The notes below the pieces were generated by a model. That model ran no database searches. It saw nothing but the letters and a program-made list of their open reading frames with translations, and had not been told where the DNA came from. The position numbers and the translations under genes are program-made. A DNA stretch of 46,343 bases from Desulfobacterales bacterium. GTDB taxonomy: Bacteria; Desulfobacterota; Desulfobacteria; Desulfobacterales; Desulfatibacillaceae. The DNA is taken from the NCBI GenBank assembly GCA_020057225.1, contig JAGVGH010000053.1, positions 1 through 46,343 of the forward strand, in the 5' to 3' direction. Of the stretch, positions 1 through 46,343 are shown one piece after another (within the stretch, counting starts at the first letter, position 1; each line of letters begins with the position of its first letter).

Positions 1-120
1 ACGGCCGTCACATAACCGTAGGGGCGCACGGCGTGCGCCCGCGATGAAAAAGCGCCCCTAAAATCCTCCTCAGCAGTATTTAGGGATAAGCACTAAGAAA
101 CGACAAATTTGAGGTAGCCC

Positions 121-151
121 GGGTGGTTCCGCGCGAAGCGCAGGTGTGCCC
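121..151. repeat. REP-like GC-rich palindromic unit, copy 1 (just downstream of the GNAT stop)
   Basis: Sequence gggtggttccgcgcgaagcgcaggtgtgccc. It shares the core GGTTCYGCGCGAAGCGCAGGT with the reverse complement of 17703..17735, and the head CCGGGTGGTTCCG with 46310..46323. Confidence 0.4.
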
Positions 152-165
152 GACAGGCTCATCAA

Positions 166-720
166 TCAGAACGGACTTATGAAACGCTCTAAGAGAACCT
201 TCGAGTACATCACCATGTCCTCCCCGGGTCTGTAATAATCCTTGAGCACGGCCTCGGCTTTGTATCCGCAACGCCCGTAAAACGCCCGGGTGGGCGTGTA
301 CTGCTCCCGGGAAGAGGTCTCCGCGTACATCCGCGCGGCCCCCATGCGCCGCGCCGCCTCTTCTGTCCTGGCCAGAAGGTGTTTCCCCAAAGACCTCCCC
401 CGGAGCGCCGGGTCCACCACAATCCAATAGAGGTCCTGGGAAGAGAGCGTGCCGGGTATAGGCCCATGGCAGGTGTAGCCCAAAACACGGCCCGCGCGCT
501 CGGCGAACACGAAAAAATAACCGCTCCTGTCCCCCTTGGAGAGCCTCTCCTCAACCAGCTCCACGGCGACCCCGGTTTCCTCCTCCGAGAAAAAACCCGA
601 TTCCGCCACCATGCGCCGGACAGTTTCCACGTCCCCTGGCCGGGCGGTTTCCCGGTATGTCACGTCTTCGGGCGCCGGGCACTGGTTTGCCAGGGCCTTC
701 CAGATGCTTGCCTCTCCCAT
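166..720 (-). CDS. GNAT family N-acetyltransferase
   Basis: ORF 166..816 trimmed to the ATG at 720 (MGEASIWKAL...), 16 nt after the stop of the upstream gene. It has the acetyl-CoA-binding-type motif RGRSLGKHLL and a GNAT-like core (YWIVVDPALRG ... FYGRCGY). Confidence 0.85.
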   Translation of the reverse strand: MGEASIWKALANQCPAPEDVTYRETARPGDVETVRRMVAESGFFSEEETGVAVELVEERLSKGDRSGYFFVFAERAGRVLGYTCHGPIPGTLSSQDLYWIVVDPALRGRSLGKHLLARTEEAARRMGAARMYAETSSREQYTPTRAFYGRCGYKAEAVLKDYYRPGEDMVMYSKVLLERFISPF

Positions 721-736
721 GCGGGTTCCTTTGCGT

Positions 737-1762
737 TTAGGGCCGTGAACAGTCCCGGGCGATTCTTCCCACCACATCCGTGAAACTGAGACCCGCCTCG
801 GCCGCCGCGGCCGCAAAGCCGCTGTCCGGGGCGATGCAGGGGTTGGCGTTCACCTCCAGTATCCACGGCCTGCCCTGGCTGTCCAGGCGGAAATCCACAC
901 GGGCGTATCCCTTGAGGTTGAAAACCTTCCAGCAGCTTAGGGAGAGATCCGCGAGTGATTCAACAAGCGGTCCGTCTCCCGGCGCCCGGGCAAAGCTCCT
1001 GGGTGTGTTGTGGTAGCCGTGGGACGAGGGATCCCACTTGGCGGCGTAGTCCACTATTTTTGGAGCGCCTTCCGGATGGTTGACAAACAGGATTTCCGCG
1101 GGAGGCAGCGCCTCGGGAACGCCGTCTGGCCCGGCAAGAAGGGAGATGTTGAACTCCCTGCCGTCAATGAAGCGTTCGGCGTAGCACTCCCCTCCAAGCC
1201 TCTTTTTCCGCGCGCGCATAAGGGCCGCAAGCTCCCGGGCGTCCTTGGCCTCCACCACGGAATCCGGTCCCATGCCGATGGAGGCGTGCTCCCACACGGA
1301 CTTGATGATGAAGCGTCCGGAAACCTCCCGGTCTTTGGCTTTGCGGGATACGGGGGACGCAAGCCCGGGCAGGGTGTGGCTTTCAGGGGTTGGAAGCCCG
1401 GACGCGGCAAGGATGCGTTTGCCAAGGGCCTTGTTGGAGGTGAGGAACATGGCCTCGGAGCCGGAGCCGGTGAAGGGAAGGCCCAGGGTCTCCAGCAGGG
1501 CCGGGGCCAGGTGAATGAGCCGCCCGCGGCCTCCGGGCCCTTCGACAAGGTTCACCGTCAACCGGGGCTTGAGGCGCAGGATGTCTTTCCGGACGCGCTC
1601 CATGTCCAGGGTGAAAGAGACGGGCGACGGGCCGTATCCCAGGGCGGGCAAAACCAGGCGCACAGCCTCGGCCTGTGCCAGGGCGTCCTCCTCGTCCGGG
1701 GGAGCGCCGGGTTCCACCGGGCAATAAAGAATGGCGGCGCGTTTCATCCGCGTGGCAGGCAT
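737..1762 (-). CDS. ATP-grasp ligase, D-alanine--D-alanine ligase family (paralog 2)
   Basis: The ORF opens at TTG 1771, overlapping the upstream stop (TTGA). ATG 1762 has GGGGA 9 nt upstream; ATG 1747 is an alternative start. The Ddl-like layout includes LGLPFTGSGSEAMFLTSNKALGKRILAASGLPTP and the C-terminal ILEVNANP ATP-grasp motif. Confidence 0.85.
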   Translation of the reverse strand: MPATRMKRAAILYCPVEPGAPPDEEDALAQAEAVRLVLPALGYGPSPVSFTLDMERVRKDILRLKPRLTVNLVEGPGGRGRLIHLAPALLETLGLPFTGSGSEAMFLTSNKALGKRILAASGLPTPESHTLPGLASPVSRKAKDREVSGRFIIKSVWEHASIGMGPDSVVEAKDARELAALMRARKKRLGGECYAERFIDGREFNISLLAGPDGVPEALPPAEILFVNHPEGAPKIVDYAAKWDPSSHGYHNTPRSFARAPGDGPLVESLADLSLSCWKVFNLKGYARVDFRLDSQGRPWILEVNANPCIAPDSGFAAAAAEAGLSFTDVVGRIARDCSRP

Positions 1763-1767
1763 GGTGT

Positions 1768-2832
1768 TCAATCCCCTGTCCAGACCAGGGTATCCAGATA
1801 GTTTTCAAGCTCCCTGTCCAGGGGAAGCGGCTCCTCGGCCAGAGGCGCGGGAAAGGGAAGCCCCTCCCGGGACAGGGCGGAGCGCATGATTTGACCTAAA
1901 AGGTCCCGATAGGTAAGCCCGGCTAGCCCGCACAGGATTGGGAGGTCGGAATGCCGGGGATGGATGCCGGCCAGAGGGTTCACCTCGATGAAACACATCC
2001 TCCCCTTGGCGTCCGCGCGCACATCCACACGGCCCGCGTCCCTGCATCCCAGGGCCCTGTAGGCCGCAAGGGCCACCTGGCAGGCTTCCTGCCCCAGGGG
2101 GCCTGTCTCGATACGGTATTCCACCCGTCCGTCGCAGTTCTCCTTGTTGAACCAGGAATACACGCCCGGCTCCGCGGTATCGAGCAGCACCACCTCCATG
2201 GCGCCCAGGGCCCGGGCGTTTTGTCCGGCGCCGGCGATGCCCACGGTGAATTCCCGACCGGGGAGGTATTCCTCCACAAGCACAGGCTGCCGGTATTTCT
2301 CCAGAAGCTCCCGGCCCACGCGGGCGAGGTCCTCCCGGGTTTCCGCCCGGGACGCCGGGCTCACGCCCTTGCCGGTGCCCTCGGCAAGAGGCTTGGCAAA
2401 GAGCGGGAAGGGAAGGTTTATGGATTGGAAGTCTTCCGGGGTCTCCGCCACGGCGAAATCCGGGGTTGGAATTCCCAGGTCCCGCGCAACACGCTTGGCC
2501 GCGGCTTTATCCAGAGTGACACAGAGGCAAAGCGGTCCCGCGAATGTGTAGGGGATTTTCCAGGCGTCCAGAAGGGCGGGAACCAGGGCTTCCCTGCCTG
2601 TGCCGTAGAGTCCTTCGGCGATGTTGAACACGATGTCCCAGCGGGCGCCGGAAAGAAGCCGGGCCATGAGGCTTTTGGCGTTGCCCGCGCGCTCTGTTTG
2701 AAACCCCAGGGAGCGCAGGGTGGCCTCGATACCCTCGATGGTCTGGATGGAGTCGAACTCCGCGCATTCCTCCAGGGACATTCCCTCGTTGAGATAGTCA
2801 TCCCGCAAATCGTAGCACAATCCGACGAGCAT
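1768..2832 (-). CDS. ATP-grasp ligase, D-alanine--D-alanine ligase family (paralog 1)
   Basis: ORF trimmed to ATG 2832 (MLVGLCYDLRDDY...), with GAGG 9 nt upstream. It contains WKIPYTFAGPLCLCVTLDKAAAKRVARDLGIPTP and the FIEVNPLAG ATP-grasp core. It aligns with the downstream gene and so is a paralog of it. Confidence 0.85.
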   Translation of the reverse strand: MLVGLCYDLRDDYLNEGMSLEECAEFDSIQTIEGIEATLRSLGFQTERAGNAKSLMARLLSGARWDIVFNIAEGLYGTGREALVPALLDAWKIPYTFAGPLCLCVTLDKAAAKRVARDLGIPTPDFAVAETPEDFQSINLPFPLFAKPLAEGTGKGVSPASRAETREDLARVGRELLEKYRQPVLVEEYLPGREFTVGIAGAGQNARALGAMEVVLLDTAEPGVYSWFNKENCDGRVEYRIETGPLGQEACQVALAAYRALGCRDAGRVDVRADAKGRMCFIEVNPLAGIHPRHSDLPILCGLAGLTYRDLLGQIMRSALSREGLPFPAPLAEEPLPLDRELENYLDTLVWTGD

Positions 2833-3073
2833 GGGGAGCCGCCTCGCGCGCGGCTGAAATGACACGGGGGCGGCCTCGGGGTCTGTTCAAAAATTACTGT
2901 ACCCTTCGGTGGCCGCTTTATCCCGTGCGGCGGCGTTCCGCTCCTTGCGGAATAGAGAGACTATTCCGGGAGGAGCGCGCCTTGCCGCCCGGGCAAATCG
3001 GCCACCTCTGTGTGGAACATTAATTTTTTCACAGACCCTATAGCCGCCCCCGGCGGTGACAGGAAACAGCGGT

Positions 3074-4399
3074 TTAGAGAAGAGGCCCGCAACCCGCGTC
3101 CGGAACCGGGTCCGGATACCGGTAGATATTGCCTTCATAGTTTTGCAGCACAAGGCCCTCCGGCCCGTGGGCTTTCACATACTCCGGCAGCAGGGGGATT
3201 TTCCCGCCGCCGCCAGGGGCGTCCACCACGTAATGGGGCACCGCGTAGCCGCTGGTGTGGCCCCGGAGTCCCTGGATAACGTCCAGGCCCGCCTTGACCG
3301 TGGTTCTGAAATGCGCGCTGCCCGTTATCGGGTCGCACTGGTAGAGGTAGTAGGGCCGTACCCTCTGGCGCAGGAGCCCCTGGACCAGACGGGTCATCAC
3401 CGGCGCCCCGTCGTTCACCCCCTTGAGCAAAACCGTCTGGCTCCCCAAGGGAATCCCCGCGTCCGCCAGCCGCTCGCAGGCCTGGCGGCATTCGGGAGTG
3501 AGCTCGTCCGGATGGGCGAAGTGCAGGCTCATCCAGAGCGGATGGTGTTTTTTCAGCATCCGGACCAGGGCCGGGGTGATCCGCTGGGGCAAAACCGCGG
3601 GCACCTTGGTTCCGATGCGGATAATTTCCACGTGGGGAATGTTCCGCAGCCGGGCAAGAAGCCAGTCCAGCTTTGCGTCCTCCATGGTCAGGGGGTCGCC
3701 CCCGGAAATGAGCACGTCGCGCACCGAGGGCGTGGCCCTGATATACGCGAGCGCCTCTTCCCAGGAGCGCTTGTTTGCCCTCTGGCTGCCGCCGCGTCCC
3801 ACCATGCGGCTCCGGGTGCAGTAGCGGCAGTAGGTCGAGCAAAAGTCCGTGACCAGAAAGAGCACGCGGTCCGGGTATCTGTGAATAAGTCCAGGGGCCA
3901 CGGCGTGGCCGTCCTCGCCCAGAGGGTCGTCGGCCTCTTCCGGCCCTTTCAGGTACTCGCCCATGGTCGGCACCACGGTGCGCCGAAGGGGCTGCGCCGG
4001 GTCCGCCGGGTCAAGAAGGCTCATGTAGTAGGGCGTCACCGCTGTTGGGAAACACCCCGCCGCGCGCCCAAGGGCGGCCTTCTCGTCCTCCGAGAGGGCA
4101 AGCATGGCGCCGAGACGGCCCGCGTCCGCAACGCGGTTTTTAATCTGCCATCTCCAGTCGCACCACTCCGCGTCTGTCGTGTTCCTGAAATGCCGGGCGA
4201 TGAATGCCCGCGTGGATTCGCCGACATGGAAGTCCGCGTGGGCCGGCCTCTTGGGGAGGCGGACGACACAGGGTCCGGTGGGGGGTTGAATGCTCCCGGA
4301 TTCGCGCGGGACTGTCACTCCCGCCATCCAGGATTCGGGCGCCCTGGAATGGGCGCCCGGAGGCTCCGCGGCTTCATTGGTTAGAGCCATGGTCTCCAT
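3074..4399 (-). CDS. kamA: KamA-family radical SAM lysine 2,3-aminomutase-like protein
   Basis: It carries the radical-SAM CxxxCxxC motif in FLVTDFCSTYCRYCTRS. KamA-type N-terminal block: EWCDWRWQIKNRV ... AVTPYYMSLLDPADP. C-terminal block: GYAVPHYVVDAPGGGGKIP. The start is uncertain (4399, 4390 or 4327); any of them leaves a 40-65 aa N-terminal extension. Confidence 0.9.
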   Translation of the reverse strand: METMALTNEAAEPPGAHSRAPESWMAGVTVPRESGSIQPPTGPCVVRLPKRPAHADFHVGESTRAFIARHFRNTTDAEWCDWRWQIKNRVADAGRLGAMLALSEDEKAALGRAAGCFPTAVTPYYMSLLDPADPAQPLRRTVVPTMGEYLKGPEEADDPLGEDGHAVAPGLIHRYPDRVLFLVTDFCSTYCRYCTRSRMVGRGGSQRANKRSWEEALAYIRATPSVRDVLISGGDPLTMEDAKLDWLLARLRNIPHVEIIRIGTKVPAVLPQRITPALVRMLKKHHPLWMSLHFAHPDELTPECRQACERLADAGIPLGSQTVLLKGVNDGAPVMTRLVQGLLRQRVRPYYLYQCDPITGSAHFRTTVKAGLDVIQGLRGHTSGYAVPHYVVDAPGGGGKIPLLPEYVKAHGPEGLVLQNYEGNIYRYPDPVPDAGCGPLL

Positions 4400-4474
4400 T
4401 TTAGTGTGTTTCTTGCGCCTCCGTAAATTGAGAGTCAGTGCGGCGCTTTCCCGCGCCGGGGGTGCTGCGCGTTG

Positions 4475-4840
4475 CTACGGGGCCGCGGGGCCCTCCTTCT
4501 TCCCCGCCGCGTCGTTCTCCCCGTCCTCCGCCCCTTCCATATCGGCTTCCTCCGGGGCGGGATCCGGTACGTCCCCTAAAACCTTATAAGAAGTGACCCG
4601 GATGATTTTTCCCCACTCGTCCTCGTCCACCGAGCCGGTCACCTCGACCAGCTTGGGTCCCAGATTGACGAGCTCCCGGCCCTTGCCCGAGTCCTCGATG
4701 TCGTAGGACTGGCCGTCCTGGGCCGAAAGGGTAAACTCGGCCACCGTTCCCTGGATGGCGAGGGTCTGGCCCGCCTCGGCCGCCAGGGAAAAAAGCAGGA
4801 CAAAGACCGCGAACACAAAGAAGGCCGCTGCGTTTTTCAT
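4475..4840 (-). CDS. small secreted hypothetical protein (paralog B)
   Basis: The ATG at 4840 overlaps the upstream stop (ATGA), with GGGGAG 9 nt upstream. Signal-peptide-like N-terminus MKNAAAFFVFAVFVLLFSLAAEA and an acidic C-terminal tail. It shares the core G.V.(D/E)E.(G/W).K.IRV with the upstream gene. Confidence 0.7.
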   Translation of the reverse strand: MKNAAAFFVFAVFVLLFSLAAEAGQTLAIQGTVAEFTLSAQDGQSYDIEDSGKGRELVNLGPKLVEVTGSVDEDEWGKIIRVTSYKVLGDVPDPAPEEADMEGAEDGENDAAGKKEGPAAP

Positions 4841-5145
4841 TTCCGGGCGCTCCCCGGGGCCATGCGCCCCGCTCCGCCGGACTCCGCCGGGCGCGCCGGT
4901 TCCCGGGCCTGTTCCCGGAAACGGCATGTCTCAACGCGTATGGACTTGCGGCCGCCCTCGTCGTACACGGTGCCCTCGGCCTCGACCATTCCGCGCAGGA
5001 AAGGCCCCAGCGCGTCCCTCATCCCGCCGGGCAGAACCTCATACTCCTCCTCGCCCGGCGTGGATATGAGATACCCCACAGCCAGGCCAGAGGCGTCCCA
5101 CGCCGAGGCCAGCACAAGTCCCTCCACCTTGCCAAACACGCCCAT
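4837..5145 (-). CDS. small hypothetical protein (paralog A, no signal peptide)
   Basis: ATG 5145 is preceded by AGGAG with a 5-nt spacer. The product MGVFGKVEGLVLAS... contains MVEAEGTVYDEGGRKSIRVETCR, which aligns with LVEVTGSVDEDEWGKIIRVTSYK of the next gene. Confidence 0.65.
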   Translation of the reverse strand: MGVFGKVEGLVLASAWDASGLAVGYLISTPGEEEYEVLPGGMRDALGPFLRGMVEAEGTVYDEGGRKSIRVETCRFREQAREPARPAESGGAGRMAPGSARK

Positions 5146-5208
5146 GTCCGCTCCTGGTTTGTGGCGGCGCCTTGACGCCGTTTGACCGGAACCTCTGGAC
5201 ATGCTCTT

Positions 5209-5224
5209 ATCAAGACCTGTGCCA
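5209..5224 (-). promoter_or_regulatory. candidate sigma-54 (-24/-12) promoter
   Basis: The minus strand reads TGGCAC-AGGTC-TTGAT. That is a perfect -24 element with correct 5-nt spacing, but the -12 element is TTGA rather than TTGC. It sits about 65 nt upstream of ATG 5145 and immediately downstream of a sigma-54 activator gene. Confidence 0.5.
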
Positions 5225-5391
5225 AGTTTATAACATACTGATTTTTAGATATTTATCAGGTCTTATGGGCGATAGCCAAAACCCTCTCGGCAGGCCTCGG
5301 AACCCTTTTCCTTGCCCCGGCCCGGCGCGTCCGGTTCCAAAGGGTGGTGGACCTTATACAAGTCCATGATATAAATCAAGAAATATTAAAC

Positions 5392-5406
5392 GGAACTCCG
5401 GGTTCC
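5392..5406. promoter_or_regulatory. GGAAC-N5-GTTCC dyad: either the terminator hairpin of the activator gene or an upstream activator site
   Basis: ggaactccgggttcc lies 44 nt past the stop of the activator gene and about 170 nt upstream of the -24 element. More GGAAC/GTTCC half-sites occur at about 5299, 5334 and 5432. On the minus strand the hairpin is followed by TTTAATATTT. Confidence 0.35.
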
Positions 5407-5449
5407 CGTTTTTTTCTCAAGGGAAGCGCCGGTTCCGCTTTTTTCTCTG

Positions 5450-6910
5450 TCAGGGGGCCCTGACTCCCCGGAACTGCTCTTTTTTCAACCCGTGCCGCGC
5501 CATGAGCTTGTGCAACTGCCGCGCGGTGATGCCCGCGGCCTTGGCGGCCTCGTTGATTTTTCCCTGGTGCCGGGAAAGAACCCCGTGGAGATACTCCCGC
5601 TCCGCCGCGATAAGCGTCCGCTGCCGGTGCTGGGCAAGGGTCGGCTCCGGTCCCGCAGGGTCCATGGCCAACGGCCCGGATTGCGGCACGTACACAAAAA
5701 GCTCCGCCGGAAAATTCTCCGGGGAGAGCGCGGTCCCGCTCTCAAGGATATAGGCCCGCTCCACCAGGTTCTCGAGCTCCCGGATATTGCCGGGCCAGTC
5801 ATACAACTGAAGCGCCTCGATGACAAGAGGGTCAATCTCCGTGATTCCCTTGCCGTACTGCCGCTCCAGGGCGCGGAGAAAAAACAGGGCGAACTGCTCC
5901 GCGTCCTCGATGCGTTCCGAGAGCGGCGGTACCTGGATGGGGAACACATTGAGCCTGTAGAAAAGATCCTTGCGGAAGCCGCCTTCCCGGGCCAGGGCCT
6001 GCAGGTCCATGTTGGTGGCGGCGATGATCCGGACATCCCCCTCGATGGCCTGCTCGCCGCCCACCCGGGTGAAGCACCCGTCCTGAAGCACTTGAAGCAG
6101 CTTCACCTGGGCGCCCGGCGTAAGGGTCGCGATCTCGTCCAAAAAGATGGTGCCGCCCTTGGCGATTTCAAAGCGTCCGAGTTTCCGGCGCGCGGCGCCT
6201 GTGAAAGCGCCTTTCTCATGGCCAAACAGCTCGCTTTCAAGCAGGGTGTCGGGAATGGCGCCGCAGTGAACAGCGATAAACGGCCCGTTCCTTCGGCTGC
6301 TGTGCCGGTGAATGAGGCGGGCCAGCACGCCTTTTCCTACTCCGGTTTCGCCTATCAGAAGCACGGTGCTCCGGGTGGGGGCCACGGAGCGGATGTTTTC
6401 AAAGACCCGGCACATGAGGGGGCTTTGGGTCTGGACAACGTCCAGGGCGTCCTTTTCCCAGAATTCACCCCTGAGGTAGGCGAGCTCGGAGCGGGCCGCC
6501 GCGTGGGAGCGGAGTTTCTCCACAAGATGCCGGGCAAGCTCGGGCCGGACAGGGTAGAGGAGGTGTCCCGCCGCTCCGGCTTTTTCAGCCAGCACGGTTT
6601 CCCGGGCCATTTCCTGCGACGCGAGCACAATCACGTCCATGGCGGGGTAAAGGGCCTTGAAGGGGGCGAGCATCTGGCCGGGAGCGTCTTTGGGCGCGCA
6701 TTCCAGAAGCAGGGGAAGATGGGCGAAGACGAACTCGTGCCGGTTAAGGCGGAGGATGTCGAGGGCCGCGGTGGCGGTGGGCGCCCAGGCCAGGGAATAG
6801 TCCGGAGCGAGGCACGCGGCCAGGGTGTCGCGGGTGGCGGGGTCGCTTCCCGCAAGAAGGGCGCGCTTGGGGGGGCGGTTGCTTTTGGGGGCTTCTCCTG
6901 GCTGGTCCAT
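5450..6910 (-). CDS. sigma-54-dependent Fis-family transcriptional activator (NtrC-like) with a degenerate receiver domain
   Basis: ORF trimmed to ATG 6910, with GAGG 5 nt upstream. AAA+ sigma-54 interaction module: GETGVGKGVLARLIH (Walker A), ESELFGHEKGAFTGA (GAFTGA loop), FLDEI (Walker B). C-terminal Fis-type HTH: INEAAKAAGITARQLHKLM. Confidence 0.92.
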   Translation of the reverse strand: MDQPGEAPKSNRPPKRALLAGSDPATRDTLAACLAPDYSLAWAPTATAALDILRLNRHEFVFAHLPLLLECAPKDAPGQMLAPFKALYPAMDVIVLASQEMARETVLAEKAGAAGHLLYPVRPELARHLVEKLRSHAAARSELAYLRGEFWEKDALDVVQTQSPLMCRVFENIRSVAPTRSTVLLIGETGVGKGVLARLIHRHSSRRNGPFIAVHCGAIPDTLLESELFGHEKGAFTGAARRKLGRFEIAKGGTIFLDEIATLTPGAQVKLLQVLQDGCFTRVGGEQAIEGDVRIIAATNMDLQALAREGGFRKDLFYRLNVFPIQVPPLSERIEDAEQFALFFLRALERQYGKGITEIDPLVIEALQLYDWPGNIRELENLVERAYILESGTALSPENFPAELFVYVPQSGPLAMDPAGPEPTLAQHRQRTLIAAEREYLHGVLSRHQGKINEAAKAAGITARQLHKLMARHGLKKEQFRGVRAP

Positions 6911-7322
6911 GGCGCCTCGCCGGGAAGGTGTCAGAGGGGGCGGAATGAGACGGGCCGCCGGGCGCGCTGTCCATGTCCCCTGCGGGAGACGGGCAGGGCG
7001 CCCGGCGCGTTGGAGGTTTGTAGCGCCGGAGGGGGTCTTGGTCAAGAGGATAATGGGGGAGAAGAGCAGGCCCCGGCGCTAGCGTCCGTTTTTTCACAAG
7101 CGGGCGGGAGGCCATGGATTCCGGCGGAAGGACCGTTGCTTCCAGAATGGCGTGGAACGCGCTTCCGGGAGGCATCTTGTCGGCGTCATGGAAAGCAAGG
7201 CAGGGGCGGCAAGGAAAAGCAAGGCAGGGGCGCCGGAGCGGCCCGCCGGACTGGCCTGCGGGACAAGCGCCTGCCGAAAGGCGGAGCGCCCCGGCGTTTC
7301 CAGTCCCCTTATGCCCCGGGCT

Positions 7323-7370
7323 GAAAACAAAACGGGGGAAAACCCGGTCTGTGTTCCGGTTTTCCCCCGT
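7323..7370 (-). terminator. Rho-independent terminator closing the V-ATPase operon
   Basis: The minus strand reads ACGGGGGAAAACCGG-aacacaga-CCGGGTTTTCCCCCGT followed by TTTGTTTTC. It lies 36 nt downstream of the stop at 7406. Confidence 0.8.
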
Positions 7371-7405
7371 GTGCCAACTGCGCCAGCGAATCGGCGTGAA
7401 AAACA

Positions 7406-8023
7406 CTACATCTTTGTTCCTGCCACGTGGCAAATCACGTCCGCGGCTTCCTCGTATGTCAACGCGCTGGTGTTGAGAACCAAGTGGTACATGCACGGGT
7501 CAACAGGGTCGCCTTTCTCAAAGCTTTCAAGAAAGTTCACCCTCTTTTTTTCCTCAACCCTGGCAATCTGTTCCGCTTTTGCCCCGTCCAGCTTGTAATT
7601 CCGCATCAGCATGGCCACCCGGTCTTCTTCCCGCGCGACCAGTTGAACCCGCAACACCCCGGGATTGTCCGCAAGGATGACAGCCGCGGCCCGCCCAAGG
7701 AACACGACGGACTGGCTTGCGGCTATATCCTCGATGGCTTTGACAAGAAACTTTCTGTACCGTTTCTCGTCAAATTCACTCTGGATGCCCGGAATATGGC
7801 GGATGCTCATGCTGCTGTAGAAGATTTCATGGAAGAAATCCAACAGCGTGTCACCAAAAAGCTTTTCAGCCTCCGCGACACGCGCCGTGGAAATTCCCGC
7901 GCGCCGCGCCACCTCGTTAACCACCGCCTGGTCAACAAGCCTGTAGCCAAGCCGCTCTGCGGCAATCTCCGCCACCCTGGTGCCGCCCGAACCGTACTGC
8001 CGGGCGATTGCGACCGCTTTCAT
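7406..8023 (-). CDS. cytidylate kinase-like family protein (AAA/P-loop-like, GSGG motif)
   Basis: The N-terminus MKAVAIARQYGSGGTRVAEIAAERLGYRLVDQAVV is typical of the Cytidylate_kin2-type family. It is the last gene before the operon terminator. Confidence 0.7.
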   Translation of the reverse strand: MKAVAIARQYGSGGTRVAEIAAERLGYRLVDQAVVNEVARRAGISTARVAEAEKLFGDTLLDFFHEIFYSSMSIRHIPGIQSEFDEKRYRKFLVKAIEDIAASQSVVFLGRAAAVILADNPGVLRVQLVAREEDRVAMLMRNYKLDGAKAEQIARVEEKKRVNFLESFEKGDPVDPCMYHLVLNTSALTYEEAADVICHVAGTKM

Positions 8024-8077
8024 GGCTTCTCCCTCCGGAGATGCGGGATAAAACCCCTCACCCGCTGTCCTGCCGGA

Positions 8078-8515
8078 TTATTTAAGAGAACCGGCCATGA
8101 CGATTCCGGCGACCAGCGCGAAGATGGCGAAGCTCTCGACAATACCGACCGCCGCAAAACACTTGCCGAAGATTTCCTGCTTTTTGGAAGATGCCTGGAT
8201 GCCCGTGGCCGCGACCCTGCCCTGATAGACAGCGGAAATCGCGATGGGCAGCCCGCAGAAAACTCCAATGGCAAGGCAGGCAAGACCGGAGGTCTGCACC
8301 TTGGGGAGCAGGATGAACATCAGAATCAGCCCGTAAATCGTCTGGCTGGAAGGCGCGGCGGAGATACCAATGAATTTTCCATGCCCCTCGTCCACTTTGG
8401 CCATGGCGCCATGGGAAACCGCACCCGCCGTGTACACCCCAATGGCGCTTCCAATAGCCGGAATACCAATGGCAATAGCGCAACCCAAATACCCGAGAAC
8501 CGTTGTGTAATCCAT
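8078..8515 (-). CDS. ntpK: V-type ATP synthase subunit K (proteolipid, 4 TM helices)
   Basis: A 145-aa double-hairpin proteolipid. It aligns by eye to Enterococcus NtpK blocks: PSSQTIYG, AVYQGRVAATGIQ, AAVGIVESFAIFALV. Confidence 0.9.
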   Translation of the reverse strand: MDYTTVLGYLGCAIAIGIPAIGSAIGVYTAGAVSHGAMAKVDEGHGKFIGISAAPSSQTIYGLILMFILLPKVQTSGLACLAIGVFCGLPIAISAVYQGRVAATGIQASSKKQEIFGKCFAAVGIVESFAIFALVAGIVMAGSLK

Positions 8516-8552
8516 TCGCTCAAACCTCCTAGCCTAGGCCGCAAACTGTTTT

Positions 8553-10322
8553 TTACGTTTCACTCACGCGCCGGAACGGCTTGAAGGGAAGCCCGTCCCC
8601 CTCAAAGCACCAGCGGTACCATTCCAGGAAATTCAGACGCAAACCATGCACAACACCGCCCATGATGCCCAGAACCATGTTGAGACCGTGGCCAAAAAGA
8701 AGCACCACAACGGCCCCGACAATTCCCACGTAAGGAATGGCGTCCCGGGTCATGCCCGCCAGCATATTAAAGGTCTGGCACATGTACATGGTGGCAAGAC
8801 CTAGGGCAAAAAGCCGCAGGTAGGACAGAATATCCGCGAAAAGCTGCACCACGCCCAGGCAGCCGTTCAACCCCGCCAAAAACCGGATTACCGGGTTTCT
8901 GTTGTTCGAGGTGAACAGGAGAACCAGGGCGAACCCTGCAAGCATTGCATACGTAGCAACAGGGTTGTCTTTCCCTTCGACCATTTTGGAGATGACCAGA
9001 AAATACCCTGCCCAGGAGATGATAATCCAGCCCACCGAGGGTAAATCCCGTGTCCGCCAGAATTTGATTGCCAATGCGATGGAAAGGTGGGCGATGCCCA
9101 TCACGATGGATACTTTCATCGCGTGCCCTTGCCCTGCCACTGTGCCGAAATCCATGAGCATGAATTTCCGGGTGAAATGCCCCTCGGGAATCGCGGCCCC
9201 GAAGTACGAGGCCGTAATGATTCCAAAGAAAATGATGGAGAGCGAAAGCATGTAGTTGAGGCGGCGCAAACGGATCCACAGGGGCGAGGTGCTTTTGACC
9301 TTTTTATGCAGATACATGGCCAGTAAAAGGAAGCACACGCCGTAGCCCGCGTCGCCGATAATCATGCCGTAGAAGAGCGTAAAGCTGTAGAGAACAATCC
9401 CGCTGGGATCAAAATCCGTGTAATTCGGGGTTGAATAGACATTGACCAAATCCTCGCCGGAATCCGCGGAAGGGCCGTTCTTAAGAAGGACAGGCACCCG
9501 GTCCCCTTCCTCCGGCTCCTCGCACACCGAGTACAGGGTGAACTCCTTGCCAAGCCTGGCAAGAAGCTCCTCGTCGGTCATGGGCGACCACACCGTGAGA
9601 ATGAACAACCGGTTGTCCAGCTCCCCTGCCGTGTTGAGGATGGCCCGCTTGAGCGCCAGAGCGTTTTCCAGGGATTTTTCAGCTTTGTCCAGGGCGCCCA
9701 GATGGGCGGAAAGCGACTGGTACTCGGCCTGTATCCCTAAAAGCCTCTCTTCCCGCTCCCGGATTTCCTCTTCAATAACCGAAAGCGGTTTCGCGGGCAG
9801 CCGCTCCTCAATGAGGGGCAGCTTGGCGTCATCAAGGCTTACCGCCACAAAGGCAACCTCCCCGGAGGTTTCACTGGTCACATGGTGAAAAATACCGCCA
9901 AAATCCAGGCCCGCGTAAACCTGCCGCGCAACCCTGTAAAAACGAAGACGCGCTCCCTTGGACGCCAAGTAGGCCACATCCCCGCTCTTCATCTCTCCAA
10001 AAGGCTGTAAAAGCGACCTGTCCTTTTTAAGGGAACCCACTTCCGCGGTCAGACGCTGCTCCTCCTGAAAAAGCTCCTCCCGGCGCGCGCACACGGTTTC
10101 ATAATCCGCAGTGGATAGAAATGGTGTGCCCTCGGTTTTCCGGCGCGCAAGAAACTTTTTCGCCTCGACCACGCGCAGAAGCTCCCGCGCGTTTTCCGCA
10201 GCCTCTACCCCATCTTTGGGAAGGATGAGGTGTGTGGCGCCAACCTCCTGCAGCCGGCCAAGGAAGTGTTCCTTTTCCGTGGCAAGCCCCAGAAAGGTTA
10301 TTTTTTCCATTTTAACAATCAT
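8553..10322 (-). CDS. ntpI: V-type ATP synthase subunit I (stator a-subunit)
   Basis: 589 aa. It has a soluble coiled N-terminal half and a polytopic C-terminal half containing LSYLRLFALGLA (the conserved Arg helix). It lies between subunits D and K. Confidence 0.88.
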   Translation of the reverse strand: MIVKMEKITFLGLATEKEHFLGRLQEVGATHLILPKDGVEAAENARELLRVVEAKKFLARRKTEGTPFLSTADYETVCARREELFQEEQRLTAEVGSLKKDRSLLQPFGEMKSGDVAYLASKGARLRFYRVARQVYAGLDFGGIFHHVTSETSGEVAFVAVSLDDAKLPLIEERLPAKPLSVIEEEIREREERLLGIQAEYQSLSAHLGALDKAEKSLENALALKRAILNTAGELDNRLFILTVWSPMTDEELLARLGKEFTLYSVCEEPEEGDRVPVLLKNGPSADSGEDLVNVYSTPNYTDFDPSGIVLYSFTLFYGMIIGDAGYGVCFLLLAMYLHKKVKSTSPLWIRLRRLNYMLSLSIIFFGIITASYFGAAIPEGHFTRKFMLMDFGTVAGQGHAMKVSIVMGIAHLSIALAIKFWRTRDLPSVGWIIISWAGYFLVISKMVEGKDNPVATYAMLAGFALVLLFTSNNRNPVIRFLAGLNGCLGVVQLFADILSYLRLFALGLATMYMCQTFNMLAGMTRDAIPYVGIVGAVVVLLFGHGLNMVLGIMGGVVHGLRLNFLEWYRWCFEGDGLPFKPFRRVSET

Positions 10323-10351
10323 GGTGCAAAGCCCCTTGTCCGGCCCCTGGG

Positions 10352-10948
10352 TTACCCGGCCAGCTTGCCTTTGGCAAGCTTTGCCCGGCCAACGGCCGCG
10401 GTCTCGTCATCGCCCAGAAAGATTTTAATGCGGCGGATGTTTTCTCTGAGTTCAGGAATGAGTTTTTTCTCAAAGAGATTCACCCGCTGGGTGGTGGTGC
10501 GAAGCTCTTCCCGAAGAAGGGCCTCTTTTTTCATCAACACCTTAAGCTCCTCGCGGACAAGAATAATGCTTTTAAGTTCCGCAAGGGCGCTGTCAAACCA
10601 GTACGGGGTCGAGAAGAGCGAGTACGGCACAGGTTCGAAGGCAACCTCTTTGAACTCGGGAACCTCGACTCCGGCGATGTTGTCGGTTTCCGTCAGAACA
10701 CCCTTGACAGACAAGTACCGTTCCACCTCGACGGTCTTGTCCGACAAAAGACCCGCCCAGGGCTTTGCGCCTTCGGCAAGCCGCTCCATATCCTGGCGCC
10801 GCGCTTCCATGACAGGCTCAAGCTGCCGGATGACAAGCTGAAGCTGCATCTTTTTAAGCTGCAGGATGGGAAGAAATTTCTGGTACTTGGCCAGAGCGTC
10901 CCTCTGCTGCTTGAGCGCGGTCTTGTTAAACTTTGGCTTCTCGGACAT
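10352..10948 (-). CDS. ntpD: V-type ATP synthase subunit D
   Basis: 198-aa coiled-coil protein with NKTALKQQRDALAKYQKFLPILQLKK and TTQRVNLFEKKLIPEL, both hallmarks of V-type subunit D. Confidence 0.88.
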   Translation of the reverse strand: MSEKPKFNKTALKQQRDALAKYQKFLPILQLKKMQLQLVIRQLEPVMEARRQDMERLAEGAKPWAGLLSDKTVEVERYLSVKGVLTETDNIAGVEVPEFKEVAFEPVPYSLFSTPYWFDSALAELKSIILVREELKVLMKKEALLREELRTTTQRVNLFEKKLIPELRENIRRIKIFLGDDETAAVGRAKLAKGKLAG

Positions 10949-10953
10949 GTTCG

Positions 10954-12279
10954 TCAGGCAGCCTTTTCCATGGCCTTGATTGTATCCTTGGGCCAGAACT
11001 CGTCCACCAGGCCCTGTTTGATACCGGTTTGAACCGGATCAAAATGGCGGGCCAGAATGTCCCAGCACCTGTCCAGCGCGGCCTCGATGGGCAGGTTGAC
11101 ATTGAGTTCCATCAGCTCGGACTCGAAATCCTTGCCGTAGGCCAGCAACAACTCGTCCCACTTGGATACCTTGAACCCCATGGCGATTTTGTTCCGCGAC
11201 TCACGGCAGTCCGAGTACAGACGGATCATGGTGTTCATGATGTCGTTGTGGTCCTTGCGCGTGACCTTGCCCACCACGTTCTGTTTGAGCCGGGAAAGCG
11301 ACCCGAATGGGTCTATCTTCCCATACCGCAAATAGAACTGCCCCTCGGTGATGTACCCGGTGTTGTCCGGGATGGGGTGCGTCACGTCATCGCCCGGCAT
11401 GGTGGTGACCGCCAGGATGGTGATGGACCCAAGGCCCTGAATGTCCACCGCCTTCTCGTAGCGCGCCGCAAGCTGGGAGTACAGGTCGCCCGGGTAGCCG
11501 CGGTTGGAAGGAATCTGCTCCATGGAGATGGAGATTTCCTTGAGCGAGTCCGAGAAGTTGGTCATGTCTGTCAGCAGCACCAGCACCCGGCGCCCCGCCT
11601 CGGCGAAACGCTCGGCAACGGCAAGGGACATGTCCGGCACCAGAAGGCACTCGACCACGGGGTCTGATGCCAAGTGCATGTACATGATGACCCGGTTCAT
11701 GACGCCCGCCTCTTCAAAGGTGCGCTTGAAGAAGATGAAGTCGTCGAACTTGAGTCCCATGCCGCCCAGGATGATGATGTCCGCCTCGGCCTGCATGCCG
11801 ACCCGGGCCAAAAGCTGGTTGTACGGCTCGCCGGGAATCGAGAAAATCGGCAGCTTCTGGCTCACCACCAATGAGTTGAACACGTCAATCATCGGGATGT
11901 TGGTGCGGATCATCTGCATCGGAATGATGCGGTTGGCCGGATTGAAAGACGGCCCGCCGATGGGAATCTCCTCTTCCACCGGCTCGGGTCCGCCGTCCAC
12001 AGGCTGGCCGGAACCGTTGAAAATGCGTCCCAAAAGGGACTCCCCGAACTTGGCCTGCATGGGCACGCCCAAAAACCGCACCGTGTCGGAGGTCGAAATG
12101 CCCTTGGTGCCGCCGAAGACCTGCACGGTCACGCTTCCGCCGGAAAGGCTGATGACCTGTCCAAGCGTCGAGCGCCCCGGAGACTGGATGACCGCGAGTT
12201 CTCCAAGGCCCACGCCCGTTGCCTTGAGCGTGGCGATATTGCCGGTGATTTCGTCAATCTTGGTAATGATTTCTCGCAC
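10954..12279 (-). CDS. ntpB: V-type ATP synthase subunit B
   Basis: 441 aa. It contains the non-catalytic nucleotide-site region [14 protein letters not shown] and the block [47 protein letters not shown]. Confidence 0.93.
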
Positions 12280-12281
12280 GG

Positions 12282-14030
12282 CTAGTCCCTCAGAAAGTCC
12301 ATGACCTGCTGTTCATAATTCCGGAAAGCCGCCTCGCCCCAGGGGGAAGAGTTCCAGTTTTTGAAGAGCGCGGTCAGGCGGAAGAAGATGTTCCGGGCGT
12401 CGTCCTTGTCCTTGGCCTTGATGTCCTTCAAGAGAATGGCGTACACCTGATCAAAGGTATGCACCTGGCGCTCGAGGGTGTTGGCCGCGTCCACGGCGTC
12501 AAAGGCGTTCTGCTGCAAAAACACCGCGTCGAGAAATTCGGCCTTGAGATACATGATGAAGTCGGAGAGGGAGGTTCCTTCCTCGCCAACAACGTCCATG
12601 CGTTTTTTGACTTCCGCGCCCTCGTGGATCATGCGCTGGGCGCCCTTGACACGGTCAATCCAGCCGGGAGCGCGGCGGTCCAGGCTTTCCCGCATCTGGT
12701 CAAGGTACTTGGACCAGGAAATCAAGGGGTCAATGGCCGGGAAGCGGCGCGCGTTGGAGCGCGCCCAGGTAAGGCCCAAAAACGCGCCGACAACCGCGAG
12801 GGTGCCCTGGGTCACAGGCTCCTCAAAGTTGCCGCCCGCGGGAGAGACCGTGCCGATGATGGACACGGAACCGGTCTGGCCGTTCCTAAGCCGAACCAGA
12901 CCCGCGCGCTCGTAGAACTCGGCGATGCGGGACTGGAGATAGGCAGGGAAGGCTTCCTCGCCGGGGATTTCCTCAAGGCGGCCCGACATTTCGCGGAGCG
13001 CCTGCGCCCAGCGGGATGTGGAGTCGGCCAGAAGAAGCACGCCAAGGCCCATCTGACGGTAATACTCTGCCAGGGTCACAGCGGTGTAGATGGAGGCCTC
13101 GCGGGCGGCGACCGGCATGGAGCTTGTGTTGCAGATGATGATGGTGCGCTCCATGAGGGTGCGGCCCGTGTAGGGGTCTTCCAGGTGGGGGAACTCGCGC
13201 AGGGTCTCCACGACCTCGCCCGCGCGCTCTCCGCACGCGGCCACCAGGATGATATCCACGTCCGCGTACCGGGAAATAAGCTGCTGGAGCACTGTCTTGC
13301 CCGAGCCAAAAGGACCGGGGATGCAGGCGGTGCCGCCCTTTGCGACCGGATAGAAGGAGTCAATGATACGGCAGCCCGTGACCAGGGGCTCCGTGGGAAG
13401 AATCCGCTCCTGGTACAGCTTGAGCGGAATCTTGATGGGCCAGACCTGCACCATGCCGAGCTCGCGGGTCTTCCCGTTCTCATCCTTCACCACCGCGACC
13501 GTCTTGTCCACCGTGTATTCGCCCTTGGGCGACATCTTCACAATGGTGGCCTTGCCGATGAAGTTGAAGGGCACAAAAATCTGGTGCTCGAACTTGCCCT
13601 CCGGCACCCAGCCCAGCACATCGCCCGCCGCGACCTCCTGCCCTTCCTTGGCGGTCGGCGTGAACGTCCACTTGCTCTCCCGGTCAAGACTGGCAAGATA
13701 AATGCCGCGCTTGAGGAAGAGTCCCGCTGCCTCGGACAGCTTGGGCAGGGGGTTTTGCAAACCGTCGTAAATCTGCTGCAAAAGCCCGGGACCCAGCTCC
13801 ACGACAAGAAGGTCGCCGGTGAACTCCACCGTGTCGCCCACCTGAATGCCCCGCGTGTCCTCAAAGACCTGCACGTTGCATTTGTCTCCGCGGACGCGGA
13901 TGACCTCGCTCTTGAGCCGGCCGCCGTCAGAACACAGAATGTAGGCAACCTCATTCTGACGGACCGATCCCTCGAACGCGGCGGTGACCATGTTACCGTA
14001 AGCCGCCACAACTTTACCCAACGCGGACAT
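12282..14030 (-). CDS. ntpA: V-type ATP synthase catalytic subunit A
   Basis: 582 aa with Walker [47 protein letters not shown] and the non-homologous insert typical of A subunits. Confidence 0.95.
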
Positions 14031-14032
14031 TG

Positions 14033-14794
14033 TTACTGTTCCTCCAATCGCCGAACTTTCTCCATTCCGGCCTCGGCACTCAGGGCCAGGCGGCTTTCGA
14101 GCATTTCGAGCTTGAGCATGTACGCCAGGATGGCGTTGAAATCAAAAGCGTCGGAACCTGCGCTTTCTTCCAGGAAGTCCCAAAGGATTTTTTCCACCAC
14201 TTCCTGGCGCCTGGACGGTGTATCCGCCACGAGCGCCTCGCCAAACCAGGGAACCTCCTCTGAAAGACCGAAGTCCTCCGCGTTGGATGTGGCAAGCTGC
14301 TCCGCCAGTTCCCCTCCGCCAAAGACCTGCTCTGCCACATCCATCCCCAACTGGCGCGCCCTCAGAGCCGCCAGGATGTTTTTCAGGTCTTTTTCAAAGG
14401 AGAGGTATTTTTTGAGCAAACCGCTGGTGGCGCGGGACAAGGCGAAATCATAGTATGCTGCCTGAAGGCGGCCCGAGTCCTCCGGGGAAAGACGCTGCGC
14501 GGAGTCCCGCCCCGTGAGGAATTCCGCCAGAAACTCCGGCGCGTTCTCCGGCTTTTTAACCTCTTCCCGCCAAAAAGCGAGGGAGTGCCGGGAATGGGGC
14601 AGCTCTATTTCCCGCCCGTTCAAAAGGGCCTCGCACATCCTGACATCGCGGTGCAAAAGGACGAGGGCGATATCCTCCACGTCCTCAGGCGCCATGTAGG
14701 CCCGCTCCTCAAGGAAACCCTCAAGGTTCACCCGCAGTTTCCGGTCGTCCCGGTGAATGTCGGGCAAATAGCCCCCAAGAAAATAGTATCTCAT
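14033..14794 (-). CDS. DUF2764-like protein (C/d-subunit surrogate of compact bacterial V-ATPase operons)
   Basis: 253-aa helical protein beginning MRYYFLGGYLPDI. It lies between subunits E and A, and its start overlaps the E stop (4-nt overlap). The family assignment is from memory of Bacteroidota/Chlamydia-type operons. Confidence 0.6.
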   Translation of the reverse strand: MRYYFLGGYLPDIHRDDRKLRVNLEGFLEERAYMAPEDVEDIALVLLHRDVRMCEALLNGREIELPHSRHSLAFWREEVKKPENAPEFLAEFLTGRDSAQRLSPEDSGRLQAAYYDFALSRATSGLLKKYLSFEKDLKNILAALRARQLGMDVAEQVFGGGELAEQLATSNAEDFGLSEEVPWFGEALVADTPSRRQEVVEKILWDFLEESAGSDAFDFNAILAYMLKLEMLESRLALSAEAGMEKVRRLEEQ

Positions 14795-15441
14795 TTCCTG
14801 GCCGCTTCCTCTGTCTTGACGGGCTTGAACAGCCCGCGGAACCTGGGCGCCAAATAGTTAAGGAACAGGGCAAGGAAGGCTTCGTCCGAGAAATCCAGCC
14901 GGACATTCCCGCTGGACTTGTCCACCTGGAAGCCGAACTTGACGCCGCCTGTTTCAAGCTGCGCGGCAATGACTCCGCTGGCGGTGCCGAAATGCCGGGC
15001 CATCAGGTCGGAGGCGTAGGTGTGGAGGTCGTTCTGGGCTCCTGCGGGAAGCACCAGTTTGATTTGCTCCCGTCCCGGATTTTTGGCGTAGGCCTCGACG
15101 AATTTCTCCATCAGCTTCTTGAGAAATTCCGCCCCGCCCAGCTCCTTTGCCAGTTCCTTCTGAAGAGGAATGACAAGAAGCTCTTTTTCGAGCACGCGCT
15201 TCAAGCTGCCCACGAACTGGGAGGCCGCGATTTCCATGGAAGACTGGAGGCGCGCCATACGCTGGTCCGCCTCGGCCTGGGCTTTGGCCACAATGGCCCT
15301 GGCCTCCGCCTCGGCCTGGGCTTTGATTTCCGCGGCCTTTTTTTCCGCGTCCTCGACAACCCGGCGCGCGGCCTCTTCTCCGCTTTCCACCCCCTGCCGC
15401 TTCAGGGCGGTTATAAGATCCTGCAACTTGTCATTGGCCAT
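14791..15441 (-). CDS. ntpE: V-type ATP synthase subunit E
   Basis: 216 aa. The N-terminus is an Ala/Glu/Lys-rich long helix (EEAARRVVEDAEKKAAEIKAQAEAEARAIVAKAQAEA) and the C-terminus is globular. It is the first gene of the operon. Confidence 0.8.
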   Translation of the reverse strand: MANDKLQDLITALKRQGVESGEEAARRVVEDAEKKAAEIKAQAEAEARAIVAKAQAEADQRMARLQSSMEIAASQFVGSLKRVLEKELLVIPLQKELAKELGGAEFLKKLMEKFVEAYAKNPGREQIKLVLPAGAQNDLHTYASDLMARHFGTASGVIAAQLETGGVKFGFQVDKSSGNVRLDFSDEAFLALFLNYLAPRFRGLFKPVKTEEAARK

Positions 15442-15624
15442 CGTACCCGACTCCTTGCGAACATTTCCCGTGAAACCACGGACCAGACCGGATGCGCCAC
15501 GGCGCTGTTATGGAACCTCGCGCGAGGAGCTAACGCCGACGGAAAGCCGCGCCAATTCTCCCCGTTTTTCTTCGTTTTTGTTGGGATTGTTTTGGACGTT
15601 TTTTTCCGTTCAAAACCGGAAGTG

Positions 15625-15653
15625 GCTATAAGCCGCTGGACGCAATGTGTCAA
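15625..15653 (-). promoter_or_regulatory. candidate sigma-70 promoter of the V-ATPase operon
   Basis: The minus strand reads TTGACA-17 nt-TATAGC, about 175 nt upstream of ATG 15441. Confidence 0.45.
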
Positions 15654-16054
15654 GGACTTTCTTGGCGGGTTTGGGCTTTTTTTCACAAGGTTCGGCAAAT
15701 CCGCTTTCTTTTTATTCAACTACTTGAAATTACTAATATGGGCGTAAAAGCATTAAGCCATGCTAACGCGGCCCCGGAACTCTTAACCGGCGGCAGGCTG
15801 AACGCCCTTGCGTAACAAGGAATTTCCTGCGGAGCAGTCTTTTTTTTTGAAAAACCGGCGGGATTTGTGGCCCGGCTTGGCAACGTCGGCGGCCGCAAGG
15901 ACGCGCCGCGGGAGGTGAACCGGCTTAGGGAGGGCTGCACCCACGTGGTGGTCGCCGGCCTCCCAAGCTATTTCGACACCTCACAGCACGACCGGCTGAT
16001 GAGACTGGTCGAGGAGCGCGTCAGCGACGGACAGGCGCGAGTAGAAATAGCCAA

Positions 16055-16089
16055 GGCCGCGCCGCGGCGTGCAAACCGCCGGCGCGGCC
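16055..16089 (-). terminator. GC-rich stem-loop downstream of the DUF1848 gene (possible terminator)
   Basis: ggccgcgccgcggcg-tgcaaa-ccgccggcgcggcc lies 40 nt past the stop at 16129. On the minus strand it is followed only by a weak T-rich tract (TTGGCTATTTCT). Confidence 0.4.
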
Positions 16090-16128
16090 CCGAAAAATAC
16101 AGGAAAGCAACCGGCCTATCGCCCCCCC

Positions 16129-17007
16129 TCACCTCCCCGGGTTCGCGTAGCAGTACAGACAGCCGTGCCTGCAGGGCTGGCCCCGGTACGAGCCGATGTC
16201 CCGGCTTGTCTTGCATCCGCAGCCCTCGGCCGCGCGCTGGCCTTTGTCGGCCTGATGCGAAAGTCCAGGCCCGTAGAGCCGCTCCAAGAGCGCGTGGGAA
16301 ACACACGAGGCCGGGGCAATTGCAGAGCCTTGGGGAAGGCTTTGTAAAAGCCCTCCCTCGCAGCACAGGGAAAGGGAAATCCCCCGGTCTTTGAGCTCTT
16401 TTTCCATCCACCCGAGAAGCTCGCGCTTTCTTTCCGGGGGCGGGTCGTAAAAGGCAAACCCGGCCACGCGCCCCGCCCTGCGGAGTGTCTTTTTGTAGAG
16501 GTCCAAAAAACTCGTGGCGCAGCGGATGATTCCCGCCTTGGCCGCCGCGTCGGCGATGCGAAGGAAATCCCCCAGGTTGTCCCCTGGCGCCCTGTCCCGG
16601 GTGTAATGGCATATCGGGTCAAACCTCCAGGTCACAGCCTCGGGGGAAACAGCCCGGGCAAGGCCGTCCAACTGGGCGAGGCGGACGGAAAGGGGCGGGA
16701 CTCCGGGTTCCAGCAGCGTGTCATGGGTGTTGACGGTGAATTGAAAGGCAAGGCCGTAGCCGCGTTTCCGGAGTGCCGCGGCGTGTCCGGCCTTGAGAAA
16801 GGGGCCGTAGTTCTTGCTCCAGAACACGATGGAGTGAACACGGTCCGGCGTGGCGGGAACCACGCTTTCTTTTCCTGAGAAGGGGTTGGGGACGGTGAAT
16901 TCCCCCTGGTCCAGAGAGGACACAAACCAGTCCATGTAGAAGGCGGGGATGTCGGTGCGGCGGCTGGCGGAAAGGACGGTTTTTTCCGGTCCGCAAAAGA
17001 GGTCCAT
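16129..17007 (-). CDS. DUF1848 domain-containing protein
   Basis: It has the family-typical N-terminal SASRRTDIPAFYMDWF and a C-terminal Cys cluster GCGCKTSRDIGSYRGQPCRHGCLYCYANP. The start is set at ATG 17007; ORF-start 17037 is the alternative. Confidence 0.8.
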   Translation of the reverse strand: MDLFCGPEKTVLSASRRTDIPAFYMDWFVSSLDQGEFTVPNPFSGKESVVPATPDRVHSIVFWSKNYGPFLKAGHAAALRKRGYGLAFQFTVNTHDTLLEPGVPPLSVRLAQLDGLARAVSPEAVTWRFDPICHYTRDRAPGDNLGDFLRIADAAAKAGIIRCATSFLDLYKKTLRRAGRVAGFAFYDPPPERKRELLGWMEKELKDRGISLSLCCEGGLLQSLPQGSAIAPASCVSHALLERLYGPGLSHQADKGQRAAEGCGCKTSRDIGSYRGQPCRHGCLYCYANPGR

Positions 17008-17043
17008 GGCTTGCCCATTGGGTCGGGAATCCGGCACAGACGT

Positions 17044-17607
17044 TTAGGTTTTAGCCTGCGCGGAGTTTTCCTTGTCATATTGCCAGAGCGCCCGGTCCAA
17101 TGTTCGCATGGATACACCTATATCAATTGCTAAGTCACGGCAAAATAGAACGTAGTTCCACCAAAAATCGAAGTGATAAGTAGGGTTTTTTGGTATTTCA
17201 ATGGATAAAGAATTTAGCGCATGATAATCGAGAATTGGATAATTATCTTGATGAAAAAGATGCAAGATAGCTGAGGCCATAGGCCATGCTACTCCATCTA
17301 GAATTTGTAACGCCTCAATGCGCGCTCTTTCACAAGTTGTTTTTAGGCTGAATCGAGTTAAATCAACAATACAACTTTTATCGTTTTTTTGAATATATTT
17401 TCTCGGTCTTGGTGATTTCCAGTCTGCAATTATGCGAAATTCATCTTCTGTTAAGTGTCCACGCTGTTGAACATTATCTTTCATTAATATGATAGACTTT
17501 TCTGTATCCATAACTGATTTTTTCGTAGCATTTATGTAATTCTTTTCCAAGTCCATGAGTTCGGATTTATCGAATTTAAGAGTTGGCTTAAATTCTAACT
17601 TTGGCAT
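17044..17607 (-). CDS. hypothetical protein on a low-G+C island (tentatively HhH/OGG-fold-like)
   Basis: ATG 17607 has GAGGA about 8 nt upstream; ORF-start 17676 is less likely. G+C is about one-third (20 of 60 in line 17161), against about two-thirds in the flanks. The block LDGVAWPMASAILHLFHQDNYPILDYHALNSL ... MRTLDRALWQY recalls small HhH/OGG-fold proteins. The function call is weak. Confidence 0.75.
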   Translation of the reverse strand: MPKLEFKPTLKFDKSELMDLEKNYINATKKSVMDTEKSIILMKDNVQQRGHLTEDEFRIIADWKSPRPRKYIQKNDKSCIVDLTRFSLKTTCERARIEALQILDGVAWPMASAILHLFHQDNYPILDYHALNSLSIEIPKNPTYHFDFWWNYVLFCRDLAIDIGVSMRTLDRALWQYDKENSAQAKT

Positions 17608-17702
17608 TGCATTTTCCTCTGAGTTATTATAGTATTTGAACTTGTTTAAATAATTATGCTTCGGCAAATTGTGCATAGAGCAACACCGAAGACCGCATTT
17701 GT

Positions 17703-17735
17703 CGGATGAACCTGCGCTTCGCGCAGAACCATCCG
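17703..17735. repeat. REP-like GC-rich palindromic unit, copy 2 (between the pheT stop and the low-G+C island)
   Basis: cggatgaacctgcgcttcgcgcagaaccatccg is a hairpin with a 3x3 internal loop. Its reverse complement matches 124..145 at 21 of 22 positions. Confidence 0.45.
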
Positions 17736-17776
17736 ACCTACGCCTAAATCTGCTGTTTCAAGTTACCAAAGTAGAA

Positions 17777-20254
17777 CTATGCCGATGCCTGATTTTCCAA
17801 TAACGCCCTGTACCCGTCCCGGTCAAGCTCCTTGCCGTCCGGCAGGCGCACCGTGGCCTTGAATTCCCCGAGCAGGGAGAGCATCAGCGCGCCATGGGCC
17901 GCGTTGGCCTCCTCGTCCGTAAGGGTTCTGTCCGGGGCGCGGTATGTCGCGCGGATGGAAAGGCTCTTCTTTCCCTCGGCAATGGGCTTGCCCTCGTAGA
18001 GCGCCACAATCCCCGCTGTTTCCAAAAGCTCTCCGCCGGTGTTCCGCGCGTGGTCCAACACCGCGCCCGCCGTGACAGCCTTGTCAAGCACCAGGGAGCT
18101 GTCCCGCCACGTGGCCGGATACCGGGGCAACGGCACGCAGGAGATTTTCTCCGGCAACAGATTCCCAAGCGTCTCCACATCCAGTTCCGCCACAAAGGCC
18201 GGGACTTTCACGCCAAACGCCCTGAGCGTCTCCGGGCACATCTCTCCCAGGGTGCCGATAACCGCGCTTCCAGCCACAGCCAGGGCGCCAAAGCCCGGCT
18301 TGAGCCAGGGAGCGGCGCCTGCGGGCGGACGCTTCCACTCCACGCCGGTTATCCGAAGCCCGCCCAAAAGCCCTTCCACCGCGCCTTTCACGTCGTAGAA
18401 ATCCACGGCCTCTTCCTTGCCGTGCCACGTGAGACCCTGGCGGCTTCCGCACATCAGGAGGCAGAGTTTTTCCTTTTCCTCCGGAAGAGCGTTCCCGGCA
18501 TTGGCGAAAAACACCTTGCCGTTCTCGAAAATTTTAAGGTCGCGGACATTCTGGTTAAGGTTCCGGGCCATGGTTTCGAGAAGCCCCGGCAGAAGCGAGG
18601 TGCGCATGACGCCCTGGTCTTCGCTCAAGGGATTTTGCACGGGAAGCTGGCGCCGGAGCGGGCTTTCCCCGGACGCGCGCAGGCGGTCCGGCGCGGCCGG
18701 ATGGATGAAACTGTAGTGGATGGTCTCATAGAAGCCCGAGCCGCAAAGGATGTTCCGGAGTGTCGCGCGCAGAGCCCGCGCCGGATGCGGGGCCACGGCG
18801 TCCATGCGCATGGAGGGCGCGCTCACGGGGATGTTGTCGTATCCCCAAAGCCGGGCCACTTCCTCCACCAAATCCTCGGCCCGGGACACATCCACCCGGT
18901 GGCTGGGGGGAGTGGCCACCAGAGTGTCCCCTTCGCCCTTGACAGTAGAGATACCCACCGAGGCGAGATACCCGGCAATGGCCTCCCGGGTGTGGGAGCT
19001 TCCCAACAGCGCGTTGCACCTGGCTGTGGAAAGGGGAATGGCCGGAGCCTTGTAGGGCCGGGGCCAGGTGTCCACCACGCCGGAAACAAGGGCGCCCCCC
19101 GCAGCCTCGAGCATGAGCTTTGCCGCCCGGTCCGCCGCGCGCACGCATCCCAGAGGGTCCGTGCCCCGCTCGAACCGGTGGCTTGCCTCGGTGGCAAGCC
19201 CCAGACGCTTGGCGGTTTTCCGGACGCTTGTGGGGTTGAACCACGCGCTTTCGATGAGCACGTCTTTGGTGTCGGCCCGGATTTCCGAATTGGCGCCGCC
19301 CATGACTCCGGCGACCGCCACGGGCCGCTTGCCGTCGCAGATCATGAGGGTGTCCGCGGTAAGCGTCCGGGTCTCGTTGTCGAGAGTCGTGAATTTTTCG
19401 CCTTCGGAGGCGAGACGGACAACGATGCGCCGCTCCTCCAGACGGTTGAAATCAAAGGCGTGGAGGGGCTGGCCTGTTTCGAGCATGACGAAGTTCGTCA
19501 CATCCACGATGTTGTTGATGGGCCGTTGTCCGACAGCAAGAAGCCGCTCCGCGAGCCATTTTGGGGATGGACCGATGGTCACGCCCTTGAGGAGACGCGC
19601 GGCGTACCTGGGGCAGTGGTCCGGCGCCTCGATGGTGACAGAGGTCTCTTTGGCCGCGTCCCCCTGGCCTTGGGGAAGGGAGGTGTCGGGCATGCGGAGG
19701 GGTTTTCCGGTCAGGGCGGACACCTCGCGGGCGATTCCCAGCGCGGAAAGGCAGTCCGGGCGGTTGGGAGTAAGTCCGATTTCAAAGACGGTGTCTTTGA
19801 GGTTCAAGACTTCCGCCAGGGGCGCGCCCGGACGGGCGTCCTTGGGAAGCTCCAGAAGCCCGGATTTGTTTATTCCAATACCCAGTTCCGCCTCGGAGCA
19901 GAGCATGCCAAAGGACATCCGGCCCCGGACCTTGCTTTCCGCCACGGTTTTGCCGTCAGCCAGCACGGTTCCAGGCAGGGCCAGGGGCGCCACAAGCCCG
20001 GCGCGGGCGTTGGGGGCGCCGCACACCACGGAGGCCCCGCCCTTGCCCGTATCCACGGAAAGGATTTTTAACCCGGGCGCCTCGGGATGCGGAGCCTCGG
20101 AGAGTATCCGCGCGGCAACCACGGTCCGGAGCGGGGCGTACCTGTCCAAAACGGCCTCCACCTCGAGCCCGGCCATGGTGAGCTTATGGGCCAGGGTTTC
20201 GGGCGGCATGTCCGCGTCCACGTATTCGGAGAGCCAGTCAAGACTGATTTTCAT
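17777..20254 (-). CDS. pheT: phenylalanine--tRNA ligase beta subunit
   Basis: 825 aa beginning MKISLDWLSEYVD. It has B3/4, B5 and FDX-ACB-type C-terminal regions and follows pheS with a 2-nt gap. Confidence 0.95.
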   Translation of the reverse strand: MKISLDWLSEYVDADMPPETLAHKLTMAGLEVEAVLDRYAPLRTVVAARILSEAPHPEAPGLKILSVDTGKGGASVVCGAPNARAGLVAPLALPGTVLADGKTVAESKVRGRMSFGMLCSEAELGIGINKSGLLELPKDARPGAPLAEVLNLKDTVFEIGLTPNRPDCLSALGIAREVSALTGKPLRMPDTSLPQGQGDAAKETSVTIEAPDHCPRYAARLLKGVTIGPSPKWLAERLLAVGQRPINNIVDVTNFVMLETGQPLHAFDFNRLEERRIVVRLASEGEKFTTLDNETRTLTADTLMICDGKRPVAVAGVMGGANSEIRADTKDVLIESAWFNPTSVRKTAKRLGLATEASHRFERGTDPLGCVRAADRAAKLMLEAAGGALVSGVVDTWPRPYKAPAIPLSTARCNALLGSSHTREAIAGYLASVGISTVKGEGDTLVATPPSHRVDVSRAEDLVEEVARLWGYDNIPVSAPSMRMDAVAPHPARALRATLRNILCGSGFYETIHYSFIHPAAPDRLRASGESPLRRQLPVQNPLSEDQGVMRTSLLPGLLETMARNLNQNVRDLKIFENGKVFFANAGNALPEEKEKLCLLMCGSRQGLTWHGKEEAVDFYDVKGAVEGLLGGLRITGVEWKRPPAGAAPWLKPGFGALAVAGSAVIGTLGEMCPETLRAFGVKVPAFVAELDVETLGNLLPEKISCVPLPRYPATWRDSSLVLDKAVTAGAVLDHARNTGGELLETAGIVALYEGKPIAEGKKSLSIRATYRAPDRTLTDEEANAAHGALMLSLLGEFKATVRLPDGKELDRDGYRALLENQASA

Positions 20255-20256
20255 GG

Positions 20257-21261
20257 CTAAAACTGCCTCAGGAAACGCAGGTCGTTTTCAAAAAACCGCC
20301 GGAGATCGTCGGCGCCGTACCGGAGCATGGCGATGCGCTCGACTCCCAGGCCAAAGGCGAACCCGGTGATTTCCGCCGGGTCGTAGCCCACGAATTCGAA
20401 GACCCTGGGATGGACCATGCCGGAGCCCAGGATTTCGAGCCAGCCGGTGTCCTTGCAGATACGGCAGCCCTTGCCTCCGCAGCCCACGCACTGGATATCC
20501 ACCTCGGCGCTGGGTTCCGTGAAGGGGAAGAAGCTGGGGCGGAAGCGGACGCGGGTGCCGGCGCCGAACATCTGGTGGACAAAGGAGACAAGGCATCCTT
20601 TGAGGTCCGGGAAGGAGATGCCCTTGTCAACCACAAGCCCCTCGACCTGGTGGAACATGGGGGTGTGGGTGATATCGGAGTCGCAGCGGTACACCTTTCC
20701 CGGGGCGATGACCCGAACCGGGGGTTTGCGCGCCTCCATGGTCCGGACCTGGAGGGGCGAGGTGTGGGTGCGGAGCACCACGCCGGGGGAAACAAAGAAG
20801 GTGTCCTGCATGTCCCGGGCCGGGTGGTCTTTGGGGAAATTCAGGGCCTCGAAGTTGTAGTAATCGAGCTCGACCTCGGGACCCTCCGCCACGTCAAAGC
20901 CCAGACGGATGAAGATGTCGCAGATGGAGTCCATGGTCTGGGCAAGAGGGTGGGGCCGCCCGTGGGGCATGGGGCGTCCGGGGAGGGTGGGGTCAATGCC
21001 CGCCGCCTCCTGTACGTCCCGGGCAAGGCGCTCCTGGGCGGCTTTAAGGGCGGCCTCGAGGGCGAGCTTGAGCTCGTTGGCTTTGCGTCCGGCCTCCTTG
21101 CGCTCCTCGGGACCAAGGCTCCCAAGCCCGCGCAGGATTTCGCTCACAAGCCCCTTGCGTCCGAGGTATTTGACCTCTGCGGCCTTGACCTCCGCAGGCG
21201 TGCGCGCGGTCTCGAACCCGGCAAGGGCCTCATTCCGGATGGTTTCAATGGTGGCGTCCAC
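20257..21261 (-). CDS. pheS: phenylalanine--tRNA ligase alpha subunit
   Basis: 334 aa with class II aaRS motifs: [51 protein letters not shown]. Confidence 0.95.
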
Positions 21262-21287
21262 GGCGGCTCCTCGGGGGAGTTGCGGCC

Positions 21288-21334
21288 AGAAAACAAAACA
21301 CCCCGCCCCGCCATTATGGCGTTGCAGGGGTGTT
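21288..21334 (-). terminator. stem-loop plus T-tract between rplT and pheS (terminator or attenuator)
   Basis: The minus strand reads AACACCCC-(loop containing CGCCA-taa-TGGCG)-GGGGTGTT followed by TTGTTTTCT. It lies between the rplT stop at 21351 and the pheS start at 21261. Confidence 0.5.
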
Positions 21335-21350
21335 TGTCGCCTGGGCGGTT

Positions 21351-21701
21351 TTAGGCGTTCTGCGCCGCCAGGCCGGCGATCTGGGCGAAGCCCTGGGGGT
21401 CGGAGACCGCCAGCTCGGCCAGAACCTTCCGGTCAAGGGCGATGTTTTTCGTTTTGAGTCCGGAGATGAAACGGCTGTAGGAGAGTCCGTTCATCCGCGC
21501 GGCCGCGTTGATGCGCACAATCCAGAGTTTGCGGTAGTCCCGCTTTTTCTCGCGGCGTCCCCGGTAGGCGAACATGAGGGCCTTGTCCAGGGAGTCGCGG
21601 ACAGTGCGGATGAGTCTGCTCCGGCCCGCCTGCATGCCCCGGGCGAGCTTGAGCATTTTGTTGCGGCGCCTTCTTGCCTTGAAGCCTCTTTTAATGCGCA
21701 T
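21351..21701 (-). CDS. rplT: 50S ribosomal protein L20
   Basis: [22 protein letters not shown] ... is canonical L20. Confidence 0.95.
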
Positions 21702-21718
21702 GGTATGTCTCCTCGCGC

Positions 21719-21916
21719 CTACACGTAGGGCAGCATGCGGCGCATGGCGCGCATGTTGGTCTGGTCAATGATGTGGGTTTTTCTGAGCCGTCTTTTGCGC
21801 TTGCGGGACTTCTTCGCCAGAATGTGGCTGGCAAACGACTTCTCGTAGGCGAACTTGCCGCTGCCGGTTTTTTTGAACCGTTTGGCGGCCGCGCGGTTTG
21901 TTTTGATTTTAGGCAT
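21719..21916 (-). CDS. rpmI: 50S ribosomal protein L35
   Basis: ORF trimmed to [22 protein letters not shown]... (65 aa). Confidence 0.93.
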
Positions 21917-22171
21917 GCCGTGACCTCGCTTCCGTGCATATATTTTTCCGCGCGCCAAGGCGCGGAGGCTTTGTTCTTCCGGAGTCCGGGAGGTGAAGGG
22001 CCGCTTTGCGCCAGGTGCGGTTTGGCGCGAACGGACCTTTTACCACGCGCCGGGAGCGGGCGCAAGCCCTCTCGCGGAAAAAGCGAAAAAAATTTCACAG
22101 GCCCGGGCGGCTCTGCCTGGAGGGCCTGTTCCGGGCCTGACGTTTGAGGCTCCAGCGTGTTTACGCCGGGA

Positions 22172-22684
22172 TTACTTGGGCGCGAGCACCATGATCATGG
22201 TTCGGCCCTCGAACTTGGGGGGCTGTTCGACCACCGCGATTTCCGTGGTCAGGACAAGCACCTTGTCAAGCATTTCCCGTCCGCGTTCGGAGAAGGCGAT
22301 TTCCCGTCCGCGAAACATGACGGTTATTTTCACCTTGTCACGGTCTTCGAGGAAGCGCTTGATGTGGGTGACCTTGATGCCGAGGTCATGGTCACTGGTT
22401 TTGGGGCGCAGCTTGATTTCCTTGAGCTGGGTTGTCGCCTGTTTTTTCTTGGCTTCCTGCCGTTTTTTGTCCTGCTGGTACTTGAACTTGCCGTAGTCCA
22501 TGATTTTGCAGACCGGGGGGTCTGTGTTGGAGGACACCTCGACAAGGTCCAGGCCCGTGGCCTCGGCTACGGCAAGCGCCTGATGGATGGGGATTACGCC
22601 CACCTGTTGCCCGTTTTGGTCAATCAGGCGCACTTCCCGCGCCCGGATATTCCTGTTGATGTTCGCGCGCTTTTCGTTATCCAA
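22172..22684 (-). CDS. infC: translation initiation factor IF-3
   Basis: INRNIRAREVRLIDQNGQQVGVIPIHQALAVAEATGLDLVEVS ... PPVCKIMDYGKFKYQ is canonical IF-3. The only in-frame start is TTG at 22684, 3 nt after AGGAG. Confidence 0.92.
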   Translation of the reverse strand: MDNEKRANINRNIRAREVRLIDQNGQQVGVIPIHQALAVAEATGLDLVEVSSNTDPPVCKIMDYGKFKYQQDKKRQEAKKKQATTQLKEIKLRPKTSDHDLGIKVTHIKRFLEDRDKVKITVMFRGREIAFSERGREMLDKVLVLTTEIAVVEQPPKFEGRTMIMVLAPK

Positions 22685-23100
22685 CCACTCCTGCTTTCGT
22701 TATAAGGTTTTTGGTGGTGCGCATGGTGCCGAAAGTCCGGGATGCGGACTTTGTTTGTGCCTGGGATGGCGTTTGGCGCGGCCCGCGGGCCGTCGGGGAG
22801 CCGGCGCGGAAGGCTGTGGCGCTGGCCTGTGCCAGGAAATATCAGCGGCGCTTTTGAGAGCGCGTTGCCCTGAGGGTACGGTCTGACACGACAAAATACA
22901 ATAGGTGTCAAGGCTTTGCAAGGGAAAAAACGGGGGGAAGGGGAGGTGTTGGCTGGTAAGACCCAGGCCGGGCGGTGAGCCGCCTGGCCTGGGCGCGCCC
23001 TTGGCGGAGGGGGGGCCTCGCTTTGGGCTGGGCTAAAATAAAAACGATTCCTGCTCCTGTCAAGCCCGCCCCTCACAGACACCGGCACCCCGCCCCTCTC

Positions 23101-23164
23101 ATATCAAAACGCGGCCCAATCCGTAACACCTCCTGAAAGCTCCCGCTCAATCTCCCTCTCCCCC
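23101..23164 (+). mobile_element. MITE-like element, partial copy A (left half only)
   Basis: atatcaaaacgcggcccaatccgtaacacctcctgaaagctcccgctcaatctccctctccc aligns with 25699..25766 of copy B. It ends 10 nt before the stop of the truncated gene. Confidence 0.6.
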
Positions 23165-23174
23165 TTTTAGGGCT

Positions 23175-23579
23175 TTACCCCGCTTCACCTCCAAGGAGCC
23201 ATTCCGCCGCCGCCTGCCATCGAAGCGGCGCTGGCAGCTCGAAGCCGGGCGGTGCGCTGTCCAAGGTCAAGAGTACCGGCAGAGCGTCCGGAAATTCCTG
23301 ATGCGCGGCCTTAAGCGCGCGGATTTCCCTCCCGCGGGTCAACGGGTCCGTAATATCAAGGCAAACTTGAAGGAGAGTCCATTTGCCCACGGGATGACGC
23401 GCAAGGAAATCCACCTCGAAGCCCTCGGCGGTGCGGTAGTAATCCGCCTGGCAGCCACGCCGTTCCAGTTCAATCAACACGGCGGTTTCCAGGGCATGCC
23501 CAAGATTCGGCCTGCCGGTGCGCTCATACGCGGGGATCAATCCAGGGTCCACCGGGTAGGCTTTTCTGGGATTCACCAT
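23175..23579 (-). pseudogene. 5'-truncated remnant of a DUF4143-type AAA+ ATPase gene (C-terminal ~134 aa only)
   Basis: The product starts at NPRKAYPVDPGL. The K.Y..D.GL motif normally sits mid-protein, after the AAA domain. An in-frame stop lies 11 codons upstream, and no P-loop region is present in 23580..23730. Confidence 0.6.
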
Positions 23580-23730
23580 GCGCTTTCGCTCAGAGGCGGT
23601 GTGATGAGCAGGTCATGCATATCGCCTCTGTACGAGGAGATATCCTATCAAATTCATCCTTTTAAAAAGGATAATTCCACCTTTTATGCGACTTTTCAAA
23701 CAGCCGGCCCTGCTCCAACTTCGAATGCCC

Positions 23731-25416
23731 CTAAAACGCCTCCACCCGAAACTGGCAGCTCACCCCTTCGTCCTGAATGTCATAATCCGGCGGCTCATCC
23801 ACGTCCCGGAAACCCTTGCCCCAATACAACCGAAACCCGACCCCCTCCGTTATATCCCACACCACCCCTGTCCCCGCCGAATAGATACTCTCCGGCACAG
23901 GGTCCGCCCCCGAATGGTTCCACCCCTGCCCAAAATCCATAAAAAACGCAAGCTGCACCAGCCCCGGGCCTTGCCGCCCCTCCATCTCCGGAAACCTGAG
24001 CCTCCCCACCGCCCAGCGCCACTCCACACTTGCCGTAACCCCGTTGTCCGTCGTAAGCTGGTTCTCCCGGTATCCCCGAACCGTGGAATCCCCCCCTATC
24101 ACAAACTTCTCCGCAGGCGGCAAATCATTGTCGCACACCTGGGCGCCGGCCCTGAATATCAAAACAGAGCCTAAGGACTCCACCCGCTCCATCCACCAAA
24201 ACCGGGGAAGAAACGCAAGATAACGCTCGTCCGCCCGCCTCCGGCGCTCCACCTCGCCAAGCATCAGGCTGGACTGAAAAGAAACAACACGCTCCGCATC
24301 CCGGCGCGACCATTCCCCAAGAACGCCAAGGGCGTTGATGGTGCTTTTTCCGTAATCCACGTTGGGAGCAAAGGAATACGGCTCCCCCAAAAGCCGCGTC
24401 TTGCCCCAGGTCTTCCCGCCCCGCAGACCTATGGAAAACTCCTGGACCGGACTCCTGCTCAACGGCAGGCGCGCTGTCATCCCCGCCGCTGTGGACTTGC
24501 TCTGAATATCCAAAATATCCAAGGGCGGCTGCACAATGGCCGTCTCCTCGCGCGCCACGTCCATCCCCAGCGTGGCCCCTCCCGCCCCCAAAGGCGCCGT
24601 GTAGGAGGCCATGTACTCCTTGGACCCGGTGGACAGCCCGAACCTTGCCTCCAGGGTGTCGCCCATGCCCAGCACGGACAGGTGTTTGCCCTGGACCCGG
24701 GCAAGGCAGGATCCCACACTGGGGGGCTTGTGGTTGGAAAGGTCAAAGGAGAGACTGTAAGGCCGCTTTTCCCTGACCTTGACAAACAGGGCCGATTCCC
24801 CTTCCCTGGTTCCTTTGCCGGTCTTCACCTCGACATCCTCCACGCGGGGATCGGCCCTGAGCAGCGCAAGGCGGCGTTCGAGTTCCTGGACATTGAGGGG
24901 CGCCGGACGCTCCCCGGCCTTATATCCCAGGCGCCGGGTGATGTAGGAGGGAGAGAGGCTCACATTGCCGGAAACCTGGATAAAAGTGAGGTTGCTTTCG
25001 CTCACCGCAAGCCGGACCACCCCGGTTTCCGCCTCCTGGGAGGCGAGCACCGCGGCGTTGGGGTATCCCGCGTCCGTGTAGAACCGGGTCACGGCGTCCG
25101 CGGCCTTTTTCAGGACATCCGGAGTGCCTTGCCGGCCCAGCCAGGGGGCGGTCACAGGGGCGAGGACTTTTTGACTGAAAACCGTGTTGCCGGAGAAACG
25201 GAATTCCCGGACTGGCAGGGCGGCGCGGGAAGCGTCCCGGCTCCGGGTCAGAAGGTCCCGGGCGGCCTTGCTTTCCTCGGGCCACTGAAGGGGCCTTGCT
25301 GTTTCCGGCATTCCGCCGGCTCCGGCCTGGGCCGGAAGACCGGGAGCCTGGGCGCGGGCAGGCGCCGCCGCAAGCAGCAGCGCGGCGAAAAGGCTTATGG
25401 GGAGGGATCGTTTCAA
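23731..25416 (-). CDS. ShlB/FhaC/HecB-family (TpsB) outer-membrane transporter with POTRA region
   Basis: The ORF's N-terminal 153 codons read through the MITE and are discarded. TTG 25416 gives MKRSLPISLFAALLLAAAPARAQA, a classical signal peptide. TpsB hallmarks are present: FVIGGDSTVRGY, a 16-strand-like C-terminal half and a terminal aromatic residue (…FRVEAF). Confidence 0.85.
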   Translation of the reverse strand: MKRSLPISLFAALLLAAAPARAQAPGLPAQAGAGGMPETARPLQWPEESKAARDLLTRSRDASRAALPVREFRFSGNTVFSQKVLAPVTAPWLGRQGTPDVLKKAADAVTRFYTDAGYPNAAVLASQEAETGVVRLAVSESNLTFIQVSGNVSLSPSYITRRLGYKAGERPAPLNVQELERRLALLRADPRVEDVEVKTGKGTREGESALFVKVREKRPYSLSFDLSNHKPPSVGSCLARVQGKHLSVLGMGDTLEARFGLSTGSKEYMASYTAPLGAGGATLGMDVAREETAIVQPPLDILDIQSKSTAAGMTARLPLSRSPVQEFSIGLRGGKTWGKTRLLGEPYSFAPNVDYGKSTINALGVLGEWSRRDAERVVSFQSSLMLGEVERRRRADERYLAFLPRFWWMERVESLGSVLIFRAGAQVCDNDLPPAEKFVIGGDSTVRGYRENQLTTDNGVTASVEWRWAVGRLRFPEMEGRQGPGLVQLAFFMDFGQGWNHSGADPVPESIYSAGTGVVWDITEGVGFRLYWGKGFRDVDEPPDYDIQDEGVSCQFRVEAF

Positions 25417-25698
25417 ATCAGGCGCCGTGTTGCCGGGCAAGGCGCGGCAGGATGCCCGCCCGAAGCGAAAAGAACGTCCCGCGGTATGCGGGGGTATATT
25501 CCGGAATGCTGAAAGTGCCGCGCGCCAAAGACTATAGCAACCAGGGCAGGGAGGCGCAAGGCGATTCTTAGCAGAGCCGGGACAGCGGCGCGCGCCCAAA
25601 AGGCGTGAACTCCCCGTTGACAATCCCCGGTTTTCAGGCGAAAACCCAATGACAGTTCCATTTTTTCGGCTCCTGTTTTCGCGCTGGATCCGGACCTT

Positions 25699-25818
25699 AT
25701 ACCAAAATGCGGTCCAATCCGTACCACCTGCTGAAAGCTCCCGCTCCCGCTCAATCTCCCTCTCCCTGTGGGAGAGGGCTGGGGTGAGGGCGTACCTTGT
25801 CTGATTGCACCTTGGTAT
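25699..25818 (+). mobile_element. MITE-like element, full copy B (in the divergent promoter region between tpsB and the giant gene)
   Basis: The 120-bp element runs ataccaaaatgcggtcc ... ccctctccctgtgggagaggg ... gattgcaccttggtat. Its imperfect termini are ATACCAARRTGC, with an internal hairpin CCCTCTCCC-tgt-GGGAGAGGG. Its reverse complement matches 36364..36477 closely, apart from a 6-bp indel. Confidence 0.7.
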
Positions 25819-25958
25819 TAAAGAACAAAAACCTGCGGTTCTTCCAAAGGCCGGACCCGCCGCTTCCCGCGGCATCGAGGCACAACGCGTATCCCTTGTC
25901 CGTTCGCGCCCGACGCCGGACAGATAACCCGTGAACCGCCTTCCGGAGGTCTATTCCC

Positions 25959-28900
25959 ATGCGGCTCGCCAAACGCCAGGGCCATGCCCTTTTCCCCGCT
26001 CTCTTGCTCACACTTCTCTTTCTTTCCGCGGCGGGACAGTTTTCCGTGTGTCTCCCGGCGGACGCGCCCCCGCCTCCTGTCCTCTCCGCGGGAACGCCGG
26101 ACAGCGAAGGGCGGCCTGTCTGGACATGGACCTCGGGCAGGGGCGGCGGCGTAATGGTCTTTGCCGGGGGAGCGTTCTCCTCGGCGGGCGGCGCCGGGGC
26201 ATCCAACCTTGCGGCCTGGGATTCCAGGACCGGGGCATGGTCGGCGGTGGGAAAAGGCGTCGGCGGGCCTGTGCGCTCCCTTCTTGCGGACACCGGCGTG
26301 GTGCGCGTGGGCGGAGGAGCGGGAGTGGCTTTCTGGGACACCACGACCGGCGCGTTTCACACACCGGGCGGCGGCGTCGGGGGTGAGGTCCATGTCCTTG
26401 CCATGGACGGGGACGGCAGGCTGTACGCGGGCGGCGCGTTCCGCCAGGCCGGAGGAGAGTCCGCCCGCTCCATCGCGCGGTGGAACCCTGGCGCCCGTGT
26501 CTGGTCCGGTTTGGGCGGCGGTCTTCCCGGCCCGGTGTTCGCCATTGCCATCGGCGGCGGGCATGTGTACGGCGGCGGCTCTTTTGCCCTGGACGTTCCC
26601 GGGGCCGGGGCCAACATGGCCCGGTGGTCCCTCTCCGAAGGCGCGTGGCGGGGGGTTGCCGGAGGGGCGAACCGGACAGTCACCGCCATGGCCATGGGAC
26701 CGGACGGCAGCCTGTACGCCGCGGGGGAGTTTTCCCAGGCGGGCGGCCTTGCGGCGGGAAACGTGGCGGCCTATGACCCGGGAAGCAAAACCTGGCGCGC
26801 CTTGGGCAAAGGCCCGGGCGGCCCGGTGTACGCCCTCCTGCACTGGGGGGGCGCCTTGTACGCGGCAGGCTCGTTTTCCGGCGGCGTGGCCCGGTACTCC
26901 GCGGGCGCGTGGAAAAAGCCCGGGGGAGGACTGGACGGCGGAGACGTCCTGGCCCTGGCCGACGGACCGGACGGCAGGCTGTACGCGGGCGGAAGATTCA
27001 CCCTTGCCGGGGGCGTTGCCGCCGGACATGTGGCGGCCTGGAACCCTGGCCAGGGCGCCTGGACTCCCCTGGGAGCGGGGGTCGGCGGCCCTGTGCGCGC
27101 CCTTGGGGTTCTCCGGATTCCCGTGTACCGGGTGAAACTGGATGATCCCTCCCTGGAGCAGGGCGCCCGTATCACCTCCAAAGAAACCTTTGCGCCTGAA
27201 AGCGCGACCGGACAGCATACGCTGTATGTCCAGGAGGGCGGGCTTCTTGGCAACTGGTCCCCCTCCGCCTCCCTGGCGCTTCAGGCGGGCGCGCCTCCGG
27301 CGGCGGCTCCTGCGGTTCCCGCCGATGTGACCCTGGCCGCTCCCGCTCCGGCCCCCGCGCCGCCTGTTCCGCCTGTCCCTGCGGTTGCCCCGGCAGTCCC
27401 GGAGCCGGAACCCCCTGCCCCAGCGGAAACCCTGGAGGACGCCGGGGAAAAGCCGGAGGCGGCGCCGGAAGAGGCCGGAGAGATTGAAATCGGGGAAGGA
27501 GGCGAGGCCGCTGTGGCGCCGGAGGAAGCGCCCGAACCTGTGGCGCCTGTCACGCCCGCGACTCCGCCGCCCCCCCCGGCTCCTGTTCCGCCTCCGCCCA
27601 GAGTCAACGTGGTCAATCCTGTTCTTCCGGGCGGCATTCCCCCTGTCAAACCGTTCACCGCCATCGAAGAGCCGCTTCCCGCCGCGTCCTCTCCGGGGGA
27701 GGCAACGCCCGCCGCCCTCCCAGGTCCGGACGGACTTACGCCTTCCGGCAGGCCCGGCGGCGCGCCCTTGCCAGGGGCGCCCCTTGTCTCGGTTGTGGAA
27801 GCCACCAACAATCCCAGGCCCGCCTTTGAATGGCAGTCCGGCGGCGGCGGCTCCGGACTGTTCCATTACCGCATAGGCTTCGACGCCGCCTGGATGGAAA
27901 CCCGGGAAACCCGGTACACCCCAACAAGCGCCCTGCCTGACGGACGCCACACCCTGTATGTCCAGGAGGCGGACACGGAAGGCCGCTGGTCGGATCCCGG
28001 CGCCGCCACCGTGGTTGTGGACTCCACCCCCCCCCATCCGCCGGTGGTTTCGGTCAAGACTCCCACCAGCGAAAAAAGCCCGGAATGGACCATTCAAAGC
28101 GGGGGGGACGGCGAGGGCGTGTTCGGCGTCCAGTTGGACGCGCGGGACAAGGACGGCTGGAAAGAGTTCACCGGAACGTCCTTTCGCCCGGAAACCCCCT
28201 TTGAGGACGGAAAACACGTCCTCCATGTCCGGGAACGGGACAAGGCGGGCAACTGGTCCGGGGTGACCTCCCGTGAAGTGACGGTGGACACCGCGCCCCC
28301 CAAAACTCCAAGGCTCAAGGCGGTAAGCGCGCCCATGGCTCCCAGGCCCGCGTGGATCTGGGAAAGCGGCGGAGGAGGCGCCGGGATTTTCCGGTATCAG
28401 ATGGACGGCCAAAAAGAAGACGGCGCCACGGAAACCAAAGAGAAAAAATTCTCCGTGGAAGAATACCTCGCCTCCGGGGAGCACGCCCTGTTTGTCCAGG
28501 AAACGGACGAGGCGGGCAACTGGAGCGAGGCCGCTGGCCTGACAGTGACCGTGGACGCCAGCGCCCCTGGAAAACCCAGGGTTTCCGCCAAAAGCCCGGT
28601 CAACACGCGGACCCCCGGCTGGACATGGGTGAGCGGAGGCGAAGGTTCGGGGGTTTTCCGCGTTCAACTGAACGGCGAGGCCGAAGGCAAGTGGGCCACT
28701 GTCGAGGCGTTTGAGTACACGCTGTCCAAGCCCGTGCCCAAGGACGGAAAACACACTCTCTACGTGCAGGAGGCCGACCCCGCGGGCAACTGGTCCGAGT
28801 CCGGTTCAGGGGAGGCCCTGGTGGACACGGAGCCTCCGGATCCGCCAAGGGTCGAGTGCCCGGAAACCACCACCTCGCCCGCCCCGGTCTGGCGCTGGAA

Positions 28901-31900
28901 ATCCGGCGGCGGTGGAAACGGCCTCTTCCGCCTTCGCCTGGACGTGGCGGAAAACGGTCCGTGGACCGAGACCGCCGCCACGGAATACAGCCCGGAAAAG
29001 CCCTTTGAGACAGAAGGCGCCCATGTTTTGGAAGTCGCGGAGCAGGATGCCGCAGGCAACTGGTCCGAGGCCGGAAGGGCGGAAACCCTGTTTGACAAAA
29101 CCCCTCCCGCCCCTCCCGCCCTTGAGGTGAAAACCCAGGGAACCGGGGCGCGGCCTGTCTGGACCTGGAAAAGCGGCGAGGGAGGCGCGGGCCTGTTCCG
29201 CTGCCGGCTGGACGGAAACCCCGAGGCGTGGGAGGAAACAGACCAAACCGCCTTCCGGCCCGAAACCAACCTCAGCCCGGAAAAGGAGCATGTTTTCGAG
29301 GTCCAGGAGCAGGACAAGGCAGGCAACTGGAGCGCCTCCGCCGCGCTTTCCACCGTTGTGGACACCAAGGCCCCGGAGCCTCCCATCGTGACGGTTCAAA
29401 GCCCCACGCGCAACCGGAGGCCCTCCTGGTCCTGGAAAACGGGCGGCGGGGGAACGGGAGTGTTCGAAGTGCAGCTTGACGGCACGGACGATGGCAAGTG
29501 GGCCGTTGTCGAGGCAAGCGCTTACACGCCGGCCAAGCCTTTGAAGGACGAGGGGGAGCACGCGCTGTACGTGCGGGAGAAGGACGCGGCGGGCAACTGG
29601 TCCGACCCGGGCAAGGCGGCGGTGGTTCTGGACAGGACCCCGCCCGCGCCTCCGGGATTTATGAAAAACGAGGCGGTGAACACTCGGCAGCCTGTGTGGC
29701 GCTGGAAATCCGGCGAAGGCGGGGAAGGTCTCTTCCGCTACCGGCTTGGAGAGGGCCCCTGGACAGAAACCCGGGAAACGGAATTCCGGCCCGCGCCGCC
29801 TTTTGAGAAGGACGGGCGGTATGTGCTCGAAGCCGCGGAGCGGGATACCGCGGGCAACTGGTCGGAAACCGCAAGCCAGGCTCTTACTGTGGACACGGAG
29901 CCTCCCGCCGCGCCCAAAGTCGTGGGCCTGGAGGTCACATCCAACGGCACGCCCACCTGGACCTGGACGCCGGGCGGCGGCGGCGCAGGCGTCTTCCGCT
30001 GCCAGCTTGACGGCGAGGACGGGGAGTGGAAGACCCTGGAGGAGACGGATTTCACTCCGGGCGAGGCATTGGATGAAAGCGGCCCGCACACGCTCTTTGT
30101 GCAGGAGCGGGATATTGCGGGCAACTGGTCCTCATCAGGGAGCCATGCGGTCACGGTGGACACAACCGCGCCCGGCGCGCCGGTTGTGACGGTTAAAAGC
30201 CCGACCAGCGACGCCACGCCGGAATGGACATGGAAGTCCGGGGGCAACGGCGCCGGGGAGTTCCGGGTACAGCTTGGCTCAGAAGAGGAAAAATGGACGG
30301 AAACCCAAAAGACCTCCTTTACCCCTGACAAACCCGCGGCCAAGGACGGGGAGCTTACGCTTTTTGTGCAGGAGCGGGATTCCGCGGGCAACTGGTCGCC
30401 CAGCGGCTCGGCCCGCGCGCTGGTGGACACCAAGCCTCCTGCCCCTCCCAAGGTTGAGGTGAAAAGCCCTGTGGCGACAGCCCGTCCCGCGTGGCGCTGG
30501 ACAAGCGGCGGAGGCGGCGGGGGATTCCGGCTCAAGACCTCCTGGGGCAAGGGGGACTGGGTGGAAACAGCAGCAACGGAATACACGCCGGGCGGGGATT
30601 TGACCGCCGGAAAGGGTTACACCGTCCATGTGCAGGAGAGGGACGCGGCGGGCAACTGGAGCGCGTCCGCCCAGGCCGGAACCTTGGTTGACACGGAGCC
30701 TCCCAAGGCTCCCAAGGTAACAGGCAAGACCCCTGTCGCCACACAGACCCCGACTTGGGAATGGACGGGCGGAGGAGGCGGCGCCGGGATCTTCCGGACA
30801 CGGCTTGATTCCGCCGACGCCCAGGCCATGGAGATTTCCGCCACGTCCTGGACCGCTCCGGAACCCCTGGAGGACGGGGACCATGTCCTTTCCGTGGAGG
30901 AGCGGGATATTGCGGGCAACTGGTCCTCATCAGGGAGCCATGCGGTCACGGTGGACACCACCGCGCCCGGCGCGCCGGTTGTGACGGTTAAAAGCCCGAC
31001 CAGCGACGCCAGGCCGGAATGGACATGGAAATCCGGAGGCAACGGCGCCGGGGAGTTCCGGGTACAGCTTGGTTCGGAAAAGGGGACGTGGACGGAAACC
31101 TCAAAGACCTCCTTTGCCCCTGACAAACCCGCGTCCAAGGAGGGGGAGCTTGTGCTCTATGTGCGGGAGCGGGACCTTGCGGGCAACTGGTCGCCAAGCG
31201 GATCCGCCCGCGCGCTGGTGGACACAACACCCCCTGCCCCTCCCAAAGTGGAGACAAAAAGCCCTGTAACAACACCCCGGCCCACATGGCGCTGGACAAG
31301 CGGCGGAGGTGGCGGGGGATTCCGGCTCAAGACTTCCTGGGGCAAGGGGGACTGGGTGGAAACAACAGCGACGGAATACACGCCGGGCGGGGATTTGACC
31401 GCCGGAAAGGGTTACACCCTGGAGGTCCAGGAAAAAGACCTTGCCGGAAACTGGAGCGCGGCCGGCTCAGGCAAGGTGCTCATTGACACCGAGCCGCCCA
31501 AACCGCCCAGGGTTGCCGGAGCAACCCCTGTCACAACCAAAACCCCGGCATGGGAATGGGAAAGCGGCGGGGGAAATGGCGCGGGGGTTTTCCGGACGCG
31601 GTTAGACTCCGGGAAAGCGGCTCCGGAGGAAACCTCCTACACCCGGTTTACCCCCTCCGCGCCCCTTGCGGACGGAGAGCACACGCTTTTTGTGGAGGAG
31701 CGGGATATTGCTGGCAACTGGTCCGCCCCCTGCAGCCACACGGTAACGGTGGACACCGTGGCGCCCCCGGCTCCCAAGGTGACAGGACAAAGCCCGACCG
31801 CTCTGCCCCGCCCCGCGTGGACCATTGAAAGCGGCGGCGGCGCAGGCGTCTTCCGCGCGCAACTGGACGGGGACTCCCCGGACGGCTGGTTCAATCCCGC

Positions 31901-34900
31901 AACGCGCGCCTACTCTCCGGAGAAGAACCTTCCCGACGGCGGGCACACGCTGCGCGTCCAGGAACGCGACGCCGCGGGCAACTGGTCCGCCCCGGCCTCC
32001 TTTGCCGTGGTGGTTGACACCGCTCCCACGCCCCCGCCTGTTCTTTCCGCGAAAACCCCTGTCAGCGCCCTCCGTCCCCTGGTCACATGGACGACGGGCG
32101 GCGGGGACGGCCTCTTCCGCTATCAGTGGGATGACGCCAAGGACTGGACCGAGACAAGGGAAACCAAGGCACGCCCCAAGACCCCCTTCAAGGGCGGAGA
32201 GAAACACGCGTTCCGCGTCCAGGAGCGGGATTCCGCAGGCAACTGGAGCGCGTCCGCGGAATTCACACTGCTTGTGGACACCACGCCGCCCGCTCCCCCT
32301 GTTCTGAAAGGCCCTGCTCTTGCCAGTACAGACCGTCCGGAATGGACCTGGACCTCCGGCGGCGAGGGCGGAACCGGCGTTTTCCGGTTTAAGGAAGAGG
32401 GTGCCAAGGACTGGACCGGGACCCGGGAAACCCGGCACACCCCGGAAACCCCGCTTAAAGACGGTGAAACCCGGACCCTCGCCGTCCAGGAGCAGGACCA
32501 GGCCGGCAACTGGAGCCTGGCTTCAGAAAGCAAGGTCACGGCGGACCTCTCGGCTCCCGCGCCCCCTGTTGTCACGGCCAAAACCCCGGTGAACACGGCG
32601 GCGCCCTCGTGGTCCTGGAGCCCGGGCGGCGGCGGCAACGGAGAATTCAGGGTTAAAACCGGGGAGGAGGGTCAGTGGGAAACGGTAAAAGGCGCCCGCT
32701 ACACGGCCAAAACGCCCCTTGCGGACGGAACGGAGCACACCCTGTTTGTGCAGGAGGCGGACGCGGCGGGCAACTGGTCCGCCTCCGGCTCCTTTGCCGT
32801 CACGGTTGACCTTCAAGCCCCGTCCGCTCCTGGTGTCACGGGCAAGACCCCTGCCAACACGCGGACCCCCTCCTGGTCCTGGAAAACGGGCGGCGGGGGA
32901 TGCGGAATATTCCGCGTTCAACTGGACCAGACAGCGGACGGCGGCTGGAAGGAGACAACGGCCCTCACCCACACCGCCGCGCGCAAGAGCGTCCATGGCG
33001 AAACCCGGACCTTGTACGTGGCGGAGCGGGATCTTGCGGGCAACTGGTCTTCCCCCGGTTCTTATAAGGTGGAAATTGACCTTGAGCCTCCCAAGGCGCC
33101 CAAAATCCAGGCCGATAGCCCGGTCAACAACCCGAGGCCTTCCTGGCGCTGGGAAAGCGGCGGAGGCGGCGCGGGGATCTTCCGCTATAAGCTGGAAAAC
33201 GCGCCTCAAGACTGGACCGAAACCCGGGAGACAGGGTTTGCCGCTCCAACTCCCTTGCCTGCCGGGCGCCACGCGCTGCTGGTTGCCGAGCAGGACGCCT
33301 CGGGCAACTGGTCGGAACCGGCAAAAGCCGGGGTCGAGGTGGACCTTGACCCGCCCGCGCCGCCGGTTGTTTCCTGCTGGTCTTTGACCAACAATCCCAA
33401 ACCCTCCTGGACCTGGAAATCCGGCGGAGACGGCGCCGGAGTCTTCAACATCCGCCTTTCCGGAACCGAAGGCTGGACAGAGACAAGCGCCCTGGAATGG
33501 GCGCCGGAAACGGCCCTTTCCGGGGACGCGGCCTACACCCTCGAAGTCCGGGAACGCGACGCCGCGGGCAACTGGTCCGCTCCCGGTTTTGCGGGCCTGG
33601 TTCTCGACACCGCTCCCCCGGTCCCGCCCCTGGTCAAGGTCCAAAGCCCCGCGCGGAACACCGGGCCGGTGTGGACCATCGTTAGCGGCGGCGAAGGGGA
33701 CGGGACGTTCGAGGCGCAACTGGACACAACCGAAGAGAGCGGCTGGACCCCTGTTAAAACCGGACGGTTCAAGGCGCCCCGGGCGTGGGAAAACGGGGAG
33801 CGGCATGTTCTTCATGTCCGGGAGAGGGACGCGGCGGGGAACTGGTCTTCTCCCGGAAGCGCGGAGGTTTTGGTGGACACAGAGGCTCCCGCCGCCCCGG
33901 TTTTGGCCGCGTATCCGTCCCTCACCCGGGAAAGCCGGATAACGGTTTCCGGAACCCGGGAGCCGGGCGCCCGCGTGCTGGTGAACGGCCTTGAAAAGGC
34001 GCCCGCGGACGGGTCTGAGGCCTGGACCGCCCAGGTGGATTTGGAGGAAGGGGAAAACCGGATAGACGTGGTTTGCGAGGACGCCGCCGGGAACACGGGC
34101 AAATCCGCCAGGGCGCTGGTGCGGCGGGACGCCACGCCTCCGGAGGCCCCGGCCCTGGTGTCCTCGGAGCCGGAGACGGGCGCCGCCTTCCGGGGAGAGA
34201 GGCTGAACCTGGAATGGACGCCCGCATCGGACGCGGCAAGCGGCCTCGCCGGATACCTTTTCGCCTTGGACACCGCCCCGGACACAGAGCCGGGCGGAAC
34301 CCTTGAAAAAACCCTTCCCCCGGTTTTGACCATGGAAAAGGACGGAGTGTATTACCTCCATGTCCTGGCCAAAGACAACGCCGGGAATGATTGCAAAACC
34401 GTTCACCTCGGCCCTTGGACCCGGGACACAGCGCCCCCGGAGCCGCCTAAAATCACCACGGACGGCGGCAACGGTCCGGGCCGCGATTTCAGCACCAGTG
34501 TCCAGGAACTGACCTTGGAGGGAACCGCGTCCCCGGACACCGCGGATATTGTGGTCAACGAGGCGATCGAGGGCGTGGAATACGCCCAGGGTGAAACAGG
34601 CTGGAAATTCACGGGATCGTTGGGGCCCGGAGCGCGCGCCTACACGGTGACGGCTCTGGACGCCGCCGGAAACACGGCAAGCTCCGTCATCACGGTTTCC
34701 TATGTGATGGGACCCGGCACGTACCATGTGGATATCTCCGGCGGCACCGACGACATGGCCTTTGGCACGGGCGCGGGCGTTCTCGCGTTCCGCACCGTCC
34801 ATTACGCGGTGTCGGCCATTAATGAGGGTGTTCCCGGCGCGTATGTTCTCATCATTGAGCCGGGCGTTTACTCGGTGGAGCGCGGGGAAAAGGACGCCGC

Positions 34901-35657
34901 CCTTAAGGTGTTGCGCAAGGGTCTTGTGATCCGGGGCGCCAAGGGGGGCGGGGCTGTTGTATCGGGCAAGGGTGCCAAGAAGTGGAAAGAGGCGTTCATC
35001 CTGGCCGCGCCCGAAGCCTTGGTGGAAGGTCTCACGTTCCGCGATTTTTCCGCGGGCATCGCGGCGGAGTCAGGCGCCAAGGGCTTTGCCGCGCGGGAAA
35101 ACGAATTCCGGGGGCTTGCCCTGGGCGTCCGGGCCGCGGACACGGAAGGGACGGTCGAGCGCTGCCGCTTTACCGCTCCGGACGCGCCCGCGCCCACAGG
35201 AGCCGCGGTTCACGCCACAGGGGGGCAAGTGGTTTTCACCGGCAACCTGGTTAACAACCTTGCCATGGGCTTCCAGGCAACAGGCTCGGCCTCCCGCGTT
35301 GTTGGCAACACCTTTGTCAACACCGCGGTGGCCGTGCGGGGAAACGCCCAAAACCCGGCCACTGTGCAGGGAAACATCTTCTATGCCGGAGTGACCGGCG
35401 TTCTGGCTCCCCCGGGGCTTGTGTCGAATAACAACCTCTTTTTCAAAAACGACATGGACCACGGAGGAGGATGCGCCAAGGGCGCCAATGACCAGGAGGG
35501 CGACCCGAAATTCGCGGACCCGGACAAGGAGGACTACCGGCTCAAGGAAGGCTCGCCCGCGGTGGACATGGCGGGGATTGCCGGGGATGGGCTGGACCTT
35601 GCCGGGACCAAGCGGCCCCAGGGCGCGGCCTGGGACGCCGGGGCGTATGAGAGATAA
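25959..35657 (+). CDS. giant (3,232 aa) secreted repeat protein: signal peptide, nested beta-propeller, Pro-rich linker, 23 tandem Ig-like modules, C-terminal parallel beta-helix
   Basis: The ORF is uninterrupted over 9,699 nt, with GGAGG 8 nt upstream of the ATG. Hydrophobic N-terminus: LFPALLLTLLFLSAAG. Repeat signature: P.W.W.SGGGG.G.FR..LD...W.ET....F.P...L.DG.H.L.VQE.D.AGNWS. The C-terminus ends GTKRPQGAAWDAGAYER. Confidence 0.9.
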   Translation: MRLAKRQGHALFPALLLTLLFLSAAGQFSVCLPADAPPPPVLSAGTPDSEGRPVWTWTSGRGGGVMVFAGGAFSSAGGAGASNLAAWDSRTGAWSAVGKGVGGPVRSLLADTGVVRVGGGAGVAFWDTTTGAFHTPGGGVGGEVHVLAMDGDGRLYAGGAFRQAGGESARSIARWNPGARVWSGLGGGLPGPVFAIAIGGGHVYGGGSFALDVPGAGANMARWSLSEGAWRGVAGGANRTVTAMAMGPDGSLYAAGEFSQAGGLAAGNVAAYDPGSKTWRALGKGPGGPVYALLHWGGALYAAGSFSGGVARYSAGAWKKPGGGLDGGDVLALADGPDGRLYAGGRFTLAGGVAAGHVAAWNPGQGAWTPLGAGVGGPVRALGVLRIPVYRVKLDDPSLEQGARITSKETFAPESATGQHTLYVQEGGLLGNWSPSASLALQAGAPPAAAPAVPADVTLAAPAPAPAPPVPPVPAVAPAVPEPEPPAPAETLEDAGEKPEAAPEEAGEIEIGEGGEAAVAPEEAPEPVAPVTPATPPPPPAPVPPPPRVNVVNPVLPGGIPPVKPFTAIEEPLPAASSPGEATPAALPGPDGLTPSGRPGGAPLPGAPLVSVVEATNNPRPAFEWQSGGGGSGLFHYRIGFDAAWMETRETRYTPTSALPDGRHTLYVQEADTEGRWSDPGAATVVVDSTPPHPPVVSVKTPTSEKSPEWTIQSGGDGEGVFGVQLDARDKDGWKEFTGTSFRPETPFEDGKHVLHVRERDKAGNWSGVTSREVTVDTAPPKTPRLKAVSAPMAPRPAWIWESGGGGAGIFRYQMDGQKEDGATETKEKKFSVEEYLASGEHALFVQETDEAGNWSEAAGLTVTVDASAPGKPRVSAKSPVNTRTPGWTWVSGGEGSGVFRVQLNGEAEGKWATVEAFEYTLSKPVPKDGKHTLYVQEADPAGNWSESGSGEALVDTEPPDPPRVECPETTTSPAPVWRWKSGGGGNGLFRLRLDVAENGPWTETAATEYSPEKPFETEGAHVLEVAEQDAAGNWSEAGRAETLFDKTPPAPPALEVKTQGTGARPVWTWKSGEGGAGLFRCRLDGNPEAWEETDQTAFRPETNLSPEKEHVFEVQEQDKAGNWSASAALSTVVDTKAPEPPIVTVQSPTRNRRPSWSWKTGGGGTGVFEVQLDGTDDGKWAVVEASAYTPAKPLKDEGEHALYVREKDAAGNWSDPGKAAVVLDRTPPAPPGFMKNEAVNTRQPVWRWKSGEGGEGLFRYRLGEGPWTETRETEFRPAPPFEKDGRYVLEAAERDTAGNWSETASQALTVDTEPPAAPKVVGLEVTSNGTPTWTWTPGGGGAGVFRCQLDGEDGEWKTLEETDFTPGEALDESGPHTLFVQERDIAGNWSSSGSHAVTVDTTAPGAPVVTVKSPTSDATPEWTWKSGGNGAGEFRVQLGSEEEKWTETQKTSFTPDKPAAKDGELTLFVQERDSAGNWSPSGSARALVDTKPPAPPKVEVKSPVATARPAWRWTSGGGGGGFRLKTSWGKGDWVETAATEYTPGGDLTAGKGYTVHVQERDAAGNWSASAQAGTLVDTEPPKAPKVTGKTPVATQTPTWEWTGGGGGAGIFRTRLDSADAQAMEISATSWTAPEPLEDGDHVLSVEERDIAGNWSSSGSHAVTVDTTAPGAPVVTVKSPTSDARPEWTWKSGGNGAGEFRVQLGSEKGTWTETSKTSFAPDKPASKEGELVLYVRERDLAGNWSPSGSARALVDTTPPAPPKVETKSPVTTPRPTWRWTSGGGGGGFRLKTSWGKGDWVETTATEYTPGGDLTAGKGYTLEVQEKDLAGNWSAAGSGKVLIDTEPPKPPRVAGATPVTTKTPAWEWESGGGNGAGVFRTRLDSGKAAPEETSYTRFTPSAPLADGEHTLFVEERDIAGNWSAPCSHTVTVDTVAPPAPKVTGQSPTALPRPAWTIESGGGAGVFRAQLDGDSPDGWFNPATRAYSPEKNLPDGGHTLRVQERDAAGNWSAPASFAVVVDTAPTPPPVLSAKTPVSALRPLVTWTTGGGDGLFRYQWDDAKDWTETRETKARPKTPFKGGEKHAFRVQERDSAGNWSASAEFTLLVDTTPPAPPVLKGPALASTDRPEWTWTSGGEGGTGVFRFKEEGAKDWTGTRETRHTPETPLKDGETRTLAVQEQDQAGNWSLASESKVTADLSAPAPPVVTAKTPVNTAAPSWSWSPGGGGNGEFRVKTGEEGQWETVKGARYTAKTPLADGTEHTLFVQEADAAGNWSASGSFAVTVDLQAPSAPGVTGKTPANTRTPSWSWKTGGGGCGIFRVQLDQTADGGWKETTALTHTAARKSVHGETRTLYVAERDLAGNWSSPGSYKVEIDLEPPKAPKIQADSPVNNPRPSWRWESGGGGAGIFRYKLENAPQDWTETRETGFAAPTPLPAGRHALLVAEQDASGNWSEPAKAGVEVDLDPPAPPVVSCWSLTNNPKPSWTWKSGGDGAGVFNIRLSGTEGWTETSALEWAPETALSGDAAYTLEVRERDAAGNWSAPGFAGLVLDTAPPVPPLVKVQSPARNTGPVWTIVSGGEGDGTFEAQLDTTEESGWTPVKTGRFKAPRAWENGERHVLHVRERDAAGNWSSPGSAEVLVDTEAPAAPVLAAYPSLTRESRITVSGTREPGARVLVNGLEKAPADGSEAWTAQVDLEEGENRIDVVCEDAAGNTGKSARALVRRDATPPEAPALVSSEPETGAAFRGERLNLEWTPASDAASGLAGYLFALDTAPDTEPGGTLEKTLPPVLTMEKDGVYYLHVLAKDNAGNDCKTVHLGPWTRDTAPPEPPKITTDGGNGPGRDFSTSVQELTLEGTASPDTADIVVNEAIEGVEYAQGETGWKFTGSLGPGARAYTVTALDAAGNTASSVITVSYVMGPGTYHVDISGGTDDMAFGTGAGVLAFRTVHYAVSAINEGVPGAYVLIIEPGVYSVERGEKDAALKVLRKGLVIRGAKGGGAVVSGKGAKKWKEAFILAAPEALVEGLTFRDFSAGIAAESGAKGFAARENEFRGLALGVRAADTEGTVERCRFTAPDAPAPTGAAVHATGGQVVFTGNLVNNLAMGFQATGSASRVVGNTFVNTAVAVRGNAQNPATVQGNIFYAGVTGVLAPPGLVSNNNLFFKNDMDHGGGCAKGANDQEGDPKFADPDKEDYRLKEGSPAVDMAGIAGDGLDLAGTKRPQGAAWDAGAYER
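26148..27113 (+). other. seven-bladed beta-propeller-like region of the giant protein
   Basis: Seven units of about 47 aa with the signature [LV]Y[AG]GG.F...GG......(A/V)..W......W..(L/V)G.G..GPV.A. Blade motifs start near aa 67, 115, 155, 203, 252, 300 and 341. Confidence 0.7.
27285..27779 (+). other. low-complexity Pro/Ala/Glu-rich linker of the giant protein
   Basis: APPAAAPAVPADVTLAAPAPAPAPPVPPVPAVAPAVPEPEPPAPAETLEDAGEKPEAAPEE..., about 165 aa. Confidence 0.8.
27780..33889 (+). repeat. in-frame tandem array of 23 modules of about 266 bp (88-90 aa), Ig-like (Y_Y_Y/Big-type by resemblance)
   Basis: I counted 23 consecutive modules, each ending in (V/L)D(T).(P/A)P.(P)P. All but the first contain AGNWS (or SGNWS); the first has EGRWS. 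Confidence 0.85.
30105..31697 (+). repeat. recent tandem duplication of a three-module super-unit (795 bp + 798 bp)
   Basis: GAGCGGGATATTGC(G/T)GGCAACTGGTCC recurs at 30105, 30900 and 31698. The stretch 30105..30276 differs from 30900..31071 at only 4 of about 172 positions by hand alignment. Confidence 0.85.
34710..35654 (+). other. C-terminal right-handed parallel beta-helix-like domain with a choice-of-anchor-Q-like tail
   Basis: It has periodic short rungs (GLTFRDF, GIAAESG, ENEFRGL, VERCRFT, FTGNLVNN, VVGNTFVNT, VQGNIFY, SNNNLFF). The terminal motif is DP.F.D....DYRL..GSPA.D........D..G..RP....DAGAYE. Confidence 0.6.
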
Positions 35658-35728
35658 GGAAAACAGATGGCGGACCGGCCCGGGGCGCGCCCTTGGGCCG
35701 GTCCGGTTGAAGCGCCAGGAGACACACC

Positions 35729-36178
35729 ATGAAATGCGCGTCCGCCGCCCTGGGCAGGATGTTTGTGCTCAGGCTGGAAGACGGGGAGATTCTCCACGAG
35801 GAAATCGAGGCGTTTTGTAAAACCAACGCCATCCATGCCGCCGCGGTGCAGGCCCTTGGAGGTGCCGCCGGAGGAAGCCGCCTTGTGGCGGGACCCGTGG
35901 ACGGCACCGCCCGGCCTGTCACCCCCATGCTTCCCACCCTCTCCGAAGTCCACGGGCTTGCGGCCGTGGGCACGGTGTTTCCGGACACACAGGGCGCGTC
36001 CGTGCTCCACGCGCATGCCGTCTGCGGGCGCGGTGGCAATTCCGTCTGCGGATGTGTGCGCGCGGGCGTAATTGTTTGGCAGGTGATGGAAGTCGTGCTA
36101 TGGGAGCTTACCGGCGCTTTGGCTGTCCGGCGGCCTGACCCCGCCTCCGGGCCCGCGTTTCTCGAGCCGGGCCGGTAA
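35729..36178 (+). CDS. PPC (DUF296) domain-containing protein
   Basis: AGGAGA lies 7 nt upstream of the ATG. The layout MFVLRLEDGEILHEEIEAFCKTNAIHAAAVQALGG ... GLAAVGTVF ... VLHAHAV ... GGNSVCGCV ... VMEVVLWEL matches the DUF296 pattern. It lies 72 nt downstream of the giant gene. Confidence 0.7.
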   Translation: MKCASAALGRMFVLRLEDGEILHEEIEAFCKTNAIHAAAVQALGGAAGGSRLVAGPVDGTARPVTPMLPTLSEVHGLAAVGTVFPDTQGASVLHAHAVCGRGGNSVCGCVRAGVIVWQVMEVVLWELTGALAVRRPDPASGPAFLEPGR

Positions 36179-36204
36179 AACTCAACCCGGCAAAGCCGAA
36201 GAAT

Positions 36205-36246
36205 TTAGGAGTTAGGAGTTAGGAGTTAGGAGTTAGAAGTTAGAAT
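36205..36246. repeat. heptanucleotide microsatellite: (TTAGGAG)x4 plus 2 degenerate units
   Basis: ttaggag ttaggag ttaggag ttaggag ttagaag ttagaat, in an AT-rich spacer after the PPC gene. Confidence 0.9.
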
Positions 36247-36363
36247 AAAAAATCATCTTTTGTTGTGTTTTTTAGTTATAAAATGGGCCTTTAACCTCAT
36301 AGCAGCCGCGGTGCGGCAAGGTTTTTGATCCAGCCTGGGGTTTCAACCCCAGGACCATGGCTC

Positions 36364-36477
36364 ATACCAAGGTGCAATCAGACAAGGTATGCCCTCACCC
36401 CGGCCCTCTCCCACAGGGAGAGGGAGATCGGGCGGGAGCTTTCAGCAGGTGTTACGGATTGGACCGCATTTTGGTAT
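36364..36477 (-). mobile_element. MITE-like element, full copy C (inverted relative to copy B)
   Basis: ataccaaggtgcaatcagacaaggtatgccctcaccccggccctctcccacagggagagggagatcgggcgggagctttcagcaggtgttacggattggaccgcattttggtat. This is the reverse complement of copy B, with a few mismatches and a 6-bp deletion. Confidence 0.7.
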
Positions 36478-36483
36478 CAGACA

Positions 36484-36508
36484 TTATCCGCGCAAAAAAC
36501 GCGGATAA
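36484..36508. promoter_or_regulatory. perfect 9-bp dyad TTATCCGCG-N7-CGCGGATAA upstream of the ABC exporter genes
   Basis: The dyad lies directly between MITE copy C and ATG 36560. No T-tract follows it, so it is more likely an operator or structure than a terminator. Confidence 0.3.
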
Positions 36509-36559
36509 TCCGGACATAGAATCCAATACCGCTCCTCCAAGGCGGAAGAACACACCCCC

Positions 36560-38377
36560 ATGGCGGCAGACACAAGCGGCGCGCCCGGAAAAACCCTCTC
36601 GGTTTTCCAGGCCCTGCGCCTCATGGCTCCCCTTTTGCCCATCTTTAAACAGCACCGGCTTGCCCTGGCCGCCGGTATTTGTTCCCTTCTCGTTACCGAC
36701 GCCACCCAGCTTGTCATCCCCCTGGTGGTCAAACGGGCGGTGGACAGCCTTGCCTCGGGCGTGGCGGACTCCGGGGCGCTTCTTGCCCGCGCCGCCGAAA
36801 TCCTCGCCCTTGCCTGTGTCATGGGCCTTTTCCGTTTTCTCTGGCGCTGGTTTCTTCTGGGCTTCTCCCGCCGTGCCGAGTGTCTGCTGCGCGCGCGCCT
36901 CTACGCCCACCTCCAAAAAATGAGCATGGCCTTTTTCCGGAAAAACCCGCCCGGGGATCTCATGGCCCGGGCCACCAACGATTTGAACGCCATCCGCATG
37001 GCCTCGGGCATGGGACTCGCCGCGGCCACCGATTCTTTCGTCATAGGCGCCGCGGCCATTGTCTTCATGCTCTCCATCCACCCCGTCCTCGCGGCGGTCG
37101 CCCTGGTTCCCGCGCCATTCGTGGTTCTCATTTCCCGGATATATACCCGCCGCATGGGCCGGGGCTTTGAGCGCGCCCAGACGCGGTTCGGCCTCCTTAC
37201 CGAGGCGGTCCGCGAGGCGTTCACCGGAATCCGGGTGGTGAAAGCCCACGGGAGAGAGGAATGGACATCCCGGACGGTGCGGGACCGGGGACAGGACTAT
37301 GTGGAGGAAAACCTCTCCCTGGCCCGGAGCTTTGGCGTGTTCATGCCGGTCATGACCGTCTTCTCCAACCTTGGCCTTGCCGTGGTCATCGCCCTGGGCG
37401 GACGCCTGGCCATTTTGGGGGACATCAGCCCCGGGGATTTCGTGGCCTTCATCACCTACCTCAACCTCCTTGCCTGGCCCATGATGGCCATGGGCTGGGT
37501 GGTAAACCTCATCCAGCGCGGCGGCGCCTCCATGCGCCGGGTTTCCCATGTGCTCAACACCCCTCCGGACATCACCGACGGGCCGCTCACCCGGACAGAC
37601 ATCACCGCCCTATCCGGGGAAATCGAGACGCGGGATCTCACGTTCCGGTATCCGGGAAGCTCTGGCCCCGTCCTCGACCATGTTTCCTTTACGGTCCGGC
37701 CCGGGGAAACCGTTTCCGTTGTGGGGCAGGTGGGCTGCGGCAAGTCCTCGCTCTTTCTTGCCCTTTCCCGCATGGTGAATCCGCCGCCCGGCACGGTGTT
37801 TCTGGGCGGACACGATATTCTGACCATTCCCCTGGCGCTTTTAAGGCGCCATGTGGGCTTTGTCCCGCAGGAGCCCGTGGTGTTTTCCGACACCCTACTG
37901 GGCAATGTGGTGTTTGGCCGGGAAGGCATCCGCGAGGAGGAGGTTTGGGAAGCGCTCTCCCTGGCGCGCATGGACGCCGAGGTCAAGGACATGCCGGCAG
38001 GGATTGAAACCGTTGTGGGAGAGCGCGGACTCACCCTTTCCGGAGGGCAAAGGCAGCGTCTGGCCCTTGCCAGGGCGCTTGTGCGTCCGCCCGCGGCGCT
38101 GATTCTGGACGACGCGCTCTCCATGGTGGACACGCGCACAGAGCGGGCCATATTGAACCGGCTCATGGAAGGCAAAGGGGAAATGACCACGCTCATGGCG
38201 ACCCACAGGGTATCCACCAACAAGCGGGCGGATCACGTGGCGGTGCTGCGGGAAGGCAGGCTTCACGAATGGGGTTCCCACGCGGAGCTTATAGCCATGG
38301 ACGGGCATTACCGCAGACTGTACGAGGCGCGCAAGGCGCTGGAGGAAACGGAGGCGGCGCCTGGGCATGTGGGGTGA
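36560..38377 (+). CDS. ABC transporter permease/ATP-binding protein (type IV exporter half-transporter, MdlA-like)
   Basis: 605 aa: six TM helices followed by an NBD. NBD motifs: Walker A GQVGCGKSS, signature LSGGQRQRLALARAL, Walker B LILDDALS. Confidence 0.9.
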   Translation: MAADTSGAPGKTLSVFQALRLMAPLLPIFKQHRLALAAGICSLLVTDATQLVIPLVVKRAVDSLASGVADSGALLARAAEILALACVMGLFRFLWRWFLLGFSRRAECLLRARLYAHLQKMSMAFFRKNPPGDLMARATNDLNAIRMASGMGLAAATDSFVIGAAAIVFMLSIHPVLAAVALVPAPFVVLISRIYTRRMGRGFERAQTRFGLLTEAVREAFTGIRVVKAHGREEWTSRTVRDRGQDYVEENLSLARSFGVFMPVMTVFSNLGLAVVIALGGRLAILGDISPGDFVAFITYLNLLAWPMMAMGWVVNLIQRGGASMRRVSHVLNTPPDITDGPLTRTDITALSGEIETRDLTFRYPGSSGPVLDHVSFTVRPGETVSVVGQVGCGKSSLFLALSRMVNPPPGTVFLGGHDILTIPLALLRRHVGFVPQEPVVFSDTLLGNVVFGREGIREEEVWEALSLARMDAEVKDMPAGIETVVGERGLTLSGGQRQRLALARALVRPPAALILDDALSMVDTRTERAILNRLMEGKGEMTTLMATHRVSTNKRADHVAVLREGRLHEWGSHAELIAMDGHYRRLYEARKALEETEAAPGHVG

Positions 38378-40499
38378 TTACGGATACATGGAGGAGGGGA
38401 AGCTGGGCAAGCCCTACAACCTGGGGCTGTTGCGGAGGCTCGCCAGGTACGCCCGCCCCTGCCGGGGGATTATCATCCTCGCCCTGGCCGTAAGCCTCCT
38501 TGGCACCGCGGCGGATTTGGCGGTGCCGTATCTCACCAAGACCGCCATTGACCGGTATATCATCGCGGCCTGGCACCGCCTGCCCGCGCCCGGGGTTTTG
38601 CCCGCCCGTGCCGGGGAGGCCCTTGCCAAAGCCTCGCGGGGCATGGTGACAACAGGAGACGGGACGCGGTTTGTCTCCCAGGCGGAGCTTTCGCGGCTGG
38701 GCCCGGACACGCGGGCGGAACTGGAAAAGCGGGGCGTGTTCAAGGGCTGGCATTACCGGGTGGACGTGCCGAAGGAGGGGGAATCCGCGCGCCGGATACG
38801 AGATGTTATTGCCCGGATTAAGGGCAAAAATGTCTATATGGAAGATACTTTTGCCCTCATTCCCAGAGCCGCCCTCGATGCCCTCCCACGGCAGGAGCGC
38901 GCCCTTCTCCGCGCCCCCCAGCTCCAGGGCGCCCTCCACACCGGCCTCCTCCTCCTCGGGCTCGTCCTCGCCGCCTTCTGCCTCGGCTATTCCCAGTACA
39001 ACCTCCTCGAACGCGCCGGGCAGACCATCATGTCCGACATCCGAAACACGCTCTTCGCCCACCTCCAGCGCCAGTCCCTCGCCTTTCACCACAAAAACCC
39101 CGTGGGACGCCTCGTCACCCGCGTCACCAACGACGTGGAAAACCTGAACGAGCTTTTCAAGTCCGTCATCGTCACCGTGTTCGGCGACATTTTTCTTCTC
39201 TCCGGCATCACCGCCGCCATGCTCTGGCTTGACTGGCGCCTTTCCCTGGCATGCCTTGCCCTGGCGCCTCCCGTGGTCCTGGGGACAGCCCTGTTGTCCG
39301 CCAAGGCCCGGGACGCCTTCCGCGACCTCCGGACCACCATTTCCCAAATCAACACCCACCTCCAGGAGCGCCTTTCCGGCATGCGGGCCGTGCAGCTTCT
39401 CTCCGCGGAGCCCCACCAGATGGCGCTTTTTTCAAAAACCAACGACGAGAACCTCCGGGCCGGACTGCGCCAGATAGCGGTCTTTGCCGTGTTCCTGCCC
39501 ATGGTCGAGCTTTTCTCCTACATCGGCATCGCCCTCCTCATCTGGCGCGGCGGTCTCATGGCCCGGGACGGGCAGGTCACCCTGGGCACGCTGGTGGCCT
39601 TTGTGAGCTATACCGGCATGTTTTTCAGACCCATGCGGGACATCGCGGAGAAATGGAACATCATGCAGTCCGCCATGGCCTCCATGGAGCGCATCTTTGA
39701 ATATCTGGACCAGGACCATTCCCTGCCGGAGCCGGAACACCCCCGGACGCCGGACAAGGCGGCCGGGCATCTTGTGGCGAAAGACCTTTGGTTTTCCTAT
39801 AATTCCAAGGAGCCTGCCCTCCGGGGAGTCTCCTTTGAGGCGCCGCCGGGCGGGATGTACGCCTTTGTCGGGAGGACAGGGGCGGGCAAGACAACGCTGG
39901 TGCATCTGGTGGAGCGCTTTTACGATCCGGACCAGGGAGCGGTGCTTTTGGACGGCGTGGATTTGCGGGACTGGCCGTCTAAAGAGCTGCGGAAACACTT
40001 GGGACTGGTGCTCCAGGATGTGTTTCTGTTCGCGGCGACCGTGCGGGAGAACGTGACGCTGGGCGCGGACAGTGTGGACGAGGCGGCGCTGGCCCGCGCC
40101 CTTGAGGAGTCCGGGGCGGCGGGATTTGCGGGGCGGCTGCCCCTGGGGCTGGACACGGTGTTGAGCGAGGGCGGGGCGAACCTGTCGGCGGGGGAGCGGC
40201 AGCTTTTGAGTTTTGCGCGGGCCTTGTACCATGACCCCCGGGTTTTGATATTGGACGAGGCGACCTCGTCGGTGGACCCGGAGACGGAGCGGCTGATCCA
40301 GGGGGCGGTGCTTTCCATGTCGCGGAGGCGGACGCTGTTGGTTGTGGCGCACCGGCTTTCGACGGTGGAGAGGGCGGACCGGATTATTGTGTTGAGCGGG
40401 GGCCGTGTGGAGGAGGAGGGGACGCACGGGGAGCTGATGGAGCGGCGGGGGATGTATTGGCGGTTGAGGAAGAGCGGGGGATTGGCGGAGGAGGGGTAA
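38367..40499 (+). CDS. ABC transporter permease/ATP-binding protein (MdlB-like) with a ~110-120 aa insertion after TM1
   Basis: 710 aa; the start overlaps the previous stop by 11 nt (alternative ATG at 38388). Walker A GRTGAGKTT, signature LSAGERQLLSFARAL, Walker B LILDEATS. A non-hydrophobic segment (aa ~62-185) lies between TM1 and the next TM. Confidence 0.88.
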   Translation: MWGDYGYMEEGKLGKPYNLGLLRRLARYARPCRGIIILALAVSLLGTAADLAVPYLTKTAIDRYIIAAWHRLPAPGVLPARAGEALAKASRGMVTTGDGTRFVSQAELSRLGPDTRAELEKRGVFKGWHYRVDVPKEGESARRIRDVIARIKGKNVYMEDTFALIPRAALDALPRQERALLRAPQLQGALHTGLLLLGLVLAAFCLGYSQYNLLERAGQTIMSDIRNTLFAHLQRQSLAFHHKNPVGRLVTRVTNDVENLNELFKSVIVTVFGDIFLLSGITAAMLWLDWRLSLACLALAPPVVLGTALLSAKARDAFRDLRTTISQINTHLQERLSGMRAVQLLSAEPHQMALFSKTNDENLRAGLRQIAVFAVFLPMVELFSYIGIALLIWRGGLMARDGQVTLGTLVAFVSYTGMFFRPMRDIAEKWNIMQSAMASMERIFEYLDQDHSLPEPEHPRTPDKAAGHLVAKDLWFSYNSKEPALRGVSFEAPPGGMYAFVGRTGAGKTTLVHLVERFYDPDQGAVLLDGVDLRDWPSKELRKHLGLVLQDVFLFAATVRENVTLGADSVDEAALARALEESGAAGFAGRLPLGLDTVLSEGGANLSAGERQLLSFARALYHDPRVLILDEATSSVDPETERLIQGAVLSMSRRRTLLVVAHRLSTVERADRIIVLSGGRVEEEGTHGELMERRGMYWRLRKSGGLAEEG

Positions 40500-40546
40500 A
40501 ACGGGCTTTCGACAAATTGTTTGACAGGAGGTGCGGGCCGGTTTAG

Positions 40547-40564
40547 ATACTGACCAGTCAGTAT
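40547..40564. promoter_or_regulatory. TetR-type operator palindrome ATACTGAC-ca-GTCAGTAT
   Basis: Perfect 8-bp arms. It lies 18 nt upstream of the TetR ATG (40582), which has GGAG 6 nt upstream. Confidence 0.6.
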
Positions 40565-40581
40565 TGAACACGGAGCCTGCC

Positions 40582-41254
40582 ATGCCCCCTCAGAACCCCG
40601 TCCCGACAAACGACACGCCATCCTCGCAGCCCTCGAAAACATGCTCCACGAACGCCACTTCCACGAACCCGCCCTCGGCGAAGCGGCCTATGTCGGGAAA
40701 GGCGCTATCTACCGCCGCTTCTCCGGAAAAAACGACCTCTTCTTCCATCTCGCCACCCAAGGCGCCTCGAACTCTGCGAAACCATAAAGCGGAGCGCCTC
40801 CGAAACCGGACAGATCCCTTTCCCGGAACGCCTGGCCTCTGTCTGTGAGCGCGTGAGCGCCTTTTTCCAAAGCCGCCGCGCCCTCTTCCGCGTGATGGGC
40901 GAACATGAGGACAGCCTCGCCGCGTTCAAGGAAACCCGGCGGGATTCCTTTGTCGAACTCCGAAAGGGCCTCCGCTCCGCGGTGGCCGCTGTTCTCGCCA
41001 CCGGAGTGGAGGCGGGCGCTGTCCGGACAGATATGCCCCTGGAAACCTACGCCCGCTTGTTGCTCTCCATGCCCAGGGCGCGCAATCCGCCGTTTAGTCT
41101 GGGTCTCGACGCCCCCCCTTCCATCGCCCTGGTGGCGGACATGTTTCTCCTTGGCGCGCGGGGCGCCCGGGACGCGGACACGCGCCCGGAAACCGCCGGA
41201 GAGCCGGATTCTAAAAAACAGCAAAGCGGGAGCCATGAAACTCGAACAGCTTAA
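40582..41254 (+). pseudogene. TetR/AcrR-family regulator disrupted by two frameshifts
   Basis: ATG 40582 with a Shine-Dalgarno sequence opens frame A (MPPQNP...). The HTH (RHAILAALENMLHERHFHEPALGEAAYVGKGAIYRRFSGKNDLFFHLATQG) is in frame A+2 and stops at TAA near 40785. The remainder (LELCETIKRSASETGQIPFPERLASVCERVSAFFQSRRALFRVM...) is in frame A+1 and ends at 41254. Confidence 0.6.
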
Positions 41255-42617
41255 AACAAAAAAAGCCCTTGTCGCAGCCCTTGTGGCGCTCGCCCTTGCC
41301 CTGGGCATTCTCGCCTGGAAATCCGCGGGTAACTCCAAGGACAAGGAAGAGGACGCCTCCAAGCCCAAAACCGCCACTGTCACCCGGGGTTCCCTCCGTC
41401 AGGTGGTCGAATCCACGGGAAGAGTCGTTCCCGACCAGGAAATCGAAATCAAGTGCAAGGCCAGCGGCGAGGTTATCAAACTCCCTGTGGACGTGAGCGA
41501 CACAGTGAAAGAAGGCGCGCTTCTCGTCCAGATTGACCCGGAGGAGGAAGAGCGCTCTGTGAAGCGCGCGGAGGCGGCCCTGGCCGCGTCCATGGCCAGG
41601 CTGGAACAGGCCCGGCACAGCGCCCGGGCGGCACAGACAAATCTTGCCGCCGCCCGCCTGCGAACCCGCGCCGCATTGGAGTCCGCCGCGACCCGGATGA
41701 AGGAGGCCGAGGCCGCCCTTGCCCGCGCGCGGTCCCTGGAAAAAAGCGGCATGGCGAGCGCCGAGGAGTTGGAAGGGGCGGAAACCGGCATGGCCGAAGC
41801 CCTGGCGAAGCACAAGGACGCCCGGGCGGCGGTGGACGAGCTTTCGGCCCAGGAAATGGAGGCCAAGGTCAAGGAGCAGCAGGTTGTAATCGCCGAGGCC
41901 CAGGTATCCTCGGACACCCTTTCCCTGGAGGACGCGCGCCAGCGTCTGGAGGACACCACCGTCACCTCGCCCATCGCCGGAGTGGTGGCGGAGCGGAACG
42001 TCGAGCCCGGGCAAATCATCGCCTCGGGAATCAACAACGTGGGCGGCGGCACCTCGGTCATGAAACTCGCCGACCTTTCCCGTGTCTTTGTCCTCGCCTC
42101 TGTGGACGAGTCGGACATCGGCGCTGTTCTCACCGGCCAGGATGTGGCGGTGATGGTGGACTCGTATCCGGACGCGGTCTTTCCCGGCAAAGTGGTCCGG
42201 GTCGCCACCAAAGGCGTCAACACATCCAACGTGGTGACCTTCGAGGTCAAGGTGGAGGTTGGAGGCGGTAAAAAGGCCCTGCTCAAACCGGAGATGACCG
42301 CCACCGTGGAAATTCTCGTGGCGGATAAAAAGGATCTGCTCCAGGTGCCTGTGGGCGCGGTTTCGCGCGGCAAGCACGGGCAAAGCGTGACCGTGGCGGG
42401 CAAAGACGGTGAGGAGGAAAGGCGGACCGTCCGCACGGGAATCACGGACGGGGAGATGATTGAAATCCAAAGCGGGCTGGCCGAGGGCGAGACGGTGAAA
42501 ATCGAAACCGCGTCCGGCCAGGGACAGTGGCAAAGCGCGCAAAACAAGGCCGGAGACAAGGCCCGCCAGGACCACGTGCGGATGGGCGCCATGGGCGGCG
42601 GAGGGCCGCGCAGATGA
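41235..42617 (+). CDS. efflux transporter periplasmic adaptor subunit (HlyD/MacA-like membrane fusion protein)
   Basis: ATG 41235 has GGGAG upstream. It has a single N-terminal TM (ALVAALVALALALGILAW), a long Ala-rich coiled-coil hairpin, and barrel-sandwich and beta-barrel blocks (TVTSPIAGVVAERNVEPGQ; VDSYPDAVFPGKVVRVA). Confidence 0.88.
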   Translation: MKLEQLKTKKALVAALVALALALGILAWKSAGNSKDKEEDASKPKTATVTRGSLRQVVESTGRVVPDQEIEIKCKASGEVIKLPVDVSDTVKEGALLVQIDPEEEERSVKRAEAALAASMARLEQARHSARAAQTNLAAARLRTRAALESAATRMKEAEAALARARSLEKSGMASAEELEGAETGMAEALAKHKDARAAVDELSAQEMEAKVKEQQVVIAEAQVSSDTLSLEDARQRLEDTTVTSPIAGVVAERNVEPGQIIASGINNVGGGTSVMKLADLSRVFVLASVDESDIGAVLTGQDVAVMVDSYPDAVFPGKVVRVATKGVNTSNVVTFEVKVEVGGGKKALLKPEMTATVEILVADKKDLLQVPVGAVSRGKHGQSVTVAGKDGEEERRTVRTGITDGEMIEIQSGLAEGETVKIETASGQGQWQSAQNKAGDKARQDHVRMGAMGGGGPRR

Positions 42618-43279
42618 TGCTTGAAACCCGGGGCCTTAAAAAGACCTACATTTTGGGCGAAACAACAGTGCATGCCCTGGACGGCGTGGATGTGGACATC
42701 GCGGAGGGGGAGATGGCCGCCATAACCGGCCCCTCCGGAAGCGGGAAATCCACCCTCATGCATATTCTGGGCTGCCTGGACACTCCCGACGAGGGGACAT
42801 ATATCCTTGCGGGCGAGGACGTTTCCCGGCTTTCCGGAGACCAGCTCGCAAGCATCCGAAACCGGAGAATCGGTTTTGTCTTCCAGTCCTTCAACCTGCT
42901 GCCCAGGCTTTCAGCCCTTGAAAACGTCGAGCTTCCCCTGCTGTACGGCGGAAGAAAAGACGCGCGGGGCGCGGCGGAAAACGCCCTTGCCACGGTGGGA
43001 CTTGGGGACCGCATGGGCCATCTGCCCGCCCAGCTTTCGGGCGGGCAGCGCCAGCGGGTGGCCATTGCGCGCGCCATTGTGACAGACCCGGCAATTCTGC
43101 TGGCGGACGAGCCCACCGGCAACCTGGACAGCGTGACCGGCAGGGAGATACTCGCCCTTCTGGGCCGTCTCAACAGCCAGGGACGGACCGTCATTCTTGT
43201 CACCCACGATCCCTCGGTGGCGGCCTCGTGCTCCCGTCAAATCCGCATCCGGGACGGACGCGTCGCGGAAGGAGACTGA
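42614..43279 (+). CDS. ABC transporter ATP-binding protein (MacB/LolD-type)
   Basis: The ATG overlaps the adaptor stop (ATGA). Walker A GPSGSGKST, Q-loop FVFQSFNLLP, signature LSGGQRQRVAIARAI, Walker B LLADEPTGNLD. Confidence 0.93.
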   Translation: MMLETRGLKKTYILGETTVHALDGVDVDIAEGEMAAITGPSGSGKSTLMHILGCLDTPDEGTYILAGEDVSRLSGDQLASIRNRRIGFVFQSFNLLPRLSALENVELPLLYGGRKDARGAAENALATVGLGDRMGHLPAQLSGGQRQRVAIARAIVTDPAILLADEPTGNLDSVTGREILALLGRLNSQGRTVILVTHDPSVAASCSRQIRIRDGRVAEGD

Positions 43280-43281
43280 CC

Positions 43282-44490
43282 GTGCTTGTCTGGACAACCG
43301 TCAAAGCCGCCATGCGAAGCCTGTTCGCCAACAAGCTCCGCTCGTTTCTCGCCATGCTGGGCATCATCATCGGCGTGGGCGCGGTCATCTCGATGCTGGC
43401 CTTGGGCGCCGGCGCCAGGAAACAGATTCTTGGCCGGGTCACTTCCATGGGCACCAACCTCCTGATAGTCCGTCCCGGAAGCAATCCCATGGGCGGAGTG
43501 CGTTCCGGCTCCATGGAGACCCTCCGGCTTGAGGACGCCCAGGCCATTCTCCGCAAGGTGGAGGGGGTCTGGCAACTAAGTCCCCTGGCCATGGGCAGGG
43601 CCCAGGTGACCTACACCAACCAGAACACCAACACCACTGTTATGGGCGCCGCGGGCACGTATTTTTCCATTCGGAGCTTTGAGATCGAAAAAGGGAGGCC
43701 CTTTACCTCGGTGGAAGAGGAGCGTTCCGGCAGGGTCGCTGTTCTGGGCTCCTCCGTGGCCGAGCTTCTTTTTGGAAAACAAGACCCCCTGGGAGAGAAA
43801 ATCCGCGTCAAAACCGTCAACTTCAAGGTCATCGGTGTTCTTAAAAGCAAGGGCGACCAGGGCTGGTTCAACCCGGACGACATGGTGCTCACGCCCCACT
43901 CCACGGCCATGGCCCTGGTGTTCGGGCAAATCCACTTGAACGAGATAGATGTCCAGGCCAGGGAAGGCGCGGATTTGAAAGAGGTGGAAACCGGGATCGA
44001 GGAGGTGCTGCGCGCGCGCCACCGGCTCAGGCCAGGCGAGGAGAACGATTTTTTTGTGCGCAACCAGGCGGAAATCCTTGAAATGGCCTCCTCCTTTTCC
44101 CGGACCTTCACCATTCTTTTGGGCGGCATCGCCAGCATCAGCCTTTTGGTGGGGGGCATCGGCATCATGAACATCATGCTGGTGACTGTAACTGAGCGCA
44201 CCCGGGAAATCGGCGTGCGCAAGGCCATTGGCGCGCGGAACAAAGACATTCTGCGCCAGTTTCTGATAGAAAGCCTTCTTATCAGCGGCATGGGCGGGAT
44301 TTTCGGCATAGGTCTGGGCATTGCCGCGGCCCTGGCCATCGGCGCGTTCAGTGAATTTCAAACCGTTGTTTCCCTGGGCAGCGTGGCGCTGGCCCTTTTG
44401 GTCTCCGCGTCCGTCGGCGTGTTTTTCGGCCTGTATCCTGCAAGGCGGGCGGCGCGGATGAACCCCATCGAGGCGTTGCGGTATGAATAA
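43282..44490 (+). CDS. ABC transporter permease (FtsX/MacB-type, with periplasmic domain)
   Basis: The GTG start lies 3 nt after the ATPase stop (MLVWTTVKAAMRSLFANKLRSFLAMLGIIIGVGAV). It has the MacB_PCD-like periplasmic region and the FtsX C-terminal block (TERTREIGVRKAIGA ... YPARRAARMNPIEALRYE). Confidence 0.9.
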   Translation: MLVWTTVKAAMRSLFANKLRSFLAMLGIIIGVGAVISMLALGAGARKQILGRVTSMGTNLLIVRPGSNPMGGVRSGSMETLRLEDAQAILRKVEGVWQLSPLAMGRAQVTYTNQNTNTTVMGAAGTYFSIRSFEIEKGRPFTSVEEERSGRVAVLGSSVAELLFGKQDPLGEKIRVKTVNFKVIGVLKSKGDQGWFNPDDMVLTPHSTAMALVFGQIHLNEIDVQAREGADLKEVETGIEEVLRARHRLRPGEENDFFVRNQAEILEMASSFSRTFTILLGGIASISLLVGGIGIMNIMLVTVTERTREIGVRKAIGARNKDILRQFLIESLLISGMGGIFGIGLGIAAALAIGAFSEFQTVVSLGSVALALLVSASVGVFFGLYPARRAARMNPIEALRYE

Positions 44491-46000
44491 GCCATGTGTC
44501 GTACAACCCGGAAAAACACTTAAAAAAGCGTTGGCGCTGGGCGTTTTGCCCCTCCTGCTCTTTCTGCTCCCATGCCGGGCCGGGCAGGCAGGCGCCCTTG
44601 CGGATTCCCGGGTTCTTACCCTGACCGTGGCGGATGCGGTGCTCACCGCCCTTCAAAACAATCCGGAGTTTTTGGTGCAAAAGGCAGGGCCCGATAAAAG
44701 CCGGGCGGACGCGGACATCGCCCGGGCCGCTTTTGACCCTGTTGTAACAGGCGGGATCACAGCCGGACGGACCCGGGGAGAGCCGGAGACAGGAGGTGTT
44801 TCCGGCGCGCCCTACCAGAACGACTCCCTGGAGGCCAAGGCGGGGATCCAGGAATTTTTTCCCACAGGAACCACAGTGGAGGCCGCGGGGAACAAAGCGT
44901 TGGACTGGAAGGAGGATCCGGCGCGCGTTGACGGGGACAGCGCCTCCTGGGACGCGCGGGTGACCCAGGCCCTGCTTCGAGGAGCGGGCTTTGGGGCAAA
45001 CCTGGCATCGCTCCGGCAGGCGCGGCTTGGAGTGGATAAAAGCCTGCACGAATTGCGCGGAGCCGCCGAAACCCTCGTCGCCAATGTTGAAAACGCGTAT
45101 TGGGATTATGTGCTGGCCCTGCGTTCTGTTGACATCTATCAAAAATCCCTGGAAGTGGCCAAGGCCCAGGAGAAGGAAACCCGGGAGCGAGTGCGCCTGG
45201 GCAAACTGGCTGAAACAGAACTGGCCGCGGCCAGGGCGGAAACCGCGTCCGGCAGGGCGGGACTTGTAAGCGCGAAAAAAACACTGGAGGCGCGGCGCCT
45301 GGGGCTTTTGCGGCTTCTTTCCCTGGAAAACGGCTGGGGCAGCGCGGTTGTTCCCGCCGAGGAGCCAGAGACCCCGGCCATGGCCCTTGACTCCGCGGAG
45401 TCCCATGTCAGGGTCGCCCTGGAAAAACGCGCGGACCTTGCCCAGGCGCGTATCGGACTGAAACAGCAACAGATGGAGGTTGTCCGGACAAAAAACGGAC
45501 TTCTTCCGCGCCTTGACCTTTTCATCGGCCTGGGAGGCACCCGGTACGCGGAGTCCTTCAAGGCAGGACAGGACACGGACCTGGACGAGATCGCAACGAG
45601 CGCGGGCCTTGAGCTGGAACTGCCCGTCGGCAACCGGGAGGCCCGGGCGAAACACGCGAAAGCCGTGGTTTCGGAAAGCGAGGCGGCCCTTGCGATAAAG
45701 AATCTGGAAGACCTGGCGCAGGTGGACACGCGGACAGCCTTTGCGGAGGCCGGATACGCGGCGGAGGAAGTGAAGGCCAAGAGGGCGCTGGCCGGGGCGC
45801 GGGAGCTTGCTTTTGAGGTGGAGAGGGAGAAGGTCCGGCTGGGGCGCTCGACGGCGTTTCAGGTGTCCCAGGCCCAGAGGGACATGCTGGAGGCGCGGCT
45901 TGGGGAGACAGAGGCGCTGTGCGCGTACCGGAAGGCGCTCACGGCGCTTTTCCGGCTGGAGGGGTCGCTGTTGGAGAGGCGGGGGATAAGGGCGTGGTGA
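44483..46000 (+). CDS. TolC-family outer-membrane efflux protein
   Basis: The start overlaps the permease stop by 8 nt. It has a signal-like N-terminus and two OEP repeats (LTLTVADAVLTALQNNPEF...; VRVALEKRADLAQARIGL...) with long coiled segments. Confidence 0.88.
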   Translation: MNKPCVVQPGKTLKKALALGVLPLLLFLLPCRAGQAGALADSRVLTLTVADAVLTALQNNPEFLVQKAGPDKSRADADIARAAFDPVVTGGITAGRTRGEPETGGVSGAPYQNDSLEAKAGIQEFFPTGTTVEAAGNKALDWKEDPARVDGDSASWDARVTQALLRGAGFGANLASLRQARLGVDKSLHELRGAAETLVANVENAYWDYVLALRSVDIYQKSLEVAKAQEKETRERVRLGKLAETELAAARAETASGRAGLVSAKKTLEARRLGLLRLLSLENGWGSAVVPAEEPETPAMALDSAESHVRVALEKRADLAQARIGLKQQQMEVVRTKNGLLPRLDLFIGLGGTRYAESFKAGQDTDLDEIATSAGLELELPVGNREARAKHAKAVVSESEAALAIKNLEDLAQVDTRTAFAEAGYAAEEVKAKRALAGARELAFEVEREKVRLGRSTAFQVSQAQRDMLEARLGETEALCAYRKALTALFRLEGSLLERRGIRAW

Positions 46001-46228
46001 GGGGAGGAGCCCGCCTCTGGCCCTGGCATGCCACATGCATAAATAATCCGGCGACGGGGTAAAAAGCACAGCGAAGCGTTTACCAGCCAGGACGCACGCG
46101 TTGTAAGCTGAGGGCCGCCTTCGGAAACCATCCGTTCCAGCGGCTTTGCCCCCCAACCTTGGCTCCTGGGACCTTAATGTTCACGGCGCCCTCCCCCGTC
46201 GCTTTTTGAAACCAAGCGGATTTCCGCA

Positions 46229-46264
46229 CACAAATCCCGGCGTTACGCCGGGATTTGTGCTTTT
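46229..46264 (+). terminator. Rho-independent terminator after the efflux operon
   Basis: A 14-bp stem CACAAATCCCGGCG-tta-CGCCGGGATTTGTG is followed by cTTTT. Confidence 0.6.
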
Positions 46265-46290
46265 AGACCAAGGCGCAATCAGACGAGGTA
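46265..46290 (-). mobile_element. MITE-like element, terminal fragment D
   Basis: agaccaaggcgcaatcagacgaggta matches ataccaaggtgcaatcagacaaggta (the start of copy C) at 23 of 26 positions. The match is lost after that. Confidence 0.45.
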
Positions 46291-46309
46291 ATTGCAAAAT
46301 CAGGCGCAG

Positions 46310-46343
46310 GCCGGGTGGTTCCGGGCCGCAAGGCCCGGAACCA
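46310..46343. repeat. REP-like GC-rich palindromic unit, copy 3 (runs off the window)
   Basis: The head gccgggtggttccg is the same as at 118..131. It is followed by an 11-bp perfect hairpin GGTTCCGGGCC-gcaa-GGCCCGGAACC. Confidence 0.4.

Follow-up and report, generated by a model that had tools for sequence, protein, structure and literature searches.

Gene Organization and Upstream Region

We confirmed four open reading frames on the minus strand of the window, i.e., the whole stretch of 46,343 nucleotides from a Desulfobacterales bacterium that was analysed, and assigned each to a family by profile searches against Pfam and NCBIfam. They encode a KamA-family radical-SAM, PLP-dependent aminomutase of 441 aa, a predicted L-lysine 2,3-aminomutase (3074–4399), two ATP-grasp ligases with a Ddl fold, designated ligase A (354 aa, 1768–2832) and ligase B (737–1762), and a GNAT N-acetyltransferase of 184 aa (166–720). 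An earlier note on this DNA had read the same four gene types on one strand, which is borne out, and had described them as tightly packed. This is true of the 16-nt gap that it placed between ligase B and the GNAT (721–736) and that is present in the sequence, but not of kamA and ligase A: the database call and homologues put the start of ligase A at ATG 2832, not GTG 2865, and a spacer of 241 nt (2833–3073, minus strand) therefore follows kamA. Similarly, the letters TTGA at 1768–1771, which had been taken as a stop/start overlap, are present, but homologues of ligase B begin with 'MK..A.LY' and ATG 1762 has an AGGGGA Shine-Dalgarno sequence. This ATG is the likelier start (341 aa, versus 344 aa from TTG 1771), so that the two ligase genes are more likely separated by a gap of 5 nt. 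The 241-nt spacer holds an imperfect hairpin of ~190 nt with arms at 2865–2903 and 3014–3052 (an inverted repeat of 39 nt with 79% complementarity) and a predicted RNA fold of -134.5 kcal/mol (z-score -8.3); neither a second copy in the window or related loci nor a match to Rfam was found.

Upstream of kamA, and also on the minus strand, lies a gene for a sigma-54-dependent activator (enhancer-binding protein; 5450–7045) with an atypical N-terminal receiver-like region, as evidenced by matches to Sigma54_activat (222 bits), AAA_lid_14 and HTH_8; the protein falls below every NCBIfam equivalog cut-off. Of 60 evaluable loci, 10 have a homologous activator upstream of kamA, and L001, L004, L086 and L088 also carry one. 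A terminator-like hairpin (5388–5411, minus strand; an 8-bp stem and then a T-rich tail) sits 39 nt 3' of the activator stop codon, and the AT-rich spacer beyond it contains the sequence TGGCAC-N5-TTGA (5210–5224, minus strand), upstream of two small ORFs. Its -24 element is perfect and its -12 element reads GA, not GC; because of this one mismatch at a conserved position, the site is only a candidate sigma-54 promoter. Among 65 related loci, 9 have a better -24/-12 site in front of kamA, where ~2.4 would be expected. The activator probably regulates the operon, and would switch it on here as well as in related Thermodesulfobacteriota. The candidate promoter is followed first by a gene for a small cytoplasmic protein of 102 aa (4837–5145, minus strand) that matched nothing in Pfam or NCBIfam; tblastn identified relatives in L001, L007, L008, L010, L013, L021, L080 and L088, where they lie between the activator and kamA. 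It is followed by a small exported paralogue of 121 aa (4475–4840, minus strand; signal peptide MKNAAAFFVFAVFVLLFSLAAEA), which shares a domain of ~70 aa with the preceding ORF and with ORFs of L088. In L008, L009, L010, L021, L024, L070, L079 and L088, relatives of this paralogue lie upstream of kamA.

The KamA-Like Aminomutase

The aminomutase passed the KamA-family radical SAM model TIGR00238 (346 bits; cut-off 199), scored 476 bits against the AblA model, which is under the NCBI cut-off of 525, and reached only 254 bits against EpmB (cut-off 369). It is 50% identical to the lysine 2,3-aminomutase (LAM) of Clostridium and 36% identical to E. coli EpmB. A search against the solved structure 2A5H gave E = 5e-135, and the AF2 model, confident in its core, also returned 2A5H as the top Foldseek match (50% identity). 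The CSTYCRYC cluster and the GGGGKIP block that had been pointed out earlier were located at residues 187–194 and 396–402, respectively. Comparison with 2A5H revealed that every catalytic and lysine-binding residue of LAM is retained (Cys125, Cys129, Cys132, Arg134, Asp293, Asp330, and Lys337), and across 70 cluster homologues the equivalent positions either do not vary or are at least 95% conserved. In LAM, two Asp residues hold the epsilon-ammonium group of lysine, and both are kept. Judged by profile scores and identity, a check that the earlier note had proposed, the EpmB clade is excluded and the enzyme is nearest to LAM/AblA rather than to EpmB or to the aminomutases of Glu and Arg. It could nevertheless differ from LAM in substrate or stereochemistry, because it scores under the AblA cut-off, has lost the zinc site (ligand Cys268 is replaced by Gly) and is without the C-terminal domain.

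Residue 71 of the protein aligns with residue 9 of 2A5H, so that the unusual N-terminal extension, previously put at 40–65 aa, is real, spans ~62 aa and is conserved among the KamA proteins of the cluster. Within it lies a conserved Glu-Pro-Pro-Gly motif (residues 12–15; codons at 4355–4366, minus strand). [D/E]PP, with an acidic run before it and S, G or D after it, was observed in 63 of 70 cluster KamAs, at a position 34–90 aa (median 60) N-terminal of the core and joined to it by a non-conserved linker. The tail is predicted to be disordered (AF2 pLDDT <50 at residues 1–39) and is missing from two natural KamA-ligase A fusions, P0257 and P0391. On the strength of these two fusion proteins and the disorder prediction, the tail most likely docks KamA to ligase A, which would allow direct handover of beta-lysine.

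Two Distinct ATP-Grasp Ligases

Both ligases matched Dala_Dala_lig_C (82 bits for ligase A and 65 bits for ligase B), while their scores against the Ddl subfamily model, 134 and 112 bits, are far under the cut-off of 243. The AF2 model of ligase A (pLDDT 89) found Ddl enzymes as the top Foldseek matches at 21–29% identity, with a TM-score of ~0.8 when normalised to the target and 0.7 by query length. Ligase A is the most conserved gene of the cluster, with homologues ~60% identical across phyla and 692 representative clusters at E <= 1e-30. Since the two ligases are 25% identical to each other, and thus about as distant as each is from E. coli DdlB (26–32% in alignment), on sequence identity they are two distinct, separately conserved families and not a recent tandem duplication. 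This corrects the earlier description of the two genes as paralogs of each other.

The ATP, Mg and catalytic residues of DdlB are invariant, hence both ligases are active-looking. In ligase A, the positions K97, K144, E180, K215, R255, D257, E270 and N272 (DdlB numbering) do not vary, whereas T replaces S150, E replaces Y216 in 61 of 83 homologues, and D and E replace L282 and H63, respectively, in 83 of 83. Ligase B likewise conserves the catalytic residues, and it carries D in place of E15, A in place of S150, W in place of Y216 (71 of 71), D in place of H280 and G in place of L282. Thus the E15/S150/Y216 triad and the S281/L282 pocket of the Ddl/Van family are altered in conserved, family-specific ways, and the comparison with genuine Ddl that had been suggested earlier found the D-Ala-D-Ala specificity residues retained in neither ligase. 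Judged by these missing residues and the low scores, the two enzymes are not genuine D-Ala-D-Ala ligases. What is held in common with the Ddl/Van family is the fold, the ATP-grasp residues and presumably the acyl-phosphate chemistry.

Acetyltransferase and Optional Deacetylase

The GNAT (Acetyltransf_1, 50.7 bits) has RimI as its best NCBIfam match, at 44 bits and under the cut-off, and 2R7H, a 'putative D-alanine N-acetyltransferase', as its best solved relative (E = 3e-40). No match to AblB (TIGR03827) was obtained at E <= 0.001, and an AblB-type assignment was rejected on this ground. A deacetylase joins the cluster in 19 of 61 loci and is closest to acetylpolyamine amidohydrolases (E = 1e-70), enzymes that act on N-acetylated terminal alkylamines.

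Conservation of the Cluster and Alternative Explanations

Among evaluable genomes, 67 of 73 have KamA next to ligase A; ligase A is followed downstream by ligase B in 70 of 77 evaluable loci, and 52 of 61 contain the GNAT. The identical gene order occurs in hundreds of bacterial species of more than 10 phyla, and since dozens of phylogenetically distant genomes share it, chance falls far short as an explanation of the linkage. Gene fusions reinforce this answer to the earlier question of whether the neighbourhood is conserved: natural ligase A-ligase B fusions number at least 35 among the best 150 representatives (e.g., P0242), and KamA-ligase A fusions occur in both orders. The smallest recurring pair is KamA with ligase A (L034 and L039).

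Automated annotation names both ligases 'D-alanine--D-alanine ligase', and KamA and a GNAT are both there; these two might simply make N-epsilon-acetyl-beta-lysine next to cell-wall ligases that are present by chance. Such a coincidence is scarcely credible. It is already contradicted by the ligase scores and residues, by the position of the ligases between kamA and the GNAT in so many distant genomes, by their fusion to one another and to KamA, and by the non-AblB GNAT; in addition, no mur or fts genes were found near the cluster, so the context differs from that of Ddl/Van enzymes.

A second alternative is protein modification, in which the ATP-grasp enzymes attach either beta-lysine itself or a short beta-lysyl peptide to a carboxylate or amine group of a protein. 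A translation factor, a ribosomal protein or the invariant Glu of the KamA tail, acting as a LysW-like carrier, would be candidate targets, and the GNAT and deacetylase would edit the tag. RimK, LysX/LysW and EpmA/EpmB are precedents, and several observations would fit: the strict conservation of an acidic Glu-Pro-Pro motif within a disordered tail, the RimI match of the GNAT, one ligase A fused to a SET (lysine methyltransferase) domain, and, right after the GNAT in L004, a gene for a zinc-ribbon protein that resembles LysW and has EEEW/EEDW acidic repeats. We consider this unlikely, as the LysW-like gene is confined to 1 of ~85 loci, the fusion proteins do without the tail, the ligases are of the Ddl type rather than the RimK/LysX type, KamA keeps the free-lysine residues, among them both Asp that bind the epsilon-ammonium group, and no release hydrolase recurs. 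The EpmB/EpmA system of EF-P beta-lysylation likewise has a KamA-family aminomutase feeding beta-lysine to an ATP-dependent ligation; here, in contrast, the ligases are not LysRS paralogues, a GNAT and a deacetylase are added, and no EF-P gene was found in 1.43 Mb of cluster flanks.

Two different ligases, reminiscent of the two ligase activities of cyanophycin synthetase, could also build a polymer or oligomer, for example a beta-lysine chain (poly- or oligo-beta-lysine) or a nitrogen store resembling cyanophycin, with acetylation and deacetylation setting charge or mobilisation. The acidic substrate-site residues of ligase A would suit a cationic chain, and both the NtrC-like sigma-54 control in some lineages and the polyamine-type deacetylase are consistent with this. 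It too is unlikely: no depolymerase, primer or exporter gene recurs at related loci, the Ddl-type enzymes characterised to date form single bonds, and the minimal pair of KamA and ligase A, along with a capping GNAT, suits a defined small product equally well or better.

Several antibiotics contain beta-lysine, and GNATs that acetylate its beta-amine give resistance. A secreted natural product, e.g., a cationic beta-lysine peptide antibiotic, was thus weighed, in which the acetyltransferase and deacetylase would serve as a switch for self-protection and activation, as in streptothricin acetylation. The small exported protein co-transcribed in some lineages and a YitT membrane protein inside the L086 cluster are compatible with it. 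Yet ~60% identity of ligase A and constant gene order over more than 10 phyla are atypical of specialised metabolites, no transporter or resistance gene recurs, and there were no PADLOC or other conflict-system matches, which makes this explanation very unlikely. Microviridin/graspetide clusters have the same number and types of enzymes at superfamily level (two ATP-grasp ligases and a GNAT), but their ligases are of the RimK type, whereas KamA here points to a free amino acid as substrate and no conserved precursor-peptide gene, transporter or protease accompanies the cluster.

Proposed Pathway and Biological Role

We give about an even chance to the reading that this conserved cluster is an operon, so far uncharacterised, for the biosynthesis of an amide compound derived from beta-lysine, namely an N-acetylated beta-lysyl peptide-like metabolite. 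We infer beta-lysine formation, the ligase substrates, the acetylation site and the type of product (small peptide, polymer or protein tag) in a scheme of four steps. Based on its conserved residues, the KamA-like enzyme would turn free L-lysine into beta-lysine with the use of radical SAM chemistry, PLP and a [4Fe-4S] cluster. Beta-lysine would then most likely be the amine nucleophile of ligase A and occupy the counterpart of the Ddl D-Ala2 site, where three invariant or near-invariant acidic positions could hold its second ammonium group; the enzyme would couple it to a carboxylate partner through an acyl-phosphate intermediate. Carnosine synthase is an example of an ATP-grasp ligase that uses a beta-amino acid. 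Ligase B would form a second ATP-dependent amide bond, after which a free amine, probably the terminal epsilon-amine, would be acetylated by the GNAT; in about a third of genomes the deacetylase could reverse this last step. Such a pathway would yield a metabolite that resembles an N-acetylated beta-lysyl di- or tripeptide and is kept in the cytoplasm. An intracellular small molecule is favoured because the cluster flanks show no recurrent exporter, peptidase or precursor gene and contain no EF-P gene. Sequence alone neither names the product nor reveals its second and third building blocks.

AblA and AblB, which make N-epsilon-acetyl-beta-lysine in methanogens and some bacteria (yodP-kamA in B. 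subtilis), likewise combine a LAM homologue having all lysine-binding residues with a GNAT in one operon, and an acetylated beta-lysine moiety is probably common to both systems. Unlike AblA/AblB, the present cluster has two conserved ATP-grasp ligases between aminomutase and GNAT, a short GNAT that is RimI-like or 2R7H-like, and an aminomutase with a Glu-Pro-Pro tail. The clade of KamA, the conserved neighbourhood, the non-Ddl ligases and the non-AblB GNAT all support the earlier reading that the product is more elaborate than acetyl-beta-lysine. The logic of an N-acetyltransferase plus ATP-grasp ligation yielding an N-acetylated di- or tripeptide solute is also that of two known systems. Bacterial Ngg, a GNAT fused to an ATP-grasp ligase and likened here by description only, makes the osmolyte N-acetylglutaminylglutamine amide (NAGGN) together with the amidotransferase AsnO, and in mammals NAT8L and RimK-like ATP-grasp ligases produce N-acetylaspartylglutamate (NAAG). 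The present cluster differs in its ATP-grasp subfamily, in the absence of an amidotransferase and in its building block, a beta-amino acid that would be made in situ by a radical-SAM enzyme.

The product could act as an osmo- or stress-protectant or as a nitrogen-rich solute. The host lineages include many non-halophiles, such as Smithella, Syntrophus and groundwater and soil MAGs, which weakens a purely osmolyte role. In line with the earlier remark that no characterised pathway has this exact gene set, no paper describing it was found in the literature searched by full text, although the neighbourhood may have been predicted before. Since the operon is conserved and matches no pathway in that literature, it probably makes a still-unknown compound that contains beta-lysine.

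Organization and conservation of the cluster

The four genes are encoded on the minus strand and specify, from upstream to downstream, a KamA-family enzyme of 441 aa (3074-4399), ATP-grasp ligase A of 354 aa (1768-2832), ATP-grasp ligase B of 341 aa (737-1762) and a GNAT acetyltransferase of 184 aa (166-720). They had been described in the earlier note as tightly packed, and the 16-nt gap at 721-736 was indeed present in the sequence. The TTGA reported as a stop/start overlap of the ligase genes was also located at 1768-1771, though a true overlap is less likely than a 5-nt gap before the ATG at 1762; the alternative TTG start at 1771 would yield a ligase B of 344 aa. Tight packing did not hold for kamA and the ligase A gene, which are separated by a 241-nt spacer (2833-3073), ligase A starting at an ATG (2832) that is common to its homologues. 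The spacer contains an imperfect hairpin fold of approximately 190 nt (-134.5 kcal/mol, z = -8.3) with arms at 2865-2903 and 3014-3052. No second copy of this hairpin was found in the window or the related loci, and neither an Rfam match for it nor a known RNA element was detected in the region; it may have arisen as a MITE/REP-like insertion, or it may serve in mRNA processing or stability.

The kamA/two-ligase/GNAT neighbourhood recurs across genomes of many phyla. Ligase A has more than 8000 database relatives at approximately 60% identity; an exhaustive scan returned 692 representative clusters at E <= 1e-30, and relatives were present in at least 591 species-level genomes. The best 80 loci include members of the Thermodesulfobacteriota, Planctomycetota, Bacteroidota, Spirochaetota, Acidobacteriota, Myxococcota, Alpha- and Gammaproteobacteria, Ignavibacteriales, Cloacimonadota and Lentisphaerae, among others. 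Where the flanks were long enough, KamA was encoded immediately upstream of ligase A in 67 of 73 loci, ligase B downstream of ligase A in 70 of 77, and a GNAT was found in 52 of 61. The most frequent order is KamA-A-B-(deacetylase)-GNAT, and independent contexts labelled with Pfam domains agree with it. The link between the cluster genes is reinforced by fusion proteins: at least 35 of the best 150 representatives are two-ligase proteins (P0242 being an A+B fusion), and KamA-ligase A fusions occur in both orders (P0257 and P0391). The fusion partners of two other ligase A relatives, P0385 and P0253, are a SET (lysine methyltransferase) domain and a CxxCxxCC metal-binding domain.

The KamA-family enzyme resembles lysine 2,3-aminomutase

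The sequence motifs quoted earlier for KamA were all located in the window protein. Among the NCBIfam models, only the broad KamA subfamily model (TIGR00238) was passed, with 346 bits against a cut-off of 199. Scores fell below the cut-offs for AblA, the lysine 2,3-aminomutase (LAM) model TIGR03820 (476.1 vs 525.4 bits), for glutamate 2,3-aminomutase (423 vs 650), for arginine 2,3-aminomutase (380 vs 600) and for EpmB (TIGR03821; 253.7 vs 369.3); by these scores, the protein lies nearest to lysine 2,3-aminomutase. It aligned to the solved Clostridium LAM (2A5H) with E = 5e-135, and the core of its AlphaFold2 (AF2) model was confident, with 2A5H as the best structural match at 50% identity. In LAM, a CxxxCxxC motif carries the radical-SAM cluster, Arg134 binds the substrate carboxylate and Lys337 binds PLP. 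All of these residues (Cys125, Cys129, Cys132, Arg134 and Lys337 in 2A5H numbering) are kept in the window KamA, and the cluster homologues show invariance or at least 95% conservation at the matching positions. The ε-ammonium group of lysine is bound in LAM by Asp293 and Asp330, while glutamate 2,3-aminomutase has Lys and Asn at these positions. Both are Asp in the window KamA (D356 and D393) and invariant in the alignment of cluster homologues.

The window protein differs from canonical LAM in three respects. Gly takes the place of the zinc ligand Cys268; the C-terminal domain is largely missing, since the chain stops near LAM residue 378 and matches the LAM_C model at positions 1-57 of 127 only; and an N-terminal extension of approximately 62 aa is present, as had been noticed earlier. 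Hence neither the inter-subunit zinc site (Cys268 plus three C-terminal Cys) nor the full C-terminal domain was found. The public gene call for this protein (P0121) is only 343 aa long, starting inside the conserved core and missing both the tail and the WxDWRWQ region.

Membership in the EpmB clade, which would have pointed to β-lysylation of EF-P, was considered and rejected. In addition to the sub-threshold TIGR03821 score, the window KamA shares 36% identity with E. coli EpmB, and a search of the window and 87 related loci, 1.43 Mb altogether, gave no EF-P homologue. Since the LAM residues are also kept, the enzyme is not assigned to EpmB, and its most likely substrate is lysine.

Both ligases retain Ddl catalytic residues and differ at specificity positions

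Ligases A and B share 25% identity with each other and 26-32% with E. coli DdlB, and scored 134 and 112 bits, respectively, against the Ddl family model, for which the cut-off is 243. The catalytic set of DdlB (K97, K144, E180, K215, R255, D257, E270 and N272) is invariant in 83 ligase A sequences and kept in approximately 70 of 71 ligase B sequences; E187, at the ATP/Mg/catalytic site, is essentially invariant in both groups (83 and 71 sequences). At the DdlB specificity positions, ligase A has T150, E216 (61/83), D282 (83/83) and E63 (83/83), and ligase B has D15, A150, W216 (71/71), D280 and G282; the window's own row in the ligase B table (one of the 71) was read one base out of frame, which leaves the counts unaffected. 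Neither protein keeps the Ddl specificity set (E15, S150, Y216, S281 and L282). The structure predicted for ligase A yielded no information other than the Ddl fold, and its top Foldseek matches are Ddl. Because the catalytic residues are kept and the specificity residues changed, both proteins look like active amide-forming ligases acting on substrates other than D-alanine. The invariant extra acidic residues of ligase A near the second-substrate site would suit a second ammonium group, such as that of β-lysine. These findings favor the earlier suggestion that the pair contributes condensations to a β-lysine-derived product.

The GNAT and an optional deacetylase

The window GNAT had no match to the AblB-type model (TIGR03827) at E <= 0.001; its best NCBIfam match was RimI with 44 bits, and among solved structures its closest relative is 2R7H, a structural-genomics entry (E = 3e-40). 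A deacetylase gene joins the cluster in 19 of 61 related loci (e.g. L001:10054-11799). Its product of approximately 580 aa has two domains, a weak GNAT-like region at the N terminus and, at the C terminus, a domain whose closest relatives are acetylpolyamine amidohydrolases (E = 1e-70), enzymes that remove acetyl groups from terminal alkylamines. This kinship suggests that the acetyl group would be placed on the ε-amine of the β-lysine moiety and would be removable.

A conserved motif in the N-terminal tail of KamA

The tail contains a short stretch of acidic residues that closes with Glu-Pro-Pro-(Ser/Gly/Asp). Among 70 full-length cluster-type KamAs, which are homologues from loci L001-L085, [D/E]PP was present in 63, and the linker between this motif and the conserved core is 34-90 aa long (median 60) and not conserved. 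In the window, Glu-Pro-Pro-Gly is encoded at 4355-4366 on the minus strand (KamA residues 12-15) within the variable tail. AF2 gave pLDDT values below 50 for residues 1-39, the motif included, and no secondary structure before residue 61. Such a conserved motif in a stretch predicted to be disordered is the signature of a putative short linear motif for binding another protein. The tail is missing from both KamA-ligase A fusions; these are two examples only, and the absence is consistent with the tail serving to recruit ligase A. The motif is also a diprolyl sequence, of the type causing EF-P-dependent stalling, near the start of a predicted β-lysine-making enzyme.

Protein tagging or carrier chemistry is a possible alternative to a free metabolite. 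In LysW-type pathways, a zinc-ribbon carrier with an acidic C-terminal tail is encoded together with a LysX-type ligase. In locus L004, the gene that directly follows the GNAT (10816-11145) specifies a LysW-like zinc-ribbon protein in which acidic EEEW/EEDW/QENW motifs are repeated. Such a carrier was rejected as a general component, as the gene was found in L004 only and is absent from L086, and the ligases are not of the RimK/LysX type. A bolder version would make the invariant Glu of the Glu-Pro-Pro motif an in-cis LysW-like carrier, that is, a site of covalent attachment or hand-over; one ligase would tether β-lysine there, the second ligase and the GNAT would elaborate it, and the HDAC-type amidohydrolase would set it free. 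We consider this very improbable; if true, it would represent a new carrier-mediated (or protein-tagging) amino-acid chemistry that is widespread in anaerobic bacteria.

Surroundings of the operon

Upstream of kamA, and likewise on the minus strand, are a sigma-54 activator gene (5450-7045) followed by a terminator-like hairpin, a candidate -24/-12 promoter with an imperfect -12 element (5210-5224), and, between this promoter and kamA, genes for a small cytoplasmic protein (4837-5145) and a small paralogue with a Sec signal peptide (4475-4840). The two paralogues had no Pfam or NCBIfam match, and a word-index search of low sensitivity gave no homologues of the cytoplasmic one. Relatives of the small proteins were found at the equivalent position in at least 12 related loci, and some loci, mostly of Thermodesulfobacteriota, have relatives of the activator and small proteins, along with better sigma-54 sites, upstream of kamA.

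Genes for transporters, peptidases, precursor peptides or EF-P do not recur in the flanks of the related loci, and crude ORF clustering, hampered by antisense ORFs in GC-rich DNA, revealed no further widely shared ORF family there. In L088, a gene for a group II PLP-dependent decarboxylase (11708-13147) overlaps the GNAT stop codon, and the enzyme may be a source or modifier of an amine building block. In two related genomes, L004 and L086, genes for a YitT-family membrane protein (located inside the cluster in L086) and for an MscS-type mechanosensitive channel lie near the cluster.

The remainder of the window appears unrelated. It encodes a V-type ATPase and pheST and, in the region 23731-46156, a ShlB/FhaC-type outer-membrane transporter (23731-25875) adjoining a giant Ig-like-repeat protein of 3232 aa (25959-35657; GC up to 0.72), which is followed by the two ABC exporters, HlyD-type adaptor and outer-membrane factor of a type I secretion system. 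GC content drops to 0.445 at 17001-18000, against approximately 0.62-0.65 around it, and this stretch holds a 210-aa ORF without a Pfam match just downstream of pheT (17044-17676).

Comparison with known systems

Synthesis by AblAB, of NAGGN and of NAAG follows a similar logic, and the gene set of the window equals none of the three. The AblA/AblB system was rejected because a TIGR03827-type GNAT is lacking and two ligase genes separate the GNAT gene from kamA. The NAGGN system comprises Ngg, a GNAT fused to an ATP-grasp ligase, and the amidotransferase AsnO; no amidotransferase gene was recurrent in the flanks inspected. A graspetide/microviridin-type RiPP would call for ATP-grasp maturases of the RimK type acting on a peptide from a conserved precursor gene; the ligases match Ddl models only, and the sole recurrent small ORFs are a lineage-restricted pair of proteins of approximately 100 aa. 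That cell-wall Ddl genes lie next to kamA by mere coincidence is effectively excluded, and anti-phage defence was set aside, there being no PADLOC match. A full-text literature search found no publication on the kamA/two-ligase/GNAT gene set; the Pelobacter and sigma-54 papers retrieved refer to ablAB or the COG only, and papers on D. alaskensis had no bearing on it. The cluster combines known kinds of enzyme and occurs widely, and no description of it turned up in the literature that could be searched.

Proposed pathway and its significance

The best-supported reading is an uncharacterised pathway to a cytoplasmic, N-acetylated β-lysyl peptide-like metabolite. Lysine would be converted to β-lysine by the KamA-like enzyme, two successive ATP-dependent amide bonds would be formed by the ligases, and N-acetylation would follow, reversibly in some genomes; the product is not nameable from sequence. 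A polymer or a secreted antibiotic is also a possible product. The gene set described in the earlier note was confirmed, and, as far as computation reaches, the β-lysine-derived pathway proposed there is supported by conserved residues, synteny and fusions.

If the metabolite reading is right, hundreds of bacterial species, including sulfate reducers, syntrophs, planctomycetes, Bacteroidota and spirochaetes, make an undescribed β-lysine-based metabolite. A gene set of this small size lends itself directly to heterologous expression, which makes the proposal testable. Identification of the product would add a small molecule (an osmolyte, nitrogen store, buffer or similar) to the physiology of anaerobes, would give a function to the GNAT 2R7H and to two large families that currently carry the mistaken label D-Ala-D-Ala ligase, and would yield a defined case of a radical-SAM enzyme recruiting a downstream ligase via a short linear motif.

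Follow-up and report, generated by a model that had tools for sequence, protein, structure and literature searches.

The window analysed here (46,343 nucleotides, contig JAGVGH010000053.1 of a Desulfobacterales bacterium) contains an intact ORF for a giant protein of 3,232 aa and 337 kDa. Its immediate upstream neighbour, arranged head-to-head with it across a shared intergenic region, encodes a TpsB-type transporter. The host is a diderm, and TolC-like and Omp85 genes are found within the window. The features of the locus are as follows.

23731..25416, reverse strand: gene of a TpsB-type (ShlB/FhaC/CdiB) Omp85 transporter, ~561 aa from TTG 25416, divergent from the giant gene
25417..25958, no strand: divergent intergenic region (~540 bp); at ~25745-25790 it contains a REP-like hairpin, CCCTCTCCC-aca-GGGAGAGGG
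25945..25961, forward strand: Shine-Dalgarno GGAGG (25945-25949) and ATG (25959), read from the sequence
25959..35657, forward strand: giant gene ORF, 3,232 open codons
25959..26036, forward strand: predicted Sec signal peptide, aa 1-26, with n-region MRLAKRQGH and h-region ALFPALLLTLLFLSAA
26064..26150, forward strand: first part of the split module 0 (aa 36-64), PPPPVLSAGTPDSEGRPVWTWTSGRGGG; it matches positions 1-30 of the module HMM with an i-Evalue of 4.5e-7
26151..27122, forward strand: beta-propeller of the Kelch/Rax2/delta-60 type with seven blades (aa 65-388), inserted into module 0
27123..27290, forward strand: module 0, C-terminal part, aa 389-444, VYRVKLDD...GQHTLYVQEGGLLGNWS; module HMM positions 31-84 (aa 389-441), i-Evalue 5.7e-9
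27291..27770, forward strand: Pro/Ala/Glu-rich spacer, aa 445-604 (160 aa); P 31%, A 21%, E 11%; acidic, pI 4.05
27771..33884, forward strand: 23 tandem Big_13 / Y_Y_Y / OmpL47-type Ig-like modules, aa 605-2642, by HMMs
30099..31193, forward strand: three-module super-repeat, with 30099-30398 and 30894-31193 91% identical and 795 nt apart
33885..34703, forward strand: three divergent Ig-like domains, aa 2643-2915, of Ca_tandemer/Big_6/Glucodextran_B, OmpL47-type barrel and Big_13 types
34704..35654, forward strand: predicted right-handed beta-helix domain, aa 2916-3232, by HMMs; the stop codon follows directly
35532-35651, forward strand: choice-of-anchor Q motif, aa 3192-3231, choice_anch_Q (NF041518)

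Gene start, signal peptide and domain architecture

The giant gene has a GC3 of 0.76, comparable to the codon usage of its neighbours, and a spacing of 9 nt between GGAGG and ATG. An alternative start at Met66 (the JGI alternative) has no Shine-Dalgarno sequence and would delete the signal peptide. The N-terminus, described in the first-pass annotation as signal-like, is of Sec type and contains the sole hydrophobic segment of the protein (aa 8-34); signal peptidase I likely cleaves it between the G and the Q of A-A-G-Q. The same annotation raised Cys31 as a possible lipoprotein cysteine, which we do not uphold: FSVC (aa 28-31) at the end of the signal peptide has Val at -1 and fails the lipobox rule [LVI][ASTVI][GAS]C, and the homologue P0310, described below, has no Cys at the matching position.

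The mature protein begins with the propeller and the module that surrounds it. Seven blades are recognized by sequence, and an AlphaFold model with pLDDT > 95 across aa ~64-389 contains 28 strands (7 x 4). The domain is basic (pI 9.8), scores 54 bits against Pfam Rax2, and its Foldseek matches are Kelch propellers (E ~1e-12). The propeller had been placed simply ahead of the repeats; the seven blades are as first described, but the domain is an insertion into a 24th Ig-like module (module 0), which it splits at HMM position 30/31. When aa 36-64 are joined in silico to the C-terminal part of module 0, the composite scores 69 bits over HMM positions 1-84, compared to at most 3.6 bits for 60 shuffles. 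In the DNA of the C-terminal part, repeat family D1 is represented by a 62% copy.

The spacer that follows, recognized by its composition as the Pro/Ala/Glu linker of the first-pass annotation, matches no Pfam family. Beyond it, the 23 tandem modules counted by eye are recovered with a custom module HMM, each scoring 99–119 bits in addition to the one split copy, with a period of 87-90 aa and a mean pairwise identity of 44%. Their supposed resemblance to Y_Y_Y/Big-type Ig folds is borne out by Big_13 (PF19077; 14 stretches totalling 357.7 bits, cutoff 27), by Y_Y_Y (PF07495; 94.1 bits against 26.6, in the same modules as Big_13), and by the NCBIfam barrel_OmpL47 domain (NF047446; 120.8 bits against 40). 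The score against the Leptospira OmpL47 equivalog (NF047441) is 87.2 bits, far below its cutoff of 250. The modules also show weak direct sequence similarity to the BIg domains of SiiE (PDB 2yn3). Y_Y_Y domains and propellers occur in periplasmic sensor domains as well.

The module repeat families share 60–79% DNA identity, except for one 300-nt pair, three modules apart, that belongs to the super-repeat listed above. At the protein level, modules 10 and 13 are 85% identical and modules 11 and 14 are 81% identical. Within the giant gene, an assembly error in repeat number is plausible only at 30099..31193. The stalk ends in the three divergent Ig-like domains, which HMMs locate where three such modules had been noted; only one domain in the protein is of the Ca_tandemer type.

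The C-terminal domain had been likened to the choice-of-anchor-Q / pectate-lyase-fold family, and the HMM matches agree with this. Against a cutoff of 25, choice_anch_Q scores 27 bits over the full protein and 32.7 bits when the C-terminus is scanned alone. NosD exceeds its cutoff of 23.6 with 24.9 bits, and Beta_helix, at 25.8 bits, lies 0.1 bit below its cutoff of 25.9. The AlphaFold model of the domain is of low confidence, with a mean pLDDT of 55 (65–85 in the core, model residues 120-260), and shows three-strand coils. Foldseek returns beta-helices only, with weak scores (E >= 0.02, TM <= 0.38; chondroitinase B, HK620 tailspike, GH87), and the match among PDB profiles is to the PL6 enzyme AlyGC (E 0.003, marginal). 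The protein stops one residue past the choice-of-anchor Q domain.

A collinear homologue

A search of 1.84 billion representative proteins gave 32,183 matches, of which we surveyed the 150 best. Only one of these 150 has the full architecture: the uncharacterized P0310 (3,539 aa; NCBI assembly GCA_964575315.1, contig CAZNQU010000129.1). P0310 contains, in the same order, a signal, a split module with its propeller, an acidic spacer, 23 full modules, three Ig-like domains, and a beta-helix with a choice-of-anchor-Q end. Identity to the giant protein is 44–47% in the head and tail (46% in the C-terminus), and the arrangement GGAGGTCT-N-ATG upstream of the two genes is identical. The acidic spacer has a similar length and place but an unrelated sequence. 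P0310 additionally contains a second propeller inside an internal module (aa 1646-2048), so that the nested propeller is seen three times in two proteins. Like the giant protein, P0310 ends directly past the choice-of-anchor Q domain, with no C-terminal sorting signal.

P0310 is collinear with the giant protein from the signal to the last residue, which shows that selection maintains the giant architecture and that it did not arise through faulty assembly. The domain order, regarded as unusual in the first-pass annotation, does not belong to a described family; it is not unique, however, as it has one full homologue among the 150 best matches.

The neighbourhoods of these genes differ. P0310 is followed by an alpha/beta hydrolase gene, whereas the giant gene is followed by a PCC-domain gene, and upstream of P0310 the contig extends for only 370 bp. 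Other module-bearing relatives occur in unrelated neighbourhoods, those in Fibrobacterota among glycoside hydrolase genes. The genome context of the giant gene is uninformative.

Export, anchoring and function

Pfam and NCBIfam HMMs and motif scans identify no LPXTG, RTX, PEP-CTERM, T9SS CTD, autotransporter or TPS element in the giant protein, the same outcome as the earlier inspection by eye. Specifically, the RTX motif GGxGxDxUx is absent and a Sec-type signal is present instead; TPS domain PF05860 has no match at E <= 0.1, and there is neither an NPNL/NPNGI motif nor similarity to TPS proteins. Choice-of-anchor domains mark surface-exposed proteins and are named for the LPXTG, PEP-CTERM or T9SS sorting signal that comes after the domain (bioRxiv 10.1101/2023.03.06.531300). 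Here, no HMM match, LPXTG or C-terminal hydrophobic segment follows it. No transmembrane, kinase or other signalling domain was found by Pfam or hydrophobicity scans. The absence of a recognizable secretion module therefore holds for the protein, but not for the locus, given the TpsB-type Omp85 gene upstream.

Based on these observations, the giant gene probably encodes a rod-like protein of the giant-adhesin kind that is exported by Sec, is not lipidated, and resides on the cell surface or outside the cell. By analogy with OmpL47 and SiiE-type domains, we infer a surface location. After cleavage of the signal, a Big_13-type module would hold the whole propeller in its Gly-rich loop, followed by the 160-aa spacer. 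The 23 modules and three Ig-like domains would form a stiff stalk of ~80-100 nm, as scaled from SiiE-type BIg rods, with the beta-helix and its choice-of-anchor-Q tail as the distal end, kept distant from the cell. The propeller may be a second ligand-binding head or a cell-proximal head. Which end faces the cell is part of the inferred model, as is a carbohydrate ligand; proteins of the right-handed beta-helix fold class serve almost entirely to bind or cut polysaccharides, and the weak fold and profile matches of the C-terminal domain go to carbohydrate-active members alone. The earlier proposal of a fibre-like adhesin presenting a beta-helix tip fits the Big_13/Y_Y_Y/OmpL47-type modules and the likeness to SiiE 2yn3.

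It is possible, though unlikely, that the protein is primarily an enzyme, a giant cell-associated depolymerase rather than an adhesin, in which the beta-helix would cleave polysaccharides as a lyase or hydrolase and the Ig array would serve only as a spacer or tether. The weak matches of the C-terminal domain are all to carbohydrate-active enzymes (PL6 lyases, tailspike depolymerases and glycoside hydrolases). The glycoside hydrolase genes around the Fibrobacterota relatives and a motif strictly conserved between the C-termini of the giant protein and P0310, NDM(D/H)HGGGC, are also consistent with catalysis. However, the fold and profile matches are marginal, the structural model is of poor quality, and no CAZy-type family HMM matches the protein in Pfam and NCBIfam scans. 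PL6 lyases have Ca-binding Glu residues and a Lys/Arg catalytic pair; these positions appear unmatched in the single AlyGC alignment, though an alignment this weak would still allow for another active site. Moreover, NosD- and CASH-type beta-helices are frequently binders without catalysis.

Another alternative reading concerns the route across the outer membrane. The neighbouring transporter contains POTRA_2, ShlB and Omp85 domains, resembles CdiB (6wim; E 3e-8), and carries STVRGY and FMDFG, corresponding to the L6 VRGY/F and F/GxDxG motifs as defined in PMC5422565; a signal peptide is predicted only with a TTG start at 25416 or 25440. It has the features that define a TpsB and looks functional, as far as its domains and motifs indicate. 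A simple scan of the intergenic region, 25417..25958, reveals no sigma-70-like promoter. Among the window ORFs scanned, no gene encodes a TPS domain, leaving the transporter an apparent orphan next to the giant gene. It could export the TPS-less giant protein in a type Vb-like manner, with the head as a periplasmic stopper, the spacer threading the barrel, and the stalk and beta-helix outside, as a Sec-dependent analogue of LapA/SiiE-type retention; T1SS adhesins that carry a retention module at the N-terminus show a parallel order of folded head, extended spacer, Ig rod and distal binding domain (PMC13090378).

We consider such export improbable: TpsA cargo is defined by the TPS domain through which it is recognized, and the giant protein lacks this domain by every measure given above. 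None of six relatives of the transporter is near a giant Ig protein: three adjoin TPS-domain proteins and four adjoin CHAT proteins, and the contigs of the other two are too short to tell. Conversely, none of the five module-bearing relatives with usable flanks is near a TpsB. No TpsB with > 40% identity to the neighbour is present in 5.8 billion proteins, and hence no orthologue from the P0310 genome was seen. Adjacency is the sole feature that would link the giant gene to the TpsB gene. The broader proposal, in which an orphan TpsB exports TPS-less cargo through a new Sec-dependent, type-V-like mode of export and retention, convergent with LapA/SiiE and placing a 26-domain stalk outside, appears quite improbable.

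It is very improbable that the giant protein is instead periplasmic or tethered to the inner membrane, as an envelope scaffold or sensor-like protein with an uncleaved signal anchor or a lipidated Cys31. In hybrid two-component systems, the periplasmic sensor combines a propeller with Y_Y_Y, and the giant protein contains no outer-membrane export signal. But a rod of 27 Ig-like domains, which would measure ~80-100 nm, far exceeds the periplasmic width; the protein has none of the membrane or signalling domains named above, Cys31 fails as a lipidation site, and both its choice-of-anchor Q domain and its OmpL47-type domains are of kinds linked to surface proteins.

Within 10 kb downstream, the same strand carries genes for ABC exporters, an MFP and an OEP. 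The ABC pair scores best as SmdA/SmdB/MsbA-like, with T1SS models lower and far under their cutoffs; the MFP, ATPase and permease are MacA/MacB-like, and the tripartite set is MacAB-TolC-like. Although giant BIg adhesins are typically T1SS cargo (PMC6272769; PMC13090378), it is scarcely credible that these ABC, HlyD-family and TolC-like genes export the giant protein as in LapA, SiiE or DvhA-type systems. Its Sec signal at the N-terminus is of the classical kind, RTX nonapeptides are absent, domain scans found neither C39 nor CLD, and between these genes and the giant gene lie a PCC-domain gene and a terminator-like hairpin.

Relationship to known surface proteins and significance

The giant protein, which we regard as a probable adhesin, shares a tandem rod of ~90-aa Big_13-type domains and the presence of distinct terminal domains with Salmonella SiiE, the LapA/MpIBP class and the Desulfovibrio DvhA-type proteins, all T1SS substrates. 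In each, a head folded at the N-terminus leads through a linker and an extender to binding domains at the far end. Unlike these adhesins, it has a cleavable Sec signal, a nested-propeller head and a beta-helix tip, and lacks RTX, a C-terminal T1SS signal and a nearby HlyB-type transporter. Big_13 is the SiiE BIg family and one of the rod-forming stalk folds of periscope proteins (PMC9704523), which likewise project a functional domain on a single-chain Ig-like stalk. Periscope proteins have stalks of variable length and are characterized by high DNA identity between repeats (PMC9704523), whereas the repeats of the giant gene are old and diverged, the exception being the one three-module duplication (91% over 300 nt).

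Leptospira OmpL47 (LIC13050) is surface-exposed according to proteinase K, immunofluorescence and biotinylation experiments (PMC2698987). It has the same domain type and Sec/SPase I signal as the giant protein, is a non-lipoprotein, and has no recognized anchor, but it is a 39-kDa protein with few domains and without propeller, spacer or beta-helix. With choice-of-anchor Q proteins, the giant protein shares the motif DPxFxDPxxxDYRLxxGSPAxD...AGAYE but not the subsequent sorting signal, and with PL6 lyases and tailspike depolymerases, it probably shares a fold class but no recognizable lyase catalytic residues. The locus resembles TpsA/TpsB pairs (FHA/FhaC, CdiA/CdiB) in that a TpsB gene adjoins the gene of a candidate cargo, a very large, Sec-dependent, probably extracellular protein with a beta-helix. 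Unlike TpsA, the giant protein lacks a TPS domain at its N-terminus and has a short beta-helix at its C-terminus, and the two genes are divergent rather than in an operon.

Giant Ig-repeat proteins are the main long-range adhesins in many bacteria, and to our knowledge nearly all characterized examples carry a T1SS/RTX, sortase, T9SS or autotransporter-barrel signal. The giant protein is a rare variant on this theme, built from known bacterial Ig-like repeats. If the TpsB were its exporter, type V secretion would be extended to TPS-less cargo; if not, it would be one more large uncharacterized environmental adhesin-like protein. The nested propeller is a clean natural domain insertion into an Ig-like repeat, and provides a recognizable composite unit for annotation. 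The giant protein and P0310 represent a maintained giant architecture with a Sec signal alone, as in the much smaller, surface-exposed OmpL47, and together these proteins suggest that a still undescribed route leads them across the outer membrane.

The giant gene and its nested propeller

The giant gene, ORF 25959..35657 on the plus strand, comprises 3,232 uninterrupted codons and is the longest ORF of the region; its GC1/GC2/GC3 of 0.67/0.58/0.76 resembles that of the surrounding housekeeping genes. A Shine-Dalgarno sequence (GGAGG) is located 9 nt 5' of the ATG, and the NCBI annotation gives an identical 3,232-aa product. The JGI start, at Met66, lacks a Shine-Dalgarno sequence and would delete the signal peptide. 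Hydrophobicity and motif scans found a single hydrophobic segment, at the N-terminus, consistent with the signal-like sequence described there by the first-pass annotation. That annotation also saw no recognisable sorting module, and the scans agree: the giant protein contains no LPXTG, RTX, TPS motif, lipobox, or C-terminal hydrophobic segment by motif, and no sorting domain in Pfam or NCBIfam.

The propeller is seven-bladed, as previously claimed, based on seven sequence repeats and on an AlphaFold model with 28 strands (pLDDT >95). Foldseek matches it to Kelch-type propellers and Pfam to Rax2/DUF5122, and it is basic, with a pI of 9.8 versus ~5 for the rest of the protein. A profile HMM built from the 23 tandem modules downstream also matched two collinear pieces exactly flanking the propeller, with HMM positions 1-30 at aa 36-64 and 31-84 at aa 389-441. 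Joined in silico, these pieces form a full-length module scoring 69 bits, while 60 shuffled controls scored 3.6 bits or less, and at the DNA level the second piece was also recognised as a member of the module repeat family. We therefore place the propeller inside a split, 24th module (module 0). An AlphaFold model of aa 30-450 returned a confident propeller but left the module halves disordered, as they lay outside the coverage of the alignment, so the evidence for nesting is from the HMM, that is, from sequence and not structure. The order is therefore a signal, module 0 (whose SGxGG loop is followed by the inserted propeller), a spacer, 23 modules, three Ig-like domains, and a beta-helix; all elements listed by the first-pass annotation are present, but its placement of the propeller ahead of the repeats gives way to nesting within one of them.

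In word-indexed homology searches, propellers of this class and modules of this class each proved widespread, but with part-length queries such searches return proteins of at most ~1.75 times the query length, leaving giant relatives invisible. An exhaustive comparison of aa 1-1200 to 1.84 billion representative proteins yielded 32,183 matches at E <=0.001. The search for homologous architectures suggested earlier thereby produced one collinear protein among the best 150 of these, P0310, an uncharacterised 3,539-aa protein from GCA_964575315.1. Its head has the same signal and split module (47% identity), the spacer that follows is acidic, the full modules number 23, and its tail has the same three Ig-like domains and beta-helix (46% identity, phmmer E 4e-86), terminating directly after the choice-of-anchor-Q motif. 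P0310 also contains a second propeller, nested in an internal module at the same HMM position:

aa 1646-1673: HMM 2-29
aa 1676-1986: propeller
aa 1988-2048: HMM 29-88

The rejoined internal module scores 85.7 bits. P0310 (locus L008) further contains a near-exact three-module duplication at aa 1113-1643, with blocks 1113-1377 and 1379-1643 having identical HMM scores and repeated sequence; this is a recent expansion, at roughly the relative position of the three-module super-repeat in the giant gene. A collinear homologue with a second nested propeller shows that the architecture is real and maintained and that the propeller-in-module is a reusable unit. No further family members were found among GTDB genomes, where a whole-protein scan gave one weak Fibrobacteres locus, or in JGI metagenomes, where a head-alignment scan gave one propeller-only locus (35%).

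Tandem modules and the C-terminal domain

The spacer, previously described as a 165-aa Pro/Ala/Glu linker, is 160 aa long (P 31%, A 21%, E 11%). The count of 23 tandem modules (period 87-90 aa, mean identity 44%) was confirmed, as was their proposed Y_Y_Y/Big-type Ig fold (Pfam Big_13, 357.7 bits; Y_Y_Y, 94.1 bits); HMM scans likewise recovered the three divergent Ig-like domains that follow. The modules match the NCBIfam OmpL47-type barrel (120.8 bits) and, directly but weakly, SiiE 2yn3. The BIg domains of SiiE belong to Big_13, which is among the rod-forming stalk folds (PMC9704523). The modules are also of the domain type that builds Leptospira OmpL47, a non-lipoprotein with an SPase I signal whose surface exposure is known from proteinase K, immunofluorescence, and biotinylation (PMC2698987). 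The module repeats are old, with DNA identities of 60-79% and one exception, a three-module duplication 91% identical over 300 nt with a spacing of 795 nt; therefore, the giant protein falls outside the strict definition of a periscope protein.

For the C-terminal domain, the earlier comparison to a choice-of-anchor-Q/pectate-lyase-fold family agrees with the HMM scans, in which NosD (24.9 bits, cutoff 23.6) and, on the final 40 residues, choice_anch_Q (32.7 bits, cutoff 25) are above cutoff and Beta_helix falls just below (25.8 bits, cutoff 25.9). A single-sequence search found no PDB match, and a two-sequence profile gave one marginal match to the PL6 alginate lyase AlyGC (E 0.003); the Ca-binding and catalytic residues of PL6 are not evidently conserved in this alignment. 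The AlphaFold model, built on an alignment of two sequences, is poor (mean pLDDT 55, core 65-85), with a visible three-strand coil pattern. Its Foldseek matches are weak and are all carbohydrate-active right-handed beta-helices, including chondroitinase B, the HK620 tailspike, GH87, and PL6. The coils and the exclusively beta-helix matches thus support a right-handed beta-helix fold class, with which either cleavage or binding would be compatible. Choice-of-anchor domains are a mark of surface proteins and usually occur with LPXTG, PEP-CTERM, or T9SS signals (bioRxiv 10.1101/2023.03.06.531300), whereas the giant protein and P0310 both lack all three.

Export route and surrounding genes

The only secretion-related clue at the locus is the adjoining, divergently transcribed TpsB gene, which encodes a ShlB/FhaC-type Omp85 protein that resembles CdiB and has a POTRA_2 domain as well as the L6 VRGY and FxDxG motifs. 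The locus is arranged as follows:

upstream (-): V-type ATPase genes, pheST, infC-rplT
23731-25875 (-): TpsB gene as a mechanical 714-aa ORF, over-extended across a REP-like hairpin
25311 (-): NCBI ATG start of TpsB, 526 aa, no signal peptide
25440 (-): JGI TTG start of TpsB, 569 aa
downstream: PCC-domain gene, SmdAB/MsbA-like ABC pair, MacAB-TolC-like set

Between the two annotated starts, a TTG at 25416 is the plausible start, as the encoded protein then begins with a classical signal peptide (KRSLPISLFAALLLAAAPARAQA). Inside the 540-bp divergent intergenic region, the REP-like hairpin (CCCTCTCCC-aca-GGGAGAGGG, ~25745-25790) translates to a spurious 'LTPALSHRERE', a peptide typical of repeat-element pseudo-ORFs.

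The position of TpsB directly upstream of the giant gene could indicate that it exports the giant protein, but synteny does not support this pairing. The closest TpsB relatives share at most 40% identity with it and belong to Desulfobacterales, Electrothrix, and cyanobacteria; none of the six loci inspected contains an adjoining Ig giant; instead, they adjoin TPS-domain proteins (3/6), TPR-CHAT proteins (4/6), and CHASE2 sensors (3/6). Conversely, of the module-bearing relatives inspected, five have usable flanks, giants of 5,040 and 6,149 aa among them, and none of these has a TpsB nearby. P0310 is uninformative on this point, since only 370 bp of its contig precede the gene. The giant protein also lacks a TPS domain by HMM, by motif, and by comparison with a TPS protein. 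On this evidence, a TpsB link is possible but unsupported, and we consider it improbable. A TPS-like C-terminal beta-helix was rejected, as BLASTP against a TPS protein showed no similarity. Lipoprotein anchoring through the Cys at aa 31, raised earlier as a possibility, is disfavored because FSVC does not satisfy the lipobox rule and P0310 lacks this Cys. T1SS export is disfavored by the Sec signal, the absence of RTX repeats, and ABC genes that are not HlyB-type.

In the TpsB clade closest to the window gene, a recurring cassette combines a CHASE2 sensor with a TPR-CHAT protein and a TPS-domain protein; the last of these is in some cases a fusion to TPR-CHAT, and some cassettes also include DUF928. 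We found no published description of a TPS/CHAT/CHASE2 cassette in a literature search. The cassette occurs at these loci of TpsB relatives:

L002: 2898-11719
L013: 9885-21528
L014: 4989-13972
L001: 10001-14061

The window is chromosomal, and Rfam and tRNA scans found no RNA genes in it. Between infC and the TpsB gene, ORF 23175-23579 (-) aligns only with the C-terminal part of DUF4143 (positions 78-158 of a 160-position profile). This apparent remnant of a truncated ATPase gene could be the trace of an old insertion or rearrangement at this site. The V/A-type ATPase operon at 8553-15441 (-), encoding the I subunit, B, A, and a DUF2764 subunit, has a GC of 0.54-0.58 versus ~0.63 elsewhere, which hints at horizontal acquisition. 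A cluster at 166-4399 (-) encodes a GNAT acetyltransferase, two ATP-grasp (D-Ala-D-Ala-ligase-like) proteins, and a lysine-2,3-aminomutase-like radical SAM protein, possibly a pathway for a beta-lysine-derived compound. At 36560-46000 (+), two adjacent SmdA/SmdB/MsbA-like ABC half-transporter genes, the second with an extra, unassigned N-terminal region of ~190 aa, precede a split MacA/MacB-type pump with a TolC-like gene; all of these transporter genes fall short of the NCBIfam equivalog cutoffs. L20, PheS, PheT, and V-ATPase A and B are each singletons at 90% identity among ~15 billion proteins, and the genome is absent from the GTDB species representatives; the source lineage therefore lacks a close sequenced relative in these collections.

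A putative giant-adhesin-type stalk

The reading that we favor, with moderate confidence, is a Sec-exported, non-lipidated stalk of the giant-adhesin type, ~80-100 nm long. The protein would leave the cytoplasm by Sec without being lipidated, and the beta-helix, presumably carbohydrate-directed, would be displayed at the distal end, with the basic propeller head (pI 9.8) at the opposite end. The analysis establishes the gene, its domains, the nesting, the absence of known sorting signals, and a single conserved homologue, and from these we infer the surface location, ligand class, and orientation. The interest of this protein is chiefly in the nested propeller unit and in the question of export, which it has in common with OmpL47-type proteins.
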